Positions 1 through 64,000 of a stretch of 64,000 nt of DNA are shown one piece after another (positions within the stretch are counted from its first letter, which is position 1; each line of letters begins with the position of its first letter). Under the pieces are notes generated by a model, which was given only the letters and a program-made list of their open reading frames with translations, was not told the DNA's origin and ran no database searches. Made by a program: the position numbers and the translations under genes. The DNA is from an uncultured Geobacter sp. (GTDB taxonomy: Bacteria > Desulfobacterota > Desulfuromonadia > Geobacterales > CAIOGM01), in contig CAIOGM010000077.1 in NCBI GenBank assembly GCA_903857795.1, positions 15,121 through 79,120 on the forward strand, read 5' to 3'.

Positions 1-2
1 TC

Positions 3-428
3 ATCTCCGGCATCGTCACGCTCCTCGTTACTGCGGCCCTCTTCTCCCTCGGTGTGGATTATCCGCTCCTCAATGGACTCTTCGCCGGGATTACCTCGGT
101 CATTCCTTTTGTCGGGGTGATCCTGGCCGCCATTCCTCCACTCTTCTTCGCCTACGTCAAGTACCAGAATGGCCTGATCCTGTTCAAGGTCGCCGCGGCC
201 TTCGGCGCCATCTATTTCGTGGAGGGATACCTGGTCAAGCCGCTGATCTTCAGGGAGTCCATGGACCTGAACCCGCTGCTTACGCTTCTTATGGTGATGG
301 CCTTAGGCGAGATGATGGGGTTTTGGGGAATCCTCCTGGCCATCCCCATCGCCGCCAGTCTCAAGATCTTCTCCGGGCACCTGGCAGCCGGCACCTTTTC
401 TCCTCCTCACCCACCGCCTGAGCCATGA
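3..428 (+). CDS. AI-2E family transporter (PerM/UPF0118-like), C-terminal part; the 5' end lies outside the window
   Basis: The frame is open from the window edge. The hydrophobic C-terminus ([43 protein letters not shown]) is typical of this family. Its stop overlaps the next start (ATGA at 425-428). Confidence 0.65.
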
Positions 429-2605
429 CCGTCTCCCGTTTCCGTGTCACCGGTATGTCGTGCGTCAACTGTGCCGGTAGGATCGAAAGAGAGCTCTCGT
501 CTCTGCCGAGCATCTCCCGCGTCGTGATCAACTTCGCCCTTGAGGAGCTGACTGTGGAGCACGATCCGGCGCAGCTCCCTCCAGAGAGGATCGGTACGCT
601 GGTGGCCGAACTCGGGTATGTCGCCCGTCCGCTCAATGGTTCGGCGGAGCTCACCGACGACGCGGCGGAGCGGTTGGCCGTTCAGCGAAACTGGTTCATC
701 TTCAGCCTGACCGCCTCACTGCCGATCATGTTGACCATGTCGCTTCACCATCACCCCCTCTTCTGTTGGATGAATCTTATTCTGGCGACGCTGGTCCAGT
801 TTACCGCCGGGCTCGCCTTCTATCGGGGGGCGTGGCACTCCCTCCGGAGCAGAAGCGCGTCCATGGATCTGCTGGTGGCGCTTGGCACCTCGGCAGCCTA
901 CTTTTATTCCCTCATCGCATTTTTCGGCCTCCTGGGGGGAGGGGGGGAGAGTTTCTTCGAGACTTCTGCCATGCTCATCGCCTTCATCCGCCTGGGCAAG
1001 TATCTGGAAGCTCGGGCGCGGGGGAAGGCGGGAGAGGCGTTGCGCAAACTCCTGAGGCTCCAGGCCGACAAGGCGCGGCTCCTTGTGGACGGCGTCGAGC
1101 AGGAGGTCCCGGCGTCGCGGATCCGGCGGGGCGATCTGGTAGTGGTGCGGCCCGGTGAGACGGTGCCGATGGACGGTGTGGTCATCGCCGGGCAATCTAC
1201 CCTGGACGAATCCATGGTCACCGGCGAATCAATCCCGGTGGAGAAGCGTGAGGGGGACCCGGTTATCGGGGCCACCATCAACCGTACCGGACTCCTCACC
1301 CTGCAGGCCACGAGGGTAGGGGAAGAGACGCTCCTGGCCCAGATCGTCCGGATGGTACAGGAGGCTCAGGGGGACAAGGCCCCCATCCAGCGGTTTGCTG
1401 ACCGGGCCTCGGCCTTTTTTGTCCCCGCGGTGGTGATCCTTTCGGTGGTCACCTTCTCTGTCTGGTATCTCCTCCTGGGGGCGGCGTTTCTCTTCGCCTT
1501 CAAGCTGGCCATCGCCGTGGTGGTCATCGCCTGCCCCTGCGCCATGGGGCTGGCTACCCCCACGGCCATCATGGTGGGGAGTGGTATCGGTTTGAACGCC
1601 GGGATACTGATTAAACGGGGGTCGGTGCTGGAGATTATCTCCCGGGTTACTGTCATCCTCTTTGACAAGACCGGGACCCTCACCACGGGGAGGCCGGAGT
1701 TGGCGTCATTGCAGCCGCTTCCCGGTGTGACAGAGGCCGAGCTGCTCGCTTGCCTCGCAGTGGCGGGGAGCGGCTCATCCCACCCGCTCTCCCAGGCGGG
1801 GCTGCGTGCCGCCCGGGCCCGCGGGATCGTTCCCGAGGCGGCGGAAGAGCTCCGGGAAGAGGGGGGAGCAGGAATCTCCTGCCGGTACCGTGGCGCCGAG
1901 CTCCTGGTGGGGAGCTCCAGGCTCATGGCGGAGCACGGGATCCTGCCGGAGGGACTCGACTTTATGGCGGGCGAAGCCGCCGCCGGCCGTTCCCTGGTCT
2001 ATGTTGCAACAGGGGGGAAGGTAATGGGTGGGGCCTCTTTCGCCGATTGTCTCAAGGAGAATGCTCCCCAGGTGATCGCCCTCCTGCGGGAGATGGGGAT
2101 CAAGTGCTGCATGATCACCGGTGACCACCGGGAGGTGGCCGAGGTCATTGCCCGGGCAGTGGGGGTGGACGAGTTCGAGGCCGAGGTGCTCCCCGAGCGG
2201 AAGCAGCAGCTGGTGAAGGGGTACCAGCAGGGGGGGGCGCTGGTGGCCATGACTGGGGATGGCATCAACGATGCCCCGGCCCTGGCCCAGGCCGATGTGG
2301 GGATCGCCATCGGCGGCGGGACCGATGTGGCCAAGGAGGCCGGCGATATTGTCATAATGAAAGATGATCTCATGGACGTGGTCCGGGCCATCAGGCTCGG
2401 GAGGAGCACCTTGGCCAAGGTGAAGCAGAATCTCTTCTGGGCGCTTTTCTACAACGTTGCAGGGATCCCCATAGCCGCCGGCCTTCTCTACTACCCCTTT
2501 CAGATCACCCTCCGTCCCGAATTTGCCGGACTCGCCATGGCGCTCTCCTCGGTGACGGTGGTGGGGAATTCGCTGCTCCTGCGGCGGATCGCCCGGAAAC
2601 TGTAG
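425..2605 (+). CDS. copA: Copper-translocating P1B-type ATPase
   Basis: N-terminal HMA motif [15 protein letters not shown] motif ([13 protein letters not shown]), DKTGTLT phosphorylation site and GDGINDAP hinge. Confidence 0.9.
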
Positions 2606-2657
2606 AGACGAAAAAACCGGTGTCTCTGCGAAACTCAGTGAATAATGGAGCTACCCC

Positions 2658-3389
2658 ATGAAAAAGAGCACAGTGCTGACCTTCGCCCTCCTCGCCATGG
2701 CGTTCTCCGTCCGGGCCGCGGAACAGCCCCTTCCCCCAGCGCCCGGGATCATCTCGGTGACCGGCAGCGTGACTGAGGAGTTTCCCCCGGATACGGCCAT
2801 CCTGAACCTGGCGGTGGAGACGCAGAAACCAACGGCTCAGGAGGCGGCCCGGGAGAATGCCGCCAAGAGTGAACAGGTGGTGGCCGTCATGAAGGGGCTT
2901 GTCAACGGCGAGGCCGGGGACTCGGTGACCACCTCATCTTACACGGTCCAGCCTGCCTACGAATACGACGACAAGCTCAGGAAAAACCGGCTCACCGGCT
3001 ACCGGACCTTCAACCAGGTGACGGTGAAGACGGCCAGGATCGGTGGCGTTGGCGAGATGATCGACCGGGCACTCACCAGTGGCGCCAACAACGTCACGGA
3101 GATCCGCTTTGCCATCAGGGACAACCGGAAACAGTGTGAAGGGCTCCTTATCAAGGCTGCCCAGAGGGCGCGCCGTGATGCGGAGACGGTGGCGACGGCC
3201 CTGGGGGTCCGGGTCGACGGCATCCACCATCTTTCCCCGACCTGCAGCGGTGAGCCGCGCCCCATGCCGATGATGCGGGCCATGGCCGCCCCCCGCGCCA
3301 TGGACGCGGCAGAGCCGGCGACCCCGGTCGAGGCCGGGGCACTGGCTTTGACCGGCCAGCTGCAGGCGGAGTTTCTTCTGTCGAAGTAG
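2658..3389 (+). CDS. SIMPL/DUF541 periplasmic protein
   Basis: Signal peptide MKKSTVLTFALLAMAFSVRA. Size and overall pattern (LTGYRTFNQVTVK ... ALALTGQLQAEF) resemble the 26-kDa periplasmic immunogenic protein family. Assignment is from memory. Confidence 0.65.
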   Translation: MKKSTVLTFALLAMAFSVRAAEQPLPPAPGIISVTGSVTEEFPPDTAILNLAVETQKPTAQEAARENAAKSEQVVAVMKGLVNGEAGDSVTTSSYTVQPAYEYDDKLRKNRLTGYRTFNQVTVKTARIGGVGEMIDRALTSGANNVTEIRFAIRDNRKQCEGLLIKAAQRARRDAETVATALGVRVDGIHHLSPTCSGEPRPMPMMRAMAAPRAMDAAEPATPVEAGALALTGQLQAEFLLSK

Positions 3390-3437
3390 CCTGTTGCGCA
3401 GCAATATATGGATTGCAACTCTGTGAAAGGGGATCCC

Positions 3438-5279
3438 ATGGGTTATCGTACGTTGGCGGCTGCAGTCGCCGATCTGGAACAACGGAAGCAGCTGCTCAGG
3501 ATTGATGAAGAGCTTGATCCCTGCCTGGAGATTGGCGCGGTGCAGCGGAGGGTCTATGCCGCCGGCGGACCGGCGCTCCTCTTTACCCGCCCCAAGGGGT
3601 GCCGATTTCCGCTCCTGGGCAACCTGTTCGGCACCCTGGAGCGGACCCGCTTCCTCTTCCGGGACACCCTGGAGCAGATCGAGCTGCTCGTCCGGCTGAA
3701 GCTCGACCCCCGTGAGCTACTTCACCGGCCGTCGGCCCTGCTGAAGGCGCCGCTGGCGGCTTTCAACCTCCTTCCCCGGAGTGTCTCCAGCGGTCCCATC
3801 CTCGCCAACCGGATCACCATCGACGACCTTCCCCGGCTCATCTCCTGGCCCCATGACGGCGGTCCGTTCATCACCCTGCCCCAGGTCTATTCGGAGAGTG
3901 CCGTCTCTCCCGGTTTCCGTCACTCCAACCTGGGGATGTACCGGGTACAGCTCTCCGGGAACGAGTATCAGCTCAATGAGGAGGTTGGGCTCCATTACCA
4001 GATTCACCGGGGGATCGGAGTCCATCACGCCGAGGCTCTGGAGCTCGGAGCGCCGTTTCGGGTCAGCATCTTTGTCGGCGGTCCGCCCGCCCTCACCGTG
4101 GCTGCGGTTATGCCGCTCCCCGAGGGGCTGCCGGAGCTCTCCTTTGCCGGGCTCCTGGCCGGTCACCGGATGGCCATGGTGACCCGTGGTGGCAAGCTTC
4201 CCCTGCCGGCGGAGGCTGATTTCTGCATCACCGGCACCGTTGATCCGTCGCGGACGCTTCCTGAGGGCCCTTTTGGAGACCATCTCGGCTACTACAGTCT
4301 CGCCCACGACTTCCCGGTGTTGAAGGTCGAGGAGGTTTTTCACCGTACAGGCGCCATCTGGCCGTTCACCACCGTGGGGCGCCCTCCCCAGGAGGACAGC
4401 TCCTTCGGGGCCTTTATTCACGAACTGACCGGCGATCTGATCCCCTCGGTAGTCCCCGGTCTCAAGGCGGTTCATGCGGTGGACGCCGCCGGAGTTCATC
4501 CTCTCCTCCTGGCGATAGGAAGCGAACGATACACCCCCTATAAACAGCGGCGCCACCCCCAGGAGCTCCTCACCATCGGCAACGCCATCCTGGGACAGGG
4601 GCAGCTCTCCCTGGCCAAATATCTCTTTATCGTCGCCCATGAGGATGCTCCTGAGCTCAAAATTCAGGATATACCGGCCTTTTTCCGGCACGTACTGGAG
4701 CGGGTTGACTGGCGGCGGGACCTTCACTTCCAGACTCGGAGCACCATGGACACTCTGGACTATTCGGGGGAAGGGGTCAACCGGGGTTCCAAGGTGGTCA
4801 TCGCCGCGTGCGGCCCCGCGCTCTGGGAGCTTCCTACGGAGTTTGCCCCGGAGCTGGTTCTCCCCGACGGGTTTGACTCCCCGCGCCTCTGTCTCCCCGG
4901 GATCGTGGCGATCTCCGGCCCACCGTGCGTAAATTATCGCCCTGGCGACGATCGGGATCTGGAACGGTTCTGCCGAACTATTCCCGGAAGTAATCCGATC
5001 ACCACCTTCCCCCTTATCGTGATCGTGGACGACAGCGACTTCACCTCCCGGACCCTCCAGAACTTCCTCTGGGTTACCTTCACCCGTTCCAATCCGGCTG
5101 CGGACCTCTACGGTATCGGCGCCGTCACCACGGCAAAGCATTGGGGGTGCAGCGGCCCACTGGTCATCGACGCTCGGTGCAAACCCCAGCACGCCCCACC
5201 TCTGGAGGACGATCCGGCTCTGGAGCGGCGGCTGGACGAGCTGGGCGCTCCCGGAGGTCCGCTGCACGGAATCATTTAA
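3438..5279 (+). CDS. UbiD-family (prFMN-dependent) decarboxylase, long form
   Basis: UbiD-like blocks RRVYAAGGPALLF, GMYRVQL and HYQIHRGIGVHH. The start is placed at the internal ATG 3438 (MGYRTLAAAV). Confidence 0.75.
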   Translation: MGYRTLAAAVADLEQRKQLLRIDEELDPCLEIGAVQRRVYAAGGPALLFTRPKGCRFPLLGNLFGTLERTRFLFRDTLEQIELLVRLKLDPRELLHRPSALLKAPLAAFNLLPRSVSSGPILANRITIDDLPRLISWPHDGGPFITLPQVYSESAVSPGFRHSNLGMYRVQLSGNEYQLNEEVGLHYQIHRGIGVHHAEALELGAPFRVSIFVGGPPALTVAAVMPLPEGLPELSFAGLLAGHRMAMVTRGGKLPLPAEADFCITGTVDPSRTLPEGPFGDHLGYYSLAHDFPVLKVEEVFHRTGAIWPFTTVGRPPQEDSSFGAFIHELTGDLIPSVVPGLKAVHAVDAAGVHPLLLAIGSERYTPYKQRRHPQELLTIGNAILGQGQLSLAKYLFIVAHEDAPELKIQDIPAFFRHVLERVDWRRDLHFQTRSTMDTLDYSGEGVNRGSKVVIAACGPALWELPTEFAPELVLPDGFDSPRLCLPGIVAISGPPCVNYRPGDDRDLERFCRTIPGSNPITTFPLIVIVDDSDFTSRTLQNFLWVTFTRSNPAADLYGIGAVTTAKHWGCSGPLVIDARCKPQHAPPLEDDPALERRLDELGAPGGPLHGII

Positions 5280-5475
5280 CTCCTGCCACATTTGTCCGGG
5301 GATGAGGCGGGATTGGAATATTTTCGTTGTCAAACAGATCGGCCTGAAGTAAAGTCACCGGGCCCGGATTTTACCTACGGGCCAATTTATTGGTAACTAT
5401 TAATTTTTTGTGGCAAGAATTCGCCATCTGACAGTTCATTATTCACTGTCTGCTTTCAGAGAAAGGTTCATCCAC

Positions 5476-6595
5476 ATGAGACATAGTTGGTACTGTCGGA
5501 GTGTCTCGGCGCTGCTCCTCGGGTTCTTTTCCACTTCAGCACTGGCCGTGCCGGTCATGGAGAGCGGCGGAATCCATGTCGCAGGCGAACGGTATGGGAT
5601 CGATCAGGACGGCAACCTGGTGCGGTTGTTGCCGTCTCCCATCGCCTCGGTTGGACGCTCTGCGTCACGGCTCTCATTGCCACCGCAGGGGGCGAGCGTC
5701 AGGTACGGTCTCGACCAGAACGGCGTCTGCCAGGCTCTCCTTCCCGAGAGCGCTCCGACGACTCCGGTCGCCGCCGTAGCTCCCCTGGAGACGGCGTCTC
5801 TGCCGAAGACGGCCGCCGCCACACCCGCTGTCGCCGCGAATCCGCAAACGCTTATCAAGGGTGAACCGACGGTGCCTCTCCGGCAGAGCTCTCCGACCGG
5901 AGTTGAACGGGGCCGGATCCTGACGCTGCTCTCCGCGACTCTCCGGAGGTGTCGCTCGCTGCTTGCGGGCTTCGGGCCGGTCCCGGTCACCGGCCACCCC
6001 ACCGTTTCAGGCCGTATGGCGTGTGTGGTAGTCCCTCCCGCACCCCGGGCAACAGTGCCGCTGCGTCAGGGGCTGGCGACTCCTCCCCCTCCGCGTTACT
6101 CGCTTCTCATCGATTCCCTGGCGGTCAAGAAAAAGGCGCGGCCGCTGGCGAAGAAGCTGGCGTACCAGGGGGTGGCGGTGGTCGACAGCAGATCGGAAAA
6201 AACGACGGTCACGATCTACCGGTTGGTAGTGGGAACCTTCCCCACAAGAGAGAAGGCCCAGGAGTGTCTCACCAGGGTGGCGCCGAGGTTGAAGGGGGCC
6301 TACCTCATCAGCAGCAACGGCGTTCACGGTGTCTACTGCGGTTCCTGGTACCGGCGGGCAATGGCAGAGGAACAGCTTGCCCGATTCCGAGGGGGGGGGG
6401 CGCCGTCTTACTATCCGTCACGAGAGCGTGGCGATCACGCATACTACCATCCTTGCCGGCTCCTACTGCAGCCGAGAGGCGGCCCGTGATGTCTCGCTCC
6501 GGCTTCGGCTTATGGGGATTCCCGCCGTAGTGGTGGTCGATACCGACTCCCTGGCGCAGTCCCGCGTTGGGCTGAAACGGGAAAATGCGGTCTGA
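5476..6595 (+). pseudogene. Secreted Pro/Ala-rich SPOR-like protein, reading frame broken at a G10 tract (6391-6400); as written it terminates at 6489
   Basis: Signal peptide (LLLGFFSTSALAVP) and a SPOR-like block YRLVVGTFPTREKAQECL. After the G10 run a second SPOR-like block (ILAGSYCSREAARDVSLRLRLMGIPAVVV) continues in another frame (ORF 6329-6595). G9 instead of G10 would fuse the two. Confidence 0.55.
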
Positions 6596-6608
6596 GAGGG
6601 GGGTGCAA

Positions 6609-6637
6609 TTGACTTTTCCCTGCCGCGATGGTATAAA
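6609..6637 (+). promoter_or_regulatory. Sigma-70-type promoter for the polysaccharide export operon
   Basis: TTGACT (6609-6614), a 17-nt spacer, then TATAAA (6632-6637), about 45 nt upstream of ATG 6683. Confidence 0.55.
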
Positions 6638-6682
6638 GCCCGGTCAACCTCACACTTTCTGTCCCAGCTGAAAAGGCGTCCC

Positions 6683-7741
6683 ATGAGCAATCGCACATCT
6701 CTCTTGATTCTCGCGTCACTGATCCTCATGGCGCTCCTGGGCGGTTGTTCCCACTATCGCGACCTTCCCGGCGGTACCGTCAAGGCAATCACCTCCGCCG
6801 TGGTCGAGCAGCAGGAGGTTTCGGTCCCACCTCTTCCCCTCGATCCTCCCCCTTCTCAGGATTACGTCATCGGGTGCAACGACGTCCTCATCGTCAACAT
6901 GAACGGTTCCGACTTCTCTTCGGGGAATTACGGGGTCGATACCAAGAGCAGCTCCTCCACACTCCCTCAGAGCCGGGTGGACGGCAGCGGCGACATCCAC
7001 CTCCCCTATCTGGAGACGGTCAAGGCCGCAGGACTCACCGTCTCGCAACTTCAGGAGAGCATCAGGCTCAAGCTGAAGAAATACTTCGCAGCCCCTTGGG
7101 CTGTGGTTGAGATCTCCGGCTACCGGAGCCAGCCCCTCTACCTTCTGGGGCAGTTCCGCACCTCTGGCACCTTCTACCTGGAGCGTCCCCTTAATCTGCT
7201 TCAGGGGGTCGCCTTGGGGAGCGGCTTCACCGATACCGCCTCCCTGAAGAGCGCCCGCTTCATCCGGGGGGAGCGGATTCTCCCGGTGGACATCTACGAC
7301 CTGCTCGTCAACGGCAACCCCCGGCAGAATGTCTGGCTGAAGGCCGGTGATACCATATTCATCCCCGACAGCCGAAACCAGCAGGCCTTCGTCTTCGGCG
7401 CGGTCCAGAAGCCGGGACCGGTGCCGATCCCCCCCCAAGGGAGTCTCAACCTGGCCCAGGCCATCGCCACCGTTCAGCTTCGGGACGTTGGATATGATTT
7501 CCGCTATGTCCGGATCATCCGCTCACTCTCCCCAACCCGTGGCGAGTTGATAGTGGTGGATTTCGACAAGATCATGCGCGGAGAGAGCTACCCGTTGCTG
7601 CTTCAAGACGGGGATATCGTCTACGTGCCGCGCAGCACCTTCGGCGACTGGAATGACGCCATCGCCGAGATCCTTCCGTCCCTGCAGGCCATCAGCGCCG
7701 TGCTCCAGCCTTTTGTCAACGTCAAATACCTCAAGCAGTAA
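6683..7741 (+). CDS. Polysaccharide export outer-membrane lipoprotein (Wza-like; Poly_export + SLBB)
   Basis: Lipobox LLGGCSH, Poly_export-type block DYVIGCNDVLIVNM and SLBB-like blocks GDTIFIP and GDIVYVP. Confidence 0.8.
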   Translation: MSNRTSLLILASLILMALLGGCSHYRDLPGGTVKAITSAVVEQQEVSVPPLPLDPPPSQDYVIGCNDVLIVNMNGSDFSSGNYGVDTKSSSSTLPQSRVDGSGDIHLPYLETVKAAGLTVSQLQESIRLKLKKYFAAPWAVVEISGYRSQPLYLLGQFRTSGTFYLERPLNLLQGVALGSGFTDTASLKSARFIRGERILPVDIYDLLVNGNPRQNVWLKAGDTIFIPDSRNQQAFVFGAVQKPGPVPIPPQGSLNLAQAIATVQLRDVGYDFRYVRIIRSLSPTRGELIVVDFDKIMRGESYPLLLQDGDIVYVPRSTFGDWNDAIAEILPSLQAISAVLQPFVNVKYLKQ

Positions 7742-7771
7742 TCAGTTTTAGAACTTTTTCTAGGATAACCA

Positions 7772-10141
7772 ATGACCGCACCCCCTATACCCGAGCAGAG
7801 TGTTGAAGACGTCCACCTGAAGGATTACCTCCGGGTGATCCTCCGCCGCCGAAAGATCTTCTTCCTGGCGTTTTTTACGGTGGTTTCCGGGATCGTCTTC
7901 TACACCTTTACGGTCAAGCCGGTGTATGAATCGTCCGCGACTCTCCATGTCAAGGACGACAAGATGAGCAAGGGATCCCTGGTCCAGGAGTTGGGACTCG
8001 GCACCCAGAACGCCGTGGATACCGAGATCGAGATCCTCAAGTCCGTGAGCAATGCCGAACAGGTGGTGAAGATCCTGCACCTGGACTGGAGGATCTCAGA
8101 CCGCTCGCCGGAGCTTCTCTTTACCCTGCTGGAGTTCGACGCTCCGGTGGACAAAGTTTATACGTATACGGTCACTCTCACTGCCGCCGATCAGTTCTCG
8201 GTCACCGATTCCGACGGCGGTCAAGTCGCCGTCGGCCGGAGTAACGTCTCCTTGTCCAAGGGGGGATTCCGGCTCCTCCTGGGGGGGCTCAAGGGGAAGG
8301 CCGGCGACAGCTTCCAGCTCTCCCACACTCCTCCCGACATCGCCGCAGGCGGTCTGCAGAAGCAGATCAAAGCAAGCGAAGTGGGGAAGAAGACCAGCAT
8401 CATCAAGCTCACGGTGAGCAACACGAGCCCGGTCCGGGCCAGGGATATCGCCAACACCCTCACCCAGGTCTACCTGGAGCAGAGCGTCGGGTTCAAGAGT
8501 GAGGAGGCGAGCCGGACCCTGGAGTTCATCGACGAACAGATGAAGCAGATCCATGGCGCCGTGGACGCCGCCGAGGTCAAGCTCCAGTCCTACAAGAGCG
8601 CCACCGGCATCTTCAAGTTGGACACCGAAGCCGAGGAGTTGATCAAGAAGCTCTCCGAAGTGGACAAGGAGCGGGCCGCCACGTCACTCCGGAAGAAACA
8701 GCTGGAGTTTGCCCTCCTGGCCCTCAGGGAAGATATGGCCAAGGGGCGGATCTACACGCCGTCACTCATGAAAGATGACGCCGACGTGGCCGGGATTGCG
8801 GCCAAACTTGCCGACCTGGAGCTTCAGAGGAAGGGGCTGCGTATCGATCAGACCGACGAGAGCCCCCGGGTCAGGGCGATCCAGGCCCAGATCGACGAGA
8901 CCCAACGCCTCCTCCGCGCCACCTATGAGACCAACCTCAAGAACCTGCAGAAGCAGGAGGGGGGGCTCAACCAGCTCATGGGGGGCTACGAGGGGGGGCT
9001 CCGGAAGCTTCCATCCGCCGAACTGGAGCTGGCCCGTCTCTCCCGGGTCTCCAAGGTCAATGTCGACATCTATCTCTTTCTCCTCCAGAAGCACGAAGAG
9101 GCGAGGATCGTCAAGGCCGGGACCATCAGCAACATCAACGTCATCGACCAGGCGCGCCTCCCCCGCAGGCCGGTCACGCCGGACAAAAAGAAGAATATCA
9201 TCCTGGCTCTCCTGGTGGGGGCCATGCTCGGCGCCGGTCTTGCCTTTTTCACCGAATACCTGGACGACACCATCAAGGATGGCGAGGAGGCCCGCCGGGA
9301 GTTGGGGCTCCCCATAATGGCCACCATACCGTTCATCTCCGGTGAGTCGGGAGAGACGGGTGAGCAGGCCGAGTACGCCCCCTCCCTGGTCACCCACCTG
9401 GCGCCAAAGGCGTCGGTCACCGAGGCATTCCGGAGTTTGAGAACCAGCATCCACTTCTCTGCGATCAGCAAGGAGAAGAAGATCATCCTCGTCACCAGTA
9501 ACTTCCCCAGTGAGGGGAAGAGTACGGTCATAGCCAACCTGGCGGTGACCCTGACCCAGACCGGGGCCCGGGTTCTCCTCATTGACTGCGACATGCGGCG
9601 GCCGTCCCTGCATACCCTCTTCAAGCAGGAGAAGGCGCCGGGCCTGAGTGACGCGTTGGCCGGGGACACCCCTCTGAACGGGGTCATCCACGACACCGGT
9701 ATCTCTGGTCTCGACTTCATCCCCGCCGGCACCACCCCTCCCAACCCGGCGGAGCTCCTCGGCTCGGTTTCCATGAAGGAGCGGCTGGACGCCTTAAGGC
9801 TCCTGTATGACCATGTGCTCATCGACGCCCCTCCCTACCTGGCGGTCACCGACGCTCCGCTTCTCTCCGCCTCTGCCGACCTCATGCTGCTGGTCCTGCA
9901 GTCCGAACGGGTCCCGGCCAAGCTGGCCAAGCGGACCGTGGAGATGCTTCAGTCCATCGGTGCACCGTTGGCCGGCATAGTCCTTAACGACAAGACCGGC
10001 CAGACCGAGCGGTACGGCTACTACGGCGGCAGATACTACGGCTACGGTTATTACGGCTATGGCTACGGCTACTACGGTGAAGAGAAGGCCGCCGGCAAAA
10101 AGAAGAAGAGCCGAGGGTGGTGGAAGAAGCTGTTCAGGTAG
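7772..10141 (+). CDS. Chain-length determinant / BY-type tyrosine autokinase (Wzc/GumC-like)
   Basis: Two TM segments flank a long coiled-coil region. The C-terminal P-loop kinase has Walker A SEGKST, A' LLIDCDMRRP and B VLIDAPP, followed by the Tyr-rich tail YGYYGGRYYGYGYYGYGYGYYG. Confidence 0.85.
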   Translation: MTAPPIPEQSVEDVHLKDYLRVILRRRKIFFLAFFTVVSGIVFYTFTVKPVYESSATLHVKDDKMSKGSLVQELGLGTQNAVDTEIEILKSVSNAEQVVKILHLDWRISDRSPELLFTLLEFDAPVDKVYTYTVTLTAADQFSVTDSDGGQVAVGRSNVSLSKGGFRLLLGGLKGKAGDSFQLSHTPPDIAAGGLQKQIKASEVGKKTSIIKLTVSNTSPVRARDIANTLTQVYLEQSVGFKSEEASRTLEFIDEQMKQIHGAVDAAEVKLQSYKSATGIFKLDTEAEELIKKLSEVDKERAATSLRKKQLEFALLALREDMAKGRIYTPSLMKDDADVAGIAAKLADLELQRKGLRIDQTDESPRVRAIQAQIDETQRLLRATYETNLKNLQKQEGGLNQLMGGYEGGLRKLPSAELELARLSRVSKVNVDIYLFLLQKHEEARIVKAGTISNINVIDQARLPRRPVTPDKKKNIILALLVGAMLGAGLAFFTEYLDDTIKDGEEARRELGLPIMATIPFISGESGETGEQAEYAPSLVTHLAPKASVTEAFRSLRTSIHFSAISKEKKIILVTSNFPSEGKSTVIANLAVTLTQTGARVLLIDCDMRRPSLHTLFKQEKAPGLSDALAGDTPLNGVIHDTGISGLDFIPAGTTPPNPAELLGSVSMKERLDALRLLYDHVLIDAPPYLAVTDAPLLSASADLMLLVLQSERVPAKLAKRTVEMLQSIGAPLAGIVLNDKTGQTERYGYYGGRYYGYGYYGYGYGYYGEEKAAGKKKKSRGWWKKLFR

Positions 10142-10161
10142 CTAAAGGGGAGAAATCTGTA

Positions 10162-10965
10162 ATGCTTCCCGAACATATGACCGACTGGCATAGCCACCTC
10201 CTTCCCGGGCTTGACGACGGCGCTGCGACAGTGGAGGAGGCTCTTGAAATGGCCCTTATCCTGTCCAAGGCCGGGTTCCGCCAGGTCTGCTGTACTCCCC
10301 ACTGCATCAGGGGGAGCTATGACGCTACGGGCGGCCAGGTCCGGGCCGCCGTGCACTCCCTGCAGGGTGAGCTCGACGCCGCCGGGATCGATATTCGGCT
10401 ACGTCCCGGTCGGGAGCATTATCTCGATGAGTTCCTCCCCGACTATCTCGGGACCGATCCTCTCACCCTTGGCGACAGTCGTTACTTCCTCCTGGAGATC
10501 CCCTCCACCCAGGACCCCGAGTATGTGAAGCAGGCCTGCTACCGGATCCGGATCAAGGGGTTCATACCTGTCATAGCTCACCCCGAACGCTGCTCTCTCC
10601 TTTCCCCCCCCAGGCCTAAACCAGTTCAGGGTTCAGGGTTCAAGGTTCAAAACTCTCGGTTTGGTCGTCTGCTCCGCCGCCTCACCGGATCAAACCGGCT
10701 GCGACATGCCTCGGCCTCTGACGCCTCACCGGCGGCGCCCCACACCTCACCCCTTCTCGACTATCTCGTGGAGATTGGCGGGCAGTTCCAGGGGAACATC
10801 GGTAGCCTGGCAGGCATCTACGGGGAAATCCCGGAACGCCGTTCCCGCAGGTATCTGGCGGCAGGGCTCTATACCCTCTATGGCAGCGATGCGCATTCCC
10901 CTCTGACCCTCGAGACGTGGCTCGGTGAAGGGCTGGCGCTTCTGCCGGGAGCAGAGGAGTCTTGA
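10162..10965 (+). CDS. CpsB/CapC-type PHP-family protein-tyrosine phosphatase with a roughly 50-aa low-complexity insertion
   Basis: PHP motifs DWHSHLLPGLDDG, CTPH, IAHPER and GSDAH. The start is moved to ATG 10162. The insertion SPPRPKPVQGSGFKVQNSRFGRLLRRL... is encoded partly by four heptamer units at 10624-10651. Confidence 0.7.
   Translation: MLPEHMTDWHSHLLPGLDDGAATVEEALEMALILSKAGFRQVCCTPHCIRGSYDATGGQVRAAVHSLQGELDAAGIDIRLRPGREHYLDEFLPDYLGTDPLTLGDSRYFLLEIPSTQDPEYVKQACYRIRIKGFIPVIAHPERCSLLSPPRPKPVQGSGFKVQNSRFGRLLRRLTGSNRLRHASASDASPAAPHTSPLLDYLVEIGGQFQGNIGSLAGIYGEIPERRSRRYLAAGLYTLYGSDAHSPLTLETWLGEGLALLPGAEES
10624..10651 (-). repeat. Heptamer array A (inverse orientation): GTTCAGG GTTCAGG GTTCAAG GTTCAAA, inside the CpsB-like CDS
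   Basis: Counted directly. It is the same unit family as the arrays at 15054, 17927, 33126 and 35912, on the opposite strand. Confidence 0.85.
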
Positions 10966-11136
10966 TCGTGCCGGGAAGCATCGGCGCCGATTATCCTCCA
11001 GAATCCGACAGGACTAACCGTGGGTGATGTCGGGATTTCTTACAGCTGTCGTTGGGAACTGTCGGTATTCTTTACACAGTCATGGGGCACCGGTTGTGAT
11101 GTCCCGGTAAGTAGCTGTTATTTTGGCGACATGACT

Positions 11137-11152
11137 TGGCGTGAAGATTGCA
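11137..11152 (+). promoter_or_regulatory. Sigma-54 (-24/-12) promoter upstream of the PEP-CTERM gene
   Basis: TGGCGTG-AAGA-TTGCA matches TGGCACG-N4-TTGCW with GG-N10-GC spacing. It lies 35 nt upstream of ATG 11188, with AAGGAGG as the ribosome-binding site. Confidence 0.55.
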
Positions 11153-11187
11153 AACAGAAAAATAGTTAAACACTCAAGGAGGATAAT

Positions 11188-11883
11188 ATGAAAAGATTAG
11201 TACTCGCAGCAACACTTCTCCTGCTCTGTGCCGGGATCGCAAATGCGGCGGTAAACCTGGTTACCACGAGAGCCGGTCTCAATGGCAACAGTGAGATCGA
11301 TTGGAACGATCTGGGTGGGTCGTCGGCGACAGCAATACCGTCACCTTTCGATATTGCGGTCACGGATTCCTGGAACGGGCAGTCTGCCGGCGTCTCCCTT
11401 AACACGGGTTCGTTCCAGAGAGTTGATCAGGGTGGGGCGAACGTCTGGGACTGGGACGGCAACTTCGCTCCCGAAGAAGCGCTTCTTCAAACCCTTGCGA
11501 CCGGCCATGCCCTCATTACCTTCGATTTCGACACCCTGGTGTTCGGTATCGGCGCCCAGATCCAGCCCGAAGCGTTAGGCGCTTTTACGGCTCAGATCTC
11601 CGCCTACGATCTGTCCGGAACTTTATTGGGACAGTTTACAGAGAATGGCGTGTCGACCTCAGGCGGTGACGACAGCGCGATCTTTATCGGAATTCTTAGT
11701 AATATCGCTAATATTCATGAGGTGACATTCGAGGTCATCAGCAGCAAGGGTCGCGCCTACGATGGCAGCATTTCCCTGAATGAAGTAGACGCGGCGACTG
11801 CCGTCCCCGAGCCTTCCACCTTCATCCTCCTGGCCGCTGGGCTTGGCGGCGCGGCTCTCCTGAGAAGGAAAAAACGGAGCTAA
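11188..11883 (+). CDS. PEP-CTERM sorting-domain secreted protein
   Basis: Signal peptide plus the C-terminal VPEPSTFILLAAGLGGAALLRRKKRS (PEP motif, TM helix, basic tail). Confidence 0.85.
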   Translation: MKRLVLAATLLLLCAGIANAAVNLVTTRAGLNGNSEIDWNDLGGSSATAIPSPFDIAVTDSWNGQSAGVSLNTGSFQRVDQGGANVWDWDGNFAPEEALLQTLATGHALITFDFDTLVFGIGAQIQPEALGAFTAQISAYDLSGTLLGQFTENGVSTSGGDDSAIFIGILSNIANIHEVTFEVISSKGRAYDGSISLNEVDAATAVPEPSTFILLAAGLGGAALLRRKKRS

Positions 11884-11906
11884 CTCGCTTCCCTAACAAG
11901 TAGTGC

Positions 11907-11943
11907 AAAAGAGCCCTGAAGGATTCTCCTCCAGGGCTCTTTT
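11907..11943. terminator. Bidirectional rho-independent terminator
   Basis: AAAAGAGCCCTG-loop-CAGGGCTCTTTT: a 9-bp stem flanked by an A-run and a T-run, sitting between convergent genes. Confidence 0.7.
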
Positions 11944-11993
11944 ACGTCTTCTGTCCTGCTTTGCTCAAAAAAGTGGAGAGCTGTCTCGATTTT

Positions 11994-12410
11994 TCAGCTG
12001 ATCTCCGGCTCCTGGCATTTTCTGAAATGTGCCACCATATCCACATCGCTCTTGTTGACGTGTTGCACGATCCACCTCAGGAGTATTCCTGTCGCTGCTA
12101 CCGCCAATTTGCGCGTTGGCCCTTCCAACTCGAGTTTCTTCTTGAGCTTGGTGATGTCCCGTTCGAAATCCCGGTGTTCCCGGCGATGCGGGTCAGTCTG
12201 AGGATAGCAGTGTTGCACCATTAGCTTGTCTTCGGCATCGAAATGCTCGCTGGAGTAATCGCAGAGAAAGCCTGACAGCTGCGTGATGACCGTGGAGCTG
12301 TTCCCCTGCTGTACCGCTTCCGATAGCTTGTCGTACTGCTCCAGAAGTGCCCGGTGGTGCTGGTCGACTTCTTCGTTGAACAGGAGATTTACGTCCAGTT
12401 GTCGCGCCAT
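11994..12410 (-). CDS. Hemerythrin-like metal-binding protein (bacteriohemerythrin)
   Basis: The histidine/acidic spacing is typical of hemerythrin: VDQHHRALL, EHFDAEDKLM, HRREHRDF and WIVQHVNKSD. Confidence 0.75.
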   Translation of the reverse strand: MARQLDVNLLFNEEVDQHHRALLEQYDKLSEAVQQGNSSTVITQLSGFLCDYSSEHFDAEDKLMVQHCYPQTDPHRREHRDFERDITKLKKKLELEGPTRKLAVAATGILLRWIVQHVNKSDVDMVAHFRKCQEPEIS

Positions 12411-12446
12411 GTATCCTCTCCGTTCTCCTGTTACATCATGAAATGT

Positions 12447-12704
12447 TTACTGGTATTCATCGTCGACCAGTTCCACCCGGCAGACATCATCCCACGCGTA
12501 GTAGGAGGTATGCTTGATGGTCCCCTTGTTTTTGACGACGATGAGGAACTCTTCCGAGGCGTAAACGCTGTTGTCGATATCTACCTGAAAGCCGGAGTTG
12601 TATTTCAGGAAGATGTGCATCTGAAACGCCTCCGGCTTGACGATCATCTCATCCCGCCACCACTCATTCTGTCTGAACAGCTCTTTCCAGATGGAAGCAC
12701 TCAT
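12447..12704 (-). CDS. Hypothetical 85-aa soluble protein
   Basis: An ORF in a visibly lower-GC stretch between the UDP-xylose synthase-like gene and the hemerythrin gene, on the same strand. I recognise no motif. Confidence 0.4.
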   Translation of the reverse strand: MSASIWKELFRQNEWWRDEMIVKPEAFQMHIFLKYNSGFQVDIDNSVYASEEFLIVVKNKGTIKHTSYYAWDDVCRVELVDDEYQ

Positions 12705-12740
12705 GATGATCTCCGCAAAGGGTGGAGGTGAACGTCGTAT

Positions 12741-13682
12741 TCAGCAACTCTTCCCGCTGAGATGCTCCCGAAAATAGTCGATGGTCCTGATAAGACCGCT
12801 TCCCAGGTCCACCTTCGGCTCCCATCCAAGCCGCTCTCCGGCCAGGGAGATATCAGGCTGACGCTGACGGGGGTCGTCGGCCGGGAGCGGGTTGAAGATT
12901 ATCTGTGACGAGGAACCGGTGAGGTCGATGATCCGGCGGGCGAACTCCAGGATGCTTGTCTCTACCGGATTCCCCAAGTTTACCGGACCGGTGAAGTCGT
13001 CGGTGTTCATGAGCCGGATAAGCCCTTCCACCAGGTCTGAGACGAAACAGAAGGAGCGGGTCTGGCTGCCGTCACCGTAGACGGTAATATCCTCCCCTTT
13101 CAGCGCCTGAACGGTGAAGTTGGAGACAACCCGGCCGTCGTGCTCCGCCATCCTCGGGCCGTAGGTGTTGAAGATCCGGGCAATCCGGATATCCACGCCG
13201 TTTTGCCGATGGTAATCCATCATGAGGGTCTCGGCTACCCGCTTCCCCTCGTCATAACAGCTCCGGATACCGATGGGGTTCACGTTCCCCCAGTAGCTTT
13301 CGGTCTGGGGGTGGATCTCCGGGTCGCCGTAGACCTCAGAGGTGGATGCCTGGAGGATCCGCGCCTTGACCCGCTTGGCCAGGCCGAGCATGTTGATGGT
13401 CCCCATGACGCTGGTCTTGGTGGTCTTCACCGGGTTGTACTGGTAGTGGACCGGAGAGGCCGGGCAGGCCATGTTGTAGATCTGGTCCACCTCCAGGAGG
13501 ATCGGCTCGATGATATCGTGCCTGATCAGCTCGAACCGGTGATTATCCATCAGGTGGATGATATTGTCCTTGGAGCCGGTGAAGAGATTATCCAGGCAGA
13601 TGACATCGTGCCCCTCACAGAGGAGTCGTTCGCAGAGATGGGAACCGATAAAACCGGCGCCGCCGGTGATGAGGATGCGCAT
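12741..13682 (-). CDS. UDP-glucuronate decarboxylase (UDP-xylose synthase), SDR family
   Basis: [10 protein letters not shown] Rossmann motif and catalytic YDEGKR. The full length resembles UXS. Confidence 0.85.
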
Positions 13683-13692
13683 TGAGGTGTCC

Positions 13693-15021
13693 TTACCGTC
13701 CTATGGAGTAGTAGGTGAAGCCGAGGTGGGCCATTCGCTTCGGTTCGAAGAGATTGCGGCCGTCGAAGATGACCGGGGCGTTGAGCTTTTCCCGGAGCAG
13801 GTCGAAGTCGGGGTTCCGGTATTCGCTCCACTCGGTGACGATGATGAGGGCGTCCGCCCCCTCAAGGACGTCATGGCGGTGGGCGCCGTAGCCGATCCGG
13901 TCGCCGAACAGCTTTTGCGCCTCTTTGATCGCCTCGGGGTCGTGAGCCTTCACCGTGGCCCCCAGGTTCAGCAGCCGGTTGATCACCACTTCGGACGGCG
14001 CCTCGCGCATATCGTCGGTGCGGGGCTTGAAGGAGAGCCCCCAGAGTGCGAAGCATTTTCCGGTTAGCGGCTTGTTGGCAGGATCTCCGCCGAAGTGTGC
14101 CAGAACCTTCTCCGCCAGGACCTCTTTCTGCCGGTCGTTGGCCGCTTCCACCGCCCTGAGGATGATGAAGTCGTAGTCGTTCTCCTCCGCCGTCTTGACC
14201 AAGGCCTTCACATCCTTGGGGAAACAGGAGCCGCCGTAGCCGACCCCGGGGAAGAGGAAGTCATAGCCGATCCGGGAGTCAGAGCCGATCCCCTCGCGCA
14301 CGGAGGCCACGTCGGCCCCCATCTTCTCGCAGAGGTTGGCGATCTGGTTCATGAAGGAGATCCGGGTGGCCAGCATGGCGTTGGCCGCGTACTTGGTCAT
14401 CTCGGCGCTCTTGACGTCCATGAGGATCAGACGGTTGGTCCGGCGCATGAAGGGGGAGTAGAGTTCCTTCATGATTTCGGCGGTCCGGACGTTGTCGGCG
14501 CCGATGACCACCCGATCCGGCTTCATGAAGTCATCGATGGCTGCCCCCTCCTTGAGGAACTCCGGATTGGAGACCACGTCGAACTCGATCTCGTCTCCCC
14601 TCTTGGCCAGCTCCTCCGCCACCGCGGCCCGGACCAGGTCGGCGGTCCCCACCGGCACCGTGGACTTGTCTACGATGATCTTGAATCCCTCCATCTCCTG
14701 ACCGATGCTTTTAGCCACGGCCAGGACATGTTTGAGGTCGGCGGAGCCGTCCTCTCCAGGAGGGGTACCCACGGCGATGAAGCTGACCAGGGAGCGCTTC
14801 ACCGAGGCGGCCAGATCGGTGGTGAAGGAGAGTCGCCCCTCCTGCAGGTTACGGAGCACCATCTCCTTGAGTCCCGGTTCATAGATGGGGATGATCCCCT
14901 CTTTCAGCCCGTCGATCTTTGACTCATTGATGTCCACACAGATGACCCGGTTACCGCTCTCGGCAAAACAGGCGCCTGCCACGAGTCCCACATAGCCGGT
15001 GCCGATGATACAGACGTTCAT
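13693..15021 (-). CDS. ugd: UDP-glucose 6-dehydrogenase
   Basis: [14 protein letters not shown] at the N-terminus and the catalytic GGSCFPKD motif. The start is set at ATG 15021, preceded by GGAGG. Confidence 0.9.
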
Positions 15022-15053
15022 GATAGATAACCTCCAATATTGTGAGAAGTGAG

Positions 15054-15109
15054 GAACATAGAACACAGAACCCAGAACATTGAACCCAGAACCCAGAACC
15101 CTGAACCTC
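15054..15109 (+). repeat. Heptamer array B: 8 units GAACATA GAACACA GAACCCA GAACATT GAACCCA GAACCCA GAACCCT GAACCTC
   Basis: Counted directly. It lies between the tgt stop (15122) and the ugd start (15021). Confidence 0.85.
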
Positions 15110-15121
15110 GCCCTTCCGAAC

Positions 15122-16225
15122 TCAGCCTCTCTTGTACTCTTCCAAAAACTCTCGTTTGAAGGGGGCGAATCGTCCCTCTTCGATGGCGCTGCGGCAGCGG
15201 CTCATGAGGTCCAAGTAGAACTGGACGTTATGGATACTGGCGAGGATGGCGGAGAGGACCTCGTTAGCGTTAAAGAGATGGTGCAGGTAGGCGCGGGTGA
15301 AGTTGCGGCAGGTGTAGCAGCTGCAATTTGGTTCCACGGGGAAGAAGTCCCGGCGGTAGTTCTTGTGGGTGAGTCGGATCCTCCCCCGATTGGTGAAGAG
15401 GGTGGCGCTCCGGGCGTAGCGGGTAGGAATGACGCAGTCGAACATGTCCATTCCCCGTTCGACGCTCTCCAGGATGTCTTCGGGAAGGCCGACCCCCATG
15501 AGGTAACGGGGCTTGTCAACGGGGAGAAACGGCTCGGTCATCCCCACCACCTTCTTCAGCAACTCCAGCCCCTCACCCACGGAGACTCCGCCGATGGCAT
15601 AACCGGGGAAATCCATGGCCACCATCTCCTTGGCGCAGAGCTCGCGCAGGTCGGGAAAGACGCTCCCCTGGACGATGGCGAAGAGCGCCTGATCCTTGCG
15701 GGTATGGGCCTTTTGGCACTGCTCGGCCCAGCGGAGGGTCTTGCGGGTGGAGTTGGCGGCGTACTCCCGGTCGCAGGGGTAGGGGATGCATTCATCGAAG
15801 GTCATGATGATGTCGGCCCCCAACGCCTCCTGAATGGCCATGGCCCGGCTAGGGTCAAGGTAGACCTCTTCGCCGGTGATCTCATGTTTGAAGAAGGCGC
15901 CGTCATCGGTGATCCGTTTGTTGGGGAGGGAGAAGACCTGGAAGCCGCCGGAGTCGGTGAGGATCGGGCCGTCCCACCCCATGAAGCGGTGGAGGCCGCC
16001 GGCCTTGGCCACGAGCCCCTCGCCAGGGCGGAGGTGGAGATGGTAGGTGTTGCTGAGGATGATCTGGGCGCCGCTCTCCTTTACCTGGGCCGGAGTCATC
16101 GCCTTCATGGCGGCATGGGTCCCCACCGGCATGAAGATGGGGGTCTCGATGACCCCGTGGGGAGTTTCCAGGCGGCCCCGCCGGGCGGAAGTGGTCGTGT
16201 CGCGTGCGATCAGGGTGAATTTCAT
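15122..16225 (-). CDS. tgt: Queuine tRNA-ribosyltransferase (tRNA-guanine transglycosylase)
   Basis: [30 protein letters not shown] and the zinc site CSCYTC...H. Confidence 0.95.
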
Positions 16226-16293
16226 GGGGGTGTCCTGCGTTATGAGGTAAATGACGTTGGAGTATTCCCCATGACGCTCCGTGTGTCAAGATT

Positions 16294-16851
16294 TCAGTTC
16301 AGGCCGGCCAGGAGCGGGAGCTCTCGCGGGGGAGAGGAGAGCGCTTCCCGGGCCTCGCGGATGAAGTGGGGATGCCGTATTTCACCCCCTTTTTCGAGCT
16401 GAAGCCTCGCCGCGGTGCCGCCGGGGAGCTCGATAACTGCGGCGATGACGTCATCGGGTCGAAAGGTCCGGGGCGAATCCGGTGCTACGTCGGGGGCCAC
16501 GGAGAGGATCTCGCCGTCGGCGGAGATGAAGAGGAGATCAAGGGAGATCGCCATGTTTTTCATCCAGATGGCAGGGCGTGTTGGGCGGTCAAACAGAAAG
16601 AGCATGCCGCGATCGGCATCGAGCCCCCTCACATGCGTGAGCCCCTGAGAACGGCGGGCCTCCGTGGCGGCGACCCAGACGGTAAATGGATAGCTCCTGT
16701 CGTGGCTCTTGATGACGACAGAGTCCAGGGGAAACTGATCCAGAGGTTCTCCGCCGTACGGCACGATGAGCGATACGCCGCAGCCAGCCAGCAGCAGGGT
16801 GAGAACGGACAGGAGAACGGCCCGGAGGGGGTGAATGATGGCTGGTCTCAC
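16294..16851 (-). CDS. DUF192 family lipoprotein
   Basis: Lipobox LLLAGCG plus GMLFLF and IWMKNMAISLDLLFI, typical of DUF192. Confidence 0.7.
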   Translation of the reverse strand: MRPAIIHPLRAVLLSVLTLLLAGCGVSLIVPYGGEPLDQFPLDSVVIKSHDRSYPFTVWVAATEARRSQGLTHVRGLDADRGMLFLFDRPTRPAIWMKNMAISLDLLFISADGEILSVAPDVAPDSPRTFRPDDVIAAVIELPGGTAARLQLEKGGEIRHPHFIREAREALSSPPRELPLLAGLN

Positions 16852-16854
16852 GGG

Positions 16855-17754
16855 TCATCCCTCCCGCAGGCGTTGCAGGGCGTCTTTGACCAAGGGGAAG
16901 AGGAAGACCGTTTTTGGTGCCGCACCGTGAAGCAGGTGCTCCCGGTCGTTTCGTCCGCGGCCGGTGGTGCTCCCTGCATCGACCCAGTTGGCGGCCCGGT
17001 AGCAGGTACCGGAGTAGCGGGCGGTATCCACCAGCGTTTCCAGGAGCAGCGGCCGGACCGCGTAGAGTCGCTCCCAGTCATCTGCAATCCGGTCCCCTGC
17101 CATGGCCAGTACCTTGCTGGCCAGATTTTTTATCCGGACCGTTGGCAGGATGAGGAATCTGCTGTTGGTGACGATCTTTTGCAGATTCTGCTTTCGGGCG
17201 GCGGCGTCCCATCCCAGGTACTCGTCCCGCGCGGCCATGCGCCATGCCGGGCTTGAAAATTGCAGGCAGCCGACCACCACCGGGTCGGGATGGTGGATCC
17301 GGATGAAGTAGCGCAGATGTGCCCCGAAGGGGATCCGGTATCCGAGATAGTGGTGACTCTCGATCAGGGAGCGCCACAACCGCTGCTCTTCCTTGCCGGA
17401 GACGAGCACCAGTTCTACGGGGGCGAACTCCCCCACCGTCCCGGTGAGTATCGGCGTCTCCAACGACAGAGTCTTCACGGCAGTTCGTGACCCACGCGGT
17501 TTGCCGGGACGGCCCGGAGGGAGCAGCAGCACCCCCTCCGCGGCCAGCTCTTCGAGAAAATCCCGGCATTCGATGGTCTTGAGTTTGCCCGTGGGGCGTT
17601 GCCACTGGAGTAGTTCGCAGAGCGTACTGGCCAGTTCTGTTCGGGAAAGCCCAGGAAAATCGCCGATCACGGAGGTGATGATAGCCATCTCTGCCTCGCT
17701 GACCGGTTGTCCGCAAAAATGCGCACTCTTGCTATAGGGAACAGTCATCTCCAC
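16855..17754 (-). CDS. DUF4338 domain protein (DruA-like), orphan
   Basis: Motifs HHYLGY, NSRFLILP and LLETLVD...GTCYRAANW...GSTTGRGRNDR match my memory of Pfam DUF4338. The N-terminal roughly 70 aa looks like a winged-helix domain. Confidence 0.65.
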   Translation of the reverse strand: MEMTVPYSKSAHFCGQPVSEAEMAIITSVIGDFPGLSRTELASTLCELLQWQRPTGKLKTIECRDFLEELAAEGVLLLPPGRPGKPRGSRTAVKTLSLETPILTGTVGEFAPVELVLVSGKEEQRLWRSLIESHHYLGYRIPFGAHLRYFIRIHHPDPVVVGCLQFSSPAWRMAARDEYLGWDAAARKQNLQKIVTNSRFLILPTVRIKNLASKVLAMAGDRIADDWERLYAVRPLLLETLVDTARYSGTCYRAANWVDAGSTTGRGRNDREHLLHGAAPKTVFLFPLVKDALQRLREG

Positions 17755-17758
17755 CCCT

Positions 17759-17786
17759 CCTCTAGGTTTTCATGCTAACCTAGAGG
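17759..17786 (-). promoter_or_regulatory. Perfect 10-bp inverted repeat CCTCTAGGTT-N8-AACCTAGAGG overlapping the Shine-Dalgarno sequence of the DUF4338 gene
   Basis: Read directly. On the coding (minus) strand it reads CCTCTAGGTTagcatgaaAACCTAGAGGAGGGGTGGAGATG. Confidence 0.45.
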
Positions 17787-17926
17787 AACGGAAACGAAAT
17801 GTCCAGCACTTTTTTCTCACGGTAAGGAGATGTCCAGGAGCGAGAGGACGATCAATGAGGCGGGAGTTTACTGCCGTAAATGAAGGAGAGGGGAGTCGCG
17901 GAGAAAAATAAGGATGCTACAACAGA

Positions 17927-18024
17927 GAACCCAGCACCTTGAACCAAGAACCTTGAACCCAGAACCTTGAACATAGAACCTTGAACATAGAACCTTGAAC
18001 ATAGAACCTTGAACCCAGAACCCT
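17927..18024 (+). repeat. Heptamer array C: 14 units including (GAACCTT GAACATA)x3
   Basis: Counted directly. It ends 3 nt from the ykgJ-like stop codon (18028-18030). Confidence 0.85.
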
Positions 18025-18027
18025 TCT

Positions 18028-18306
18028 TTACGCCTTTTTCTTCCGTCGGGTGAGTCCCAGTTCCTGCCGGTAGCCGCAGCCGTCGTGGAGCCACCGCAGT
18101 TCCGGGACCAGCTCTTCGGTCAGCTTGATGCATTCAGGGTTGATCTGAAAGCGGCGGTCATAGATGCTGCAGTCACGGCTGACCACGTCCAGGTAGCGAC
18201 AGGGGATGCTCGTATAGAAGATGGCCCCGTCTTGGTCTTCGATCTTCTCGAAGCAGCACCGGCCGCAGTGGTGGCAGAGTTCTTCCCAGATTCCAGTATC
18301 GCTCAT
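18028..18306 (-). CDS. YkgJ/UPF0153 family cysteine-cluster protein
   Basis: CHHCGRCCFEK and the later C..L....CSIYDRR pattern. The start is placed at ATG 18306 (18318 is the alternative), not at the long ORF start 18552. Confidence 0.65.
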   Translation of the reverse strand: MSDTGIWEELCHHCGRCCFEKIEDQDGAIFYTSIPCRYLDVVSRDCSIYDRRFQINPECIKLTEELVPELRWLHDGCGYRQELGLTRRKKKA

Positions 18307-18387
18307 GGGGGGGAGCATACAGGCAAGTGGTGGACGTGTCAATAAAGGTAAAAACGGCGGCCGAGATAACCGGTTCATCTTTCTTGG

Positions 18388-18416
18388 TTGAACGGAGCGT
18401 CGGGGCAAGGTATAAG
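18388..18416 (+). promoter_or_regulatory. Sigma-70-type promoter for ppx
   Basis: TTGAAC, a 17-nt spacer, then TATAAG, about 40 nt upstream of ATG 18458. Confidence 0.4.
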
Positions 18417-18457
18417 AGCGAGGAGACGGTTTTGGATTATGAACTCCGGAGGATGAG

Positions 18458-19993
18458 ATGACCGTACCATCAAACCGGCTGGCTGCTATTGATATCGGCA
18501 CCAACTCCATCCGCTGCATCGTGGTGGAGGCGGCGCCCAACGGGAAGTTCAAGATCCTGGATGACGAAAAGGCTACGGTCCGGCTGGGCGAAGGGCTCTA
18601 TCGGACCGGGGAGCTGACCCCCGCCTCGTGGCAGCGGGCGATCGAGGCCCTGGTCCGGATGAAAAAGGTGGTGGACGGCTACCGGGTCCGGGCAATCGAG
18701 GCGGTGGCCACCAGTGCGGTGCGCCAGGCCGCCAACGGCCGGGAGTTCATCGAACTGGTGGACCGGGAGGTCGGCATTACCGTCCAGGTGATCTCCGGTG
18801 AAGAGGAGGCGGAGCTGGCTGTTCTCTCGGCACGGCACAACTTCGACATGGAAGGGATTCCCCATGCCATGATCGATATTGGCGGGGGGAGCGTTGAGAT
18901 CATCACCGCCTTCGGCGGGCATGTGGAAGAGCTGGTCTCCCTGCCGCTGGGAGCGGTGGTTCTGACCGAGCGATTCATCAAGAGTGACCCGGTTGCCGCC
19001 ATGGACGAAGAGCGGCTCAGGAAATACATCCGGAGCTCCCTTCATGATCGTTTCGAGGAGGGTTTCCCGGCTTACTGCCTCCTCGGTTCCGGCGGGACCA
19101 TGAACGCCATCGCCTCCATGGTCATGGCCATGGGGAACGAGGGTTATCAGTCGGTTCACGGGTACGATATCCTCCGCTCCCAGGTGGTTCATCTCTTGGC
19201 CATGCTCCTGCGCAAGGGGTTCGGGGAGCGGCGGAGCGTCCCGGGGCTCAACGCCGACCGCTCCGATATCATCATCGCCGGGGTGACGGCGGTGGATGAG
19301 CTGATGCGGTTTTTCGGCGCAAACATCCTCAGGATCAATGAGCGGGGAATCCGGGAAGGGCTGATTCTCCGGGGGCTCCGCCGGCACGGGCTCCTCCCTC
19401 AGGAGGAGCAGCCACCACGGAGCTGGCGCGAGGTGATTCTGGAATTTGCCCGCTCCTGCCACTTCGACGAGGAGCACTCTCTCCATGTGACTCGTCTCTG
19501 TCTGACGCTCTTCGACCACCTTGCAGGGCAGTTCTGCCTGGGTGAGCGGGAGCGTCAGGTGCTGGAGGCGGCGGCCATTCTCCACGATGTCGGCTACCTC
19601 ATCAGCTACGAGAGCCATCACAAACACACCTATCTCCTGATCCGGCACGCGGAGCTCTTCGGTTTCACCCCCCGCGAGCGGGAGCTCATCGCCAATGTGG
19701 CCCGCTACCACCGGAAGTCCCTCCCCAAGAAGAAACACGAGAGTTATGCCCGTCTGGCGCCGGCTGACCGGCTCCTGGTGCAGCAGTTGGGCGGCATCCT
19801 CCGTCTCTGTGACGGTCTCGACCGCCGCCGGAACAGCCAGGTCCGTACCCTCGATTGTTCCCTCACCTCATCGACGTTTACCATCACGGTGGTGGATCAA
19901 GAGGATGTCTCGGTGGAGCTCTTCGGTGGCAGCGCCAAGGGGGATCTCTTCGAGATCGCCTTCGGCCGAAAGCTGCTGCTGACCACGGTGTGA
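18458..19993 (+). CDS. ppx: Exopolyphosphatase / pppGpp phosphohydrolase (Ppx/GppA) with C-terminal HD domain
   Basis: IDIGTNSIRCIVVE and IDIGGGSVE actin-like ATPase motifs, plus the HD block ILHDVGYLISYESHHKH. Confidence 0.85.
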   Translation: MTVPSNRLAAIDIGTNSIRCIVVEAAPNGKFKILDDEKATVRLGEGLYRTGELTPASWQRAIEALVRMKKVVDGYRVRAIEAVATSAVRQAANGREFIELVDREVGITVQVISGEEEAELAVLSARHNFDMEGIPHAMIDIGGGSVEIITAFGGHVEELVSLPLGAVVLTERFIKSDPVAAMDEERLRKYIRSSLHDRFEEGFPAYCLLGSGGTMNAIASMVMAMGNEGYQSVHGYDILRSQVVHLLAMLLRKGFGERRSVPGLNADRSDIIIAGVTAVDELMRFFGANILRINERGIREGLILRGLRRHGLLPQEEQPPRSWREVILEFARSCHFDEEHSLHVTRLCLTLFDHLAGQFCLGERERQVLEAAAILHDVGYLISYESHHKHTYLLIRHAELFGFTPRERELIANVARYHRKSLPKKKHESYARLAPADRLLVQQLGGILRLCDGLDRRRNSQVRTLDCSLTSSTFTITVVDQEDVSVELFGGSAKGDLFEIAFGRKLLLTTV

Positions 19994-20002
19994 CCTCTTG
20001 AT

Positions 20003-20923
20003 TCAGGGGGCGGAGACCGTCAGCACCGGGCTCTCTTCACCGTTGGGATTGATCACCTGAATCTTCACGCTCTTCGCAGCCCTATCATAGGGATACCGCT
20101 CATAGATGATCCTGGAACAGTTAACGAATCGGCTCTTCTCACGATCCGTGCCGTTATAGAGCTGTCTCCCGTCGATCACCAGAGTTGACCCCTGTTGGAA
20201 ATTGTGCCCTTCCAGAATCAGATCGTAGCTGTTCACCCGCTCTTCCCCCTGGGCCACGCTGTGAATGACCGGCTTCATATCTATATAGAAGGCCACGGTT
20301 CCCGAGACCGTATCATCGGGGTTCTTGACTTGGATGTTGTGCTGTCCGCCGAGGACGTTGTGGGGGACGGTGAAGGTGAGCGTTTCGGGTGAACCGTAAC
20401 CGCTTCGGATCGCCCCGCCGTCGAAGAGGAGCGCTGAACCCTCCTGGAAATTTCTGCCGGTGAGGGTGACGCTGCGCTCTTGGTCCGGGGCGCAGCCGAA
20501 CACCATATCGGGGGTGATGGCGTCGATGACCGGTTTCGGGGCCAGGATGGGGAAATTGTAGATTGCGCTGATGGCACCGTCGGGGCGTCGGAGGTAGAGG
20601 GCATAGAGCCCGGGCGCCACCCTGGGGATATCGAATTCGATCTGGTGGTCGCTGATCACCGCTGTCGGGACCGAGGAGGTGCCGAGCCAGGCGAGGGTGT
20701 CACTGGAAAATCCAGCTCCCATGAGACTGATCCGTCGTCCCGGTTCCCCTTGGGAGGGGATGATACTGAGTATGGTGTAGGGGGTGGGGGGCTCTTCCTT
20801 TGGAAGAGTGCCCGCAGACTTTTTTTGGGCTTTTTTGGTGGTGGCGGCCGCGGTCGGGGTCGGGGTTACAGCGAGGGCGGTCAGGGCCGTCAGGAGAAGG
20901 AGTGTCACGGCGAACGGTTTCAT
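20003..20923 (-). CDS. Secreted protein with repeated IPT/TIG domains
   Basis: Signal peptide. Three similar roughly 85-aa repeats end in GRNFQEGSALLFDG and GHNFQQGSTLVIDG. Confidence 0.55.
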   Translation of the reverse strand: MKPFAVTLLLLTALTALAVTPTPTAAATTKKAQKKSAGTLPKEEPPTPYTILSIIPSQGEPGRRISLMGAGFSSDTLAWLGTSSVPTAVISDHQIEFDIPRVAPGLYALYLRRPDGAISAIYNFPILAPKPVIDAITPDMVFGCAPDQERSVTLTGRNFQEGSALLFDGGAIRSGYGSPETLTFTVPHNVLGGQHNIQVKNPDDTVSGTVAFYIDMKPVIHSVAQGEERVNSYDLILEGHNFQQGSTLVIDGRQLYNGTDREKSRFVNCSRIIYERYPYDRAAKSVKIQVINPNGEESPVLTVSAP

Positions 20924-21006
20924 GGCGATTCCTCCGATAGTGAGCAGGCAGGGTAGAGACTCTCTTAGTGAAACTGCCCTTCGTGGATGAACGTTGGAGT
21001 GAAGCT

Positions 21007-22083
21007 CTACTGTTCCAGGGTCAGCATCAGCCAGATGCCGATCAGGGCGAAGATGATATTGGCGGACCAGGCGGCTACCAGCGGCGGCAGGACTCCGTTA
21101 TGCCCCAGGGAGATCAGCAGTGCGTTGAGGGCGAAATAGGCGAAGCCGATGGCCAGGCTCTGGCCGATGCCGAGTGCGGATGAGACCGACCGGCCGCTTC
21201 TGACGGCAAACGGCATCCCCAGGAGGACCATGACGCAGGCCGAGAAGGGGATGGCTGCCCGGGCATGCATATCCGCCAGGTAGCGGGTGACATCATATCC
21301 CCCCTTCTTCAGCTTTCGGACATAACGACTGAGTTGGAAATAGCCCATGTTTGAGGTGTAATCGGCCACCTTCTTGAGCTCCTCCAGGGTGAGCCGAAGC
21401 GGAATAACCAGCGTGGCGGAAGAGGGCGCCTCGGATTGGGCGCCGTCGCGGAAGGTCCAGACCACCGCATTTTTGAATTGCCAGCCCCCCGGCGTCAGAG
21501 TCGCTTCGTCGGCCTCAATCCGTTTCAGGGGTTGGTCCCCCTGCCGCTCCCAGAGGGTGACCCCTTTAAGGTTCTTTGTCCCCGGGTCGAACAGTTGTGC
21601 CCGCATGACCAGGGAACCGTCCCTGAACCAGATATTCTGCTGACGGAAGACGGCGCCATACTCGTTCCGTTTCAGTCTCGACTCTTCGATATCCCGGATG
21701 TTCTGACCCGTGACCGGGAGAATCAGCTCGTTGGAGATGAAGGTCAGCACGCTCAGGAGGAGGGCTGCAGCCAGGAGAGGGCGGCTGATGAAGTGGAGGC
21801 TCATGCCGCTGCTGCGCATGGCGGTCAGCTCATTGTTCCTGACAAGGGTGCCGAGAGTCAGAATAGTGGCGAGCAGGACGCCAAAAGGGAGAACCTGGGA
21901 GGCTATCTCAGGAATCTTATTGAGGAAATAGAAAGCGATGGTCCCCATCTCCACGTTGGACCGGCTGAACCTCCGCATCTTGTCCAGGAACTCGATGACC
22001 AGAAAGATGAGGCTGAAGGCGCCGAGACAGAGCCCCAGGAGGCGGAAGAAGAGCGAGAGGATGGCGCGGGTCAGAAGCTTCAC
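21007..22083 (-). CDS. lptG: LPS export ABC permease LptG (YjgP/YjgQ family)
   Basis: Six-TM permease with a central periplasmic beta-jellyroll region. It is paired with, and overlaps, lptF. Confidence 0.75.
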   Translation of the reverse strand: MKLLTRAILSLFFRLLGLCLGAFSLIFLVIEFLDKMRRFSRSNVEMGTIAFYFLNKIPEIASQVLPFGVLLATILTLGTLVRNNELTAMRSSGMSLHFISRPLLAAALLLSVLTFISNELILPVTGQNIRDIEESRLKRNEYGAVFRQQNIWFRDGSLVMRAQLFDPGTKNLKGVTLWERQGDQPLKRIEADEATLTPGGWQFKNAVVWTFRDGAQSEAPSSATLVIPLRLTLEELKKVADYTSNMGYFQLSRYVRKLKKGGYDVTRYLADMHARAAIPFSACVMVLLGMPFAVRSGRSVSSALGIGQSLAIGFAYFALNALLISLGHNGVLPPLVAAWSANIIFALIGIWLMLTLEQ

Positions 22084-23246
22084 GACCGGTTCCTCGGGAT
22101 AAATCTGGAGGTGAGCTCCTGCAGCCGCAAGGCCGAGAGCTCCAGCACTCTGAACCGCCGTTCCTGTGCCGCCTTCAGGAAGAGCCCGACGCCGAGGGTC
22201 GTGAAGAGGATATTAGGGAACCAGATGGCAAGCCCTGCCGGCAGGCTCTGACGGGAGCTGAGGGTGGCGCCGAGGGAGATGAGAATGTAGTAAACGAGAA
22301 GGATCCCGATGCTGAACGCAAATCCTCCGGAGCGGCCGCTCCGCCGGTTCTCGATTCCCAGGGCGACCCCCAGCAGGGCAAAGCCGAAGCAGGCAAAGGG
22401 GAGGGCGACCCGCCGGTAATATTCGTTGAGCACATCCTGGCGCACCTTCGGGGTGAGGGGGAGGCTGAGGGATCGCCGCAGTTCGCCAAAATCCATGAAC
22501 CGCTCGTCAAAGACGATGGGGGCGGTGGGTTTGGTGAAATTGATGACGATGTCGTAGCCGACGAAAGAGATGAGTCGATATCCCCCATGGGGCATGAGGT
22601 GATGGATGCTGCCGTCGGAGAGATGCAGGCGCACCGCGCGCTGAACGGGGTCTCGCCTGATGACCCCCTGGCGGGCAAAGATTGTGGACTGTTCCTGTCC
22701 ATCCCGGCTGTCATGGATGATGATGCCGGTCATGCCGGACTCCTGCCGGTTGAACCGTTCGGTATAGATGATCAGACCGGGAAACTGGTCATTGAACACC
22801 CCCTCCTTGAGATCAAGTGTCTGGGTGGTGTCCAGGAAGTCGAACATCAGTTTCCGGAAAGAGGTCTGCCCCCAGGGGAGGGCGTAAGCGGTGACAAATG
22901 CTGTCAGAGCGTAGGCGATGCAGGCGGCCGCCAGCACCGGTGGGAGGAGGCCGTAGAGGCTTATCCCTGACGATTTCAGGGCGGTGATCTCGTTGTCGGT
23001 GGAGAGTCGGGAGAAGGTGAGGAGCACCGCCAGCAGAAACGACATGGGGATCGTGACGAGAGAGAATGAAGGAAGCAGATAGAGAAACAGCCTGAAGATG
23101 TTTCTCAGCGAGACCCCGTTGTTGAAGACCAGTTCTGCTAGCTGCAGGATCTTCCCCATGAAGAGCACCAGGGTGACGACCCCCAGGGAGAAGAGAAACG
23201 TCGCGGCGATTTCACGGAAGAGGTAGCGGAAGATGATAGCTTTCAT
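22080..23246 (-). CDS. lptF: LPS export ABC permease LptF (YjgP/YjgQ family)
   Basis: MKAIIFRYLFREI N-terminus is typical of the family. The start is moved to ATG 23246. There is a 4-nt overlap with lptG. Confidence 0.75.
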   Translation of the reverse strand: MKAIIFRYLFREIAATFLFSLGVVTLVLFMGKILQLAELVFNNGVSLRNIFRLFLYLLPSFSLVTIPMSFLLAVLLTFSRLSTDNEITALKSSGISLYGLLPPVLAAACIAYALTAFVTAYALPWGQTSFRKLMFDFLDTTQTLDLKEGVFNDQFPGLIIYTERFNRQESGMTGIIIHDSRDGQEQSTIFARQGVIRRDPVQRAVRLHLSDGSIHHLMPHGGYRLISFVGYDIVINFTKPTAPIVFDERFMDFGELRRSLSLPLTPKVRQDVLNEYYRRVALPFACFGFALLGVALGIENRRSGRSGGFAFSIGILLVYYILISLGATLSSRQSLPAGLAIWFPNILFTTLGVGLFLKAAQERRFRVLELSALRLQELTSRFIPRNRS

Positions 23247-23423
23247 CGGCCGCATGATACATGAGAGGAGCAGGAGTGTAAATAACTTCGACTCCCCTTC
23301 ATACTGCTTACGGGGGAGGCGGAGAATTTTTTCAGACACTTTTGGCCTTGATTGGGGTATGCTTGCCGGCCCGGGCTCTTTTGTCCGGGGACAGACACTA
23401 CACGGACGTCAAGGAGTCAATCA

Positions 23424-24203
23424 GTGAAATATCTCATTACCGAATTCGGCAACCACATCGGCACCATCATCCTCAACAACCCGGAGAAGCGAAACAGTCT
23501 CTGTACGGCGCTCCTGGATGAACTGGTGGAGGCGCTGAACGAACTTCAGGAGCAGAAGGCCCGAGTGGTCATCATCCGCGCCGCCAAGGGGGCCAGGGTC
23601 TGGTCGTCGGGGTTCGACATCAACCAACTCCCCGAGCAGGGGAGGGATCCGCTCTCCTACAACGATCCTCTGGAAAAGGCACTGCGGGCCATCCAGCGTT
23701 TTCCAGCTCCGGTCGTCGCCATGATCGAGGGGAGTGTCTGGGGGGGCGCCTGCGATCTGGCCTTTTCCTGTGATCTCGCCTTCGGCGCCCACTCCGCCAC
23801 CTTCGCCATTACTCCGGCCAAGATCGGCGTCCCCTACAACTCCACGGGCATTCTCAATTTCATGAACATAGTCGGGATGCGGATCACCAAGGAGATGTTC
23901 TTTACCGCCCAGCCTTTGAGCGCCGAACGGGCCGTGACCTACGGCATTCTCAATCAGCTGATTCCCGAAGAGGTGCTGGAGCTGTTCACCTATTCGGTGG
24001 CGGAGCAGATCACCCACAATTCCCCTTTAAGTATCTCGGTGATGAAGGAGCAGCTGCGGATTCTCGGCGGTTCGGCCTCATTGAGTCCGGAGACCTTCGA
24101 ACGGATCCAGGGGTTACGGCGGATAGTCTATGACAGTGCGGATTACAAGGAGGGGAAGCTGGCGTTTCTGGAGAAGCGGAAGCCGCAGTTCATCGGGGAG
24201 TAG
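23424..24203 (+). CDS. Enoyl-CoA hydratase/isomerase (crotonase) family; methylmalonyl-CoA decarboxylase-like
   Basis: Crotonase blocks NNPEKRNSL, WSSGFDI and GSVWGGACDLAFSCDL. A GTG start at 23424 is preceded by AAGGAG. Confidence 0.75.
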   Translation: MKYLITEFGNHIGTIILNNPEKRNSLCTALLDELVEALNELQEQKARVVIIRAAKGARVWSSGFDINQLPEQGRDPLSYNDPLEKALRAIQRFPAPVVAMIEGSVWGGACDLAFSCDLAFGAHSATFAITPAKIGVPYNSTGILNFMNIVGMRITKEMFFTAQPLSAERAVTYGILNQLIPEEVLELFTYSVAEQITHNSPLSISVMKEQLRILGGSASLSPETFERIQGLRRIVYDSADYKEGKLAFLEKRKPQFIGE

Positions 24204-24262
24204 GGACGGCATCCTTCATGTACGCATAATCGACCTTTGAACCTGAAAACGGCAGCCGAAAT

Positions 24263-24380
24263 AACACGGAGCAACGGAGCAACGGAGAATATAAGTGTTA
24301 ACCGACAGGCGGGCTCAACTGAGCGCCTGACATCGAATTTTCACCTCTGGGTAGGCTCCGTTACTCCGTTGCTCCGTGTT
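24263..24380. repeat. 25-bp inverted repeat (24/25 match) around a 68-nt structured spacer, between convergent genes
   Basis: AACACGGAGCAACGGAGCAACGGAG (24263-24287) pairs with CTCCGTTACTCCGTTGCTCCGTGTT (24356-24380). An inner hairpin CAGGCG-N12-CGCCTG lies in the spacer. Confidence 0.8.
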
Positions 24381-24423
24381 TCAACTGCTTACTGTCATCG
24401 GGCCAGAGAGTTTTTCGTCTGAT

Positions 24424-24921
24424 CTATTCCCTCACGAAGGTGTCCACGTCCGACTCGTGGACCATCCCCATGAGCTTGGCGTACTCTGATTCGATGAGTG
24501 CGTAGTGGTTGTGAGTCTCCTTGGCGTTCAATTCAAAGACGTCCTTGACCTCCTGAACCGTGATCTTTTCCGCTGTCTCCCGGAGGGTCTTTTCCAGACT
24601 CAACTCCTTCTCCATGGCCAGTTCCATGGCCTTCTGCTCGTTGAAGTCCGCATCGACGGCCCTGGTCAGGGCCGAGATCCAGGACGATTCGTAATCCGCC
24701 GGAGCGGCCATGAAGAGGTCAAAGGAGGTGAGCTCTTCCCCTTTGTAGATGGCGAAGAACTGCTCGGCATGGCCTCGCTCCTCGCGGGCCAGGAGTTCAA
24801 ATACCCGCCGGGCTTCGGGATTCGTCATCCGCTGGGCCCCCAATTCGTAGAAATTCATGGCGTTTTTTTCCGTCTGCAACGCCCGCTTCACCGCTCCCTG
24901 CAGATCGATGGCATCAAACAT
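24424..24921 (-). CDS. Ferritin-like / rubrerythrin-family diiron protein
   Basis: E...EERGH and E..H helix pairs (TEKNAMNFYE, LAREERGHAEQF, ELAMEKELSLEK, AKETHNHY). The start is moved to ATG 24921. Confidence 0.6.
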   Translation of the reverse strand: MFDAIDLQGAVKRALQTEKNAMNFYELGAQRMTNPEARRVFELLAREERGHAEQFFAIYKGEELTSFDLFMAAPADYESSWISALTRAVDADFNEQKAMELAMEKELSLEKTLRETAEKITVQEVKDVFELNAKETHNHYALIESEYAKLMGMVHESDVDTFVRE

Positions 24922-25025
24922 GTCGTTTCTCCTGTTTAGCGTTGTGGGTACTCTTCTGTAAACCAGTGGAATAAACCATCCGGAAAGCAAAGTCAAGCAA
25001 TCCGGGAGTGGTACGTGAGGTCATC

Positions 25026-25943
25026 ATGAAACGTTATGCCTCCATCGATCTCGGGACCAACACGGTCCGCCTGCTCATCGCCACCGCCGGGCCTCACGGG
25101 GTGGCGCCGCTCCTGGTCAGCCGGCGAATTACCCGGTTGGGAGGCGGTTTTACCCGGGAGACGGGGCTCTCCTTTGAGGCCATGGCGCGGACTCTCCAGG
25201 CCCTGGCGGAGTTCAGCGCCGACCTGGAGCGCCATGGGGCGCCGCAGTTACGGGCCGTGGCCACCAGCGCGGTCCGTGACGCCGTCAACGGCGCCCGGTT
25301 CTGCGATCAGGTGCTGGCTCAGACCGGGATCAGGCTTGAGGTGATCGACGGTCGAGAGGAGGGGCTCCTGACCCTGCGCGGCATCCGCGCCGGACTGGGC
25401 GATCCCGGCGGGACGCTCCTGGCCTTCGATGTGGGGGGGGGGAGCACCGAGTATACCGTGGCGGAGGGGGGGACTCCCCGTTTCACCCGGAGCCTCCCCC
25501 TGGGGGTGGTCCGGCTTACCGAAGGGAAGCCGGACCTCGCGGCGATGACCGACAAGGTGGAGCGGGAGTTGGCGAACCTGGCCACCGAGATGGCCGCAAC
25601 CGGCGTCACAATTGACCCCTCGTCCTCGCTGCTGGTGGGGACCGCCGGCACCGCCACTACCCTGGCGGCCATGGATCTGGGGATGACCGAGTACGACTAT
25701 CGGTTGGTCAACGGTCACTGGCTGGCCCGTGACACGGTTGCTCTCTTCCTGGAGCGGTTGCTCCGGCTGACCCCCCGGGAGCGGCTGGCCATCCCCGGCA
25801 TGGAGCCGGGGCGGGAGGACCTCATCATCGCCGGGACCCTGGTGACCCTCAAGAGCCTGGACCGTTTCGGCTTCCCGGGGATGAAGGTGAGCGATTCCGG
25901 GCTGCTGGAGGGGATTCTCCTGGATCAGGCGCTTCCCGGATGA
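25026..25943 (+). CDS. Ppx/GppA-family ATPase-fold protein without an HD domain
   Basis: IDLGTNTVRLLIA and FDVGGGSTEY motifs. The roughly 305-aa length covers only the N-terminal two actin-like domains. Confidence 0.7.
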   Translation: MKRYASIDLGTNTVRLLIATAGPHGVAPLLVSRRITRLGGGFTRETGLSFEAMARTLQALAEFSADLERHGAPQLRAVATSAVRDAVNGARFCDQVLAQTGIRLEVIDGREEGLLTLRGIRAGLGDPGGTLLAFDVGGGSTEYTVAEGGTPRFTRSLPLGVVRLTEGKPDLAAMTDKVERELANLATEMAATGVTIDPSSSLLVGTAGTATTLAAMDLGMTEYDYRLVNGHWLARDTVALFLERLLRLTPRERLAIPGMEPGREDLIIAGTLVTLKSLDRFGFPGMKVSDSGLLEGILLDQALPG

Positions 25944-25966
25944 GGTAAACCGCCGTTATAAAGAAG

Positions 25967-25996
25967 TTGACACCGTGATCACTTTTTCGGTATAGT
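25967..25996 (+). promoter_or_regulatory. Sigma-70-type promoter for the iorA operon
   Basis: TTGACA (25967-25972), an 18-nt spacer, then TATAGT (25991-25996). Confidence 0.55.
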
Positions 25997-26049
25997 TCGC
26001 CGTTCCCCACCCGGGGCAATCCCCTATTTTGTTTCAGGAAACGAGGCGT

Positions 26050-27828
26050 ATGAAGGAAATACTTTCCGGCAACGAGGCCATTGCCCGCGGCGCATTCGAG
26101 GCGGGGGTGAAGGTTGCATCTGCCTACCCCGGCACCCCCTCCACCGAGATTCTCGAAAACATCGTCGCCTACCCCGGCATCGACGCCTCATGGGCGCCCA
26201 ACGAGAAGGTGGCCCTGGAGGTAGGGATCGGCGCCTCCTTCGGCGGCGGCCGAGCTCTGGTGACCATGAAACATGTGGGGGTCAACGTGGCGGCGGATCC
26301 GCTCTTTACCCTCTCCTATACCGGGGTCAACGGCGGTCTGGTGCTGGTCACCGCCGACGATCCGGAGATGCACTCGTCCCAGAACGAACAGGACAACCGG
26401 AACTATGCCAAGTTCGCCAAGGTCCCCATGCTGGAGCCGGCCGACTCCCGGGAGTGCAAGGAGTTTACCCGGCTCGCCTTCGAGCTCTCCGAGCGGTTCG
26501 ACACCCCGGTGATGCTCCGGACCACTACCCGCAGCTCCCACGGCAAGTCCATCGTGGAGCTCTCCGAGCCGGTGACCGGTCTCCCCGAGCCGAAGCTGGT
26601 CAGGAACGCGGCCAAGCTGGTGATGCTGCCGGGGAACGCCAGGGTGCGACACCCCTTTATCGAGGAGCGGACCCGCAGGCTGGCGGAATACGGTGACAGC
26701 GCCGTGATCAACCGGCTGGAGCTGCGCGATCCGACCGTCGGTGTCATCACCTCCGGGGTTCCCTATCAGTACGTGCGGGAGGTTCTCCCCAACGTCTCCA
26801 CCCTCAAGCTCGGCATGGTCCACCCGCTCCCCGCCACCCTCATCAGGGAGTTTGCCGCCAAGGTGGAGCGGCTCTTCGTGGTGGAGGAGCTGGACCCGTT
26901 CATCGAAGAGCAGGTGAAGGCCATGGGGCTCACGGTGGTCGGCAAGGAGATCCTCCCCCTCTGCGGCGAGCTCTCCCCCGCCATCGTTAGGAGGGCGTTC
27001 GCCGGCATCGGCATCGTAGGGGCGACGCATGCGTTGCTCCCACCCTTCATTCCCATCGACCTTCCCGGTCGCCCCCCCAACATGTGCCCCGGCTGCCCCC
27101 ACCGGGGGGTCTTCTTTACCCTCAACCAGCTGAAAGCCTACGTAACCGGCGACATCGGCTGCTATACGCTGGGGTTCATGCCCCCCTTGTCGGCCATGGA
27201 CACCTGCATCTGTATGGGGGCCTCCGTAGGGATGGCCGCCGGCGTCGCCAAGGTGGTCTCCGCCGAGGAGCAGCAGAAGATCGTGGGGGTCATCGGCGAC
27301 TCTACCTTCCTCCATACGGGGATCAACGGGCTCATGGAGATGGTCTACAATCAATCTCCGGCCACCCTCATCATCCTGGACAACCGGATCACCGCCATGA
27401 CCGGACGCCAGGACAACCCGGCCTCCGGGTTCACCCTCATGGATGCCCCGACCCACCGGATCGACCTGGCGCTTCTCTGCAGCGCCCTGGGGGTCAAGCA
27501 TGTCCGGACCATCGACCCCTTTGACCTGGCGGAGACGAAATCCGTGATCAGCGAGGAGATGAACCGCCCCGAACCGTCGGTGATCATCACCGACAAGCCG
27601 TGCGTGCTGGTGAAGCGGGAGGGGGTCTTCGAGAAGGGGGTACTCCTGGAAGTCTGCGAAGAGAGCTGTGTGGGCTGCCGCGCCTGTCTCAAGATCGGCT
27701 GTCCGGCCATCGAATGGCTCCCCACGGACGGCAAAAAGGGGAAATCCCATATCGACCCGCTCCTCTGCAGCGGTTGCGCTGTCTGCCATCAGCTCTGCAA
27801 ATTTGATGCGATCGGGAGGGTGATATGA
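26050..27828 (+). CDS. iorA: Indolepyruvate:ferredoxin oxidoreductase, alpha subunit
   Basis: TPP-binding blocks GDIGCYTLG and GDSTFLHTG. C-terminal ferredoxin motifs CVGCRACLKIGCP and CSGCAVCHQLC. Confidence 0.85.
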   Translation: MKEILSGNEAIARGAFEAGVKVASAYPGTPSTEILENIVAYPGIDASWAPNEKVALEVGIGASFGGGRALVTMKHVGVNVAADPLFTLSYTGVNGGLVLVTADDPEMHSSQNEQDNRNYAKFAKVPMLEPADSRECKEFTRLAFELSERFDTPVMLRTTTRSSHGKSIVELSEPVTGLPEPKLVRNAAKLVMLPGNARVRHPFIEERTRRLAEYGDSAVINRLELRDPTVGVITSGVPYQYVREVLPNVSTLKLGMVHPLPATLIREFAAKVERLFVVEELDPFIEEQVKAMGLTVVGKEILPLCGELSPAIVRRAFAGIGIVGATHALLPPFIPIDLPGRPPNMCPGCPHRGVFFTLNQLKAYVTGDIGCYTLGFMPPLSAMDTCICMGASVGMAAGVAKVVSAEEQQKIVGVIGDSTFLHTGINGLMEMVYNQSPATLIILDNRITAMTGRQDNPASGFTLMDAPTHRIDLALLCSALGVKHVRTIDPFDLAETKSVISEEMNRPEPSVIITDKPCVLVKREGVFEKGVLLEVCEESCVGCRACLKIGCPAIEWLPTDGKKGKSHIDPLLCSGCAVCHQLCKFDAIGRVI

Positions 27829-28403
27829 ACTCAACGGTAACCAACATCCTCCTTGTGGGGGTCGGCGGGCAGGGAATCCTCCTCGCCTCGGAGATCCTTG
27901 CCGAGACCGTCATGCTGGCGGGGTATGACGTGAAGAAGAGCGAAATCCACGGCATGTCCCAGCGGGGAGGGAGTGTGGTCTCCCATGTCCGTTACGGCAG
28001 AGAGGTCTTCTCCCCCACGGTGCCCGAAGGGGAGGGGGATATCCTCTTCGGTTTCGAGCTGATGGAGAGCTGCCGCTACCTGCAACTCATGAAGCCGGGA
28101 GGGAAGGTCATCGCCAACGACCTGAAGATCCAGCCACCGGCGGTGCTGAGCGGCCAGATGGCCTATCCCGACAACCTGCCGGAGCTGATCCGCTCCCGGT
28201 TCCCCGACTTTCTCCTGGTTGACGGTCAGCAGTTGGCCACCCAGGCGGGAAACCCTCGGGCGGCCAATACGGTCCTCCTGGGGGCGGTATCGAGACTCCT
28301 GGATATTCCCGAGGAGTTCTGGTTCAAGGCGCTGGAGAGGATGGTCCCGGCCAAGGCCCTGGAGGTCAACCGGAAGGCCTTCCTCATGGGGCGGGAGCTG
28401 TAA
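27825..28403 (+). CDS. iorB: Indolepyruvate:ferredoxin oxidoreductase, beta subunit
   Basis: GVGGQGILLAS gamma-domain motif and a 4-nt overlap with iorA. Confidence 0.85.
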   Translation: MNSTVTNILLVGVGGQGILLASEILAETVMLAGYDVKKSEIHGMSQRGGSVVSHVRYGREVFSPTVPEGEGDILFGFELMESCRYLQLMKPGGKVIANDLKIQPPAVLSGQMAYPDNLPELIRSRFPDFLLVDGQQLATQAGNPRAANTVLLGAVSRLLDIPEEFWFKALERMVPAKALEVNRKAFLMGREL

Positions 28404-28424
28404 CCACAGAGTACGGAGCACCTT

Positions 28425-29732
28425 ATGGCTAACTGCTTTAACGAGGAGTTTGAGACCCTTCCCCGCCCGGCCCTGGAGGCGCTGCAGCTCACGCGGCTCC
28501 GGAATGTGCTGGAGCGGGTCTATGCCAACGTGCCGTTCTACCGTACCTCCCTGGACGCCGCAGGGGTCCGGCCGGCTGACGTGACCTCCCTGGCCGACCT
28601 CCATCGGCTCCCCTTCACCACCAAGCAGGATATGCGGGACTCCTATCCCTACGGGCTCTTTGCCGCCCCTCTGGAGGAGATCGTCAGGATTCACGCCTCC
28701 TCCGGCACCACCGGCAAGCCGACGGTGGTTGGGTACACGCGCAAGGATATCGAGAACTGGAGCGAGCTGATGGCCCGCTCCTTCGTGGCGGCCGGGGCCC
28801 ATCGGGGGGATATCATCCACAACGCCTACGGCTACGGTCTCTTCACCGGCGGCCTGGGGGCCCATTACGGCGCCGAGCGGCTGGGCGCCTCGGTCATCCC
28901 CATCTCTGGCGGCAACACCCGGCGCCAGCTGATGATCATGCAGGACTTCGGCTCCACGGTGCTCACCTGCACCCCCTCCTACTCCCTCTATATGGCCGAG
29001 GAGGCCAGAAGCGAAGGGGTCGACTTCAAAAAACTCAAGCTCCGGGTGGGGATCTTCGGCGCCGAGCCATGGTCCGAGGCGATGCGGGGAGAGATCGAGG
29101 AGAAGCTCAACCTGGACGCCATCGACATCTACGGCCTCTCCGAGATCATGGGACCGGGGGTGGCCATCGAGTGCATCCAGGCCAAGCACGGGCTCCATAT
29201 CTGGGAAGATCACTTCATCCCCGAGATCATCGACCCGGTGAGCGGAGAGCCGCTTGCCGAGGGGGAGACGGGGGAGCTGGTCATCACCACCATCACCAAG
29301 CAGGGGATTCCGCTCATCCGTTACCGGACCCGGGATGTGACGAGTTTAAGCTATGAGCCGTGCGTCTGCGGCCGGACCCACGCCCGGCTCGCCCGGATGA
29401 GCGGTCGCAGCGACGACATGCTCATCATCCGCGGGGTCAACGTCTTCCCGTCCCAGATCGAGTCGGTTCTGGTGGGGATCGAAGGGGTAGAGCCCCATTA
29501 CCTGCTCATCGTGGAGCGGAAGGAGAACCTGGACACCCTGGAGGTGCAGGTGGAGGTGGACGAGCGGCTCTTCTCCGACGAGATCAAGGTGCTTCAGGGG
29601 CTGGCGCGCCGGATCGAGAAGGAGATCAAGGAGCTGCTGGGGGTCACCTGCAGCGCCAAGCTGGTGGAACCGCGAACCATCCAGCGGAGCGAAGGAAAAG
29701 CCACCCGGGTCATCGACAAACGGAAATTGTAG
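28425..29732 (+). CDS. paaK: Phenylacetate-CoA ligase family (aryl-acetate adenylating enzyme), copy 1
   Basis: [15 protein letters not shown]-loop, [16 protein letters not shown] and C-terminal [10 protein letters not shown]. Confidence 0.8.
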
Positions 29733-29770
29733 GGGGGCGCATGGCATGCGCCCGTGCATTCAAGGCCCCT
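29729..29770. repeat. GTAGGGG-type palindromic element, half copy; its GTAG contains the paaK-1 stop codon
   Basis: GTAGGGGGGCGCATGgCATGCGCCC. The palindrome GGGCGCATG/CATGCGCCC at 29735-29753 is identical to the first hairpin of the element after carA. Confidence 0.7.
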
Positions 29771-29775
29771 GACCA

Positions 29776-29979
29776 ATGAAAGTGAGAGTTATTATTCACG
29801 ATGCGGAAGAAGGTGGTTTCTGGGCTAAAGTACCGGCCATCCCCGGATGCATGACCCAGGGTGATTCCATGAAAGAGTTGATCGAAAATCTGTATGACGC
29901 CATTGAGGGGTGTTTGAGTATCGACATGGAGAGTATCCACCCTGGTCTGAACGACAGCGTCATGGATTTAGCAGTCTGA
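29776..29979 (+). CDS. hicB: HicB-like (UPF0150) antitoxin
   Basis: MKVRVIIHDAEEGGFWAKVPAIPGCMTQGDSMKELIENLYDAIEGCL matches the HicB N-terminal domain pattern. Confidence 0.65.
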   Translation: MKVRVIIHDAEEGGFWAKVPAIPGCMTQGDSMKELIENLYDAIEGCLSIDMESIHPGLNDSVMDLAV

Positions 29980-29980
29980 G

Positions 29981-30180
29981 ATGAAAACGATCGGTGGGGC
30001 GAGGATGTGCAGGCTCCTTGAAGCCGAGGGGTGGGAACTTGCTCGCATTACTGGAATTCACCACATTTTGTCAAGATAGGCAGTAATCTCCTGATTACCG
30101 TTCCGGTTCACGGTAATCAGGATCTGAAAATCGGTTTGCAGAAAGCCATTATGAAGCAGGCGGCAATTGCGGAAGCTTGA
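29981..30180 (+). pseudogene. hicA: HicA-like mRNA interferase toxin, inactivated by a 1-nt frameshift in a T4 run (30066-30069)
   Basis: Frame 1 gives MKTIGGARMCRLLEAEGWELARITGIHHIL then a stop at 30077. A shifted frame continues FVKIGSNLLITVPVHGNQDLKIGLQKAIMKQAAI to a stop at 30180. Together they form a full HicA/YcfA pattern. Confidence 0.6.
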
Positions 30181-30307
30181 GTTGTAGTGCGGAGTCCAAG
30201 CGTGTCAATCAATATAGGTGACTTTCTCAATTTTGTTGCACGGCAAGAAGGAGTAGTGCAGACTTTTCTCCGTGTCTCAGTGTCTCCGTGGTGAAAGGGG
30301 TAACAAC

Positions 30308-30739
30308 ATGAAAGTCGAACAGATCTCCATCTTTATCGAAAACAAGTCGGGCCGGCTGGCCGAGGTCTCCCGGGTCCTGGGGGAGACCGGGGTGAATATT
30401 CGGGCGCTGTCACTGGCCGATACCTCTGATTTCGGCATCCTCCGGCTCATCGTCGACGACTCCGAGAAGGCCAAGGGGGTGCTCAAGGAGAAGGGGTTCA
30501 CCGTCAGCAAGACCGAGGTCGTGGCGGTGGAGGTCCCGGACCAGCCGGGGGGGCTGGCCCGCATCCTCCAGGTGCTGGACAGCGACGCCATCAATGTGGA
30601 GTATATGTACGCCTTCGTGGAGCGGTGCGACGGCAATGCGGTCATCATCTTCCGGTTCGACGAGACCGACCGGGCCATCCGGACGCTCCTCGCCAAGGGG
30701 TTCAACATCCTTGACGGAAGCCAACTTTACAGTATGTAG
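30308..30739 (+). CDS. Tandem ACT-domain protein
   Basis: Two ACT repeats ([24 protein letters not shown] and [23 protein letters not shown]). The start is at ATG 30308. Confidence 0.8.
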
Positions 30740-30764
30740 GGATCAACCCGCGGAGGGGGAGAAG

Positions 30765-31904
30765 ATGAAACAGTATGTGGTGGCAGTAGTGGCAGCGGCT
30801 GTGATGCTCAGTTCCCTGGAGGCCATGGCGGCGGGGACTGTCCGGATCGGGGCGCTCTTCTCGGTGACCGGGCCGGCATCGTTTTTGGGGGAACCGGAGA
30901 AGAAAACCCTGGAGATGCTGGTGAAGGAGGTGAACGCCAAGGGGGGGATCAAAGGGAACAAGATCGAGCTCTTCATCGAGGATACTCAGGGTGACGTCAC
31001 CAAGGCAAAGCAGCTTGTCTCCAAGCTGATCAAGAATGACAAGGTAGTCGCGATTATTGGCCCCAGCACCACCGGCGATACCATGGCCATTATTGACGAC
31101 GTGGAAAAGGCCGGAATTCCGATGGTATCCTGTGCTGCCGGGGTCAAGATCACTGATCCGGTGAAGAAGTGGGTCTTCAAGACCCCCGCCAACGACCATG
31201 TGGCCGGGGAGAAGCTCCTCGACTATCTGGCTGCCAAGAAGCAGAAGAGCCTGGCGCTCCTGACCGTCTCCGATGCCTATGGCCAGTCAGGCCGGGAGCA
31301 GCTCAAGGCGTTGGCCGCCAAGAAGGGGTTCTCCGTGGTGGCCGATGAGCTCTACTCCCCCAAGGACACGGACATGACCTCCCAGCTCACCAAGATCAAG
31401 GGGAGCAAGGCCGACGCCATCATCTGCTGGGGGACCAACCCGGGCCCGGCGGTGGTGACCCGCAACGTGAAGCAGCTGGGGATCAAGATCCCGCTCTATC
31501 AGAGCCACGGGGTCGCCTCCAAGAAGTATATCGAGCTGGCCGGTGCCGAAGCTGCCGAAGGGGTCGTCCTCCCGGCGGGGAAGCTGACTATCTACGACAA
31601 GATGAAGAAGAGCGACCCGCAGTTCAAGGTGTTGAGCGACTACAACCTTGCCTACAAGAAGAGCTACGGGGTTGAGGCCTCCACCTTTGGCGGCTATGCC
31701 TATGACGCCTTCGAGCTCATTTCCGAGGCGATCAGGAAATCGGGAACCACGCCGGAGCAGATCCGCAACGGCATCGAGCAGGTCAAGAAGCTCGTGGGGG
31801 TCTCGGGGCTCTTCACCATGTCCCCAACGGATCACAACGGGCTCGACCAGTCGGCGTTCGAGATGGTGAAGGTCGTCAAGGGCGACTGGGACTTGGCCAA
31901 ATAA
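30765..31904 (+). CDS. ABC amino-acid (Leu/Ile/Val/aromatic type) substrate-binding protein 1
   Basis: Signal peptide and the type-I PBP block IGALFSVTGPASFLGEPE. It is a paralogue of the next gene. Confidence 0.8.
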   Translation: MKQYVVAVVAAAVMLSSLEAMAAGTVRIGALFSVTGPASFLGEPEKKTLEMLVKEVNAKGGIKGNKIELFIEDTQGDVTKAKQLVSKLIKNDKVVAIIGPSTTGDTMAIIDDVEKAGIPMVSCAAGVKITDPVKKWVFKTPANDHVAGEKLLDYLAAKKQKSLALLTVSDAYGQSGREQLKALAAKKGFSVVADELYSPKDTDMTSQLTKIKGSKADAIICWGTNPGPAVVTRNVKQLGIKIPLYQSHGVASKKYIELAGAEAAEGVVLPAGKLTIYDKMKKSDPQFKVLSDYNLAYKKSYGVEASTFGGYAYDAFELISEAIRKSGTTPEQIRNGIEQVKKLVGVSGLFTMSPTDHNGLDQSAFEMVKVVKGDWDLAK

Positions 31905-31916
31905 AGGAGTTATGTC

Positions 31917-33056
31917 ATGAAGCGATCTGCCGCTGCCTTCTGTCTGTTTGTCTTCACCGTCGCTTGGGCTACTCTCTGTCAGGCGAGCCAGCCCATCAGG
32001 ATCGGCGCCCTCTTCTCCGTCACCGGTCCCCCCTCGTTTCTCGGGGAGCCGGAGCGTAACGCCGCCCAGATGGTGGCCGATCAGATCAACAAGGGGGGAG
32101 GGATCAAGGGGCGGCAGGTTCAGCTCATCGTCTACGACACCCAGGGAGACGCCACCAAGGCGGTGCAGCTGGCCAACAAGCTGATCAAGGATGACAAGGT
32201 GGTCGCCATCATCGGCCCCAGCACCACGGGGGAGACCATGGCGGTGCTGCCGGTGGTGGAGAAGGCCGGCATTCCGCTCATCTCCTGCTCCGCCGGCCGC
32301 AAGATCACCGAACCGGTGAACCACTGGGTCTTCAAGACCGCCCAGAACGACAACCTGGCCGTGACCAGGATCTATGACTATCTCCAGAAGAAGAAGCTGA
32401 CCAGGGTGGCGCTCCTCACCGTCTCCGATGGCTTCGGCGCCTCAGGGCGCGAGCAGCTCAAGGCCCAGGCCGCCGCTCACGGCATTCAGCTGCTGGTAGA
32501 CGAGACCTACGGCCCTAAGGATACGGACATGACCGCCCAGCTCACCAAGATCAAGGGGACCAAGGCTGATGCGGTCATCTGCTGGGGGACCAACCCCGGT
32601 CCGGCGGTCATCGCCCGCAACGCCAAGCAGCTGGGGCTCAAGCTGCCGCTCTTCATGAGCCATGGTGTCTCCTCCAAGAAGTTCATCGATCTGGCAGGGG
32701 ATGCCGCCGAAGGGGTCACGCTCCCCTCGGGTAAGGTGATCGTGGCCGACGTCCTCCCCGCGTCGGATCCCCAGAGGAAGTGGCTCATCTCCTTTGTGAA
32801 GGAGTATCAGAAACTCTACAAAGTGGAGGGGGATCATTTTGCCGGGCATGCCTGGGACGCCATGATGCTCCTCAAGGGGGCGCTGGAGAAGGGGGATGAC
32901 ACCCCGGCCGCCATCGCCGGGAACCTTGAGAAAACGAAGGAGTTCCACGGAATCGGCGGCATCTTCACCTACTCCCCCACCGACCATGCCGGGCTCACGA
33001 AGGATGCCTTCGTCCTGGTAGAGATTAAGAACAAGGACTGGGTGCTCGTAAAATAG
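31917..33056 (+). CDS. ABC amino-acid substrate-binding protein 2
   Basis: Signal peptide and IGALFSVTGPPSFLGEPE. It is colinear with copy 1 along its whole length. Confidence 0.8.
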   Translation: MKRSAAAFCLFVFTVAWATLCQASQPIRIGALFSVTGPPSFLGEPERNAAQMVADQINKGGGIKGRQVQLIVYDTQGDATKAVQLANKLIKDDKVVAIIGPSTTGETMAVLPVVEKAGIPLISCSAGRKITEPVNHWVFKTAQNDNLAVTRIYDYLQKKKLTRVALLTVSDGFGASGREQLKAQAAAHGIQLLVDETYGPKDTDMTAQLTKIKGTKADAVICWGTNPGPAVIARNAKQLGLKLPLFMSHGVSSKKFIDLAGDAAEGVTLPSGKVIVADVLPASDPQRKWLISFVKEYQKLYKVEGDHFAGHAWDAMMLLKGALEKGDDTPAAIAGNLEKTKEFHGIGGIFTYSPTDHAGLTKDAFVLVEIKNKDWVLVK

Positions 33057-33125
33057 TTCAATGTTCACTGTTCAGGGTTCAGGAGGCAATGTTCATAAGT
33101 ACAGGGTTATGGGTGTTCTTGACTC

Positions 33126-33251
33126 AACCCTGAACCCTGAACCCTGAACCCTGAACCCTGAACCCTGAACCCTGAACCTTGAACCTTGAACCTTGAACCT
33201 TGAACCTTGAACCTTGAACCTTGAACCTTGAACCTTGAACCCTGAACCTTG
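33126..33251 (+). repeat. Heptamer array D: 18 units = (AACCCTG)7 (AACCTTG)9 AACCCTG AACCTTG; two inverse units at 33070-33083
   Basis: Counted unit by unit with no interruption. The 3' flank AACAAAGGTTTTATCC runs into the livH ATG at 33268. Confidence 0.9.
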
Positions 33252-33267
33252 AACAAAGGTTTTATCC

Positions 33268-34152
33268 ATGGATTTATTACAGCAGTTGACCCAGTACGCC
33301 TTTTCCGGCTTTTCCACGGGGGCAATTTATGCCCTCATCGGGCTGGGGTTCGCCATCATCTATAACTCCACCGGGATCATCAACTTCGCCCAGGGGGAGT
33401 TCGTCATGCTGGGGGGGGTCCTCACCTATTTCTCTCTTACGGTGCTGAGGCTCCCCTACCTTGTGGCCATGGCCGTGGCCGTGGCCGTCACCACCGCGGC
33501 AGGAGCGGCCTTCGAGCGTCTGACCATCCGGCCGCTGAAGAGCCCGTCCCCCTTGAGCCTGGTGATCATCACCATCGGCGGGAGCATCTTCATCCGCGGG
33601 GTGGCCATGCTCCTCTGGGGGAAGGATACCCACGCGCTCCCCCCCTTCTCCGGTAACGACCCGCTCACCGTCGGCGGGGCCAGCATCATGCCCCAGCATC
33701 TCTGGATCTTCGGCATCACCCTGCTGATCATCGCCGCCAACAAGTTCTTCTTCTACTACACCATCAGCGGCAAGGCGATGAGGGCCTGCTCCCACAACCG
33801 GACCGCGGCAAGCCTCGTGGGGATCGATGTCCGGAAGATGGTGCTCCTCTCCTTTGTCATCAGCTCCGCCGTCGGCTCTCTGGCCGGGATCATCATCGCC
33901 CCGCTCACCATGACCGCCTACGATGTGGGGGTCATGCTGGGGCTCAAGGGGTTCTGCGCCGCCATCATCGGCGGCATGAGCAGCGGCTTCGGCACCGTGC
34001 TGGGGGGGCTGCTCCTGGGACTGCTGGAGTCCTTCGGCGCCGGGCTCATCTCCTCGGGGTACAAGGACGCCATCGCCTTCATCGTCTTGCTCCTCATCCT
34101 CTTCATCCGCCCCCAGGGGCTCTTCTCCAAGGCGCAGACGGAAAGGGTGTAA
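33268..34152 (+). CDS. livH: Branched-chain amino-acid ABC permease LivH
   Basis: Typical N-terminus LQQL..G...GAIYALIALG and a multi-TM profile. Confidence 0.85.
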   Translation: MDLLQQLTQYAFSGFSTGAIYALIGLGFAIIYNSTGIINFAQGEFVMLGGVLTYFSLTVLRLPYLVAMAVAVAVTTAAGAAFERLTIRPLKSPSPLSLVIITIGGSIFIRGVAMLLWGKDTHALPPFSGNDPLTVGGASIMPQHLWIFGITLLIIAANKFFFYYTISGKAMRACSHNRTAASLVGIDVRKMVLLSFVISSAVGSLAGIIIAPLTMTAYDVGVMLGLKGFCAAIIGGMSSGFGTVLGGLLLGLLESFGAGLISSGYKDAIAFIVLLLILFIRPQGLFSKAQTERV

Positions 34153-34156
34153 CCGA

Positions 34157-35125
34157 TTGAAACGCGATTATCTGCTCTTTCTCCTCTTCACCCTGGTGGT
34201 CCTTGTGGCGCCGTTGGCCTTCGAGGGGGGGTACCTGCTCAACGTCCTGGTCTTCATGGGGATCAACACCATGCTGGCCGTGGCGCTGAACCTGTTGTTG
34301 GGCTTTGCCGGCCAGATCTCCCTGGGGCACGCCGCCTTCTTCGGGCTGGGGGCCTACATCTCCGGGGTCCTCACCGCCAACCACGGGGTCAACCCCTGGG
34401 TCGCACTCCCCATCGCCGCCCTCTCCGTGGGGGTCATCGCCTTCCTCCTGGGGTTCCCGATTCTCAAGCTCAAGGGGCACTACCTGGCAATGGCCACCCT
34501 GGGGTTCGGGATCATCGTCTTCATCGTCTTCAACGAGACCGTTGAGATCACCGGTGGTCCTTCCGGGCTCACCGGCATCCCCACCATGAAGATCGGCGCC
34601 ATGGAGTTCCAGGGGGAGATGAAGAGCTACTACCTCATCTGGGGGTTCACCCTCCTGACCATGCTCCTCTCCATCAACCTGGATCACTCCCGTATCGGCC
34701 GGGCGCTCCGGGCGATCCACGACTCCGAGGTCGCCTCCCGGGTCATGGGGGTCAACGCCCGCTTCCTGAAGGTGCAGGTCTTCACCCTCTCGGCGGTCAT
34801 CTCGGCGGTGGCCGGGAGCCTCTATGCCCACACCATGACCTTCGTCTCCCCCTCATCCTTCGGTTTCAACTTCTCGGTGGAGCTGGTGACCATGGTGATC
34901 ATCGGCGGGCTCGGGAGCATCTTCGGGTCGTTTTTGGGGGCGGCCCTCCTGACCTTCCTGCCGGAGCTCCTCCGGGTGGTGCAGGACTACGATATCGTGG
35001 TCTACGGTCTGCTCCTCATCGTCATGACCATGTATATGCCCAAGGGGCTGGCCGGCGGCGTCGCATCCCTGGCGCGGCTCTTGCGCCCCGCGAAGAAGAG
35101 GACGGTGGACCATGCTCAGGGTTGA
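34157..35125 (+). CDS. livM: Branched-chain amino-acid ABC permease LivM
   Basis: GQISLGHAAFFGLGAY motif and a TTG start. It overlaps livG. Confidence 0.85.
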   Translation: MKRDYLLFLLFTLVVLVAPLAFEGGYLLNVLVFMGINTMLAVALNLLLGFAGQISLGHAAFFGLGAYISGVLTANHGVNPWVALPIAALSVGVIAFLLGFPILKLKGHYLAMATLGFGIIVFIVFNETVEITGGPSGLTGIPTMKIGAMEFQGEMKSYYLIWGFTLLTMLLSINLDHSRIGRALRAIHDSEVASRVMGVNARFLKVQVFTLSAVISAVAGSLYAHTMTFVSPSSFGFNFSVELVTMVIIGGLGSIFGSFLGAALLTFLPELLRVVQDYDIVVYGLLLIVMTMYMPKGLAGGVASLARLLRPAKKRTVDHAQG

Positions 35126-35864
35126 GGGGATAACCCAGCTCTTCGGCGGACTCACGGCTCTTGAAGAGGTCACCTTTACGGTGGGGAAGGGGAGCATCAC
35201 CGGCGTCATCGGTCCCAACGGCGCGGGAAAGACCACCCTGTTCAACATCGTCACCGGGCTCTATACCCCGAGCTCCGGCAGGGTCTTCCTTGACGGGAAG
35301 GAGATCACCTGTTTCCCGCCGGAGCGGCTGGCCCCCCTGGGGCTGGTCCGGACTTTTCAGAACATCGAGATGTTCCACCAGATGACGGTGCTGGAGAACG
35401 TCCTGGTGGGGCTCCATACCCGGAGCCGGAGCGGGATGATCTCCTGCGCCCTCAAGCTGCCGTGGCACCTGGCCGAGGAGCGGCGGCTCCACGCCGAGGC
35501 GATGAAGTGGCTGGAGTTCTGCGGCATCGCCGACCTGGCGGAGCTGGAGGCCAGGGCGCTCCCCTTCGGCAACTGCCGGCTGGTGGAGATCGCCCGGGCC
35601 ATGGCGGTGAACCCGAAGCTGCTCCTCATGGACGAACCGGCCGCCGGGCTCAACAGCCGCGAGACCGCCGACCTGGAGCTTCTCATAAGAAAGATCAGAG
35701 ATACGGGGGTAACCGTGGTCCTGGTGGAGCACGATATGGAGCTGGTCATGGAGATCTGTGACGCCATCGTGGTCCTGAATCTGGGGAAGAAGCTGGCCCA
35801 GGGGAGTCCGCGGGAGATCCAGGAAAACCCCGACGTCATCAGGGCGTACTTGGGAGAAGGCTAA
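35112..35864 (+). CDS. livG: ABC ATPase LivG
   Basis: Walker A GPNGAGKTT, signature and Walker B LLLMDEPAAGL, and the C-terminal AYLGE motif. Confidence 0.9.
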   Translation: MLRVEGITQLFGGLTALEEVTFTVGKGSITGVIGPNGAGKTTLFNIVTGLYTPSSGRVFLDGKEITCFPPERLAPLGLVRTFQNIEMFHQMTVLENVLVGLHTRSRSGMISCALKLPWHLAEERRLHAEAMKWLEFCGIADLAELEARALPFGNCRLVEIARAMAVNPKLLLMDEPAAGLNSRETADLELLIRKIRDTGVTVVLVEHDMELVMEICDAIVVLNLGKKLAQGSPREIQENPDVIRAYLGEG

Positions 35865-35911
35865 CGGCGGTATCTAGAACGGCGGTTCAATGTTCGAGGT
35901 TCAAGGTTGAA

Positions 35912-36002
35912 AACCCCGAACCCCGAACCTTGAACCCCGAACCTTGAACCCTGAACCCTGAACCTTGAACCCTGAACCTTGAACCCAGAACATTGAACAT
36001 CG
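35912..36002 (+). repeat. Heptamer array E: 13 units (AACCCCG x3, AACCTTG x4, AACCCTG x3, AACCCAG, AACATTG, AACATCG); inverse segment at 35884-35908
   Basis: Counted directly. The 3' flank AACAGGTTTT runs into the livF ATG at 36013. Confidence 0.9.
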
Positions 36003-36012
36003 AACAGGTTTT

Positions 36013-36756
36013 ATGCTGCGACTCAAGAACATCAATAGCTACTATGGGCAGGTTCACGCCCTCAAGAACGTCTCGCTGCACCTGGCCAAGGGGGAGATCG
36101 TGACCCTTATCGGCGCCAACGGTGCGGGGAAGAGCACGCTCCTCAACACCCTGTCGGCCATCACTCCGGCCCGCTCCGGTGAGCTGCTCTTCGAGGGGAA
36201 CAGTATCACCACCCTCTCCCCCTCCCGCATCGTGGAGTTGGGGATCTCCCAGGTCCCCGAGGGGCGACAGGTCTTCAAGCCGCTCTCCGTGGAGGACAAC
36301 CTGGAGTTGGGCGCCTACCTGCGCGCCCGGAAACGGGCCGAGAAGGGGGCCATCAGGGACGACCTGGCGATGATCTATGAGCTCTTTCCCCGGCTCAAGG
36401 AGCGGCGCAAGCAGATGGCCGGCACCCTCTCCGGCGGTGAGCAGCAGATGCTCGCCATCGGCCGGGCGCTCATGGCGCGCCCCCGACTCCTCCTCCTGGA
36501 CGAGCCCTCCATGGGGCTGGCCCCTCTGGTGGTGCAGGAGATCTTCAGGGTCGTCGAAGCCCTCCGGAAAGAGAAGGGGACCACGGTCCTGCTGGTGGAG
36601 CAGAACGCCAAGGCGGCCCTCACCCTGGCGGACCGCGGCTATGTCATGGAGACCGGCAAGGTCATCCTGGAGGGGCCCTCCGGGGAGCTCCTGGAGAACC
36701 ACGAAGTTCAGCGGGCGTACCTGGGAAAAGAGAAGAAGGAGATCTGGGAGAGATGA
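36013..36756 (+). CDS. livF: ABC ATPase LivF
   Basis: Walker [19 protein letters not shown] signature, Walker B LLLLDEPS and the AYLG tail. Confidence 0.9.
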
Positions 36757-38066
36757 TGAGCCAGATATGGGATAGAGAGCACGAATGCATGCCCCGTGAG
36801 GAGCTGGAGCAGCTGCAGCTGGAGCGGCTCCAGGCGACCATCAACCGGGCTTACAAGAACGTCACCTGCTACCGGAACAAGTTCAAGGAGTCGGGGATCC
36901 TTCCCGAGGACATCCACTCCCTGGCGGATCTGGCGAAGCTCCCCTTTACCACCAAGGATGACCTCCGGGTCAACTACCCCTACGGGATGTTCGCGGTACC
37001 TTTGCGGGAGGTGGTCAGGATTCACGCGTCATCGGGGACCACCGGCAAGGCGACGGTGGTGGGATACACGAGGAACGATATCAAAACCTGGTCGAACCTG
37101 GTGGCCCGCTTCATGACCGCAGCCGGGGTGACCCATGACGATCTGGTGCAGATCTCCTTCGGCTACGGCCTCTTTACCGGCGCATTCGGCCTTCATTACG
37201 GGGCCGAGACCATCGGCGCCTCGGTCATCCCCATGGGTGCCGGCAATACCGAAAAGCAGATCACGATCATGCAGGACTACCGCTCCACCGTGCTGGTGGG
37301 GACCCCCAGCTACGCCCTGACCATCGCCGATCGGATGGAGCAGATGGGGATTGACCCCAAGAGCCTGTCGCTCAGGGTGGGGCTCTTCGGCGGTGAGCCC
37401 TGGAGCGAGGGGATGCGCCGGGAGCTCGAGAGCCGGCTCTTCATCAGCGCCACCGACAACTACGGCCTCTCCGAGGTCATCGGACCCGGCGTGGCGGGCG
37501 ACTGCCAGCAGAAGAGCGGCATGCACCTCTATGAAGACGCCTTTTACCCGGAGATCATCGATCCGCAGAGCGGAGCGCTCCTCCCCCCGGGGAGTGTGGG
37601 GGAGCTGGTTCTGACCACCCTCACCAAGGAGGCGCTCCCCATGCTCCGCTACCGGACCCGGGACATCACCAGCCTCGACTACTCCCCCTGCTCCTGCGGC
37701 CGGACCCTGGTCCGGATGAAGAAGACCATGGGGCGCACCGATGACATGCTTATCATCAAGGGGGTCAACGTCTTCCCCTCCCAGATAGAGGAGGTTCTCT
37801 TCGCCATCGACGGCTGCGAGCCCCATTACCAGATCGTGGTGGACAAGAAGGGGCCCATGGATCTCCTGGAGGTGGACATCGAGGTGACCGAGAACATCTT
37901 CTTCGATGAGATGAAACGGCAGCGGCGGTTTCTGGAGATGGTGGAGAAGAAGATCGCCTCTACCCTCGGCGTCGGCGCTACGGTACGCCTGGTGGAGCCG
38001 GGGCGGATCCCCCGGCATGAAGGGAAGGCGGTCCGGGTGGTGGACAAGAGGCGCAGCGAAGAGTGA
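36753..38066 (+). CDS. paaK: Phenylacetate-CoA ligase family, copy 2
   Basis: [30 protein letters not shown] and [10 protein letters not shown]. It is colinear with copy 1. Confidence 0.8.
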
Positions 38067-38420
38067 ACCTGAACACCGATCAGCTCAAACGTGGCATCCG
38101 GACGTTGCAGTCATCCCTGGAGCTCTACACGCGGGCCGAAGCGGAGAGCGTCGAGCGGGAGGTCTTTCGCAACGCCATTGTCAAGGGGTTCGAGTTGACC
38201 CCGGAGACAGCGTTCAAGCTCCTGAAAAAGGCGCTGAAAGAGTTCGGTCACGGGCGAGAAGGCTCGATTCGACACCGATCAAGGAGCTGCTGCGCCTCTG
38301 TGCCGCTCACGGCATGATGACGGTGGCGGAGGTCGAACGCTGGTTTGCCTATCGTGACAATCGCAATGATACGGCTCATGGTTATGGTGAGGAGTTTGCA
38401 AGGACGACACGAACCGCATC
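38063..38420 (+). pseudogene. Nucleotidyltransferase substrate-binding (HI0074/HEPN) protein, frameshifted near 38250-38270 and 3'-truncated; no MNT partner
   Basis: Frame 1 gives RNAIVKGFELTPETAFKLLKKALKEFG. A second frame gives STPIKELLRLCAAHGMMTVAEVERWFAYRDNRNDTAHGYGEEFA, which is the R-x4-6-H HEPN motif region. Confidence 0.55.
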
Positions 38421-38443
38421 GATCGCCGGAAAAGGAGTAAATC

Positions 38444-38662
38444 ATGGGTGTTGCACTGAAACTCGAAGAAATGAGCATTGCCGATAAACTCCAGACGATG
38501 GAGATCCTTTGGAATGACCTGTGCCACCATGCGCAGGATATCGCTGTTCCCCAGTGGCATCAAGAGGTGCTTGCCATGCGTGAAGCGGATCTTCGAGACG
38601 GTAAAGAGCAATTCAGCGATTGGGAGTCTGCCAAGGAAACGATCCATGAGCTAGTGAAATGA
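38444..38662 (+). CDS. Putative addiction-module antitoxin (TIGR02574-like)
   Basis: 72 aa; the pattern LEEMSIADKLQTMEILWNDL ... WHQEVLAMREADLRDGKEQFSDWESAK is typical of that family. Confidence 0.55.
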   Translation: MGVALKLEEMSIADKLQTMEILWNDLCHHAQDIAVPQWHQEVLAMREADLRDGKEQFSDWESAKETIHELVK

Positions 38663-38674
38663 AGATCAGTCTTC

Positions 38675-38974
38675 TTGCCGCTGCCCAGCAGGCTGCTAGT
38701 AAACGGTTTCCGTTTCTATGAAGTACAAGAAAACGGGCTTGGCAGCTACTTCCTCGACTCGCTTTATGCGGACATCGATTCGCTGATGTTTTTTGCGGGG
38801 ATGCATCAAATCTTTGATGACGGGTACCACAGGATGTTAGCAAAGCGTTTCCCTTTTGCCGTTTACTATCGAATGAAAGGTAAACGAGTACTTGTCTATG
38901 CGGTTCTCGATTGTCGCAGAAACCCGGCATGGAGCAGAAAAAGGCTGCGCCTCGCATCTGTTCGGGAGACGTGA
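38675..38974 (+). CDS. ParE/RelE-superfamily toxin (TTG start; the ATGA-coupled ATG at 38659 is out of frame)
   Basis: FYEVQENGLGSYF ... RFPFAVYYRMKGKRVLVYAVLDCRRNP is the plasmid-stabilisation toxin pattern. Confidence 0.55.
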   Translation: MPLPSRLLVNGFRFYEVQENGLGSYFLDSLYADIDSLMFFAGMHQIFDDGYHRMLAKRFPFAVYYRMKGKRVLVYAVLDCRRNPAWSRKRLRLASVRET

Positions 38975-38977
38975 CGG

Positions 38978-39248
38978 TACCTGGACTTCTTCCTCGCGCT
39001 ATGGGCTGCAGGGGCAGTAGAGCGACTGACGATTGTTGAGACAAAGGGTTGTCATCTCGCCGGCAACGATGATACCGAGTACAAGTAGAAGCTGCTGGAC
39101 CTCTGTTCCGGGTCGTTCACCTGGGAAAACGCCACCTGCATCGGTGAGCTGGAGTTGGTCTATAATTCGCAAACTACCGTTAACTGCGCGCTGGTGTCCC
39201 TGAAAGAAAGATTGGCGGTTCGAACTCGGCGGGCTCGTCGAACGTTAG
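38978..39248 (+). pseudogene. Remnant of a PD-(D/E)xK nuclease domain (restriction/helicase C-terminus-like) with an in-frame TAG
   Basis: The translation RYLDFFLALWAAGAVERLTIVETKGCHLAGNDDTEYK*KLLDLCS shows a D...E-x-K motif. No start codon or N-terminal domain is present. Confidence 0.3.
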
Positions 39249-39346
39249 CGCGGCCGGGATCATGCCGCAGAATCGCACGCGGCGCATCGCCGCGCAAAAG
39301 GGGTAAGGGGTAAACGGTCATCGATTCTATTCTGTACGGTCTGAAG

Positions 39347-39901
39347 ATGGGGATGGTTCATCGAAGGGAGTTGGCGGAGCTCTGCCGGCGGTTTCGTTCG
39401 CCTCAGCGGACGGTAACGGTGGACCCGGTGGAACTGGCGGCTCAGGGGGTCACCGTGCTGGTGCTGGATTTCGACGGAGTCCTTGCCCCCCATGGGGCCG
39501 AGGTTCCCCTCCCCGAAGTCGAGGCGTGGCTGAGGCGCTGTGCCATGCTCTTTCGCGAGGGGCGGCTCTTCATCCTCTCCAACCGGCCGGACCCTACCCG
39601 TGCTGACTATTTCCGGAGACGATTCCCCGGGATCGGCTTCGTCTCCGGGGTGAGGAAAAAACCGTTTCCCGACGGGCTGCAGCGGATCATGGCGCTCTCC
39701 GGCGCCGCACCGGGCCAGGTGGTGATCCTGGACGACCGGCTCCTCACCGGGGTGCTGGGGGGAGTTCTGGCGGGAGTCGGCGTCATCTATATCACCGCCC
39801 CTTACGTCTCTCTGGGGCAGCGCCCCCTGGCCGAAGGGTTCTTCATGCTGCTGAGGTCGGTCGAGCGGGCGCTGGTCGCCCTGGTCAGCCGGTTGCCGTG
39901 A
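39347..39901 (+). CDS. YqeG-family HAD-IIIA phosphatase
   Basis: LVLDFDGVL (DxD), ILSNR and VVILDDRLLTGVLGG. Confidence 0.65.
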   Translation: MGMVHRRELAELCRRFRSPQRTVTVDPVELAAQGVTVLVLDFDGVLAPHGAEVPLPEVEAWLRRCAMLFREGRLFILSNRPDPTRADYFRRRFPGIGFVSGVRKKPFPDGLQRIMALSGAAPGQVVILDDRLLTGVLGGVLAGVGVIYITAPYVSLGQRPLAEGFFMLLRSVERALVALVSRLP

Positions 39902-39935
39902 CCTCTGCGCATCACCACCACAGCCTCCTGCCCCT

Positions 39936-40661
39936 TCAGTGATTTGACCTTCCGATGAGGACCTCGAAGCTCTGCCCCCCTTGGGAGAAGCGTACCTTGT
40001 CGGGCATGATCTCCTCCACCTTTACCCCTCCCACTGACTTCCCCTCTCCCACCGGGACGCCGTTGATGACCGCCAGGCGGTCGCCGGCATCCTTGTTATA
40101 GGCGATACCGCTCACCGTGATGTTGGGGGTTGCGGTCGCGGCCGCAGCAGCGGTCGGCGACGGGGCGACGTTTGTGACGGCTCGTGCCGCGGTAGTCGCG
40201 GGGAGGGGGGCGATGAACGGCCGGTTGGTGGAGATGACCTGAGTACGGTACGAGGGGGCTGTGGCTGTTGCCGAAGGGGAGTTTCGAGGGGGCGAAGGGG
40301 GGGTGACCGCCACGGGGGGGGCCGGTCGTGAAGGGGGTGCGCTCGGCGGGAGTGCTCGTTCCGGCGGTGGCGTCAAGAGCGGTTGATCCACAACAGGGAG
40401 TGATGGTGCCATCGCTCCCTGGCGGGTTTCCGGGAAAGCCGCCAGTGGCGCCGGCCTGCTCTCCTGTCTGCCGACGTAGAGCATGGCTGTCAGAGAGAGC
40501 GCACCGGCCCCCACCACGCCGGCGGCGATGAGGGGCCAGCGGGGTGCCGCTGCCGGCTGCTGACCCGAGCCGAAGATGTCCCTGGTGATGTCCACCCGCT
40601 GCCCCTGACGGGCGGCTTTTTCCTCTTCCAGTTTTTTCAGTGCCTTGAGAATGGAACTCAT
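39936..40661 (-). CDS. GspB-like (general secretion pathway protein B family) membrane-anchored Pro-rich protein
   Basis: N-terminal MSSILKALKKLEEEK, one TM segment, a Pro/Ala-rich linker and the C-terminal block GIAYNKDAGDRLAVINGVPVGEG..VEEI..DKV. Confidence 0.5.
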   Translation of the reverse strand: MSSILKALKKLEEEKAARQGQRVDITRDIFGSGQQPAAAPRWPLIAAGVVGAGALSLTAMLYVGRQESRPAPLAAFPETRQGAMAPSLPVVDQPLLTPPPERALPPSAPPSRPAPPVAVTPPSPPRNSPSATATAPSYRTQVISTNRPFIAPLPATTAARAVTNVAPSPTAAAAATATPNITVSGIAYNKDAGDRLAVINGVPVGEGKSVGGVKVEEIMPDKVRFSQGGQSFEVLIGRSNH

Positions 40662-42289
40662 GACGGGGCGCCTCCCCTCGTGGTGGTCAGCCGGGGGACA
40701 GTGCTGATTACTGTCTGATAGAGCAGCAGCAGGGTATGTTCTCCGACCCTCCCGTCCATGGGGACTCCCCGCGCCTTCTGCAGCTGGGTCACGGCGTTGA
40801 TGGTTGTCTGGTCGAAGAGCCCGGTGGGCTTCCCCTGGTAGAGCCCGGCCCTGGTGAGGAGCTTCTGGAGACGGGTGACCTGCCCCCCCGTGGTCTCCGG
40901 GGTGGCGATGTCGGGGATCTCCTCATAGTTGCGCCAGGGGACCTCCCCCGTTCCCGACCAGAGGGTCGCCAGCTCTCCCCGGGTGATGCTGCTCCTGCCG
41001 GCCAGAGGAGGGGCAATGGTGACCTGATCACCGGTTATCCCGGTGATGGCGAGATACCGTTTGCCGGGGCTCCCCGGCAGAGATATTTCCAGTATCGCCG
41101 GCGTATCGAGCCGGAGGAGGTCATCCAGTGAGCCGCTGACTCTCAGGAGCCGGAGCCGGCGCCGCTCGGCCAGTCGGGCTAGATCGGGCGCCAGCGTCCC
41201 CTGGAACTTGATCACCGGCCGGGCTCCCCAGAGTCGACCCACGGCGTTGAAAGCCTGGATGACATTTTCCCATTCCGAAGTCGTTGCCAACTCCCGACGG
41301 AGGTTCCCTCCCTGGGGAGTGGCCACTCCGGCCGCCGCCTTGGAGAGCGCCGCCGGGTGCCTCTCAGGTCCAGTCGCGGTCGGTCGTTGCATCGTCCCCA
41401 GGTAGAAGCCGGCGCCCAAGAGGAGCGCACCGATCCCCGCGGCCGCACCCCAGGCGGCGCGGAAGCGCCACCCTTTCCGGCTCTCTCGCCGGATCTCCTT
41501 GATGCCGGCGCCGATCATCCTGCCGCTGATCTCCCTGCGCCCCTCGGTATAACCGATGAGGAGCGCACGGTCGCAAAGCACATTAATGAGCCGGGGGTAG
41601 CCACCGGAAAATGTGAAGATCTTTTTCAGGGCGCCTCGAGTGAAGACGGCGGCGCGGGGGAACCCGGCGATCTCCAGCCGGTGTTCGATGTAGCTCTTGC
41701 TGTCATGGAAATCCATGGGGCGGAGGTGGTAGCGGACCGTGATCCGTTGACTCAGCTGGCGCAGCTCCTGCCGTTCCAGTAACTTACCCAACTCCGGTTG
41801 GCCCACGAGGACGATCTGGATCAGCTTGTCGGTCTCGGTCTCCAGGTTGGAGAGGAGCCGGATCTGCTCCAGGACCCCGGGGTCCAGGTTCTGGGCCTCG
41901 TCGATGACCAGCACCACGGTCCGTCCCTGACGGTGCTGTTCCAGCAGGAACCGGTTCAGGTTCTCCAGGAGGTCGGCGATGCTCTCCTCCTCCCCGGTCA
42001 CCCCGAATTCGCGGCCGATGGTCCGGAGCAGCTCATAGGCCGAGAGGCAGGGGTTGAGGATCAGGGCGACCCGGTACTCCTCCTCGTCCAGCTGGTTGAG
42101 GAGGGTCCGGAGCACCGTGGTCTTGCCGGTTCCCACCTCACCGGTGACCTCAATGAAGCCGGCGTGGTGCTGGATACCGTAGAGGAGATGGGCGAAGACC
42201 TCCTTATGGTTCTTGCTCAGGAAGATGAACCGGGGATTGGGGGTTATGGTGAACGGCTTTTCCTTGAACCCGTAATAATCCAGATACAT
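40658..42289 (-). CDS. ExeA/GspA-like AAA ATPase with C-terminal peptidoglycan-binding domain (PEP-CTERM-locus secretion ATPase type)
   Basis: Walker A GEVGTGKTT, Walker B VVLVIDEAQNL, one TM segment, and the PG-binding-like LLTRAGLYQGKPTGLFDQTTINAVTQLQKARGVPMDGRVG. Confidence 0.8.
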   Translation of the reverse strand: MYLDYYGFKEKPFTITPNPRFIFLSKNHKEVFAHLLYGIQHHAGFIEVTGEVGTGKTTVLRTLLNQLDEEEYRVALILNPCLSAYELLRTIGREFGVTGEEESIADLLENLNRFLLEQHRQGRTVVLVIDEAQNLDPGVLEQIRLLSNLETETDKLIQIVLVGQPELGKLLERQELRQLSQRITVRYHLRPMDFHDSKSYIEHRLEIAGFPRAAVFTRGALKKIFTFSGGYPRLINVLCDRALLIGYTEGRREISGRMIGAGIKEIRRESRKGWRFRAAWGAAAGIGALLLGAGFYLGTMQRPTATGPERHPAALSKAAAGVATPQGGNLRRELATTSEWENVIQAFNAVGRLWGARPVIKFQGTLAPDLARLAERRRLRLLRVSGSLDDLLRLDTPAILEISLPGSPGKRYLAITGITGDQVTIAPPLAGRSSITRGELATLWSGTGEVPWRNYEEIPDIATPETTGGQVTRLQKLLTRAGLYQGKPTGLFDQTTINAVTQLQKARGVPMDGRVGEHTLLLLYQTVISTVPRLTTTRGGAPS

Positions 42290-42314
42290 TGAAGACCTTC
42301 GAACTCCGGTGTGT

Positions 42315-42791
42315 TCAGATGAAGTACATCATTCGGTTGTCTACCTCACGCTTGAGCCCCATGGCCTGGGCGCGTTCACAGAGATCTTTCAGGGTGACCG
42401 TGCCGAAATGCTCGGTCATCAGGTTGTTGGCGTCGCTCCAGATGGTTTGGGTGACGCAGCAGCCGTTGAGGCCGCACTCCGGCTTTCTCTTTCTCCGGCC
42501 GTCACCGACGACGATACAGTCCACGAAGAGGCTCTCCCCCTCCGTGGCCAGGAGGATATCCCTGATGGAGATCTCTTCCGGCTTGCGTGCCAGGGTGTAT
42601 CCCCCCTTGGGCCCCCGCTTGCTGGTGAGGATGCCGGCTTTCTTGAGGTTCTGGAAGATCTGCTCCAGATAGCGGGGCGAGATGTCTTGCCTCCGGGAGA
42701 TGTCCTGAACCTGTGTCGGGAGCGATCCCGAATTATAGGCGAGGTCAAACAGGGCGCGGACGCCGTAACGACTCTTGGTGGATAATTTCAT
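42315..42791 (-). CDS. Rrf2-family transcriptional regulator (IscR/NsrR-like, Cys-containing)
   Basis: MKLSTKSRYGVRALFDLA, ISPRYLEQIFQNLKKAGIL.SKRGPKGGY and the Cys cluster ECGLNGCC. Confidence 0.85.
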   Translation of the reverse strand: MKLSTKSRYGVRALFDLAYNSGSLPTQVQDISRRQDISPRYLEQIFQNLKKAGILTSKRGPKGGYTLARKPEEISIRDILLATEGESLFVDCIVVGDGRRKRKPECGLNGCCVTQTIWSDANNLMTEHFGTVTLKDLCERAQAMGLKREVDNRMMYFI

Positions 42792-42862
42792 GGTATCCCC
42801 TTGCACTGATCAGATAGGGCATTCTACCTTAAAACCTACTATTTCTGTCAACTAAATAATGG

Positions 42863-43072
42863 TTACCAGTATTTAGGGGGGGGAGGCACCTTGCCTACCA
42901 GGCGGATCTCGCCATCTTCCACGCGGAACTGGTCGCCGTAGTCGTTGGTCCAGGAGTCTCCCTCATCCAGCGGTGCGGGAACCTCGCGCCGTCCGAGAAA
43001 AACTTCCTCATCTCCCAGGATGGCGAACCATTCGAGGCTGCCGGTCATCCATAATCTGTTCTTGAGTTCCAT
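42863..43072 (-). CDS. Hypothetical 69-aa protein
   Basis: An ORF with plausible codon usage upstream of the Rrf2 gene on the same strand. I recognise no motif. Confidence 0.35.
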   Translation of the reverse strand: MELKNRLWMTGSLEWFAILGDEEVFLGRREVPAPLDEGDSWTNDYGDQFRVEDGEIRLVGKVPPPPKYW

Positions 43073-43250
43073 GTGTGCATCTCCTTTACTCGATCGCCGA
43101 CTGCGTAGCGAACCATAATACCCGAATCACCCGTGGGGTCAAGAAGGCAACGCGGCGGCGCTCTCCCTGACCCGATTTTCCTTGTTGACGTCACGCATTT
43201 TTGCTATGAATAATGCCGATTTTAAAGAACCGAGGGAAAAGGGGGCGCTG

Positions 43251-44090
43251 GTGAGATTTACCAAGATGCAGGGCGCGGGAAACGATTATGTCTATGTCAA
43301 CTGCTTTGAGGAGAGCATCGCCGATCCCCGGCAGATCGCCATTCAGGTTTCTAACCGTAATTTCGGGATCGGTTCCGACGGGCTCATCCTGATCATGCCG
43401 TCGGAAACGGCGGATGTCCGGATGCGGATGTTCAATTCGGATGGTTCCGAGTCGGAGATGTGCGGCAACGGTATCCGCTGTGTCGCCAAGTACGCTTTCG
43501 ATCACGGCATCGTCACGAAGCAGGAGATCACCGCCGAGACCGGCGCCGGTATCCTGACCCTGCAGCTCTCAACCGGTCAGGACGGCAAGGTCGGGAAGGT
43601 GCGGGTCAAGATGGGGCCCCCCCGGTTGACCCGGGCCGAGATCCCCATGACCGGAGAGCCTGCTACCGGCCAGGTGGTCGGCCAGCCGCTCAACATCCTC
43701 CACACCACCTTTGCCGTCACCTGCGTCTCCATGGGGAATCCCCATTGTGTCATTTTCGTGGATGATGTGGCGGGATTCCAGGTGGAGAAGTACGGCCCCC
43801 TCATCGAGAACCACGACCTCTTTCCGCGGCGGACCAACGTGGAGTTCGTGCAGGTCATCTCCCGGGGCGAGGTCCGGCAGCGGACCTGGGAGCGGGGCGC
43901 GGGGGAGACCCTCGCCTGCGGCACCGGCGCCAGCGCCGTCTGCGCCGCCGGCTTCCTGAACGGGCTCACCGGGAAGAAGATCCTCAATCACCTCTCCGGC
44001 GGTGACCTGGAGCTGGAGTGGTCAGATGACGGTAACATCTACATGACCGGTCCGGCGGTGGAGGTGTTTTCCGGGGTGATCGAGTTATGA
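43251..44090 (+). CDS. dapF: Diaminopimelate epimerase
   Basis: FTKMQGAGNDYVYV and the two catalytic Cys blocks MCGNGIRC and ACGTGASA. GTG 43251 is preferred because a TTGACG/AATAAT promoter-like site (43186-43215) covers the alternative ATG 43206. Confidence 0.85.
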   Translation: MRFTKMQGAGNDYVYVNCFEESIADPRQIAIQVSNRNFGIGSDGLILIMPSETADVRMRMFNSDGSESEMCGNGIRCVAKYAFDHGIVTKQEITAETGAGILTLQLSTGQDGKVGKVRVKMGPPRLTRAEIPMTGEPATGQVVGQPLNILHTTFAVTCVSMGNPHCVIFVDDVAGFQVEKYGPLIENHDLFPRRTNVEFVQVISRGEVRQRTWERGAGETLACGTGASAVCAAGFLNGLTGKKILNHLSGGDLELEWSDDGNIYMTGPAVEVFSGVIEL

Positions 44091-44521
44091 CGCAAACCGC
44101 CTGCCCCATGTGCAGCAAATGGCGTGACGAGCCGGAGCTTCGGGTGGTGGAGCTGGAACACTGCTTCGTCCTCCTCAACCGGGATCAGTTCTTTCCCGGC
44201 TACTGCTTTGTGGTCGCCAGGGAGCATGTCACCGAGCTCTTCCACCTGGAGCCCGGGGTGCGGGGAGCGGTCATGGAGGAGGTCAACGCCGTGGCCGCCG
44301 CTCAGGCCGCGGCGTTCCTGCCGGACAAGTTGAACTACGAACTCCTGGGCAATATGGTGCCGCATCTGCACTGGCATCTGGTCCCCCGCTTCAAGAGCGA
44401 TCCCTTATGGCCCCGCCCCATCTGGGCCGAGCCCCACACAGAGGTGATCCTGTCGGGAGAGGAGTATGCGGAACGGATAGCGACAATCAGGGGACACCTG
44501 TCACCAGTCACCGACTATTGA
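44087..44521 (+). CDS. HIT-family nucleotide hydrolase/transferase
   Basis: Histidine triad HLHWHLVPR and an N-terminal CPMC zinc-knuckle-like motif. Confidence 0.7.
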   Translation: MTQTACPMCSKWRDEPELRVVELEHCFVLLNRDQFFPGYCFVVAREHVTELFHLEPGVRGAVMEEVNAVAAAQAAAFLPDKLNYELLGNMVPHLHWHLVPRFKSDPLWPRPIWAEPHTEVILSGEEYAERIATIRGHLSPVTDY

Positions 44522-44532
44522 AGGAGCAGCAG

Positions 44533-45399
44533 ATGGATTATCTGGGCGCACATATGTCCATCTCCGGCGGGATTCACAACGCCCCGGGCCGCGGCGCGGC
44601 TGCCGGCTGCGGTGTCATTCAGCTGTTCACCCAGAACAGCAACCAGTGGCGGGGGAAGATGCCGACGGATTCGGATGTTGCCCTCTTCCGGGAGCGGTGG
44701 CTGGAGGCGGGGCTTCGCGAGATTGTCTCCCACGACATCTATCTGGTGAACCTGGGGGCGGCGCCGGGGGAGGTCCGGGAGAAGAGCCTGGCCGCCTTTC
44801 GGGAGGAGATGGAGCGCTGCAGCCGGCTGGGGATCGCCAAGATCGTCATGCACCCCGGTTCCCATCTGGGAGCTGGTGAGGAGACGGGGATCAGTCGGAT
44901 CGTGGAGGCCTTCGATCTCCTCTTTACGGCGGCTCCGGAGTATGAGGGGAAGATCCTGCTGGAGACTACGGCAGGGCAGGGAACCAATCTGGGATACCGC
45001 TTCGAGCATCTCAAGGCGATCATCGACGGTTCGGCTTTTCCCGACCGGTTTGCCGTCTGCCTCGATACCTGTCACATCTTTGCCGCGGGGTACGACATTA
45101 CCACCGAGGAGGGATACCAGGGGGTCTTCGCCGAATTCGACAGGATCATCGGTCTCGACCGACTCCACTGCTTCCATCTCAACGACTCAAAGAAGGGGCT
45201 CGGCTGCCGGGTTGACCGGCACGAGCAGATTGGCCAGGGCTCCATGGGGCTCTCCGGTTTCCGGTCCCTCATGAATGATCCCCGCTTCACCGCCATCCCC
45301 AAGATTCTCGAAACTCCGAAAGGGGATGACGACGAGATGGACGCCATCAATCTCAAGCTCCTTCGAGCCGCAGTTAATGCCCCCCTCCAGCCTTCCTGA
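44533..45399 (+). CDS. nfo: Endonuclease IV
   Basis: GAHMSISGG, HPGSHLG, ETTAGQGTNLG, CLDTCH and HLNDSK. AAGGAG lies upstream of ATG 44533. Confidence 0.9.
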   Translation: MDYLGAHMSISGGIHNAPGRGAAAGCGVIQLFTQNSNQWRGKMPTDSDVALFRERWLEAGLREIVSHDIYLVNLGAAPGEVREKSLAAFREEMERCSRLGIAKIVMHPGSHLGAGEETGISRIVEAFDLLFTAAPEYEGKILLETTAGQGTNLGYRFEHLKAIIDGSAFPDRFAVCLDTCHIFAAGYDITTEEGYQGVFAEFDRIIGLDRLHCFHLNDSKKGLGCRVDRHEQIGQGSMGLSGFRSLMNDPRFTAIPKILETPKGDDDEMDAINLKLLRAAVNAPLQPS

Positions 45400-45527
45400 T
45401 CTCCTGCCACATCCGCCCCGCTTTTTAGGGTAGGATGAGGCAGGAGCCGGCTTTATGGCGCAAACTGGCCTCAGGATTCGGCTCTGCACGAGTAATTTAT
45501 TCATAGTTCTGCCAGGAGCGATGCACC

Positions 45528-48500
45528 ATGATTCAGTTTTTCCCCACTCCGGTACCGCCATCCAGACGGAAATACCCCCGGCTGAACAGAGCCTTACCTC
45601 TGGTGGTACTCGGGATATCTCTGGCCGCCTCACTCTGGATGTGGCGCCTGCTGGATCAGAGCTTCCAGCAGAAAGCTCAAAGTGATTTTGACGATACTAC
45701 TTCGGAAATCACCCAGCGCATCGTCAAACGATTGAATGACCACGAGCAGGTTTTACTGGGAGGGGTGGGTCTGTTCGGCGCCCAGGGCAACGTGACCCGT
45801 GAGCAGTGGCGCCATTACGTCTCGGCCCTGCAACTCGATCAAAATCACCCCGGCGTTCTGGGCGTCGGTTATAGCGTTTGGCTGACCCCGGAGGCAATGA
45901 CCGCCACTGTCCGAGCCATCCGCGCCGAGGGTTTTCCCGAGTATCTCATCAGACCCGAGGGCCGGCGTCCGGTCTACACTTCTATCATATATCTGGAGCC
46001 GTTTACCTGGCGCAATCAGCGGGCCTTCGGTTATGATATGTATACCGAGACTGTTCGGCGGACCGCCATGAACAAAGCCATAGACAGCGGTCTGACTACC
46101 ATCGCTGCAAAAATCATCCTTGTCCAGGAGACTGACAAAGACCGGCAGAGCGGCATGCTGATGTATGCCCCGGTCTATCGCCAAGGGATGGCGACCGACT
46201 CGGTTGAACACCGTCGCAAGGCCCTGCAAGGCTTTATCTACAGCCCCATCAGGATGAACGACTTCATTTATGGCACCTTGGGTAAATTACCCCAGGACAT
46301 CTCCTTCGAGGTCTATGCCGACGTAAACCGCACGGCTGATTCCCTGATGTTCAGCAGCATCCAGGCCGAAAAGAGCACTCTACCCCGGGGTTTTACTCCG
46401 GAGTTCGTACGCGAGATCAAAGTCGAAGCCTATGGCCGGAACTGGGTTTTCGCCTACAGGAGCCTGCCCGCTTTTACGCAACGTCTGGAAAAAAAGAAAT
46501 CCAACACCGCCTTCGGGATCAGTCTCTTCGCCAGTATTTTATTGGGGTGGATCAGCTTTCTGCTCCTGAACACCAGGGAACATGCTCTGCTGCTGGCAGA
46601 TAAAATGGCCCAGGAGAGCCACCGGAGCGAAGCACGGTTTCGTGCCATAATGATGGTCTCCCCTGCCCCCTGTGCCATCAACGACGAGCAGTTGAATGTG
46701 ACCATTTTGAATCCCGCTTTCAGCAAAACCTTCGGGTATACGTTGGACGATATTCCTACGGTAGGGCAGTGGTGGTCCAAGGCATATCCGGATCCCGACT
46801 ATAGACAGTGGGTGGTGTCAACCTGGGCTGAACATCTGGAACAAGCCCGCGCCGGAGGAGGCGAGTTCGAGCCGATCGAGGTGACCATCCGCTGCAGCAA
46901 TGGTTCGGATAAGTTCGTCATCGCCAGCGCCGCACCGCTGGGAGACTTTTTTCTGGGGGAATACCTGGTAATCCTCTTCGATATAACGGCACGCAAGCAG
47001 ATGGAAGAAAAGCTCCGTGACAGCGAATGTCGCTATCAGGAGATCATGCGGGAGCAGAGCATCATCCTCGACAATTCCCCGATTGCCATTTCCATGATCG
47101 TGGATCGGAAGCAGGTCTGGATCAACCACAGAACCGAAGAGATGTTTGAGTATTCCCGTGAAGAACTGGTTAATCAGACCACCCGGAAATTGTACCGATC
47201 CCAGGAGGAGTATGACCGCTTGGGCACTGAGGCGTATCTGGTGCTGGCTCAGGGCCGGGTTTATGAGACCGAACAAGAGTTGCTCCGGCGTGATGGTTCA
47301 ACAGTTATGACCCGTTATATAGTGAAGGCCATTGATCCGGACGATATGAGCAAAGGAACGATTTGGCTCCTGGAGGACATCACCGATCGGGATCGGGCCG
47401 AGGAGGCGCTGCGCCAGTCGGAAGCGTTCACCAGGGCAACCCTGGACGCCATCCCGGCCCATATCTGTGTGCTTGACGAACACGGCGTAATCCTGGCGGT
47501 GAACCAGAGTTGGCGGGATTTTGCTGCTGCTAACCCGCCGGTTCCGGACGGTATCGGCGTTGGCGCCAATTACATCGATACGTGTTCTGCCGTTCAGGGA
47601 GATGATCATGAGTCCGCCAGACGTTTCGCTGCAGGAATCAAGGCCGTTCAATGCGGGGAATTGGAGCGCTACGATCAGGAATACACCTGTCATTCACCCA
47701 CGGAGCAGCTTTGGTTCCTGGGGCGCGTGACCCGTTTTGCCGATTGCGGACCACTACGGCTGGTGGTCACCCATGAAGATATTACCCAGGGGAAACAGAT
47801 GTCCACGGCCCTCAGCGACAGTGAGGAGCGGTTCCGCCTGTTGTTCGAGCGACACAGTGCCGTCATGCTCCTGATCGAGCCCGTGACCGGCCGGATCGAA
47901 GATGCCAACCTTGCCGCCGCAGCATTTTACGGCTACACCCGAGATACCCTGCGGGAGATGACCATTGCGCAGATCAACCGTCTCAACCCTCACGAGATCG
48001 CTGCAGAAATGCAACAGGCCCTGGTTCAGGGCCTGAACTACTTCGTTTTTCCCCACCAATTGGCTGACGGAAACGTTCGCACCGTAGAAGTCCATTCTAC
48101 GCCGATAGTCCTGGACGGTACGTCGTTGCTCTTTTCCATTATCCATGACATCACCGAGCGGTTGTGGACAGAGAAGGAACTTCAGAATAACGCCGCCTGG
48201 CTGGCGGCGCTCAAGGAGCGCAGCCCTATCGGTATCCTGGTAGCGAACCAGGATCGGCTCATTATCGACACCAATCCCAGCTTTTGTGACATATTCGGGT
48301 ACTGCACCGAAGAGCTGGTAGGGCGATCGGCCCAAGCTATCCACGTCTCGGAAACCGCGTTCCAGGAATTCAGCGACAAGTTTTACCCTCTGATACAAAG
48401 CGGTCACCAGGTTCGGGCCGAATACCAGTTCCGCAGAAAGAACGGAGAAATCTTCTGGGCGGATATTGCCGGTCAGGCCATCGTGCCGGGTGATTTCGCC

Positions 48501-51149
48501 AAGGGGACCATCTGGAAACTCTGGGATATTTCCGAACGCCGGAGGTTGCAAGCCGAATTACTCCGCCTGACTAACGAGCGGGGGGCGGTCCTTGATGCAT
48601 CCAGCGTTGGCATCACCATGGTCAAGAACCGCACACTGGTCTGGGGCAACCGGGCCATGGGAGAAATCTTCGGCTACAGTGTCACAGAGCTGGCGAATAG
48701 CTCAACCCTGGCGTTCTACTCTTCACCACAGGAGTATGAACGGATGAGATCGGAGGCCTACGACTGTCTTGCCTCGGGACTCGATTATCGGGGCGAGGTC
48801 GAAATGCGCCACAAGAGTGGCGCCCTGATCTGGATACGACTCCAGGGAAAAGCACTCGATCCGCTTCAGGCCGGCGAGGGGAGCGTCTGGATTTTCGAAG
48901 ATATCAGTAAGTACAAAATCCTGGAAGCGGAGCGCCTGGCGCAGGAGGCCCTATTGCGCCGTTCAGAATCAAAATACTCGACTATTTTCAGCACCACGCC
49001 CGACTTGATGGCGATCTCGCTGAGAGAGAGCGGCCGGTTCCTGGAAGTAAATGATGCCTTTGAGCGGATAATGGGGTTTTCCCGGGAAGATGTCATCGGT
49101 TCTACTGCCCAGAAATTGGGGACGTGGGAATCCCTCGAAGATCGGCAACGACTGCTGGAGGATCTTGGCGACCACCAACGGCTAGTGGATTATAAGGCCC
49201 GATTCCGCCGCAGAAATGGCGAAGCGTTTTCCGTATCGCTTTCACTGCAACAGGCGGAGATCAATGGAGCGCAATGTCTGATTACCTGCGCCCGGGACAT
49301 TACGGCTCAGGAACGTGATCAGGAGGAGTTACACCGCTCCAAAGCTGCCGCCGAGGCGGCCAGTCACGCCAAAAGTGAATTTCTTGCCAATATGAGTCAC
49401 GAAATCCGGACTCCCATGTGCGCGATTATCGGATTTGGTGATCTGGTGATGCAGACGGAGCTTGCCCCGCGGCAACGAGACTATCTCTCAAAAATGAATG
49501 CCTCGGCCCGGTTGCTGCTGGGACTCATCAACGACATCCTCGATTTATCCAAGGTCGAGGCAGGTAAGCTGACCCTGGAACAGGTCGCCTTTGAGCTACC
49601 GGGGTGTCTGGAGAAGGTGGCCGACGTCATTGCCGTGCAGGCACACGCCAAGGGTATCGAATTCCGGAGTGAGATTGCCCGTGATGTGCCGGAGTATGTC
49701 ACCGGTGACCCGTTCCGCTTGCGGCAAGTCTTGTTAAATCTGTTGGGCAACGCGGTCAAGTTTACCAATTCCGGAAGGGTAGAACTTGCCGTGTCCAAAA
49801 TCGAGACCGATGCGTCAGGCCCGCTGCGGCTGAATTTCCGGATCAGCGATACCGGTATCGGCCTCTCGACAGCACAGTGTCAGAGTATTTTCGACGCGTT
49901 CGCCCAGGGGGACAATTCCACCACCAGGAATTATGGCGGCACTGGCCTGGGGCTCGCTATCAGTAAACGTTTGGTGGCGCTGATGGGGGGGGTAATAACT
50001 CTCGAAAGTGAATTTGGACGCGGGAGCGTCTTCAGTTTCTCCGCCAGCTTTACGTTAGCATCAGCCGGAACAAACAAAATATTGTTGCCGGAGGCTCATG
50101 GCGATCTTCGATCTCTTCGCGGAGCACGAGTCCTGGTTGTCGAAGATAACCGTATTAATCAGGAGGTGACTCGGCTCCAGTTGGGCCAGTGCGGTCTTGA
50201 GGTCACTATTGCGGCTAACGGTCGGGAAGCGATAACGAAGGTAGCACAAACCAGCAGACCGTTCGATCTGGTCCTGATGGATATCCAGATGCCGGAAATG
50301 GACGGCTATGAAGCAACCCGTCACCTCCGTGAACAATGGAGCCAGGAAGAGTTACCGATCGTTGCGCTGACCGCCCACGCCTTGGTCGAAGAGCGGGAAA
50401 AGTGCCGGATCGCCGGTATGAACGCCCACCTGGCCAAGCCCATTGAGACCGCAGCCCTTCATGGGCTTCTGCTCCGGTGGATCAAGCCTATTCGGGAGCC
50501 GGTTGCAGCGGCAGAAAAGGGGAGACCGGAGCCGATTCTCCCGGATAATTTCGGACTTCGCACCGGAGAGGCCCTGGCCAGGTTGGGGGGGAATCAAACC
50601 ATCTATCGTTCCCTACTCCAGCTCTTTACCCATGACTACCGGCAGGTGGCGAAACGCCTCGGAAGACTGCTGAATGCAGGAGAAGTGACCGAAGCCAGGC
50701 TGCTGGCCCATACCCTCAGAGGTGTGTCCGGCAATCTGGGGGCCATGGACCTTTCAAACGTCGCGGCAGCCATGGAAAGGGCGCTCAAGCAGCATAACCT
50801 GTTAGAGGCGCACGAGTTGGTGTCTGACTTGGATGAGCAATTAACCCGGGTCATGGCTGCAGTGGCCGAGGTTGAGCAGTCATTGCCGGATGAACCGAAG
50901 TCTGGTGTAGAACTTTATTCGTTCGATGATCTGCTGGACCTGAGCGCGCAGCTGGCCGAAATGCTGCGGACACATAATCTCCAAGCCTTGGAACACTTTG
51001 GCCGGCTGCATTCGACTCTGGAGCTGCACTGTCCGAGCGAAAAGGTACAAGAACTGGCTCATTGCCTGGAACGATTGGATTTTGAGAGAGCCACGGAACT
51101 GTTGAACGAGTGCCAACCGTTAGCGCACAGAATGGAGTCGCAACATTGA
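45528..51149 (+). CDS. 1873-aa hybrid sensor histidine kinase: CHASE-like sensor, multiple PAS/PAC, HisKA-HATPase, receiver, Hpt
   Basis: A TM segment, a CHASE-like periplasmic block (GVGYSVWL, YTSIIYLEPF, RAFGYDM) and a second TM segment. Roughly 8 PAS modules follow, then H-box SHEIRTPM, HATPase (GNAVKFT, DTGIGL, GGTGLGLAI), receiver DLVLMDIQMPEMDG and Hpt HTLRGVSGNLG. Confidence 0.85.
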   Translation: MIQFFPTPVPPSRRKYPRLNRALPLVVLGISLAASLWMWRLLDQSFQQKAQSDFDDTTSEITQRIVKRLNDHEQVLLGGVGLFGAQGNVTREQWRHYVSALQLDQNHPGVLGVGYSVWLTPEAMTATVRAIRAEGFPEYLIRPEGRRPVYTSIIYLEPFTWRNQRAFGYDMYTETVRRTAMNKAIDSGLTTIAAKIILVQETDKDRQSGMLMYAPVYRQGMATDSVEHRRKALQGFIYSPIRMNDFIYGTLGKLPQDISFEVYADVNRTADSLMFSSIQAEKSTLPRGFTPEFVREIKVEAYGRNWVFAYRSLPAFTQRLEKKKSNTAFGISLFASILLGWISFLLLNTREHALLLADKMAQESHRSEARFRAIMMVSPAPCAINDEQLNVTILNPAFSKTFGYTLDDIPTVGQWWSKAYPDPDYRQWVVSTWAEHLEQARAGGGEFEPIEVTIRCSNGSDKFVIASAAPLGDFFLGEYLVILFDITARKQMEEKLRDSECRYQEIMREQSIILDNSPIAISMIVDRKQVWINHRTEEMFEYSREELVNQTTRKLYRSQEEYDRLGTEAYLVLAQGRVYETEQELLRRDGSTVMTRYIVKAIDPDDMSKGTIWLLEDITDRDRAEEALRQSEAFTRATLDAIPAHICVLDEHGVILAVNQSWRDFAAANPPVPDGIGVGANYIDTCSAVQGDDHESARRFAAGIKAVQCGELERYDQEYTCHSPTEQLWFLGRVTRFADCGPLRLVVTHEDITQGKQMSTALSDSEERFRLLFERHSAVMLLIEPVTGRIEDANLAAAAFYGYTRDTLREMTIAQINRLNPHEIAAEMQQALVQGLNYFVFPHQLADGNVRTVEVHSTPIVLDGTSLLFSIIHDITERLWTEKELQNNAAWLAALKERSPIGILVANQDRLIIDTNPSFCDIFGYCTEELVGRSAQAIHVSETAFQEFSDKFYPLIQSGHQVRAEYQFRRKNGEIFWADIAGQAIVPGDFAKGTIWKLWDISERRRLQAELLRLTNERGAVLDASSVGITMVKNRTLVWGNRAMGEIFGYSVTELANSSTLAFYSSPQEYERMRSEAYDCLASGLDYRGEVEMRHKSGALIWIRLQGKALDPLQAGEGSVWIFEDISKYKILEAERLAQEALLRRSESKYSTIFSTTPDLMAISLRESGRFLEVNDAFERIMGFSREDVIGSTAQKLGTWESLEDRQRLLEDLGDHQRLVDYKARFRRRNGEAFSVSLSLQQAEINGAQCLITCARDITAQERDQEELHRSKAAAEAASHAKSEFLANMSHEIRTPMCAIIGFGDLVMQTELAPRQRDYLSKMNASARLLLGLINDILDLSKVEAGKLTLEQVAFELPGCLEKVADVIAVQAHAKGIEFRSEIARDVPEYVTGDPFRLRQVLLNLLGNAVKFTNSGRVELAVSKIETDASGPLRLNFRISDTGIGLSTAQCQSIFDAFAQGDNSTTRNYGGTGLGLAISKRLVALMGGVITLESEFGRGSVFSFSASFTLASAGTNKILLPEAHGDLRSLRGARVLVVEDNRINQEVTRLQLGQCGLEVTIAANGREAITKVAQTSRPFDLVLMDIQMPEMDGYEATRHLREQWSQEELPIVALTAHALVEEREKCRIAGMNAHLAKPIETAALHGLLLRWIKPIREPVAAAEKGRPEPILPDNFGLRTGEALARLGGNQTIYRSLLQLFTHDYRQVAKRLGRLLNAGEVTEARLLAHTLRGVSGNLGAMDLSNVAAAMERALKQHNLLEAHELVSDLDEQLTRVMAAVAEVEQSLPDEPKSGVELYSFDDLLDLSAQLAEMLRTHNLQALEHFGRLHSTLELHCPSEKVQELAHCLERLDFERATELLNECQPLAHRMESQH

Positions 51150-54100
51150 CCATCCCTTTTCCTAAATCCATCAGAGTCCAGTTATTCCTCATGGTACTGC
51201 TCGTGGCGGTCCCTGCAGTGGGCATCATGCTGTATTCCGGCGTTCAATCCAGAGATATGGCGCTGAACGTCGCGCAGCGTGATACGCAGCAACTGGCGGC
51301 CATCATCGCCACCGAGCAGCAGAACCTGGTAGCCGGGGCCGAGCAGATGATGACGGCTCTGGCGCAACTTCCTGAAATAAAAGGTCATGATCCCGCACTG
51401 GTTGAGCCGATCCTGCGCAAACTCCTCACGCTGAACCCGATGTATTCCAATATATTCCTTGCTGATCGTAGCGGCACCGTCTGGGCCACGGCCGTGCCTA
51501 CGAAACCTCCTTTTGTGGTGGCAGACCGACGGTACTTCAGGAATGCCGTGGACAGCGGTCGCCTGGCCGCCGGAGAATACGTAATCAGCAGGGCCACGGC
51601 ACGACCGGTCTTCAATCTGGGCTATCCGCTGAAGGATGATCGTGGTGCCGTCACGGGGGTTATTGGTGTAGGTTTTCGCATCGACCAGTACCGGCAACTG
51701 CTGGCCTTGATGCACGCCCCCCCGGGGACCAGTTATGTCCTTACCGACCATCACGGGATAATACTGTCCCGCGCCATTGACCCGGAAAAGTACATCGGAA
51801 AACCGTACACTCCGGATATATTCCGGCAGATGCAGCAAAGTCCGGACGCCTCGGTCACCGTCCGAGCCGGTATTAGCGGCGAACGACGGATCATCACCTT
51901 GCGCAAATTGACCCTGCCGGGGGAGCAGGCCCCCTACCTGTATATTACCTTGGGCATTCCCGTGAACGTGGCCTTGCATGAGGCTAACCAGGCCCTGCTC
52001 CGGGAGATGGTCCTGTTCATGACGTTCCTGGGAGTGGCCTTTGTCCTGGCCTGGCTGTTGGGGAAACGTTCGATTACCGACCGCATCGCCGTGTTGGAGC
52101 AGGCTGCGCAACGGCTGGCCGGTGGGGATCATCTCGGCAAGGTTGCCGATCTGGTCGTCGGTGGTGAACTGGGCCGCCTGGCCCTCTCATTTGATACGAT
52201 GGTTCAGCAGCTGGCGGTGTCAGACCGGTTGCGGTATGAGAAGGAGGTGCAGCTTCAGGAACAGAACCGGCAGCTGGAAGCAGAAGTGGCCGAGCGTCAG
52301 AAAACCCAGGAGCAGCTTCGGGCAAAAGAGCAGTTTCTCCAGACGATCATTGAAACCGAGCCGGAATGCGTCAAGATGGTCGACCGGGATGGGCACCTGC
52401 TCATGATGAACCGGGCTGGACTGAAAATGATCGAGGCGGAAACGTTTGACGCAGTGGCGGGGCAGGATGTCTGCCTCCTGGTGGCCGAGGAACATCGCGG
52501 AGCATTTAAGAAGCTGCTCATAGATGCTTATGACGGCATCCCGGGAGCCCTGCAGTTTGCGGTGGTGGGGTTACGGGGTACCCCGCTTTGGCTTGATTCC
52601 CTGGTTGTCCCGTATCGGGACGACACGGGAGCTATCAGCGCCGCCTTGAGCATTACCAGAAATATTACCAAGAGCAAACAATCGGAAGAGCTCCTGGCCA
52701 AAAATGAAGCGCGCTTGCGGGTCATTTTCGAGACCTCTCAGGCCGGTATCATGATGGTAGCCCCGGACGGGGCCATCACCTTTGCTAACCGGCGAATGGC
52801 TGAGATGTTTGGCTGTACCCTGGAGGAGCTCACCGGTTCCGCCTATATTGACCATATTCATCCCGATGAACAGCAGGCGGGTGAGGACAGGATGCGGCAG
52901 CTCTGTTCCGGGGAGACTGAGCATGTCTACTGCGAACGACACTATTGGCGTCACGATGGCACTGATTTCTGGGGGTACTTGTCCGGCCGGCGTCTGGAAA
53001 CTCCTGACGATCAAAACCAGGGAATGATCTTCATCATTGCGGATATCACCGAACGTAAACAGGCGATGGTCGAACTCCAACAGGCCAAGGCGGCGGCGGA
53101 GGTGGCCAACGAGACCAAGAGCCGGTTTCTGGCCAATATGAGCCATGAACTGCGCACCCCCATGAACGGGGTCCTGGGGATGATCCAACTCGCCCAGTAT
53201 GGGTCACTCGATGAAGCACAACAGCGCTATCTCACCCTGGCCTATAATGCAGGGTGGTCGTTGGTCCGGATTCTCAACGATATTCTCGACCTGACCAAAA
53301 TAGTTGAGCGGAAACTCACCCTGCGACTTGAGCCGCTACAGCTTCGGGAGTGCGTGGCCGAGACCGTGGGTTTGCTGACCCCCGAAGCGGTCCATAAAGG
53401 ACTCCAGGTCCTCACAGAGGTGGCAGACGACGTTCCGGAACTGGTCAGAGGAGACCTGGTCCGGTTGCGCCAGGTGCTTACCAACCTGATTGGCAACGCT
53501 ATCAAGTTTACTGCACAGGGAACCGTACTCATCCGGGTGGCGCCGCATCCCACCGGTCTTGTCATTTCGGTGACGGACACCGGTATCGGTATCCCTGCCG
53601 ACAAACAGGAGTTCGTCTTTGAGCCCTTCAGCCAGATTGACGACTCTGATACCCGTCGGTTTGGCGGGGTTGGCCTGGGACTGGCCATCTGCAAGGAGAT
53701 TGTAGAACTGATGGGGGGAACCATAACCCTGGAAAGCACCGAGGGAGAGGGAAGTCACATCTCGTTCACCCTCCCGCTGAACAACGCACTGCAGCCATCG
53801 CCAATGCCAACCCGTCACGATTTATTGCAAGATAGTGCCGACTTCGATCCCGCCATAACGCAAGGGGCTTCGCCACGCATTCTCATTGTCGAAGACGACC
53901 CTACCAACCGACTCCTACTACAACTGGCACTCAGACGCGAGCAGTACGAAACGGAGACCGCCGGCAATGGCCTCCAGGCCGTGGAAAAGTGGGAGAATGT
54001 CGCCTGCGATCTGATCATCATGGATGTGCAGATGCCGGTGATGAACGGCATCGAGGCCACCCGGATCATCCGGGAGAAAGAGGGGAACCAGGGGGGCCAC

Positions 54101-54259
54101 ATCCCCATTCTCGCCATGACTGCCCACGCTTTTGATGACGACCAGGCCCGCTGCCTTGCCACGGGAATGGACGCCTATCTCTCCAAACCTGTTGACCTCT
54201 CCGTTGCGCTTGCCATGGTGAAAAAATTCGTCGGTAACGGGGTGCGGCACGAAATGTAA
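51146..54259 (+). CDS. About 1040-aa hybrid sensor histidine kinase: Cache-like sensor, HAMP, PAS x3, HisKA-HATPase, receiver
   Basis: A TTG start at 51146 overlaps the upstream TGA (TTGA); the alternative start is 51110. Domains: TM, periplasmic Cache-like domain, HAMP, coiled coil, H-box SHELRTPMN, GNAIKFT/DTGIGI/GGVGLGLAI, and receiver DLIIMDVQMPVMNG. Confidence 0.85.
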   Translation: MTIPFPKSIRVQLFLMVLLVAVPAVGIMLYSGVQSRDMALNVAQRDTQQLAAIIATEQQNLVAGAEQMMTALAQLPEIKGHDPALVEPILRKLLTLNPMYSNIFLADRSGTVWATAVPTKPPFVVADRRYFRNAVDSGRLAAGEYVISRATARPVFNLGYPLKDDRGAVTGVIGVGFRIDQYRQLLALMHAPPGTSYVLTDHHGIILSRAIDPEKYIGKPYTPDIFRQMQQSPDASVTVRAGISGERRIITLRKLTLPGEQAPYLYITLGIPVNVALHEANQALLREMVLFMTFLGVAFVLAWLLGKRSITDRIAVLEQAAQRLAGGDHLGKVADLVVGGELGRLALSFDTMVQQLAVSDRLRYEKEVQLQEQNRQLEAEVAERQKTQEQLRAKEQFLQTIIETEPECVKMVDRDGHLLMMNRAGLKMIEAETFDAVAGQDVCLLVAEEHRGAFKKLLIDAYDGIPGALQFAVVGLRGTPLWLDSLVVPYRDDTGAISAALSITRNITKSKQSEELLAKNEARLRVIFETSQAGIMMVAPDGAITFANRRMAEMFGCTLEELTGSAYIDHIHPDEQQAGEDRMRQLCSGETEHVYCERHYWRHDGTDFWGYLSGRRLETPDDQNQGMIFIIADITERKQAMVELQQAKAAAEVANETKSRFLANMSHELRTPMNGVLGMIQLAQYGSLDEAQQRYLTLAYNAGWSLVRILNDILDLTKIVERKLTLRLEPLQLRECVAETVGLLTPEAVHKGLQVLTEVADDVPELVRGDLVRLRQVLTNLIGNAIKFTAQGTVLIRVAPHPTGLVISVTDTGIGIPADKQEFVFEPFSQIDDSDTRRFGGVGLGLAICKEIVELMGGTITLESTEGEGSHISFTLPLNNALQPSPMPTRHDLLQDSADFDPAITQGASPRILIVEDDPTNRLLLQLALRREQYETETAGNGLQAVEKWENVACDLIIMDVQMPVMNGIEATRIIREKEGNQGGHIPILAMTAHAFDDDQARCLATGMDAYLSKPVDLSVALAMVKKFVGNGVRHEM

Positions 54260-54416
54260 TCTTTCAGCGAAGGCACAACGGCGCGAAGACAACAAAACAG
54301 ATAAAACTGAAAGATTTCGGGATGAGTGAAGTTGTAAGTGGCTAATCAACAATCTTGGTTTCCGGCTTGTGGCCCCAGCTCACCGGGCAGGTGGAAGCCG
54401 CCCGCTGAACGGGATC

Positions 54417-54617
54417 CTATCCCTTCCCCGTCACGGCGGTTACCCCGGGGACGTTCTCCCGGCACTCCTCACAGAACTTGTGAGCCCGATCCCGCCACCC
54501 CAGTTCAGCGCCACATGACGCGCAGTCGAAGAGCATCTCTTCCTGACACGGTGCACAGACCTTCTCGACTTCTGTGTCGCTCAACGTTTCACCGCAAATA
54601 TCGCACTCTCGTATCAT
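54417..54617 (-). CDS. 66-aa protein with four CxxC pairs (double zinc-ribbon-like)
   Basis: MIRECDICGE...KVCAPCQ...DCASCG...FCEECR. Its ATG overlaps the stop of the upstream small ORF (ATGA). Confidence 0.45.
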   Translation of the reverse strand: MIRECDICGETLSDTEVEKVCAPCQEEMLFDCASCGAELGWRDRAHKFCEECRENVPGVTAVTGKG

Positions 54618-54799
54618 CGCTCCTCCACGGGGCATTCTTTATCTGTAACCCTGACCGGATCCGCGGTTCGGGTGACGAAATCCAATACCGCTTCGCAACT
54701 GTGTCCGGATGGCCCCAGAAGGTCAAAGATGGCGAAAGCCGCGACCTCGGGAGGTCCGTGGTATTTGATCCCGGTGGTCTGGTTTGTCGATTCACTCAT
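54614..54799 (-). CDS. Hypothetical 61-aa protein, translationally coupled to the zinc-ribbon ORF
   Basis: ATG at 54799 preceded by GGGGAGA. No recognisable motif. Confidence 0.3.
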   Translation of the reverse strand: MSESTNQTTGIKYHGPPEVAAFAIFDLLGPSGHSCEAVLDFVTRTADPVRVTDKECPVEER

Positions 54800-54827
54800 C
54801 CCGGTATCTCCCCGGTGCACTGTTGAA

Positions 54828-55136
54828 TTAGGTGTCAGCCAACATCTCGACAGCAAGGAGGCGACTGCCATGTACTATCGTCACTATCATGATGATTCCA
54901 CTAATGCTGTCATGGCGGTAGATGCAACGATAGGAACCGATGATCATTTCGCGGTAGGGCAGATGAGGAAATTCAGGCAGGGTGCGACCGGATCCGGGGA
55001 AGTCAGCGAGACGCCGGACCCCTTTGATAACTTTTTCAACCTGGACGCGAGCATAAAAAGGTGAATCTTCGGCAATGTAACCATAGATCGATTCAAGCTC
55101 TTCGGCAGATTTCAGGGACCATTTCAGCGTAGCCAT
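54828..55136 (-). CDS. parE: ParE/RelE-family toxin
   Basis: SAEELESIYGYIAEDSPFYA ... GRTLPEF...YREMIIGSYRCIYRH....IIMIVTIVHGSR is the classic ParE pattern. Confidence 0.7.
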   Translation of the reverse strand: MATLKWSLKSAEELESIYGYIAEDSPFYARVQVEKVIKGVRRLADFPGSGRTLPEFPHLPYREMIIGSYRCIYRHDSISGIIMIVTIVHGSRLLAVEMLADT

Positions 55137-55312
55137 TTCAGCGAGAGCCTTTCAACCACTTCATCGTGTTCCATGATACGGTTGTCGCGGATATCCTGCT
55201 CTCCGGCTTCTATTTTCTGGAGGAGGTAGAGTCGATACATGACTTCCTCGGGATCGATCATGTCGGGAAGATTAGCAAGGCATGATTCCACAGAAGAGCG
55301 GGCAATTTGCAT
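55124..55312 (-). CDS. Putative cognate antitoxin (62 aa)
   Basis: A small acidic ORF that overlaps the parE start by 13 nt. Confidence 0.5.
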   Translation of the reverse strand: MQIARSSVESCLANLPDMIDPEEVMYRLYLLQKIEAGEQDIRDNRIMEHDEVVERLSLKWLR

Positions 55313-55455
55313 GGGGCAATCTCCTTGGCTGTAAGTCAGGGTGGGTACACACTACCATGGATGAGAATTCCGGACAAGAGTCGATGCGAAAAGAGCTTGT
55401 GCGGGCAGTGGGGCCTCATCGTGTTCGTGCAGGGGGTGGGTGAAGGGAGGAGGTA

Positions 55456-55495
55456 GAGAAAAAGGAGGCCGCTCTAGGAGGGAGAGAGCGACCTC
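55456..55495 (-). terminator. Rho-independent terminator of the spy/cpxP-like gene
   Basis: On the minus strand: GAGGTCGCTCT-loop-AGAGCGGCCTC followed by CTTTTTCTC. Confidence 0.55.
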
Positions 55496-55542
55496 AAGGT
55501 AAACTTTTCACGTGGGTGCTTGTTGCCGTATGCCGAACAACG

Positions 55543-56019
55543 TCAGGGCATCGGTGGCGGGCCGGGGCCCCTGTCGTGATCCTTGTGCGGCATGCTCTTA
55601 AGAATCGCCAGCTGTGCGGGAGTCAATATGGCGCGGAACTGGGCCTCGACCTTTGCCCTGTTGACGTTGAGATCCGCCTGAATGCCGGCGATCTTGGCGG
55701 TTTCCGCACGGATTGCCGCCTCATCAAGAGTATCCGCGTGGATCAGCGCCTGAAGATTCTTCTGTTCGGCGTGAAGGCTGGTTAACGTCGGCTTGATGAC
55801 GGCTCGGTTCCCTTGGAAAATCGCCTTTGCCTGGCTCTTCTGGTCATCGGAGAGGCCGAGCTTCTGGCCGATTTCCTTGAACTGGTGCCGCTGCTGTTTT
55901 TCGCATCCCTCTCCACCTCTCCCTCCGGGGTCGGCTTGCGCGGCACCTGCACATACCGTCGACGCCGTGAGACAACAGATTGCTGCGATCCTGAGAATCC
56001 TCTTGCGATGTGCTGACAT
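55543..56019 (-). CDS. Spy/CpxP-family periplasmic protein (LTxxQ motif)
   Basis: Signal peptide, helical K/Q/A-rich sequence and ILTPAQLAILK. The start is at ATG 56019, behind GAGAGGAAAAAA. Confidence 0.65.
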   Translation of the reverse strand: MSAHRKRILRIAAICCLTASTVCAGAAQADPGGRGGEGCEKQQRHQFKEIGQKLGLSDDQKSQAKAIFQGNRAVIKPTLTSLHAEQKNLQALIHADTLDEAAIRAETAKIAGIQADLNVNRAKVEAQFRAILTPAQLAILKSMPHKDHDRGPGPPPMP

Positions 56020-56155
56020 GATTTTTTCCTCTCTCGTAAAATGTGTTGCCAACGTACTGATTAGGACGTGACATAAACGAAAAAGGTTACAAGCGTTTGC
56101 GTCAAAAAATAGTATCAGCTGTAAGCTATTGATTTTAACCTGGAGATGTGAAGCT

Positions 56156-56491
56156 CTACTTCATTATTATGGTTTTCATCTTGCCGATGAGCAGGCATGT
56201 TACGGTATAAATAAAAGCATACGTGAATGAATTCCACTCGTAAAGATTGGTATTTATACTGTATCCGTCGTAATAATCAGCAAACAGCTTTACGATCACA
56301 ACTTCAGATACGCAAAGCAATCCGACCCACATACTCGTATACCAGGTGGTGACACCTATGAATATGAAATATATTAAATCTATTGAAACGTCACCGGTCA
56401 TATAGTCTATGTAGCCGAGAGATAGCGCCATGCATGTCAGCAGCGTTACGGATGTGACTATGCTGCAGGTTGATTTTTTGGACACACTCAT
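56156..56491 (-). CDS. Orphan 111-aa integral membrane protein in a low-GC pocket
   Basis: About 4 TM helices. The block YIDYMTGDVSIDLIYFIFIGVTTWY resembles N-terminal membrane sensor modules of signalling proteins. The start at ATG 56491 follows GGAGGA. The line 56161-56220 has 21/60 G+C. Confidence 0.45.
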   Translation of the reverse strand: MSVSKKSTCSIVTSVTLLTCMALSLGYIDYMTGDVSIDLIYFIFIGVTTWYTSMWVGLLCVSEVVIVKLFADYYDGYSINTNLYEWNSFTYAFIYTVTCLLIGKMKTIIMK

Positions 56492-56631
56492 AAATCCTCC
56501 GACCATGGTCGGTTGTCGGTTTGAAGGGGGTGGCGAATGGCGGCCGGAACAGTTTGACCTCTCTACGCTGTGAGACTCCGCATAACGGGGAAAGTTACAT
56601 GGCGATGATATTTTTCCGACAACGCACCGCT

Positions 56632-57756
56632 CTATGATGAGGGGGAGCGTCGGGGTGAGCGGGCGGGCTGAGGCGAGGTTGCGGGTGACGCCGAGATGCG
56701 CAGATCCTGGGCCCTGTTGATGGTCGATCCGGGCACCGGGCCCAGGTTGAGAATTTTCAGCGCCAGATTGGCCAGCTCGCCGTTGCGGATCGGCTGAAGC
56801 GGAGCGGCGTAGGAGGGGCGTTTGTCTCCCGGATCAGCCCGTCTCCCCCGGTTGAGGCGGTAGAGGTCGACCCCGGCGCCGGCGTCGGGTCCCCAGACGT
56901 AGAAGGGGATGGTGTAGTCGAGAGGGGCGTTGCTTGCTGCGTGATTGGTCCCCTCCCCGCCGTGATCGGCCGTCAGGATGATCTCGGTCTTGCCGCGAAG
57001 GAGCGGATTGTCCCGAATCAGGGTGAAGATCATCCCCAGACAGCTGTCCACACTCTTCAGCGCGTCATCGTAGTCGCTGCTCCCCCACCCTTTGGCATGA
57101 CCGGCTGCGTCGGCATCGGCGTAGTGGAGCAGCACATAATTGAACGGGGCGCTCCCCATGGCGGTGATGAAGCCGGCGGTGAGCGCCCGGGAGTCGGGAT
57201 TGTAGACGTAGGCATCGATCTTGTTCCGGCCGTTGTCCGGGCCGGTGCGGTCTGAAGCGCCATTGCCGTGGTTGTAGGAGTGGTCGAACAGGATGAATTT
57301 GCTTTTCGTGGTATAGAGCGCCGTGCGCAGGCCATGGTCGTGGACCACATCAAAGACGGACGAGATGTAGCTCCCCTTGTTGTCCTGCAGTGAGTAGTCG
57401 GGAGTCCGGGGGCTCTCTGCCGGGTCGACGTTGACGAGCCAGCCATGACCCGCAACGCCGATCACCCCCCGGCCGGTGACCATGGTGACATGGTTGGGGA
57501 GGGTGATCGTGTAATCGTAGTCGGTACGGGCGTTGTTGGTCCACACCCCTTCCTTCTGGAGACGTCTGAAGTTCGGCAGCTGATTCTGTTCCATCAGGTT
57601 CCGGAGGTAGCCTGCTCCGCCGCCATCGATGCTGATCTCGATGACGTAGCGCGCCTCTCCTGCCGCCGCCGGCAGGGGGGAGGTGGAGAGGCTGAGAGCG
57701 ATGGCGATCAGCGTCAGACGGAGATACCGGAGGAGGGGGATGAGCTGTGGGTGCAT
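56632..57756 (-). CDS. Secreted alkaline-phosphatase-superfamily enzyme (type I phosphodiesterase / nucleotide pyrophosphatase-like)
   Basis: Signal peptide, ISIDGGGAGYL, TLPNHVTMVTG and TADHGG. Confidence 0.7.
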   Translation of the reverse strand: MHPQLIPLLRYLRLTLIAIALSLSTSPLPAAAGEARYVIEISIDGGGAGYLRNLMEQNQLPNFRRLQKEGVWTNNARTDYDYTITLPNHVTMVTGRGVIGVAGHGWLVNVDPAESPRTPDYSLQDNKGSYISSVFDVVHDHGLRTALYTTKSKFILFDHSYNHGNGASDRTGPDNGRNKIDAYVYNPDSRALTAGFITAMGSAPFNYVLLHYADADAAGHAKGWGSSDYDDALKSVDSCLGMIFTLIRDNPLLRGKTEIILTADHGGEGTNHAASNAPLDYTIPFYVWGPDAGAGVDLYRLNRGRRADPGDKRPSYAAPLQPIRNGELANLALKILNLGPVPGSTINRAQDLRISASPATSPQPARSPRRSPSS

Positions 57757-57890
57757 TGACTATCCTTGGAACCTGATGGCGATCGGCTGAACGTGGCGCA
57801 AGAGTAGCAGAGTGTCGGCCTGAAGAAAACCGTAAGGTTATGCGCAACAAAAAAACATGCCGTCAATCTGAACGTAGTTTTCCTCCTGGA

Positions 57891-58282
57891 TCCCACGCTG
57901 GAGCGTCAGTTGTAGGCCGGATCAAGCGCAGCGGATCCGGCGGGGTGGCTGAAATTTAGGCAAAATAACGCCGGTTCCGCTACGCTTGAACCGGCCTACG
58001 CCTCTTTTTTCCATCGTTCCCACGCTCCAGCGTGGAAACGCAGCCGGTGACGCTCCAGCGTCAGACAGTGACAACGAGATGAATCCGGTCGCCGGAAAAT
58101 CCGCCGCTGGAGCGGCGTGGCACCAGTTCCCACGCTGGAGCGTGGGAACCATGAATGAGAAAGATCTTGTAGGAGCGGCCTATGGCCGTGAACTCCCAAT
58201 AGCATTCGCGGCCATAGGCCGCTCCTACAGGGTGGCAGATACTCCCATCGTTCCCACGCTCCAGCGTCAGACAGTGACAACG
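57891..58282. repeat. Cluster of several REP-like palindromic elements (BIME-like)
   Basis: GTTCCCACGCTCCAGCGTGG(G/A)AAC-type palindromes at about 58015, 58127 and 58250. A 30-bp inverted repeat GTAGGCCGGATCAAGCGCAGCGGATCCGGC lies at 57912-58009. The GTAGGAGCGGCCTATGGCCG inverted repeat lies at 58169-58228. Confidence 0.8.
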
Positions 58283-58320
58283 TGAACATTCAGGAGTGCT
58301 CTCCTCAGATTCGTTTCCGC

Positions 58321-58349
58321 TTGACGCGGGATGGTGCGGGTGCTAAAGT
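58321..58349 (+). promoter_or_regulatory. Sigma-70-type promoter of the pyr operon
   Basis: TTGACG, a 17-nt spacer, then TAAAGT. Confidence 0.5.
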
Positions 58350-58374
58350 GCGTCAGTTTTCAACTCGGCGATTT

Positions 58375-58479
58375 CCCGACCTTTTAACTTAACCCGTGAG
58401 GTTAGCAAAGGCGCACCATGAAGAACCCCCCGGAATACTTGAAGGAGCCTGTCCGCACTTACGCGGCGGCTCTTTTTTT
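58375..58479 (+). promoter_or_regulatory. PyrR-binding leader (attenuator) with intrinsic terminator
   Basis: CCUUUUAACUUAACCCGUGAGGUUAGCAAAGG resembles the PyrR binding loop (..CC.G.GAGG..GCAA.GG). It is followed by the hairpin GGAGCC...GGCUC and U7 (58444-58479). Confidence 0.55.
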
Positions 58480-58483
58480 GTGA

Positions 58484-59062
<579 letters not shown>

Positions 59063-59063
59063 C

Positions 59064-60014
59064 ATGGGAGATGCCGGGGTGTTCAATCACAAACATATCA
59101 TTGCCCTGCGGGACCTCTCCGCCGATGACATCCGGCTCCTGCTGACCACGGCGGAGAATCTCAAGGAGATCAACAGTCGGGATATCAAGAAGGTGCCGAC
59201 GTTGCGGGGAAAGACCATCATCAACCTCTTCTACGAGGCGTCTACCCGGACCCGCACCTCCTTCGAGATCGCGGCCAAACGGCTCTCCGCCGACACGGTG
59301 AATATCTCTCCCTCAACCAGCTCCTCAACCAAGGGGGAGACCCTCTCGGATACGGCGCTGAACCTGCTGGCCATGAAGCCGGATATCATCGTCATGCGCC
59401 ATAATGTCTCCGGCGCCCACTACTTCCTGGCCAAGCGGCTCTCCTGCTCCATCATCAACGCCGGCGACGGTGCCCATGAACACCCCTCTCAGGGTCTTCT
59501 GGATATGCTGACCATGAAGGAGCGGTTCGGCCGCCTGGACGGGCTCAAGGTGGCCATCGTGGGGGACATTACCCACAGTCGTGTGGCCCGCTCCAATATC
59601 CAGGGGCTCACCAAGATGGGTTCCCAGATCTTCGTGGCCGGCCCCCCCACCATGATGCCACCCGGGGTGGAGCGTCTCGGGAACGTGACGGTCTGCAACG
59701 ATATGCGCGAGGCGGTGGATGGCGCCGACGTGGTGATGATGCTCCGGATCCAGCTGGAGCGGCAGGGAAAGACGCTGCTCCCCACCATGAAGGAGTACTC
59801 CCGCTACTACGGCCTCAACAGGGAAACGTTGAAGCTGGCCCGGCCCGATGCCATGGTCATGCACCCCGGTCCCATCAACCGCGGGGTGGAGCTCTCCTCG
59901 GAGGTGGCCGACTGCGATCAGTCTCATATTCTGAACCAGGTGGAGAACGGCGTGGCGGTCCGGATGGCCATGCTCTACCATGTCTGCGGCGGTGGAGCGG
60001 TTGAGGCAGGTTGA
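59064..60014 (+). CDS. pyrB: Aspartate carbamoyltransferase catalytic subunit
   Basis: [17 protein letters not shown] and HPGPINRG. Confidence 0.9.
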
Positions 60015-60044
60015 GGTTGAGGTTGAGGTAGAGGTAGAGGTGGA
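60009..60044 (+). repeat. Hexamer array (GGTTGA)3 (GGTAGA)2 GGTGGA at the pyrB stop, followed by a G-run
   Basis: Counted directly. Further GGTGGA and GGTTGA copies lie at 59991 and 59999 inside the last pyrB codons. Confidence 0.8.
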
Positions 60045-60056
60045 GGGGGGGGCAGC

Positions 60057-60275
60057 ATGGAACTGTTCGTTAATCTCCAGATTGAAAGACTTCCTGAAGG
60101 CTACTTCCTCGCAACGGCTGATGATGTTCAGGGCCTAGTCGCCCAGGGGAGAACCCTGGCCGAGACTCTTGAAATTGCACGTGATATCGCGAGAAGTCTA
60201 GTCGAAGCACGTACTGAACGCCATCTTGAACAGCACCCGTCTGTTGAATCTGATGAGTTCCTTACGGTGTCATGA
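60057..60275 (+). CDS. Orphan HicB-like (UPF0150) protein inserted between pyrB and pyrC
   Basis: LPEGYFLATADDVQGLVAQGRTLAETLEIARDIARSLVEA fits the HicB N-domain pattern. No hicA-like ORF lies on either side. Confidence 0.55.
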   Translation: MELFVNLQIERLPEGYFLATADDVQGLVAQGRTLAETLEIARDIARSLVEARTERHLEQHPSVESDEFLTVS

Positions 60276-60312
60276 TAAATTGTGGTTTTACTAATATAGC
60301 GGGAGGTGAAGA

Positions 60313-61590
60313 ATGAATCTTCTTATTACAGGGGGGCGGGTGATCGATCCGTCCCAGGGGCTCGACGGCATAGTGGATCTGCTCATCGTCGATGGTAAGG
60401 TTTCCGCGCTGGGGGAAGGGCTCACCGCGCCTGCCGGCAGCCGGGTGATCGATGCGCAGGGGCTTATCGTCACCCCCGGTCTCATCGATATGCACGTTCA
60501 TTTGAGAGACCCGGGGCTGGAGTACAAGGAAGACATCATCTCCGGGACCAGGGCCGCGGCCGCCGGAGGGTTTACCTCGCTCTGCTGCATGCCCAACACC
60601 AAACCGGTCATCGATAACAAGACCGTCGCTTCTTACGTGGTGAACAAGGCGAGGGCCGCGGGGTTTGCCAACGTCTTTCCGGCCGGTTCCATCACCCAGG
60701 GGAGCAAGGGGGAGAGCCTGTCGGAGATGGGGGAGCTGAAAGAGGCGGGGTGCGTGGCGGTCACCGACGACGGCAGGCCGGTGGTGAGCGGCGAGCTGAT
60801 GCGGCGAGCCCTGGAGTACGCCCGGGGGATGGGGCTCGTGGTCATCAGCCACGCAGAGGATCCTTCCCTGGCGGCAGACGGGGTGATGAACGACGGCTAC
60901 GTGGCCACCGAGCTGGGGCTGAAAGGGATCCCCTGGGTGGCCGAAGACTCGGCCACCGCCCGTGATGTTTACCTGTCGGAGCTGACCGGTTCGGCGCTCC
61001 ATGTGGCCCATGTCTCCACCAAGGGATCGGTCCGGATCATCCGCAACGCCAAGGCCCGGGGGGTAAGGGTAACCTGCGAGACGGCGCCCCACTACTTCAT
61101 CCTCACCGACGAGGCGGTCCGCGGCTACAACACCAACGCCAAGATGAATCCCCCCTTGAGGAGCGAAGAGGACCGGCAGGCCATCCGCCAGGGGCTGGCG
61201 GACGGGACCATCGACGCCATCGCCACTGATCATGCCCCGCACCACAAGGACGAGAAGGATCTGGAGTTCAACTTGGCCATGAACGGCATCCTCGGCCTGG
61301 AGAGCTCGCTGCCGCTGTCGTTGCGGCTGGTGGCCGATGGGGTGCTGACCCTGCCGGAACTGGTGGAGAAGATGTCCTGCGCCCCGGCCAGGATCCTGGG
61401 GCTCTCAAGGGGGAGTCTCGAGCCGGGGAGCGTAGCAGACATCACCGTCATCGACCCGGAGCTGGAGTGGACCATGGAGGCCGAAAAGCTGGCCAGTAAG
61501 TCCAAGAATTCCCCCTTTATCGGCTGGGAGCTGAAGGGGAAGGCGGCATATACCATCCTCGCGGGGAAGATCGTAACTGCCAGAGGATAA
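60313..61590 (+). CDS. pyrC: Dihydroorotase
   Basis: [10 protein letters not shown], ...HVAHVST... and TDHAPH. Confidence 0.9.
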
Positions 61591-61595
61591 CCATT

Positions 61596-61645
61596 GTAGG
61601 GGCGACGCACGCGTCGTCCGAGGGCACGGCACGCCGTGCCCCTAC
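61596..61645. repeat. GTAG-[palindrome]-[palindrome]-CTAC composite element after pyrC
   Basis: GTAGGGGCGACGCACGCGTCG...GGGCACGGCacGCCGTGCCCCTAC. Confidence 0.75.
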
Positions 61646-61679
61646 GAAATGTCAAAACGACAACGTGATGGGGTAATTC

Positions 61680-62804
61680 ATGAAAGCAACTCTTGCGCTC
61701 GCCGATGGGCGCATCTTTGAAGGAAAATCCTTTGGCGCCACCGGCGAGGCGTTTGGTGAGGTGGTCTTCAACACCGCCCTGACCGGTTATCAGGAGGTGC
61801 TCACCGACCCTTCCTACAAGGGGCAGATGGTCACCATGACCTATCCCCAGATTGGCAACACCGGCATCAACCCCGAAGACGTGGAGAGCGCCCGGCTCTA
61901 CCTCTCCGGTTTCATCGTCAAGGAGTACCTGGATTTCCCCTCCAACTGGCGCGCCACCATGAGCCTGGACGGCTATCTCAAGGAGAACGGCATCGTCGGA
62001 ATTCAGGGGCTGGACACCCGGGCGCTGACCCGGCACCTGCGGGACAAGGGGGCCCAGAACGGGATTATCTCCACGACGGACCACGATCACGATAGTCTTG
62101 TCGGCAAGGCCCGGGCCGTGCCGAGCATGGCCGGACTCGACCTGGCTTCCGGCGTCACCTGCGAAAAGCCCTATCACTGGTCCGAAAAGCTCTGGGATCT
62201 GGAGAGGGGATACACCGAGGCGGTTCCGGCTGAACTGACCTATAAGGTGGTGGCTTACGACTTTGGCATCAAGCTGAATATCCTCCGCTGTCTCGTCTCC
62301 GCCGGCTGCGACGTGACCGTGGTCCCTGCCACCTTCCCGGCTGAAGAGGCCCTGGCTATGAATCCTGACGGCGTCTTCCTCAGCAACGGTCCCGGTGATC
62401 CGGAGCCGATGATCGAAGTCGTGGAAAACCTCAGGAAGTTTGTCGGCAAGAAACCGATCTTCGGCATCTGTCTCGGCCATCAGCTCCTGGGGCTGGCCCT
62501 GGGGGGGAAGACCGTGAAGCTGAAGTTCGGCAACCATGGGTCGAACCTTCCGGTCATGGACCTGGCTACCCGCAAGGTGGAGATAACTGCCCAGAACCAC
62601 GGCTTTTCCGTGGATATCGACTCCCTGGCCGGCGTCTGCTGTCTGGCCCACGAGAACCTCAATGATCAGACCGTGGAGGGGTTGCGCCACTGCGAGCTCC
62701 CCATCTTCTCGGTCCAGCATCACCCCGAGGCCTCCCCCGGGCCCCACGACTCCCACTACCTCTTCGGCCGGTTCGTGGAGATGATGGAGAAAGGTAAATC
62801 GTAG
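61680..62804 (+). CDS. carA: Carbamoyl-phosphate synthase small (glutaminase) subunit
   Basis: FNTALTGYQE, GICLGHQLL catalytic Cys and the HHPE triad. Confidence 0.9.
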   Translation: MKATLALADGRIFEGKSFGATGEAFGEVVFNTALTGYQEVLTDPSYKGQMVTMTYPQIGNTGINPEDVESARLYLSGFIVKEYLDFPSNWRATMSLDGYLKENGIVGIQGLDTRALTRHLRDKGAQNGIISTTDHDHDSLVGKARAVPSMAGLDLASGVTCEKPYHWSEKLWDLERGYTEAVPAELTYKVVAYDFGIKLNILRCLVSAGCDVTVVPATFPAEEALAMNPDGVFLSNGPGDPEPMIEVVENLRKFVGKKPIFGICLGHQLLGLALGGKTVKLKFGNHGSNLPVMDLATRKVEITAQNHGFSVDIDSLAGVCCLAHENLNDQTVEGLRHCELPIFSVQHHPEASPGPHDSHYLFGRFVEMMEKGKS

Positions 62805-62847
62805 GGGCGCATGGCATGCGCCCAGGGCGGACGCCGTCCGCCCCTAC
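62801..62847. repeat. GTAG-[GGGCGCATGgCATGCGCCC]-a-[GGGCGGACGcCGTCCGCCC]-CTAC composite element; its GTAG contains the carA stop codon
   Basis: Read directly. There are two 9-bp-arm palindromes. Confidence 0.8.
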
Positions 62848-62856
62848 ACGAAACCC

Positions 62857-63759
62857 ATGCGCTACCTTGAACTTTATCACTCCGGCGAACTACTTCAACG
62901 GGTCCGGGTCGCCTACGGGCGGCTGCGGCGCTGCGACCTCTGCCCCCACGACTGCGGGGTTGACCGGATCGCCGGCGAGAGCGGACTCTGCCGGGCCGGG
63001 TTCCGCCCGCGTATCGCCTCGGCCACCCTCCATCGCGGTGAAGAGCCGCCGATCTCCGGGAGTCGCGGATCAGGAACCATCTTTCTCACCGGCTGCAGCC
63101 TTGCGTGCCGCTTCTGTCAGAACTTTCCCATCAGTCAGTTGGGCAACGGCGCGGAGTTGACCCCTCTGGGGCTGGCCAACCGGATGCTCAAGCTCCAGGG
63201 GATGAAGGCCCACAACATCAACTTCGTGACTCCAACCCACTTCCTGCCGCAGCTCCTGGCGGCGCTCTACCTGGCAGTCGCCAGAGGATTCACTCTCCCT
63301 CTGGTCTGGAACTCCAGCGGTTACGAGAAGGTGAATAGCTTGAAGCTGCTGGACGGGGTGGTAGAGATCTATCTGCCGGACATGAAGTATTCCGACAATG
63401 AGACGGCTCAGGCCTTTTCTTGCGCCCCCGGCTACCGGGAGGTGAACCGGAGCGCTCTGGCCGAGATGCTCCGGCAGGTGGGGCAGCTGGAGCTGGATGA
63501 CGATGGTGTGGCGGTGAGGGGGCTCATCATCCGGCATCTGGTGCTGCCGTACGGGGCAGCCGGTACCCGGGAGAGCCTCCCCTGGATTGCCGAGAACCTG
63601 GGGGTGGAGACGTACATCTCGCTCATGAAGCAGTTCTTCCCTGCCCACCGGGCCCTGGAGACGCCGGGGCTGGAGCGCAAGGTCACTGACGGGGAGTATG
63701 ACGACGCGGTCGCGGCCCTGGAAGGCGCCGGGCTGGAGAACGGCTGGGTGCAGGAGTAG
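62857..63759 (+). CDS. Radical SAM protein, PflX-like (pyruvate formate-lyase activase homologue)
   Basis: HRGEEPPISGSRGSGTIFLTGCSLACRFCQN, which contains the CxxxCxxC motif. Confidence 0.75.
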   Translation: MRYLELYHSGELLQRVRVAYGRLRRCDLCPHDCGVDRIAGESGLCRAGFRPRIASATLHRGEEPPISGSRGSGTIFLTGCSLACRFCQNFPISQLGNGAELTPLGLANRMLKLQGMKAHNINFVTPTHFLPQLLAALYLAVARGFTLPLVWNSSGYEKVNSLKLLDGVVEIYLPDMKYSDNETAQAFSCAPGYREVNRSALAEMLRQVGQLELDDDGVAVRGLIIRHLVLPYGAAGTRESLPWIAENLGVETYISLMKQFFPAHRALETPGLERKVTDGEYDDAVAALEGAGLENGWVQE

Positions 63760-63791
63760 TTCGCCCGGTCATACCGAAACGGAGGTGAAGA

Positions 63792-64000
63792 ATGCCCGCG
63801 CTGATTTCGCTCCTGAAGTGCTGCGCCGCCATCGAGCGGGAGAGTGCGGAGCTCTATCACTGGTTCAGCGACCTGTTTCATGAAGACAGGCGGGCGGCGA
63901 TCCTCTGGAAGAAGAGCGCCATGGAGGAGGAGAATCACGAGAGCCAGTTCCTCCTGGCTGAGAAACTGGCCGATTCTATGCTGGCGATTCCGCTCCAGGA
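63792..64000 (+). CDS. Ferritin-like/rubrerythrin-like protein, N-terminal part (runs off the window)
   Basis: IERESAELY ... MEEENHESQF is an E...ExxH diiron helix pair. GGAGGTGAAGAATG forms the initiation region. Confidence 0.45.
   Translation, partial: MPALISLLKCCAAIERESAELYHWFSDLFHEDRRAAILWKKSAMEEENHESQFLLAEKLADSMLAIPLQ

Follow-up and report, generated by a model that had tools for sequence, protein, structure and literature searches.

What is the long heptanucleotide array that lies between a periplasmic binding-protein gene and livH in this genome, and has it been recruited to do something there? To answer, we analyzed the window, i.e., the whole stretch of 64 kb that contains the array. 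A previous sequence-only reading had put forward an 18-unit array at this place, and the claim holds in its exact sequence and phase: positions 33126-33251 read (AACCCTG)7(AACCTTG)9 AACCCTG AACCTTG, which makes 18 heptamers in perfect phase, and TRF gives a period of 7, 18.4 copies, 97% matches, and a score of 202. The GAAC core prolongs the array to 33254-33257. Across its 126 nt, each 7 nt comprise two or three C and one G, in a gap between the two genes that is untranslated and 211 nt long. The 18 C-type units (AACCYTG), with the degenerate unit GAACAAA included, end 10 nt before the start of livH, and the junction leads straight into the ATG of the gene. The array is fused to the initiation region of livH, as had been noted; Pfam recognizes the permease domain in the gene, and homologues align in full from this start codon.

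The array has a partner. Two inverse units (GTTCAGGGTTCAGG, 33070-33083) had already been seen upstream, but the inverse arm is actually longer and consists of four units (GTTCAAT GTTCACT GTTCAGG GTTCAGG). The first G of this arm is the last base of the TAG stop of the binding-protein gene, and the arm is the reverse complement, with 3 mismatches, of the CCCTG/CCTTG junction of the array. A pattern of two units, GAACCYWGAACCYW, has 30 matches in the window for 0.02 expected from shuffles. The coordinates of all these features are given in Table 1.

Table 1. Features of the livH and livF elements and of the other loci of the family in the window
Feature	Positions	Strand	Evidence or remark
Second periplasmic binding-protein gene (LivK/LivJ-like)	31917-33056	+	Pfam Peripla_BP_6, E = 1e-68; gene order common to relatives; TAG stop 33054-33056
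livH element, G-type arm, four inverse heptamers	33056-33083	+	Sequence; 86% complementary to array units
livH element, 42-nt spacer; a second short array-complementary stretch, GTACAGGGTTATGGGT (33099-33114), forms an inner stem	33084-33125	+	Folding, inverted-repeat comparison
livH element, C-type arm, 18 perfect-phase heptamers then degenerate unit GAACAAA; copy number sample-dependent	33126-33257	+	
Junction AACAAAGGTTTTATCC, with weak Shine-Dalgarno AAGG	33252-33267	+	
livH-like permease gene	33268-34152	+	Pfam BPD_transp_2; homologues align over 100% of the protein from the Met at 33268
Second (livF) element, G-type arm, GGTTCAAT GTTCGAG GTTCAAG GTTGAA	35884-35911	+	After livG stop 35862-35864
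Second (livF) element, C-type arm, about 13 units; ends 4 nt before livF ATG (36013)	35912-36008	+	
Solitary array, 8 units, between tgt (15122-16225, minus) and the UDP-glucose dehydrogenase gene (minus)	15054-15109	+	G-type on that mRNA; begins 12 nt after tgt stop
Solitary array, 12 units; begins 3 nt after the stop of the minus-strand gene 18028-18552	17941-18024	+	G-type on that mRNA
Four units, G-type on the + strand, in frame inside CpsB/CapC-like ORF 10117-10965; translated VQGSGFKVQ	10621-10648	-	

Several classes of elements could be discarded from this anatomy, in agreement with the earlier reading. The units are contiguous and without spacers, hence this is not a CRISPR array. Nor is it a palindromic REP, since the repeated unit has 7 nt, the arms are unequal (4 vs 18 units) and variable, and there is no conserved imperfect palindrome of about 35-40 nt. 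The array is not coding either: two minus-strand ORFs that run through it (33093-33317 and 33107-33325) were rejected as mechanical, because they exist only by virtue of (CAGGGTT)n having no stop codon, and they overlap livH. Separately, a small ORF extends from an ATG at 33090 to a TGA at 33134, 3' of an AGGAGG (33081-33086), with a Shine-Dalgarno spacing of only 2-3 nt.

Heptamers with a GAAC/GTTC core had been reported at five loci of the window, and all five were recovered (Table 1). Four of them are intergenic and the fifth is inside an ORF. The livH and livF arrays have an inverse partner; the livF array is directly preceded by its inverse units and ends in GAACAGGTTTTATG, which is the near-identical junction described before. 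The other three loci are solitary and run opposite in orientation relative to transcription, including the one in a coding region. The family sits close to gene ends: stops precede it by 0, 3, 12, and about 20 nt, and starts follow it at 4 and 10 nt. Elsewhere in the window, the units are mostly TGGGTTC mixed with AATGTTC, TATGTTC, and AAGGTTC. On reading the window arrays, we found no consistent polarity between degenerate and homogeneous units that could indicate a growing end. One additional locus of the family was found outside the window, 3' of mraY, in a contig that looks chimeric (L133). The presence of the family in both orientations relative to transcription and once in a coding sequence argues against a single simple role at the RNA level. 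As three of the five loci lack an inverse partner, the family cannot be wholly explained by a role in the liv RNA.

The array had been expected to be prone to slippage, and the number of its units does vary. Near-identical metagenome contigs carry alleles of 8, 12, and 18 units with identical flanks (C5T1CT in L125, C5T5CT in L002, and C7T9CT in the window), all taken from short-read metagenome assemblies, which are often broken or collapsed at the array. Another contig has a spacer of 141 nt, i.e., 211 minus 70, and the tgt array has an allele with one more unit (L135). The ORFs are intact in all alleles of the livH array. Slippage is the simplest account of this gain and loss of whole units, and we infer it as the mechanism.

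To place the array in time, we compared the same operon in relatives. The closest ones (LivH 85-91% identical) have either 0-3 nt at the junction between the binding-protein gene and livH or a different family of hairpin-forming heptamers. This spacer is 3 nt long in L126 and L127 and 0 nt in L137, where LivH is 87-88% identical. Two relatives (L128 and L136) have an array of the GGGTGAA family together with its inverse at the corresponding liv junctions, and L136 also has a 19-bp GTTC/GAAC hairpin. In L137, (TTCACCW)5 ends 7 nt before the livF ATG. Geotalea uraniireducens (L130) also has a stem-loop at these junctions and, at its orthologous livG-livF junction, REP-like hairpins with a Y1 transposase gene. 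We considered whether the livG-livF element of the window is homologous to the 19-bp hairpin of L136; the likeness is suggestive only, as the two cannot be aligned beyond the motif. The absence of the array from the closest relatives indicates that it appeared recently in this Geobacteraceae-like lineage and is not an ancestral part of the operon. Nor is it integral to the operon, and since relatives run the operon with a junction of 0-3 nt, the hairpin is dispensable.

The liv region has a strong potential to fold. Positions 33040-33290 fold at -79.5 kcal/mol (z = -6.05), and none of 200 shuffles did as well; the livF element folds at -55.5 kcal/mol (z = -3.76). The sequence-only reading had proposed a stem between the inverse units and the 3'-terminal units that would loop out the array. 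The strong hairpin is there, but its geometry differs: in the minimum-free-energy fold, the inverse arm pairs with units at the CCCTG/CCTTG boundary (about 33157-33185), so that the loop holds no more than the spacer and the first units, and the 3'-terminal units are not paired with the inverse arm. The stem is imperfect (80-86% complementarity) and has many possible registers. The main stem is common to the alleles of 8, 12, and 18 units; nothing but the single-stranded tail that leads to the ribosome-binding site distinguishes them. In addition, the AAGG junction and the last array unit can form a local hairpin of 7 bp (-6.5 kcal/mol). There is no U-tract 3' of the stem, and a scan of 29700-36100 gave no array-associated terminator or promoter consensus, with counts at the level of shuffles.

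To assess whether these features are peculiar to this genome, we searched for (GAACCYW)4 arrays and found them in more than 100 genomes of at least 15 phyla. Isolates of Shewanella and Pseudoalteromonas and long-read MAGs of Pirellulales are among the genomes that are rich in them. We analyzed a set of 120 loci from at least 15 phyla, all from organisms other than the source. Genes were called with a log-odds caller based on amino-acid composition and checked against the Pfam-verified genes of the window, because greedy longest-ORF calling mis-called strands in DNA of 60% GC. The G-type strand starts at most 15 nt from a stop codon in 30 of 60 cases, for 5 of 62 on the C-type strand (p = 5e-4). 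When the gene downstream is encoded on the other strand, the G-rich strand has its 5' end nearer to the neighboring ORF than its 3' end (median 9.5 vs 174.5 nt; 36 of 46 cases, p = 1.6e-4). Inverted pairs are mostly of the G-then-C type (37, vs 4 of C-then-G), and 16 of 157 arrays are inside ORF calls. In other phyla, C-type arrays end 0-25 nt before genuine-looking start codons, often leaving no room for a Shine-Dalgarno sequence; the N-termini that follow some of them resemble those of HemA, BioB, TopA, CysC, and QueE. A test for a concentration of arrays at starts or stops had been proposed for the genome of origin; sought across phyla, such a concentration is present: G-type strands are enriched after stops, and C-type arrays often abut starts. 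GAACCTA, GAACCTT, and GAACCCT units are equally common across loci, and the conserved core of the family is GGTTC, not GGG. In two loci (L008 and L011), TAACTGA-type units adjoin the GAACC arrays. Viral contigs have a modest excess of the unit, with 47 stretches of GAACCYW vs 14 and 11 for two control units matched in composition.

How do these observations fit together? The explanation that we retain as the best, and that as a whole has in our view about an even chance of being right, is that of a two-armed heptameric simple-sequence repeat, recently arisen and varied by slippage, that serves as a REP-like hairpin in the liv operon. The array is the long arm of an element whose short arm, of four G-type units (GTTCNNN), is joined to the stop of the binding-protein gene. 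The element belongs to a dispersed and lineage-specific heptamer family with a GGTTC/GAACC core, the kind of repeat that Xanthomonas has as GGGAATC, Nostoc as GGGGAYT/STRR, and Beggiatoaceae as TAACTGA. Whole units are gained and lost, for which replication slippage would be the simplest route. On the polycistronic liv mRNA, the arms would pair right behind the binding-protein stop, in an imperfect stem of about 28 bp. This stem would be followed by a C-rich, G-poor, unstructured tail of variable length up to the weak ribosome-binding site of livH. A REP-like effect seems the most likely one: the hairpin would shield the upstream binding-protein message from 3' exonucleases, or act as a processing or pause site, with the outcome that the binding protein would be in excess over the permease. 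How far the livH ribosome-binding site lies from the hairpin would then depend on the number of units. Such a role as an intercistronic RNA hairpin is plausible by analogy with REP elements, and any effect on RNA stability or translation would follow from that analogy. The parallel with repeats that follow binding-protein genes had been drawn before, and its positional part seems reasonable, since relatives carry non-homologous hairpins at the same junctions; its regulatory part is conjectural.

Other explanations have to be weighed against this one. It is extremely improbable that assembly created the array, or collapsed or expanded a repeat, and that no real array of 126 bp exists in the organism. 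Most short-read contigs do break inside it, and L133, apparently chimeric through the repeat, joins the 3' end of mraY to the livF array. Yet the array and its flanks were recovered from several independent samples and assemblers (L001, L002, L123-L125), some contigs span an array from end to end (that of livH in L125, other arrays in L132 and L135), and the spacer of a second long contig is likewise 211 nt, hence this is not the artefact of one assembly. The practical consequence is that short-read metagenome assemblies break up at heptamer arrays and may contain chimeric contigs as a result. A more serious contender, which we regard as quite possible, is a neutral or selfish slippage tract that is tolerated just outside the ends of ORFs, in the orientations where it creates neither Shine-Dalgarno-like nor Rho-loading sequences; such a tract would contribute nothing to liv expression, and the hairpin would be a by-product of the convergent-pair geometry of the family. 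The short spacers of the closest relatives, the more than twofold variation in unit number between near-identical genomes, and the occurrence of the family in both orientations and in a coding sequence all speak for it. So does the precedent of the analogous repeats of Xanthomonas and Nostoc, for which no function was found despite direct tests (PMC4692102), and so does the over-representation of heptamers among long simple-sequence repeats, which is attributed to polymerase slippage. What this account leaves unexplained are the strong rules of position and orientation across phyla and the recurrence of non-homologous hairpin repeats at the same two operon junctions in several related lineages, which is more than tolerance alone predicts.

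The remaining explanations give the array a function of another type. A G-quadruplex (or i-motif) that modulates transcription or RNA decay, as proposed for GGGAATC, could form in the (CAGGGTT)7 block of the template strand or in the G-type arms of the RNA. There are indeed seven consecutive GGG-N4 units on the minus strand (33126-33174), GGGTTCA is identical to a variant of the Plasmodium telomere repeat discussed in the G-quadruplex literature, and related G-rich heptamers form G-quadruplexes and i-motifs in vitro (PMC4692102). However, at least four successive units that keep their G3 run are present only in this block: the (AAGGTTC)9 half of the array, i.e., (CAAGGTT)9, and most units of the other arrays have none, and the core shared across loci is not GGG. 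We find this explanation unlikely. We are equally skeptical of a leader function, where the C-type array would be an unstructured standby site or enhancer, or the target of an RNA-binding protein (S1, Csp-like, or other), that drives translation of livH and livF, both of which have a weak Shine-Dalgarno sequence. A role of the leader type was proposed by MacGregor for the TAACTGA repeats (PMC4679880), and the C-type arrays end 4-10 nt before livH and livF here and often leave no space for a Shine-Dalgarno sequence in other phyla. Still, the same family is found just as often after stops in the opposite orientation, relatives translate livH and livF without it, and we identified no candidate binding protein. 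Even less probable is a rut-like polarity site, where the C-rich, G-poor tract of 126 untranslated nucleotides would load Rho and terminate a fraction of the transcripts before livH. The composition of the array within the 211-nt gap would suit it, and nothing other than composition favors it; the hairpin takes up part of the tract, and the 8-unit allele leaves almost no free tract.

Hence, we retain the REP-like hairpin in a recent heptamer repeat as the working explanation. A broader and more speculative version, which we consider doubtful, would make heptamer arrays pan-bacterial elements of gene boundaries with rules of orientation. A specific mechanism (polar synthesis or conversion, or a dedicated binding factor) would produce or preserve these elements, and they would have been recruited in ABC-importer operons as length-tunable intercistronic hairpins that set the ratio of binding protein to permease. 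This version is motivated by the anchoring of the 5' end of the G-strand at ORF ends, by pairs that are convergent in a proportion of about 9:1, and by the spread of the GGTTC-core unit over at least 15 phyla. Known since 1990, dispersed heptamer repeats form the most over-represented class of long simple-sequence repeats in bacteria, with no established function or generating mechanism. The liv locus offers a clean natural test case, as it has a two-armed element in a well-understood operon, natural alleles of 8, 12, and 18 units, and sister lineages with either no element or another heptamer family at this place.

Is the element then new? The sequence-only reading could match it to no described family. 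For the unit itself, this was right: Rfam has no match at gathering score in the 64 kb, with only sub-threshold matches at chance level (E <= 1) over 32950-36100, and the literature on the unit (all rotations, both strands) gave only eukaryotic telomeres (Plasmodium and plant variants) and primer matches, with no bacterial description. The class of repeats is, on the other hand, already described. Among known systems, the simple-sequence repeats used for phase variation by host-adapted pathogens share the change in unit number by slippage. Unlike these, the livH array is intercistronic, outside any ORF and not between promoter hexamers; it touches no promoter consensus, changes in unit number shift no reading frame, and the associated genes are housekeeping. 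The STRR heptanucleotides of Calothrix and Anabaena, with units CCCCAGT, TTGGTCA, and CAACAGT, were reportedly described by Mazel and colleagues in 1990. They are likewise tandem, dispersed, non-coding, and lineage-specific, but have other units and were defined for heterocystous cyanobacteria. The REP/BIME palindromes of the malE-malF and hisJ-hisQ intervals of enterobacteria are said to go back to the work of Newbury, Higgins, and colleagues in 1987. In common with them, the livH element is a dispersed repeat with a predicted RNA hairpin directly after the binding-protein gene of an ABC-importer operon; it differs by its tandem 7-nt units, by its arms of 4 vs 18 units, and by having no fixed palindromic consensus of 35-40 nt. 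A tblastn search of the window with the Y1_Tnp of G. uraniireducens revealed no Y1/RAYT-like gene (best E = 2.5).

Closer to the host, Geobacter metallireducens has tandem intergenic elements for which a regulatory role was proposed, the GGGACCG x4 family and the TCTCCGTS x3 sites (PMC2700814). They share with the present family a related host lineage, short tandem units, and many intergenic sites, and TCTCCGTG x3 sites also occur in the window. However, these elements have other units in a fixed number of 3-5 copies and resemble protein-binding sites, not long variable arrays (PMC2700814). The TAACTGA repeats of marine Beggiatoaceae, cyanobacteria, and Bacteroidetes (MacGregor 2015, PMC4679880) are more similar: they are intergenic, end a few nt upstream of starts at the expected place of the ribosome-binding site, have stops in all three frames of the forward orientation, and are patchily spread across phyla. 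Our C-type arrays follow the same rule of position. They do not belong to that family, since the unit is different, there are 18 copies here vs mostly 2-6 there (PMC4679880), and the reverse orientation after stops and the inverted pairs are here equally prominent.

The closest match is with the GGGAATC repeats of Xanthomonas and the GGGGAYT repeats of Nostoc PCC 7120, for which Rehm et al. 2015 described the same anatomy and which are a subset of the heptameric long simple-sequence repeats of Mrazek et al. 2007 (PMC4692102). These repeats also have tandem 7-nt units with heterogeneous variants, occupy many loci per genome, about 90% of them intergenic, form frequent convergent inverted pairs with stem-loop potential, can be found between genes of one operon (pecE-pecF in Nostoc), and vary strongly in length among close relatives; both of their strands are transcribed, and their function is not known (PMC4692102). 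The differences are in the core, which is here GGTTC (GGGTTCA, AAGGTTC, TAGGTTC), in the many units without a G3 run, so that the formation of G-quadruplexes is not a general property of the family, and in the host, which is Geobacteraceae-like, with the unit type present in at least 15 phyla. The survey extends the positional rules of Rehm et al. from two genera to a new unit and many phyla, which makes a common cause more likely. The family has each trait of the class: tandem heptamers with variants, dispersal and intergenic bias within 64 kb, proximity of the G-strand to ORFs, convergent pairs, and variation in length (in short-read assemblies). As the two-armed anatomy, the closeness to one neighboring ORF, and the length variation match repeats already described in Xanthomonas, cyanobacteria, and Beggiatoaceae, the proposal that this is an undescribed cis-acting system cannot be upheld. 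With the livH array, the dispersed heptameric simple-sequence repeats, a known class, gain a further member; it is not a new system.

The direct array at 33126-33251 matches the sequence-only reading's description exactly, and Tandem Repeats Finder gives it a score of 202 at period 7, with 18.4 copies and 97% matches. That reading had also noted two inverse units upstream; the inverse copy is present, but its extent had been understated, since it comprises four units and its first G doubles as the final base of the binding-protein TAG stop codon. This arm differs by three mismatches from the reverse complement of the array's CCCTG/CCTTG boundary. The livH start is supported by homologue alignments spanning 100% of its length. 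The liv mRNA reads stop codon, four G-type units (GTTC strand), a 42-nt spacer, 18 C-type units (GAAC strand), 10 nt and ATG. An element of like build lies between livG and livF, its direct units stopping 4 nt short of the livF ATG.

Repeats and associated genes, with positions in the window unless a contig (L number) is named
Feature	Position	Content	Placement
Binding-protein gene	31917-33056	Peripla_BP_6	upstream of array
Inverse arm	33056-33083	GTTCAAT GTTCACT GTTCAGG GTTCAGG	from stop codon
Direct array	33126-33251	(AACCCTG)7(AACCTTG)9 AACCCTG AACCTTG	before livH
livH (permease)	from 33268	BPD_transp_2	downstream of array
Second element, inverse arm	35884-35911		livG-livF
Second element, direct units	35912-36008	~13 units	livG-livF
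GAACC-family array	10621-10648	four G-type units, translated VQGSGFKVQ	in frame in CpsB/CapC-like ORF 10117-10965
GAACC-family array	15054-15109		
GAACC-family array	17941-18024		
DruA (Druantia defence) ORF, minus strand	16855-17754	Pfam match, E = 5e-48	~190 nt downstream of 17941 array
Tandem octamers	30267-30290	TCTCCGTG TCTCAGTG TCTCCGTG	18 nt upstream of ATG of ACT-domain gene heading liv cluster
Inverted octamer pair	24266-24287 and 24356-24377	3 x (CTCCGTNN)	70 nt apart, another intergenic region
G-rich hexamer tract	60002-60057	(GAGGTT)n grading into GAGGTA, GAGGTG	overlaps stop of gene 59034-60014; ends 5 nt before ATG at 60058
Small ORF	60058-60275	looks like putative HicB-type antitoxin	
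Small ORF	29776-29979		between first AMP-binding gene and ACT gene
14-nt tandem repeat	55109-55154	ATTTCAGCGGAGCC x3.4	
GGGTGAA/TTCACCY sites	L128 9917-9946, 15531-15559; L136 9915-9990; L137 12633-12666		
Orthologous junction holding Y1_Tnp gene (139 aa, IS200/RAYT-like) on opposite strand	L130 12625-13318	gene flanked by hairpins CCCCGCCCAGAGGACGGGG and CCCCGCCCACAGGACGGGG	livG-livF junction

The number of units varies among short-read metagenome contigs with identical encoded flanking proteins and otherwise identical flanks, the comparison that the sequence-only reading had proposed for a slippage-prone repeat. With C for AACCCTG and T for AACCTTG, the window has 18 units (C7 T9 C T), contig L002 has 12 (C5 T5 C T) and L125, which spans the array in full, has 8 (C5 T1 C T); L124 breaks within the array after C5 and at least two T. 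Most short-read contigs break in this way, and the allele lengths come from such assemblies. Among further contigs, one has a binding-protein/livH spacer of 141 nt (211 minus 70, i.e., ten units fewer) and another the full 211 nt, while the array near tgt has one additional AGGGTTC unit in L135. Contig L133 (1-230) joins the mraY 3' end (…HHHFELKG…LKLR*), GTTCAAG GTTCAAA GTTCAAA from 5 nt past its stop, and the livF array with livF. Such a join points either to a recombinant or to a chimera created by assembly through the repeat, and it shows another array locus, downstream of mraY.

Folded as RNA, 33040-33290 reaches -79.5 kcal/mol (z = -6.05), a stability matched by none of 200 shuffles, and the livG-livF element -55.5 kcal/mol (z = -3.76). 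The inverse units had been proposed to pair with the 3'-terminal array units; the predicted fold instead uses those around the C/T boundary (~33157-33185), many registers being nearly equivalent. In the predicted folds of the 18-, 12- and 8-unit alleles the main stem is always retained, and only the single-stranded tail from stem to livH ribosome-binding site changes. The last array unit and the AAGG Shine-Dalgarno region of livH may form a 7-bp hairpin (-6.5 kcal/mol).

The window has 30 matches to the two-unit pattern, where chance would give 0.02. The genes flanking the arrays at 15054 and 17941 (tgt, UDP-glucose dehydrogenase and a CxxCxxCC protein) are on the minus strand, and their mRNAs read G-type units starting 12 and 3 nt past a stop codon. 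The copy at 10621 falls within an insertion-like segment of ~60 residues, with the conserved IAHPER motif on one side and the C-terminal ...GSDAH region on the other. Given the orientations at the liv, 15054, 17941 and 10621 loci, the family is not bound to a single orientation relative to transcription. One geometric rule holds: the G-rich strand has its 5' end next to an ORF boundary. In two unrelated MAGs, arrays lie just downstream of a tgt homologue, as in the window (L024, ~1150-2291), or within ~1.5-2.5 kb of one (L050, ~1034-4641); since the array in L024 is oriented the other way round from that in the window, this shared neighbourhood is probably a coincidence.

A scan for (GAACCYW)4 over 185,579 species-representative genomes gave at least 120 stretches in at least 15 phyla. 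The matches listed include Desulfobacterota, Planctomycetota, Acidobacteriota, Chloroflexota, Gamma-, Beta- and Alphaproteobacteria, Bacteroidota, Verrucomicrobiota and Lentisphaerota, Patescibacteria and others, several genomes supplying more than one locus. The loci listed hold at least 157 arrays, each four units or longer, often adjoining arrays of other heptamers, TAACTGA-type units included. Genes were placed with a caller checked on Pfam-verified window genes. Among these loci, G-type arrays begin within 15 nt after a stop codon 30 times out of 60 (median 17 nt), against 5 out of 62 for C-type arrays (median 112 nt; Mann-Whitney p = 5e-4), and C-type arrays often finish 0-25 nt ahead of start codons. 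The N-termini encoded from the latter resemble those of HemA, BioB, TopA, CysC, QueE and aminoacyl-tRNA synthetases. Inverted pairs among the loci listed are G-then-C in 37 cases and C-then-G in 4. Since viral contigs hold 47 GAACCYW stretches, and two control heptamers of matched composition give 14 and 11, the GAACCYW heptamer is relatively common but not unique. TAACTGA-type units (CAGTGAT CAGTTAT on the array strand) directly adjoin GAACC arrays in an unclassified MAG (L008, ~430-470) and a Candidatus Uhrbacteria MAG (L011, ~2600-2645, minus orientation), and composite tracts of several heptamer types, e.g., GGGATAG, CCCTGTT and GAAAACT, occur at many other loci.

The window comes from an uncultured organism related to Geobacteraceae, whose closest named LivH homologues are from Geotalea, Oryzomonas and Geobacter (76-79% identity). 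Relatives share the gene order of the operon (AMP-binding, ACT, two binding proteins, livHMGF, AMP-binding), with widely varying spacers. The binding-protein-livH and livG-livF spacers measure 211 and 148 nt in the window, each with a GAACC-family element; 3 and 60 nt in L126/L127 (LivH 88%); 0 and 73 nt in L137 (87%), the latter with (TTCACCW)5 ending 7 nt before the ATG; 87 nt, with GGGTGAA heptamers from the stop codon and an inverse copy forming a hairpin, and 0 nt in L128 (86%); 85 nt, with the same GGGTGAA-family hairpin, and 57 nt, including a perfect 19-bp GTTC/GAAC hairpin, in L136 (85%); and 221 nt, with an ordinary stem-loop, and 694 nt, where REP-like hairpins flank a Y1 transposase gene, in Geotalea uraniireducens Rf4 (CP000698, L130; 79%). 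Two contigs encoding protein P0004 (88%) have 174 nt, then 134 and 176 nt, a difference of 42 = 6 x 7. GGGTGAA/TTCACCY is a separate dispersed family of the sister species under the same rules: its G-type strand begins at stop codons, 7 nt separate the end of its C-type strand from the livF ATG, and inverse copies give hairpins. In L137, HicA/HicB pairs are also inserted twice in the liv cluster, and the equivalent of the 29776-29979 ORF in identical-sequence contigs (L123, 78d_cqUO) has a weak HicB-like antitoxin annotation.

It follows from this comparison that the GAACC array is recent and dispensable, and that both liv junctions repeatedly gain hairpin-forming repeats of unrelated sequence. 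In this they resemble the REP elements that sit after malE and hisJ. The element is a recent, two-armed heptamer SSR of a dispersed family, varying by whole units, with strong hairpin potential in all alleles. As to what it does, we give about even chances to a combined reading in which slippage would produce the unit gains and losses, the stem after the binding-protein gene would act in the liv mRNA like a REP hairpin, either blocking exonucleases or serving as a processing or pause site, to the advantage of binding protein over permease, and the variable C-rich tail would fix how far the hairpin lies from the weak livH ribosome-binding site. The main rival reading takes the element for a tolerated by-product that has no function; it seems to us distinctly less probable, if still a serious contender.

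G4 or i-motif formation, a protein- or ribosome-binding leader, Rho loading and artefact are minor candidates. The array is real, and independent metagenome assemblies carry the same flanks and array at this junction. Consensus scans associated no promoter or intrinsic terminator with the element, and Rfam has no family for it. The positional rule of the family has two parts, the anchoring of the G-strand 5' end at ORF boundaries and the convergence of inverted pairs.

Among known repeats, Geobacter metallireducens has multicopy elements of its own, heptanucleotide and TCTCCGTS octanucleotide (PMC2700814). The window's octamers match its 'class 2 global regulator binding sites', TCTCCGTS x3 and mostly paired (PMC2700814). 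Heptamers are the most over-represented long SSR, with polymerase slippage suggested as their origin (Mrazek et al. 2007, as cited in PMC4692102 and PMC4679880). TAACTGA heptamers abut start codons in Beggiatoaceae and are patchy across phyla (MacGregor 2015, PMC4679880). We found no description of bacterial GAACCCT/GGGTTCA arrays in the literature, where the unit occurs only as a telomere variant. For Xanthomonas campestris, Rehm et al. (2015, PMC4692102) described 186 GGGAATC arrays, and for Nostoc similar arrays of GGGGAYT: ~90% are intergenic, lying on average 28 nt from the 5' neighbouring ORF against 160 nt from the downstream ORF, 70-75 convergent inverted pairs can form stem-loops, the pec operon contains one array, close relatives differ extensively in array length, transcripts come from both strands, and no function was found. 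The liv element fits this dispersed heptameric SSR class in all tested features, and the undescribed cis-acting system proposed by the sequence-only reading is not supported. It belongs to a known kind of repeat, and what is new is the unit and the host lineage.

Follow-up and report, generated by a model that had tools for sequence, protein, structure and literature searches.

The stretch of DNA analysed here, called the window below, is 64 kb of a metagenome assembly whose source is a set of pond metagenomes. It carries a livKHMGF-type operon, in which livG and livF are the fourth and fifth genes. The spacer between these two genes is 148 nt long, from the livG stop codon TAA (35862–35864) to the livF ATG at 36013, and most of it is built of 7-base units arranged in two arms of opposite orientation. 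The features of the locus, with the evidence for each in brackets, are the following.

35112–35864, forward strand: livG-like ABC ATPase gene (ORF list, translation, synteny in 73 loci)
35865–35883, forward strand: non-repeat part of the spacer, 19 bases 3′ of the livG stop codon (sequence)
35884–35908, forward strand: short 5′ arm of 3.6 inverted heptamers, GGTTCAA TGTTCGA GGTTCAA GGTT (sequence, TRF period 7, folds)
35909–35911, forward strand: centre of symmetry between the arms, GAA (sequence)
35912–36005, forward strand: long 3′ arm of 13 heptamers AAC-NNN-G plus a terminal AAC (sequence, TRF, pattern search)
36006–36012, forward strand: AGGTTTT, a weak Shine-Dalgarno-like AGG and spacer ahead of the livF ATG (sequence)
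36013–36756, forward strand: livF-like ABC ATPase gene (ORF list, homologue comparison)

For a protein identical to the LivG of the window, the Pfam domains ABC_tran and BCA_ABC_TP_C are recorded, and the ancestral Shine-Dalgarno-like run of livF lies within the final livG codons (GGGAGAAGGCTAA). The letters of the short arm (35884–35908) are GGTTCAATGTTCGAGGTTCAAGGTT. In the long arm, the 13 units occupy 35912–36002 and the terminal AAC occupies 36003–36005; the order and coordinates of these units had been given in a first-pass annotation of this DNA and were correct base for base. GAAC is invariant throughout this arm, while the spacer triplets are CCC, CTT, CCT, CCA, ATT and ATC. Tandem Repeats Finder (TRF) assigned a period of 7 to the short inverted stretch and to the long array alike, the livG|livF array scoring 104 and a sister array at livK|livH scoring 202. 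When the two-unit pattern AACCYYGAACCYYG was searched with at most one mismatch, 36 matches were obtained in the window against 0.43 expected from shuffled sequences, so that the heptamer repeat far exceeds chance.

We observed that the livG|livF feature belongs to a family of tandem 7-base repeats which is spread over the genome and whose unit consists of GAAC and three variable bases. Five arrays of the GAAC-core heptamer are present in the 64-kb window, and four of them lie between co-directional genes. The copies other than the one at livG|livF are these.

33056–33101, forward strand: 5′ arm of the sister element at livK|livH, about six GTTC-type heptamers (sequence, TRF, fold)
33126–33254, forward strand: 3′ arm of the sister element at livK|livH, 18.4 units (sequence, TRF, fold)
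15054–15107, forward strand: single-arm array between tgt and ugd, which are both on the minus strand (TRF; no inverted arm)
17927–18022, forward strand: single-arm array of 13–14 units (TRF)
10624–10649, forward strand: four GTTC-type units in frame within a CpsB/CapC-like phosphatase ORF, 10117–10965 (TRF)

The sister element, which the first-pass annotation had also pointed out, was confirmed to have the matching layout. The first base of its 5′ arm is also the final base of the livK stop codon (33054–33056), and its 3′ arm runs through AACCCTG seven times, then AACCTTG ten times and further units, ending 13 nt before the livH ATG. The array at 15054–15107 is GUUC in the mRNA sense. The one at 17927–18022 lies 6 nt past the stop codon of a minus-strand ORF (18028–18552) and upstream of an ORF with a DruA domain. 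Taking all window arrays together, we found that GAAC is kept in 61 of 65 units, with four deviations over 260 core positions (in about 3–4 units), whereas the other three positions deviate at 68 of 195 (35%) and present 15 different triplets. Such constancy of the core is not predicted by slippage and neutral mutation. Nor does stem stability predict it, since the core is equally conserved in single-arm arrays and since in one related locus, L015, only the cores can pair. Outside the arrays, GAAC/GTTC is neither depleted nor enriched (observed/expected 0.92), so that the sign expected of a restriction or modification target is missing. Nor do the spacer triplets repeat with a 21-bp (two-turn) superperiod, which would suggest a protein bound along one face of the DNA or derivation from coding sequence; a weak 14-bp superperiod is all that was seen.

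We folded the RNA of 35862–36030 and obtained a minimum free energy (MFE) of −49.1 kcal/mol (z = −4.6); the corresponding values for the livK|livH element are −74.1 kcal/mol and z = −7.7. In the MFE as well as the centroid folds, the 5′ arm (35884–35908) pairs with 35926–35950 and closes a 17-nt loop, at an ensemble probability of ∼0.9. The first-pass annotation had noted that the reverse complement of 35884–35908 agrees with 35975–35999 at 22 of 25 positions, and had concluded that the whole array is the loop of one long hairpin. The inverted 25-nt segment and the 22/25 match are real, but the predicted ensemble sits on the proximal register instead, and the match itself is not special. Pairing forced in ten in-phase registers gave 20–23 pairs of 25 and ΔG of −24 to −34 kcal/mol, including 22 pairs and −31.6 kcal/mol for the register proposed earlier; by strict identity every in-phase register reached 19–23 of 25, with the proximal one (35926–35950) again best at 23/25. 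Since all in-phase registers pair, no unique ends close the array into a loop, and the short arm amounts to a stretch of the long arm's heptamer repeat in inverted orientation.

Significant folding was likewise obtained for the paired elements of related operons (z from −4 to −7.6), but not for the single-arm arrays of the window, with z-scores of −0.18 (15054–15107) and +0.86 (17927–18022). As these two arrays have neither an inverted arm nor a predicted structure, the hairpin cannot be the common function of the family. A scan of 30000–39000 for intrinsic terminators gave no terminator-like site at either liv array; the preferred stem (35884–35950) and the CTGAACCC that follows do not make up a GC-rich stem with a T run. 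The covariance models of Rfam 15 yielded no match at the gathering threshold over the whole window, and at an E-value threshold over 32900–36200 only a sub-threshold miRNA-hairpin match was obtained (25.9 bits against 100).

From a LivK scan using one genome per species, we collected 80 related loci, at best 69–77% identical, which belong mostly to Geobacteraceae and in some cases to Syntrophales; the best LivK relatives (74–77% identity) are in Geobacter, Geomonas, Citrifermentans and Geotalea genomes. The order of the liv genes is kept across these loci. The livG|livF gap in 73 loci has a median of 11 nt, and in most operons it measures 5–12 nt, so that the 148-nt spacer is indeed as unexpected as the first-pass annotation had held. 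The look at orthologous liv operons which that annotation had suggested brought up both empty and filled livG|livF sites. At the empty ones, a GGAGAAGG-type run is located in the last livG codons, 4–8 nt from the livF ATG, and an arrangement of this kind is, as read from the sequence, classic translational coupling.

The filled livG|livF sites in L015, L016 and L040 (the last from Geobacter sp. AOG1; all three are Geobacteraceae) carry a short GTTC arm followed by a long GAAC arm, their palindromes having 3.5–5 units per arm. Short A-rich centres between the arms occur in these three loci and in the contig L081. In L015 the arms consist of four GGTTCGA-type units, an A-rich centre and five AGAACNT units, and the spacers are not complementary, so that only the cores pair. 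Decayed remnants are present at livG|livF in L011 and L026. The right arms at livG|livF all terminate in ...GAACGGATT(T)ATG, and GAACGGATTT(T)ATG is the equivalent 3′ end in L015, L016, L040 and L026. At livH|livM, L030 has three GTTCTAC units and then at least 13 GTAGAAC units, and L044 (Geomonas limicola) also has a pair; both of these loci are Geobacteraceae, too. At livG|livF of other Geomonas and Citrifermentans loci we observed AGATTA/AGATAA hexamers and TTCACNN heptamers instead. On a tree of concatenated LivKHMGF, whose deep branches are poorly resolved, the GAAC arrays fall into at least 2–3 lineages and are missing from close relatives of the carriers. Comparison of filled with empty livG|livF sites revealed no target-site duplication.

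Two assemblies from the same species, whose LivG and LivF are identical to those of the window, have spacers of 148 and 141 nt, which is a difference of exactly one unit between short-read assemblies. This difference and the homogeneous runs of the sister array fit slippage of the microsatellite type, with the same reservation that the lengths come from short-read assemblies, and one population may carry alleles one unit apart, again as assembled from short reads. Logan unitigs of the source metagenomes break inside the livG|livF array, where the depth exceeds that of the flanks 20–30 times. Many contigs of these metagenomes exit the array into unrelated sequence, and both observations are in keeping with a multicopy repeat. 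Because of the breakage, the exact number of units rests on the short-read assemblies. In the public contig L081, the 3′ end of mraY with an arm of its own (GTTCAAG GTTCAAA GTTCAAA GTT) is joined via the repeat to livF; this contig has the look of an assembly chimera joined at the repeat, and it shows a further copy with the matching layout. Metatranscriptome contigs matching the locus of Geobacter sp. AOG1 break at the array; they place one more paired copy, with AGGAG and an ATG immediately 3′ of it, in RNA libraries. For the source organism itself, a search for RNA runs gave none.

The first-pass annotation had taken the livG|livF feature as an element with defined ends and not as microsatellite growth. 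Our data do not bear this out: the termini differ among copies, a target duplication is not seen, the length differs by one unit, and the window itself holds single-arm arrays without the inverted segment. The annotation had named two observations that would speak against such an element, namely a lack of conserved termini among copies and orthologous loci with gradual variation lacking the inverted segment. Observations of this kind were made in part. We conclude that the livG|livF feature is a real, hairpin-forming copy of the repeat and not a bracketed element with defined ends.

To place the liv arrays in a wider context, we scanned metagenomes for runs of six GAAC units spaced 7 nt apart and obtained at least 120 contigs with G+C of 0.34–0.75; being defined by the GAAC core, this survey has no bearing on whether GAAC is commoner than cores of another sequence, and its gene calls are heuristic (long ORFs filtered by GC3). 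Among the matches listed, 35 arrays lie between co-directional, 16 between divergent and 11 between convergent genes. An inverted arm is present within 120 nt in 20 contigs among the matches listed, 15 with GTTC-then-GAAC and five with the opposite order; in the Geobacteraceae all paired cases are GTTC-then-GAAC, and over roughly independent cases the convergent order is favoured by ∼20 to 5 (p = 0.004, among the matches listed). In eight of nine paired co-directional elements the 5′ arm has fewer units than the 3′ arm, or in 13 of 14 when Geobacteraceae loci are included (p = 0.002, among the matches listed). Single-arm arrays divide into 12 GUUC-sense and 11 GAAC-sense among the matches listed. 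Between co-directional genes, single arrays of GUUC sense are mostly close to the upstream stop codon and those of GAAC sense closer to the downstream start codon (p = 0.006, n = 24, heuristic gene calls, among the matches listed); pooling all gene contexts gives p = 0.07 for this polarity among the matches listed. One contig, L110, carries the composite [NNNGAAC]4-AWTCTTCTYCCGT-[TGAACNN]4 in at least five copies, three of them in frame in a wecB-like gene.

The reading that we prefer, to which we give a probability of roughly 0.55, is that the livG|livF feature is a slippage-prone intercistronic repeat that alters the leader of livF. Our confidence in the identity and origin of the repeat is high, and in the modelled regulatory consequence for livF it is low. 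The livG|livF site would first have been occupied by a small (GTTC)n/(GAAC)n palindrome of the kind present in L016, L040 and L015, and the downstream arm of this palindrome would then have expanded by replication slippage in steps of 7 nt; the ancestral coupled junction is, to judge from the empty sites, lost. In the liv mRNA, the short arm would pair with the nearest in-phase part of the long arm, forming an imperfect stem of ∼23 bp with two mismatches just 3′ of the livG stop codon. The remaining 50–60 nt would be unstructured, C-rich and G-poor, up to the weak AGG that precedes the livF ATG by 5 nt. We infer that the insertion uncouples the translation of livF from that of livG. The stem-loop could be a site of mRNA processing or stabilisation, and the output of livF may then depend on this stem-loop, on the length-variable single-stranded leader and on any processing or termination that the latter attracts. 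Gain and loss of units would in this way tune livF expression.

This preferred reading leaves the invariant GAAC core without explanation, and it also has to accommodate a livF translated more slowly than livG, which is of no obvious benefit because both ATPases are needed together. The core would be accounted for if the arrays act as DNA, with the heptads being tandem sites for a putative protein that reads a GAAC/GTTC core every 7 bp or, in a variant, with the core being the target of a GAAC/GTTC-specific modification system; a bound protein might serve as a roadblock or as a nucleoid organiser. Recognition at the DNA level better explains that the core is invariant with three positions free in paired and single-arm arrays alike, that single arrays are indifferent to the transcribed strand, and that the convergent GTTC-then-GAAC arrangement is preferred among the matches listed (20 versus 5, p = 0.004), a preference which RNA stem energy cannot explain as both arrangements give an identical duplex. 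The arms of L015, having retained their cores and not spacer complementarity, point in the same direction. Precedents are the inverted sets of heptanucleotides in G. metallireducens, for which binding of a global regulator has been proposed (PMC2700814), and the fact that GAAC/GTTC is the consensus of Dnd phosphorothioation, with dnd genes in a Geobacter species (PMC6435447). However, no candidate protein is at hand, GAAC/GTTC outside the arrays stays at 0.92 of expectation, the superperiod of the spacer triplets is the weak 14-bp and not the 21-bp one, arrays of 13–18 units with number variation resemble slippage products more than tuned operators, and the omega and Dnd parallels are analogies; altogether, we regard a DNA-level recognition array as possible, though unlikely. 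It is somewhat more doubtful that GAAC heptad arrays would make up a cross-phylum class kept by a DNA-acting factor, be it an omega/RHH-type repressor, a nucleoid protein or a Dnd-like modification. Such a factor would explain the 7-bp-phased core, the convergent preference and the in-frame spread into coding sequences, and in the operon, protein would occupy the liv copies, which would serve as roadblocks and not as RNA structures. Recognition could also take place on the RNA, where the GAAC of the leader would be bound by a putative multimeric TRAP- or HutP-like regulator, or by S1, Csp or CsrA, and the translation of the downstream gene would be controlled. At both liv junctions and in their orthologues, 7–13 nt separate the end of the long arm from the start codon, GAAC-sense arrays near start codons and GUUC-sense arrays near upstream stop codons are distributed accordingly (p = 0.006, n = 24, heuristic calls, among the matches listed), and TAACTGA heptamers just upstream of start codons in Beggiatoaceae provide a precedent (PMC4679880). 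As half of the single-arm arrays are GUUC-sense (12 versus 11, among the matches listed), including 15054–15107 and 17927–18022, as the polarity falls to p = 0.07 with all contexts pooled among the matches listed, and as this reading comes without a known binding protein, we consider an RNA-level array decidedly improbable.

The origin of the arrays could alternatively lie in a mobile or insertional palindromic unit of inverted heptamer arms, copied to new sites, genes included, in the manner of REP/BIME, MITE or the Rickettsia palindromic element. The short-arm/long-arm layout recurring at the unrelated junctions livK|livH and livG|livF and downstream of mraY (L081), the patchy presence at orthologous sites, the composite of L110 with at least five copies and in frame in a wecB-like gene, and the array at 10624–10649 in frame in a cpsB-like gene are all consistent with this. 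Nevertheless, the window copies share the heptamer only, their arms, centres, flanks and termini being different; the ends are unmarked since all registers pair equally well; filled and empty livG|livF sites show no target-site duplication; the number varies by single units (148 versus 141 nt, in short-read assemblies); and no transposase or RAYT-like gene was linked to the arrays at the loci examined. We therefore judge such a mobile unit improbable. A mobile element with fixed termini, tried as a candidate for the livG|livF copy in particular, failed on its termini and on target-site duplication and was rejected. Finally, the array or its length might have been produced by assembling through the repeat, as the unitigs break in the array, the depth there is inflated and L081 looks chimeric through the repeat. 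But the gene order of the flanks is shared with 73 related operons, a spacer of 141–148 nt is present in each of three independent assemblies, and isolate genomes carry like arrays (Geobacter sp. AOG1, Geomonas limicola and G. bemidjiensis), which makes an assembly artefact highly improbable. 

Heptamer families occupy a sizeable share of the intergenic spacers of Geobacteraceae; multicopy sequences of all kinds are present in 12% of the spacers of G. bemidjiensis. The livG|livF junction is a clean natural experiment on such repeats, being empty and coupled (5–12 nt) in most relatives and holding 4–13 units in others. If it is true that the arrays tune operon genes in 7-nt steps, they would represent a common and overlooked regulatory layer in environmentally important metal reducers, and a protein that reads the GAAC core, if there is one, would count as a new global factor. 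In practical terms, heptamer arrays break and chimerise metagenome assemblies, L081 being an example. Similar heptamer families are over-represented in several other phyla, and none is known to have a demonstrated function.

We compared the window repeat with known systems. The REP/BIME sequences of enterobacteria are intercistronic palindromes, found for instance at malE-malF, with conserved units of ∼35 bp mobilised by RAYT transposases. By analogy, the liv elements resemble them in being multicopy, in lying between co-transcribed genes of ABC transporters and in their predicted mRNA stem-loop 3′ of the upstream cistron; unlike the window repeat, REP/BIME are not tandem heptamers and are not known for slippage of unit number. 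WATCACW heptads, present as 7–10 units at plasmid promoter and centromere sites, are the targets of the omega repressor of inc18 plasmids. Here the analogy would be in the 7-bp units, the conserved core and the direct and inverted arrays, whose arrangement affects affinity in the case of omega; the sequence WATCACW and the location on plasmids are different from the window repeat.

Heptamer arrays have been described in several other bacteria. In Xanthomonas, GGGAATC forms 186 and 183 intergenic arrays in two genomes, and in Nostoc 89 arrays of GGGGAYT (STRR-type) are marked on the chromosome (Rehm et al. 2015, PLoS One 10:e0144275; PMC4692102). These arrays flank the same genes in related species, with variation in length and sequence, and the authors cite the idea that 7-nt units are especially slippage-prone for polymerase (PMC4692102). 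Like ours, they have conserved and free unit positions, some convergent inverted pairs and some intra-operon locations (pecE-pecF). However, the Xanthomonas and Nostoc units are G-tracts with a proposed G-quadruplex, a core motif different from GAAC, whereas at the liv locus only CCT- and CCC-type units give G3 tracts, and these are on the non-coding strand. Direct TAACTGA repeats occur in Beggiatoaceae, cyanobacteria and Bacteroidetes (MacGregor 2015, Front Microbiol 6:1397; PMC4679880). They share with the liv arrays that the heptamers end a few nt before start codons, that a canonical ribosome site is weak or absent and that their distribution across phyla is patchy. Unlike the window repeat, TAACTGA is a fixed unit with almost no variants, mostly in 2–6 copies, and with one indirect repeat in 170 sets.

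The closest parallels are from the same bacterial family, the Geobacteraceae. The class 3 predicted global regulator binding sites of G. metallireducens consist of five tandem MTYCTGA units in opposite-strand pairs (Aklujkar et al. 2009, BMC Microbiol 9:109; PMC2700814), and the idea of a binding protein is likewise putative there (PMC2700814). These sites, too, are tandem heptamers in inverted sets, multicopy and mostly intergenic; ACCCTGA of the window differs from the G. metallireducens unit at position 2, and 4–18 units are present here against a fixed five there. In G. bemidjiensis, the features Gbem_R7058–R7102 are listed as 'Heptanucleotide repeats - consensus [AACGTTG]n AAC' (Table S6, Aklujkar et al. 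2010, BMC Genomics 11:490; PMC2996986). There, every one of these sites is given as 3′-of/5′-of, that is, between co-directional genes, often with 2–4 features per spacer; the implications of the repeats are stated to be unknown, no function is assigned and the text describes no arm structure, and the families [CAATTGA]n and [GGGGCTR]n and the hexamer family [TCTYWA]n are described as well (PMC2996986). Read on the opposite strand, the last of these gives the AGATWA arrays that we observed at liv junctions of Citrifermentans and Geomonas. The window repeat and [AACGTTG]n have in common the 7-nt AAC...G frame, the GAAC core, the terminal AAC and the multicopy occurrence. The differences are that the window units are AACCYTG, AACATTG and the like with no GTT spacer, that AACGTT is itself palindromic, and that liv junctions are not among the sites listed there for G. 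bemidjiensis. Units of AACGTTG and GTAGAAC do, however, occur at the liv junctions of L016 and L030, respectively. Since GTT and GTA spacers are present in these loci and not in the window, the window repeat is a sequence variant of the [AACGTTG]n AAC family, and hence, by its units, it belongs to a family that has already been catalogued in relatives within Geobacter.

We compared the livG|livF and livK|livH junctions of the window with those of related liv operons, mostly from Geobacteraceae. The livG|livF spacers of two Geomonas-type loci, L038 and L030 (locus coordinates ~10026-10241 and ~8603-8724, respectively), contain a three-part element: a hexamer array (AGATTA or AGGTTA) comes first, a GC-rich palindrome lies in the middle, and an array of TTCACNN heptamers terminates in TTCACGGATT ahead of the ATG. 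This element parallels the GAAC heptamer elements, but its repeat units are different. At livK|livH, between the binding-protein and permease genes, a GC-rich stem-loop is conserved in most relatives (loci L003, L005, L014, L036, L041, L045, L052, L056, L064 and L066, and others); one instance is CGTGGGGGCGAACAGCCGTTCGCCCCCAC with ATTTATGAGG after it. It is at this position that the heptamer element sits in the window.

The repeats and the one neighbouring gene considered here, in window coordinates, are as follows.

10624-10649, four GTTC-type heptamers, in frame within a CpsB/CapC-like tyrosine phosphatase ORF (10117-10965)
15054-15107, 17927-18022 (array C), 33126-33254 and 35912-36005, the long heptamer arrays compared for strand
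16855-17754, minus strand, ORF adjoining array C and encoding a DruA domain of the Druantia type (Pfam E = 5e-48)
24266-24287 and 24356-24377, octamer ACGGAGCA x2.8 and inverted CTCCGTTR x2.8, either side of a 68-nt centre
30267-30290, octamer TCTCCGTG x3, closely 5' of the ATG at 30309 and related to the ACGGAGCA/CTCCGTTR octamers
60008-60046, hexamer array AGGTTG/AGGTAG x6.5, ending ~10 nt ahead of the ATG at 60057

The paired ACGGAGCA/CTCCGTTR octamers, whose 68-nt centre has its own stem-loop, belong to a different repeat family and resemble the heptamer element in layout. AGGTTR hexamers like those at 60008-60046 were also observed 3' of the livG stop in L030 and within the livH|livM spacer of another related locus, L061.

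In all four long arrays (at least 8 units each), the C-rich GAAC strand is the plus strand, regardless of the direction of the flanking genes, and the GC skew of the window is positive for the most part. This placement may reflect a replication-strand bias (n = 4).

In the public contig L081 (1-222), the 3' end of an mraY-like gene, together with its own inverted arm, is linked to livF via a heptamer array. The join probably reflects chimeric assembly, a warning that heptamer repeats misjoin metagenome contigs.

Heptamers also occur inside genes. The Pfam match of the CpsB/CapC-like ORF ends at residue 160, immediately ahead of the heptamers, and the C-terminal DAH motif picks up again past them with the frame unchanged; the stretch looks like an in-frame insertion of ~40-50 residues (PKPVQGSGFKVQNSRFG...). 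On the metagenomic contig L110 (G+C 0.51; 4689-6236, also 346-2127), a wecB-like gene contains three in-frame insertions of one composite element, [NNNGAAC]4-AWTCTTCTYCCGT-[TGAACNN]4, translated as EHRTLNIEHSSSVEPRTLNFEH, and a neighbouring ugd-like ORF, over-long by ~150 residues, has an array inside it too. The arrangement on L110 resembles the Rickettsia palindromic elements.
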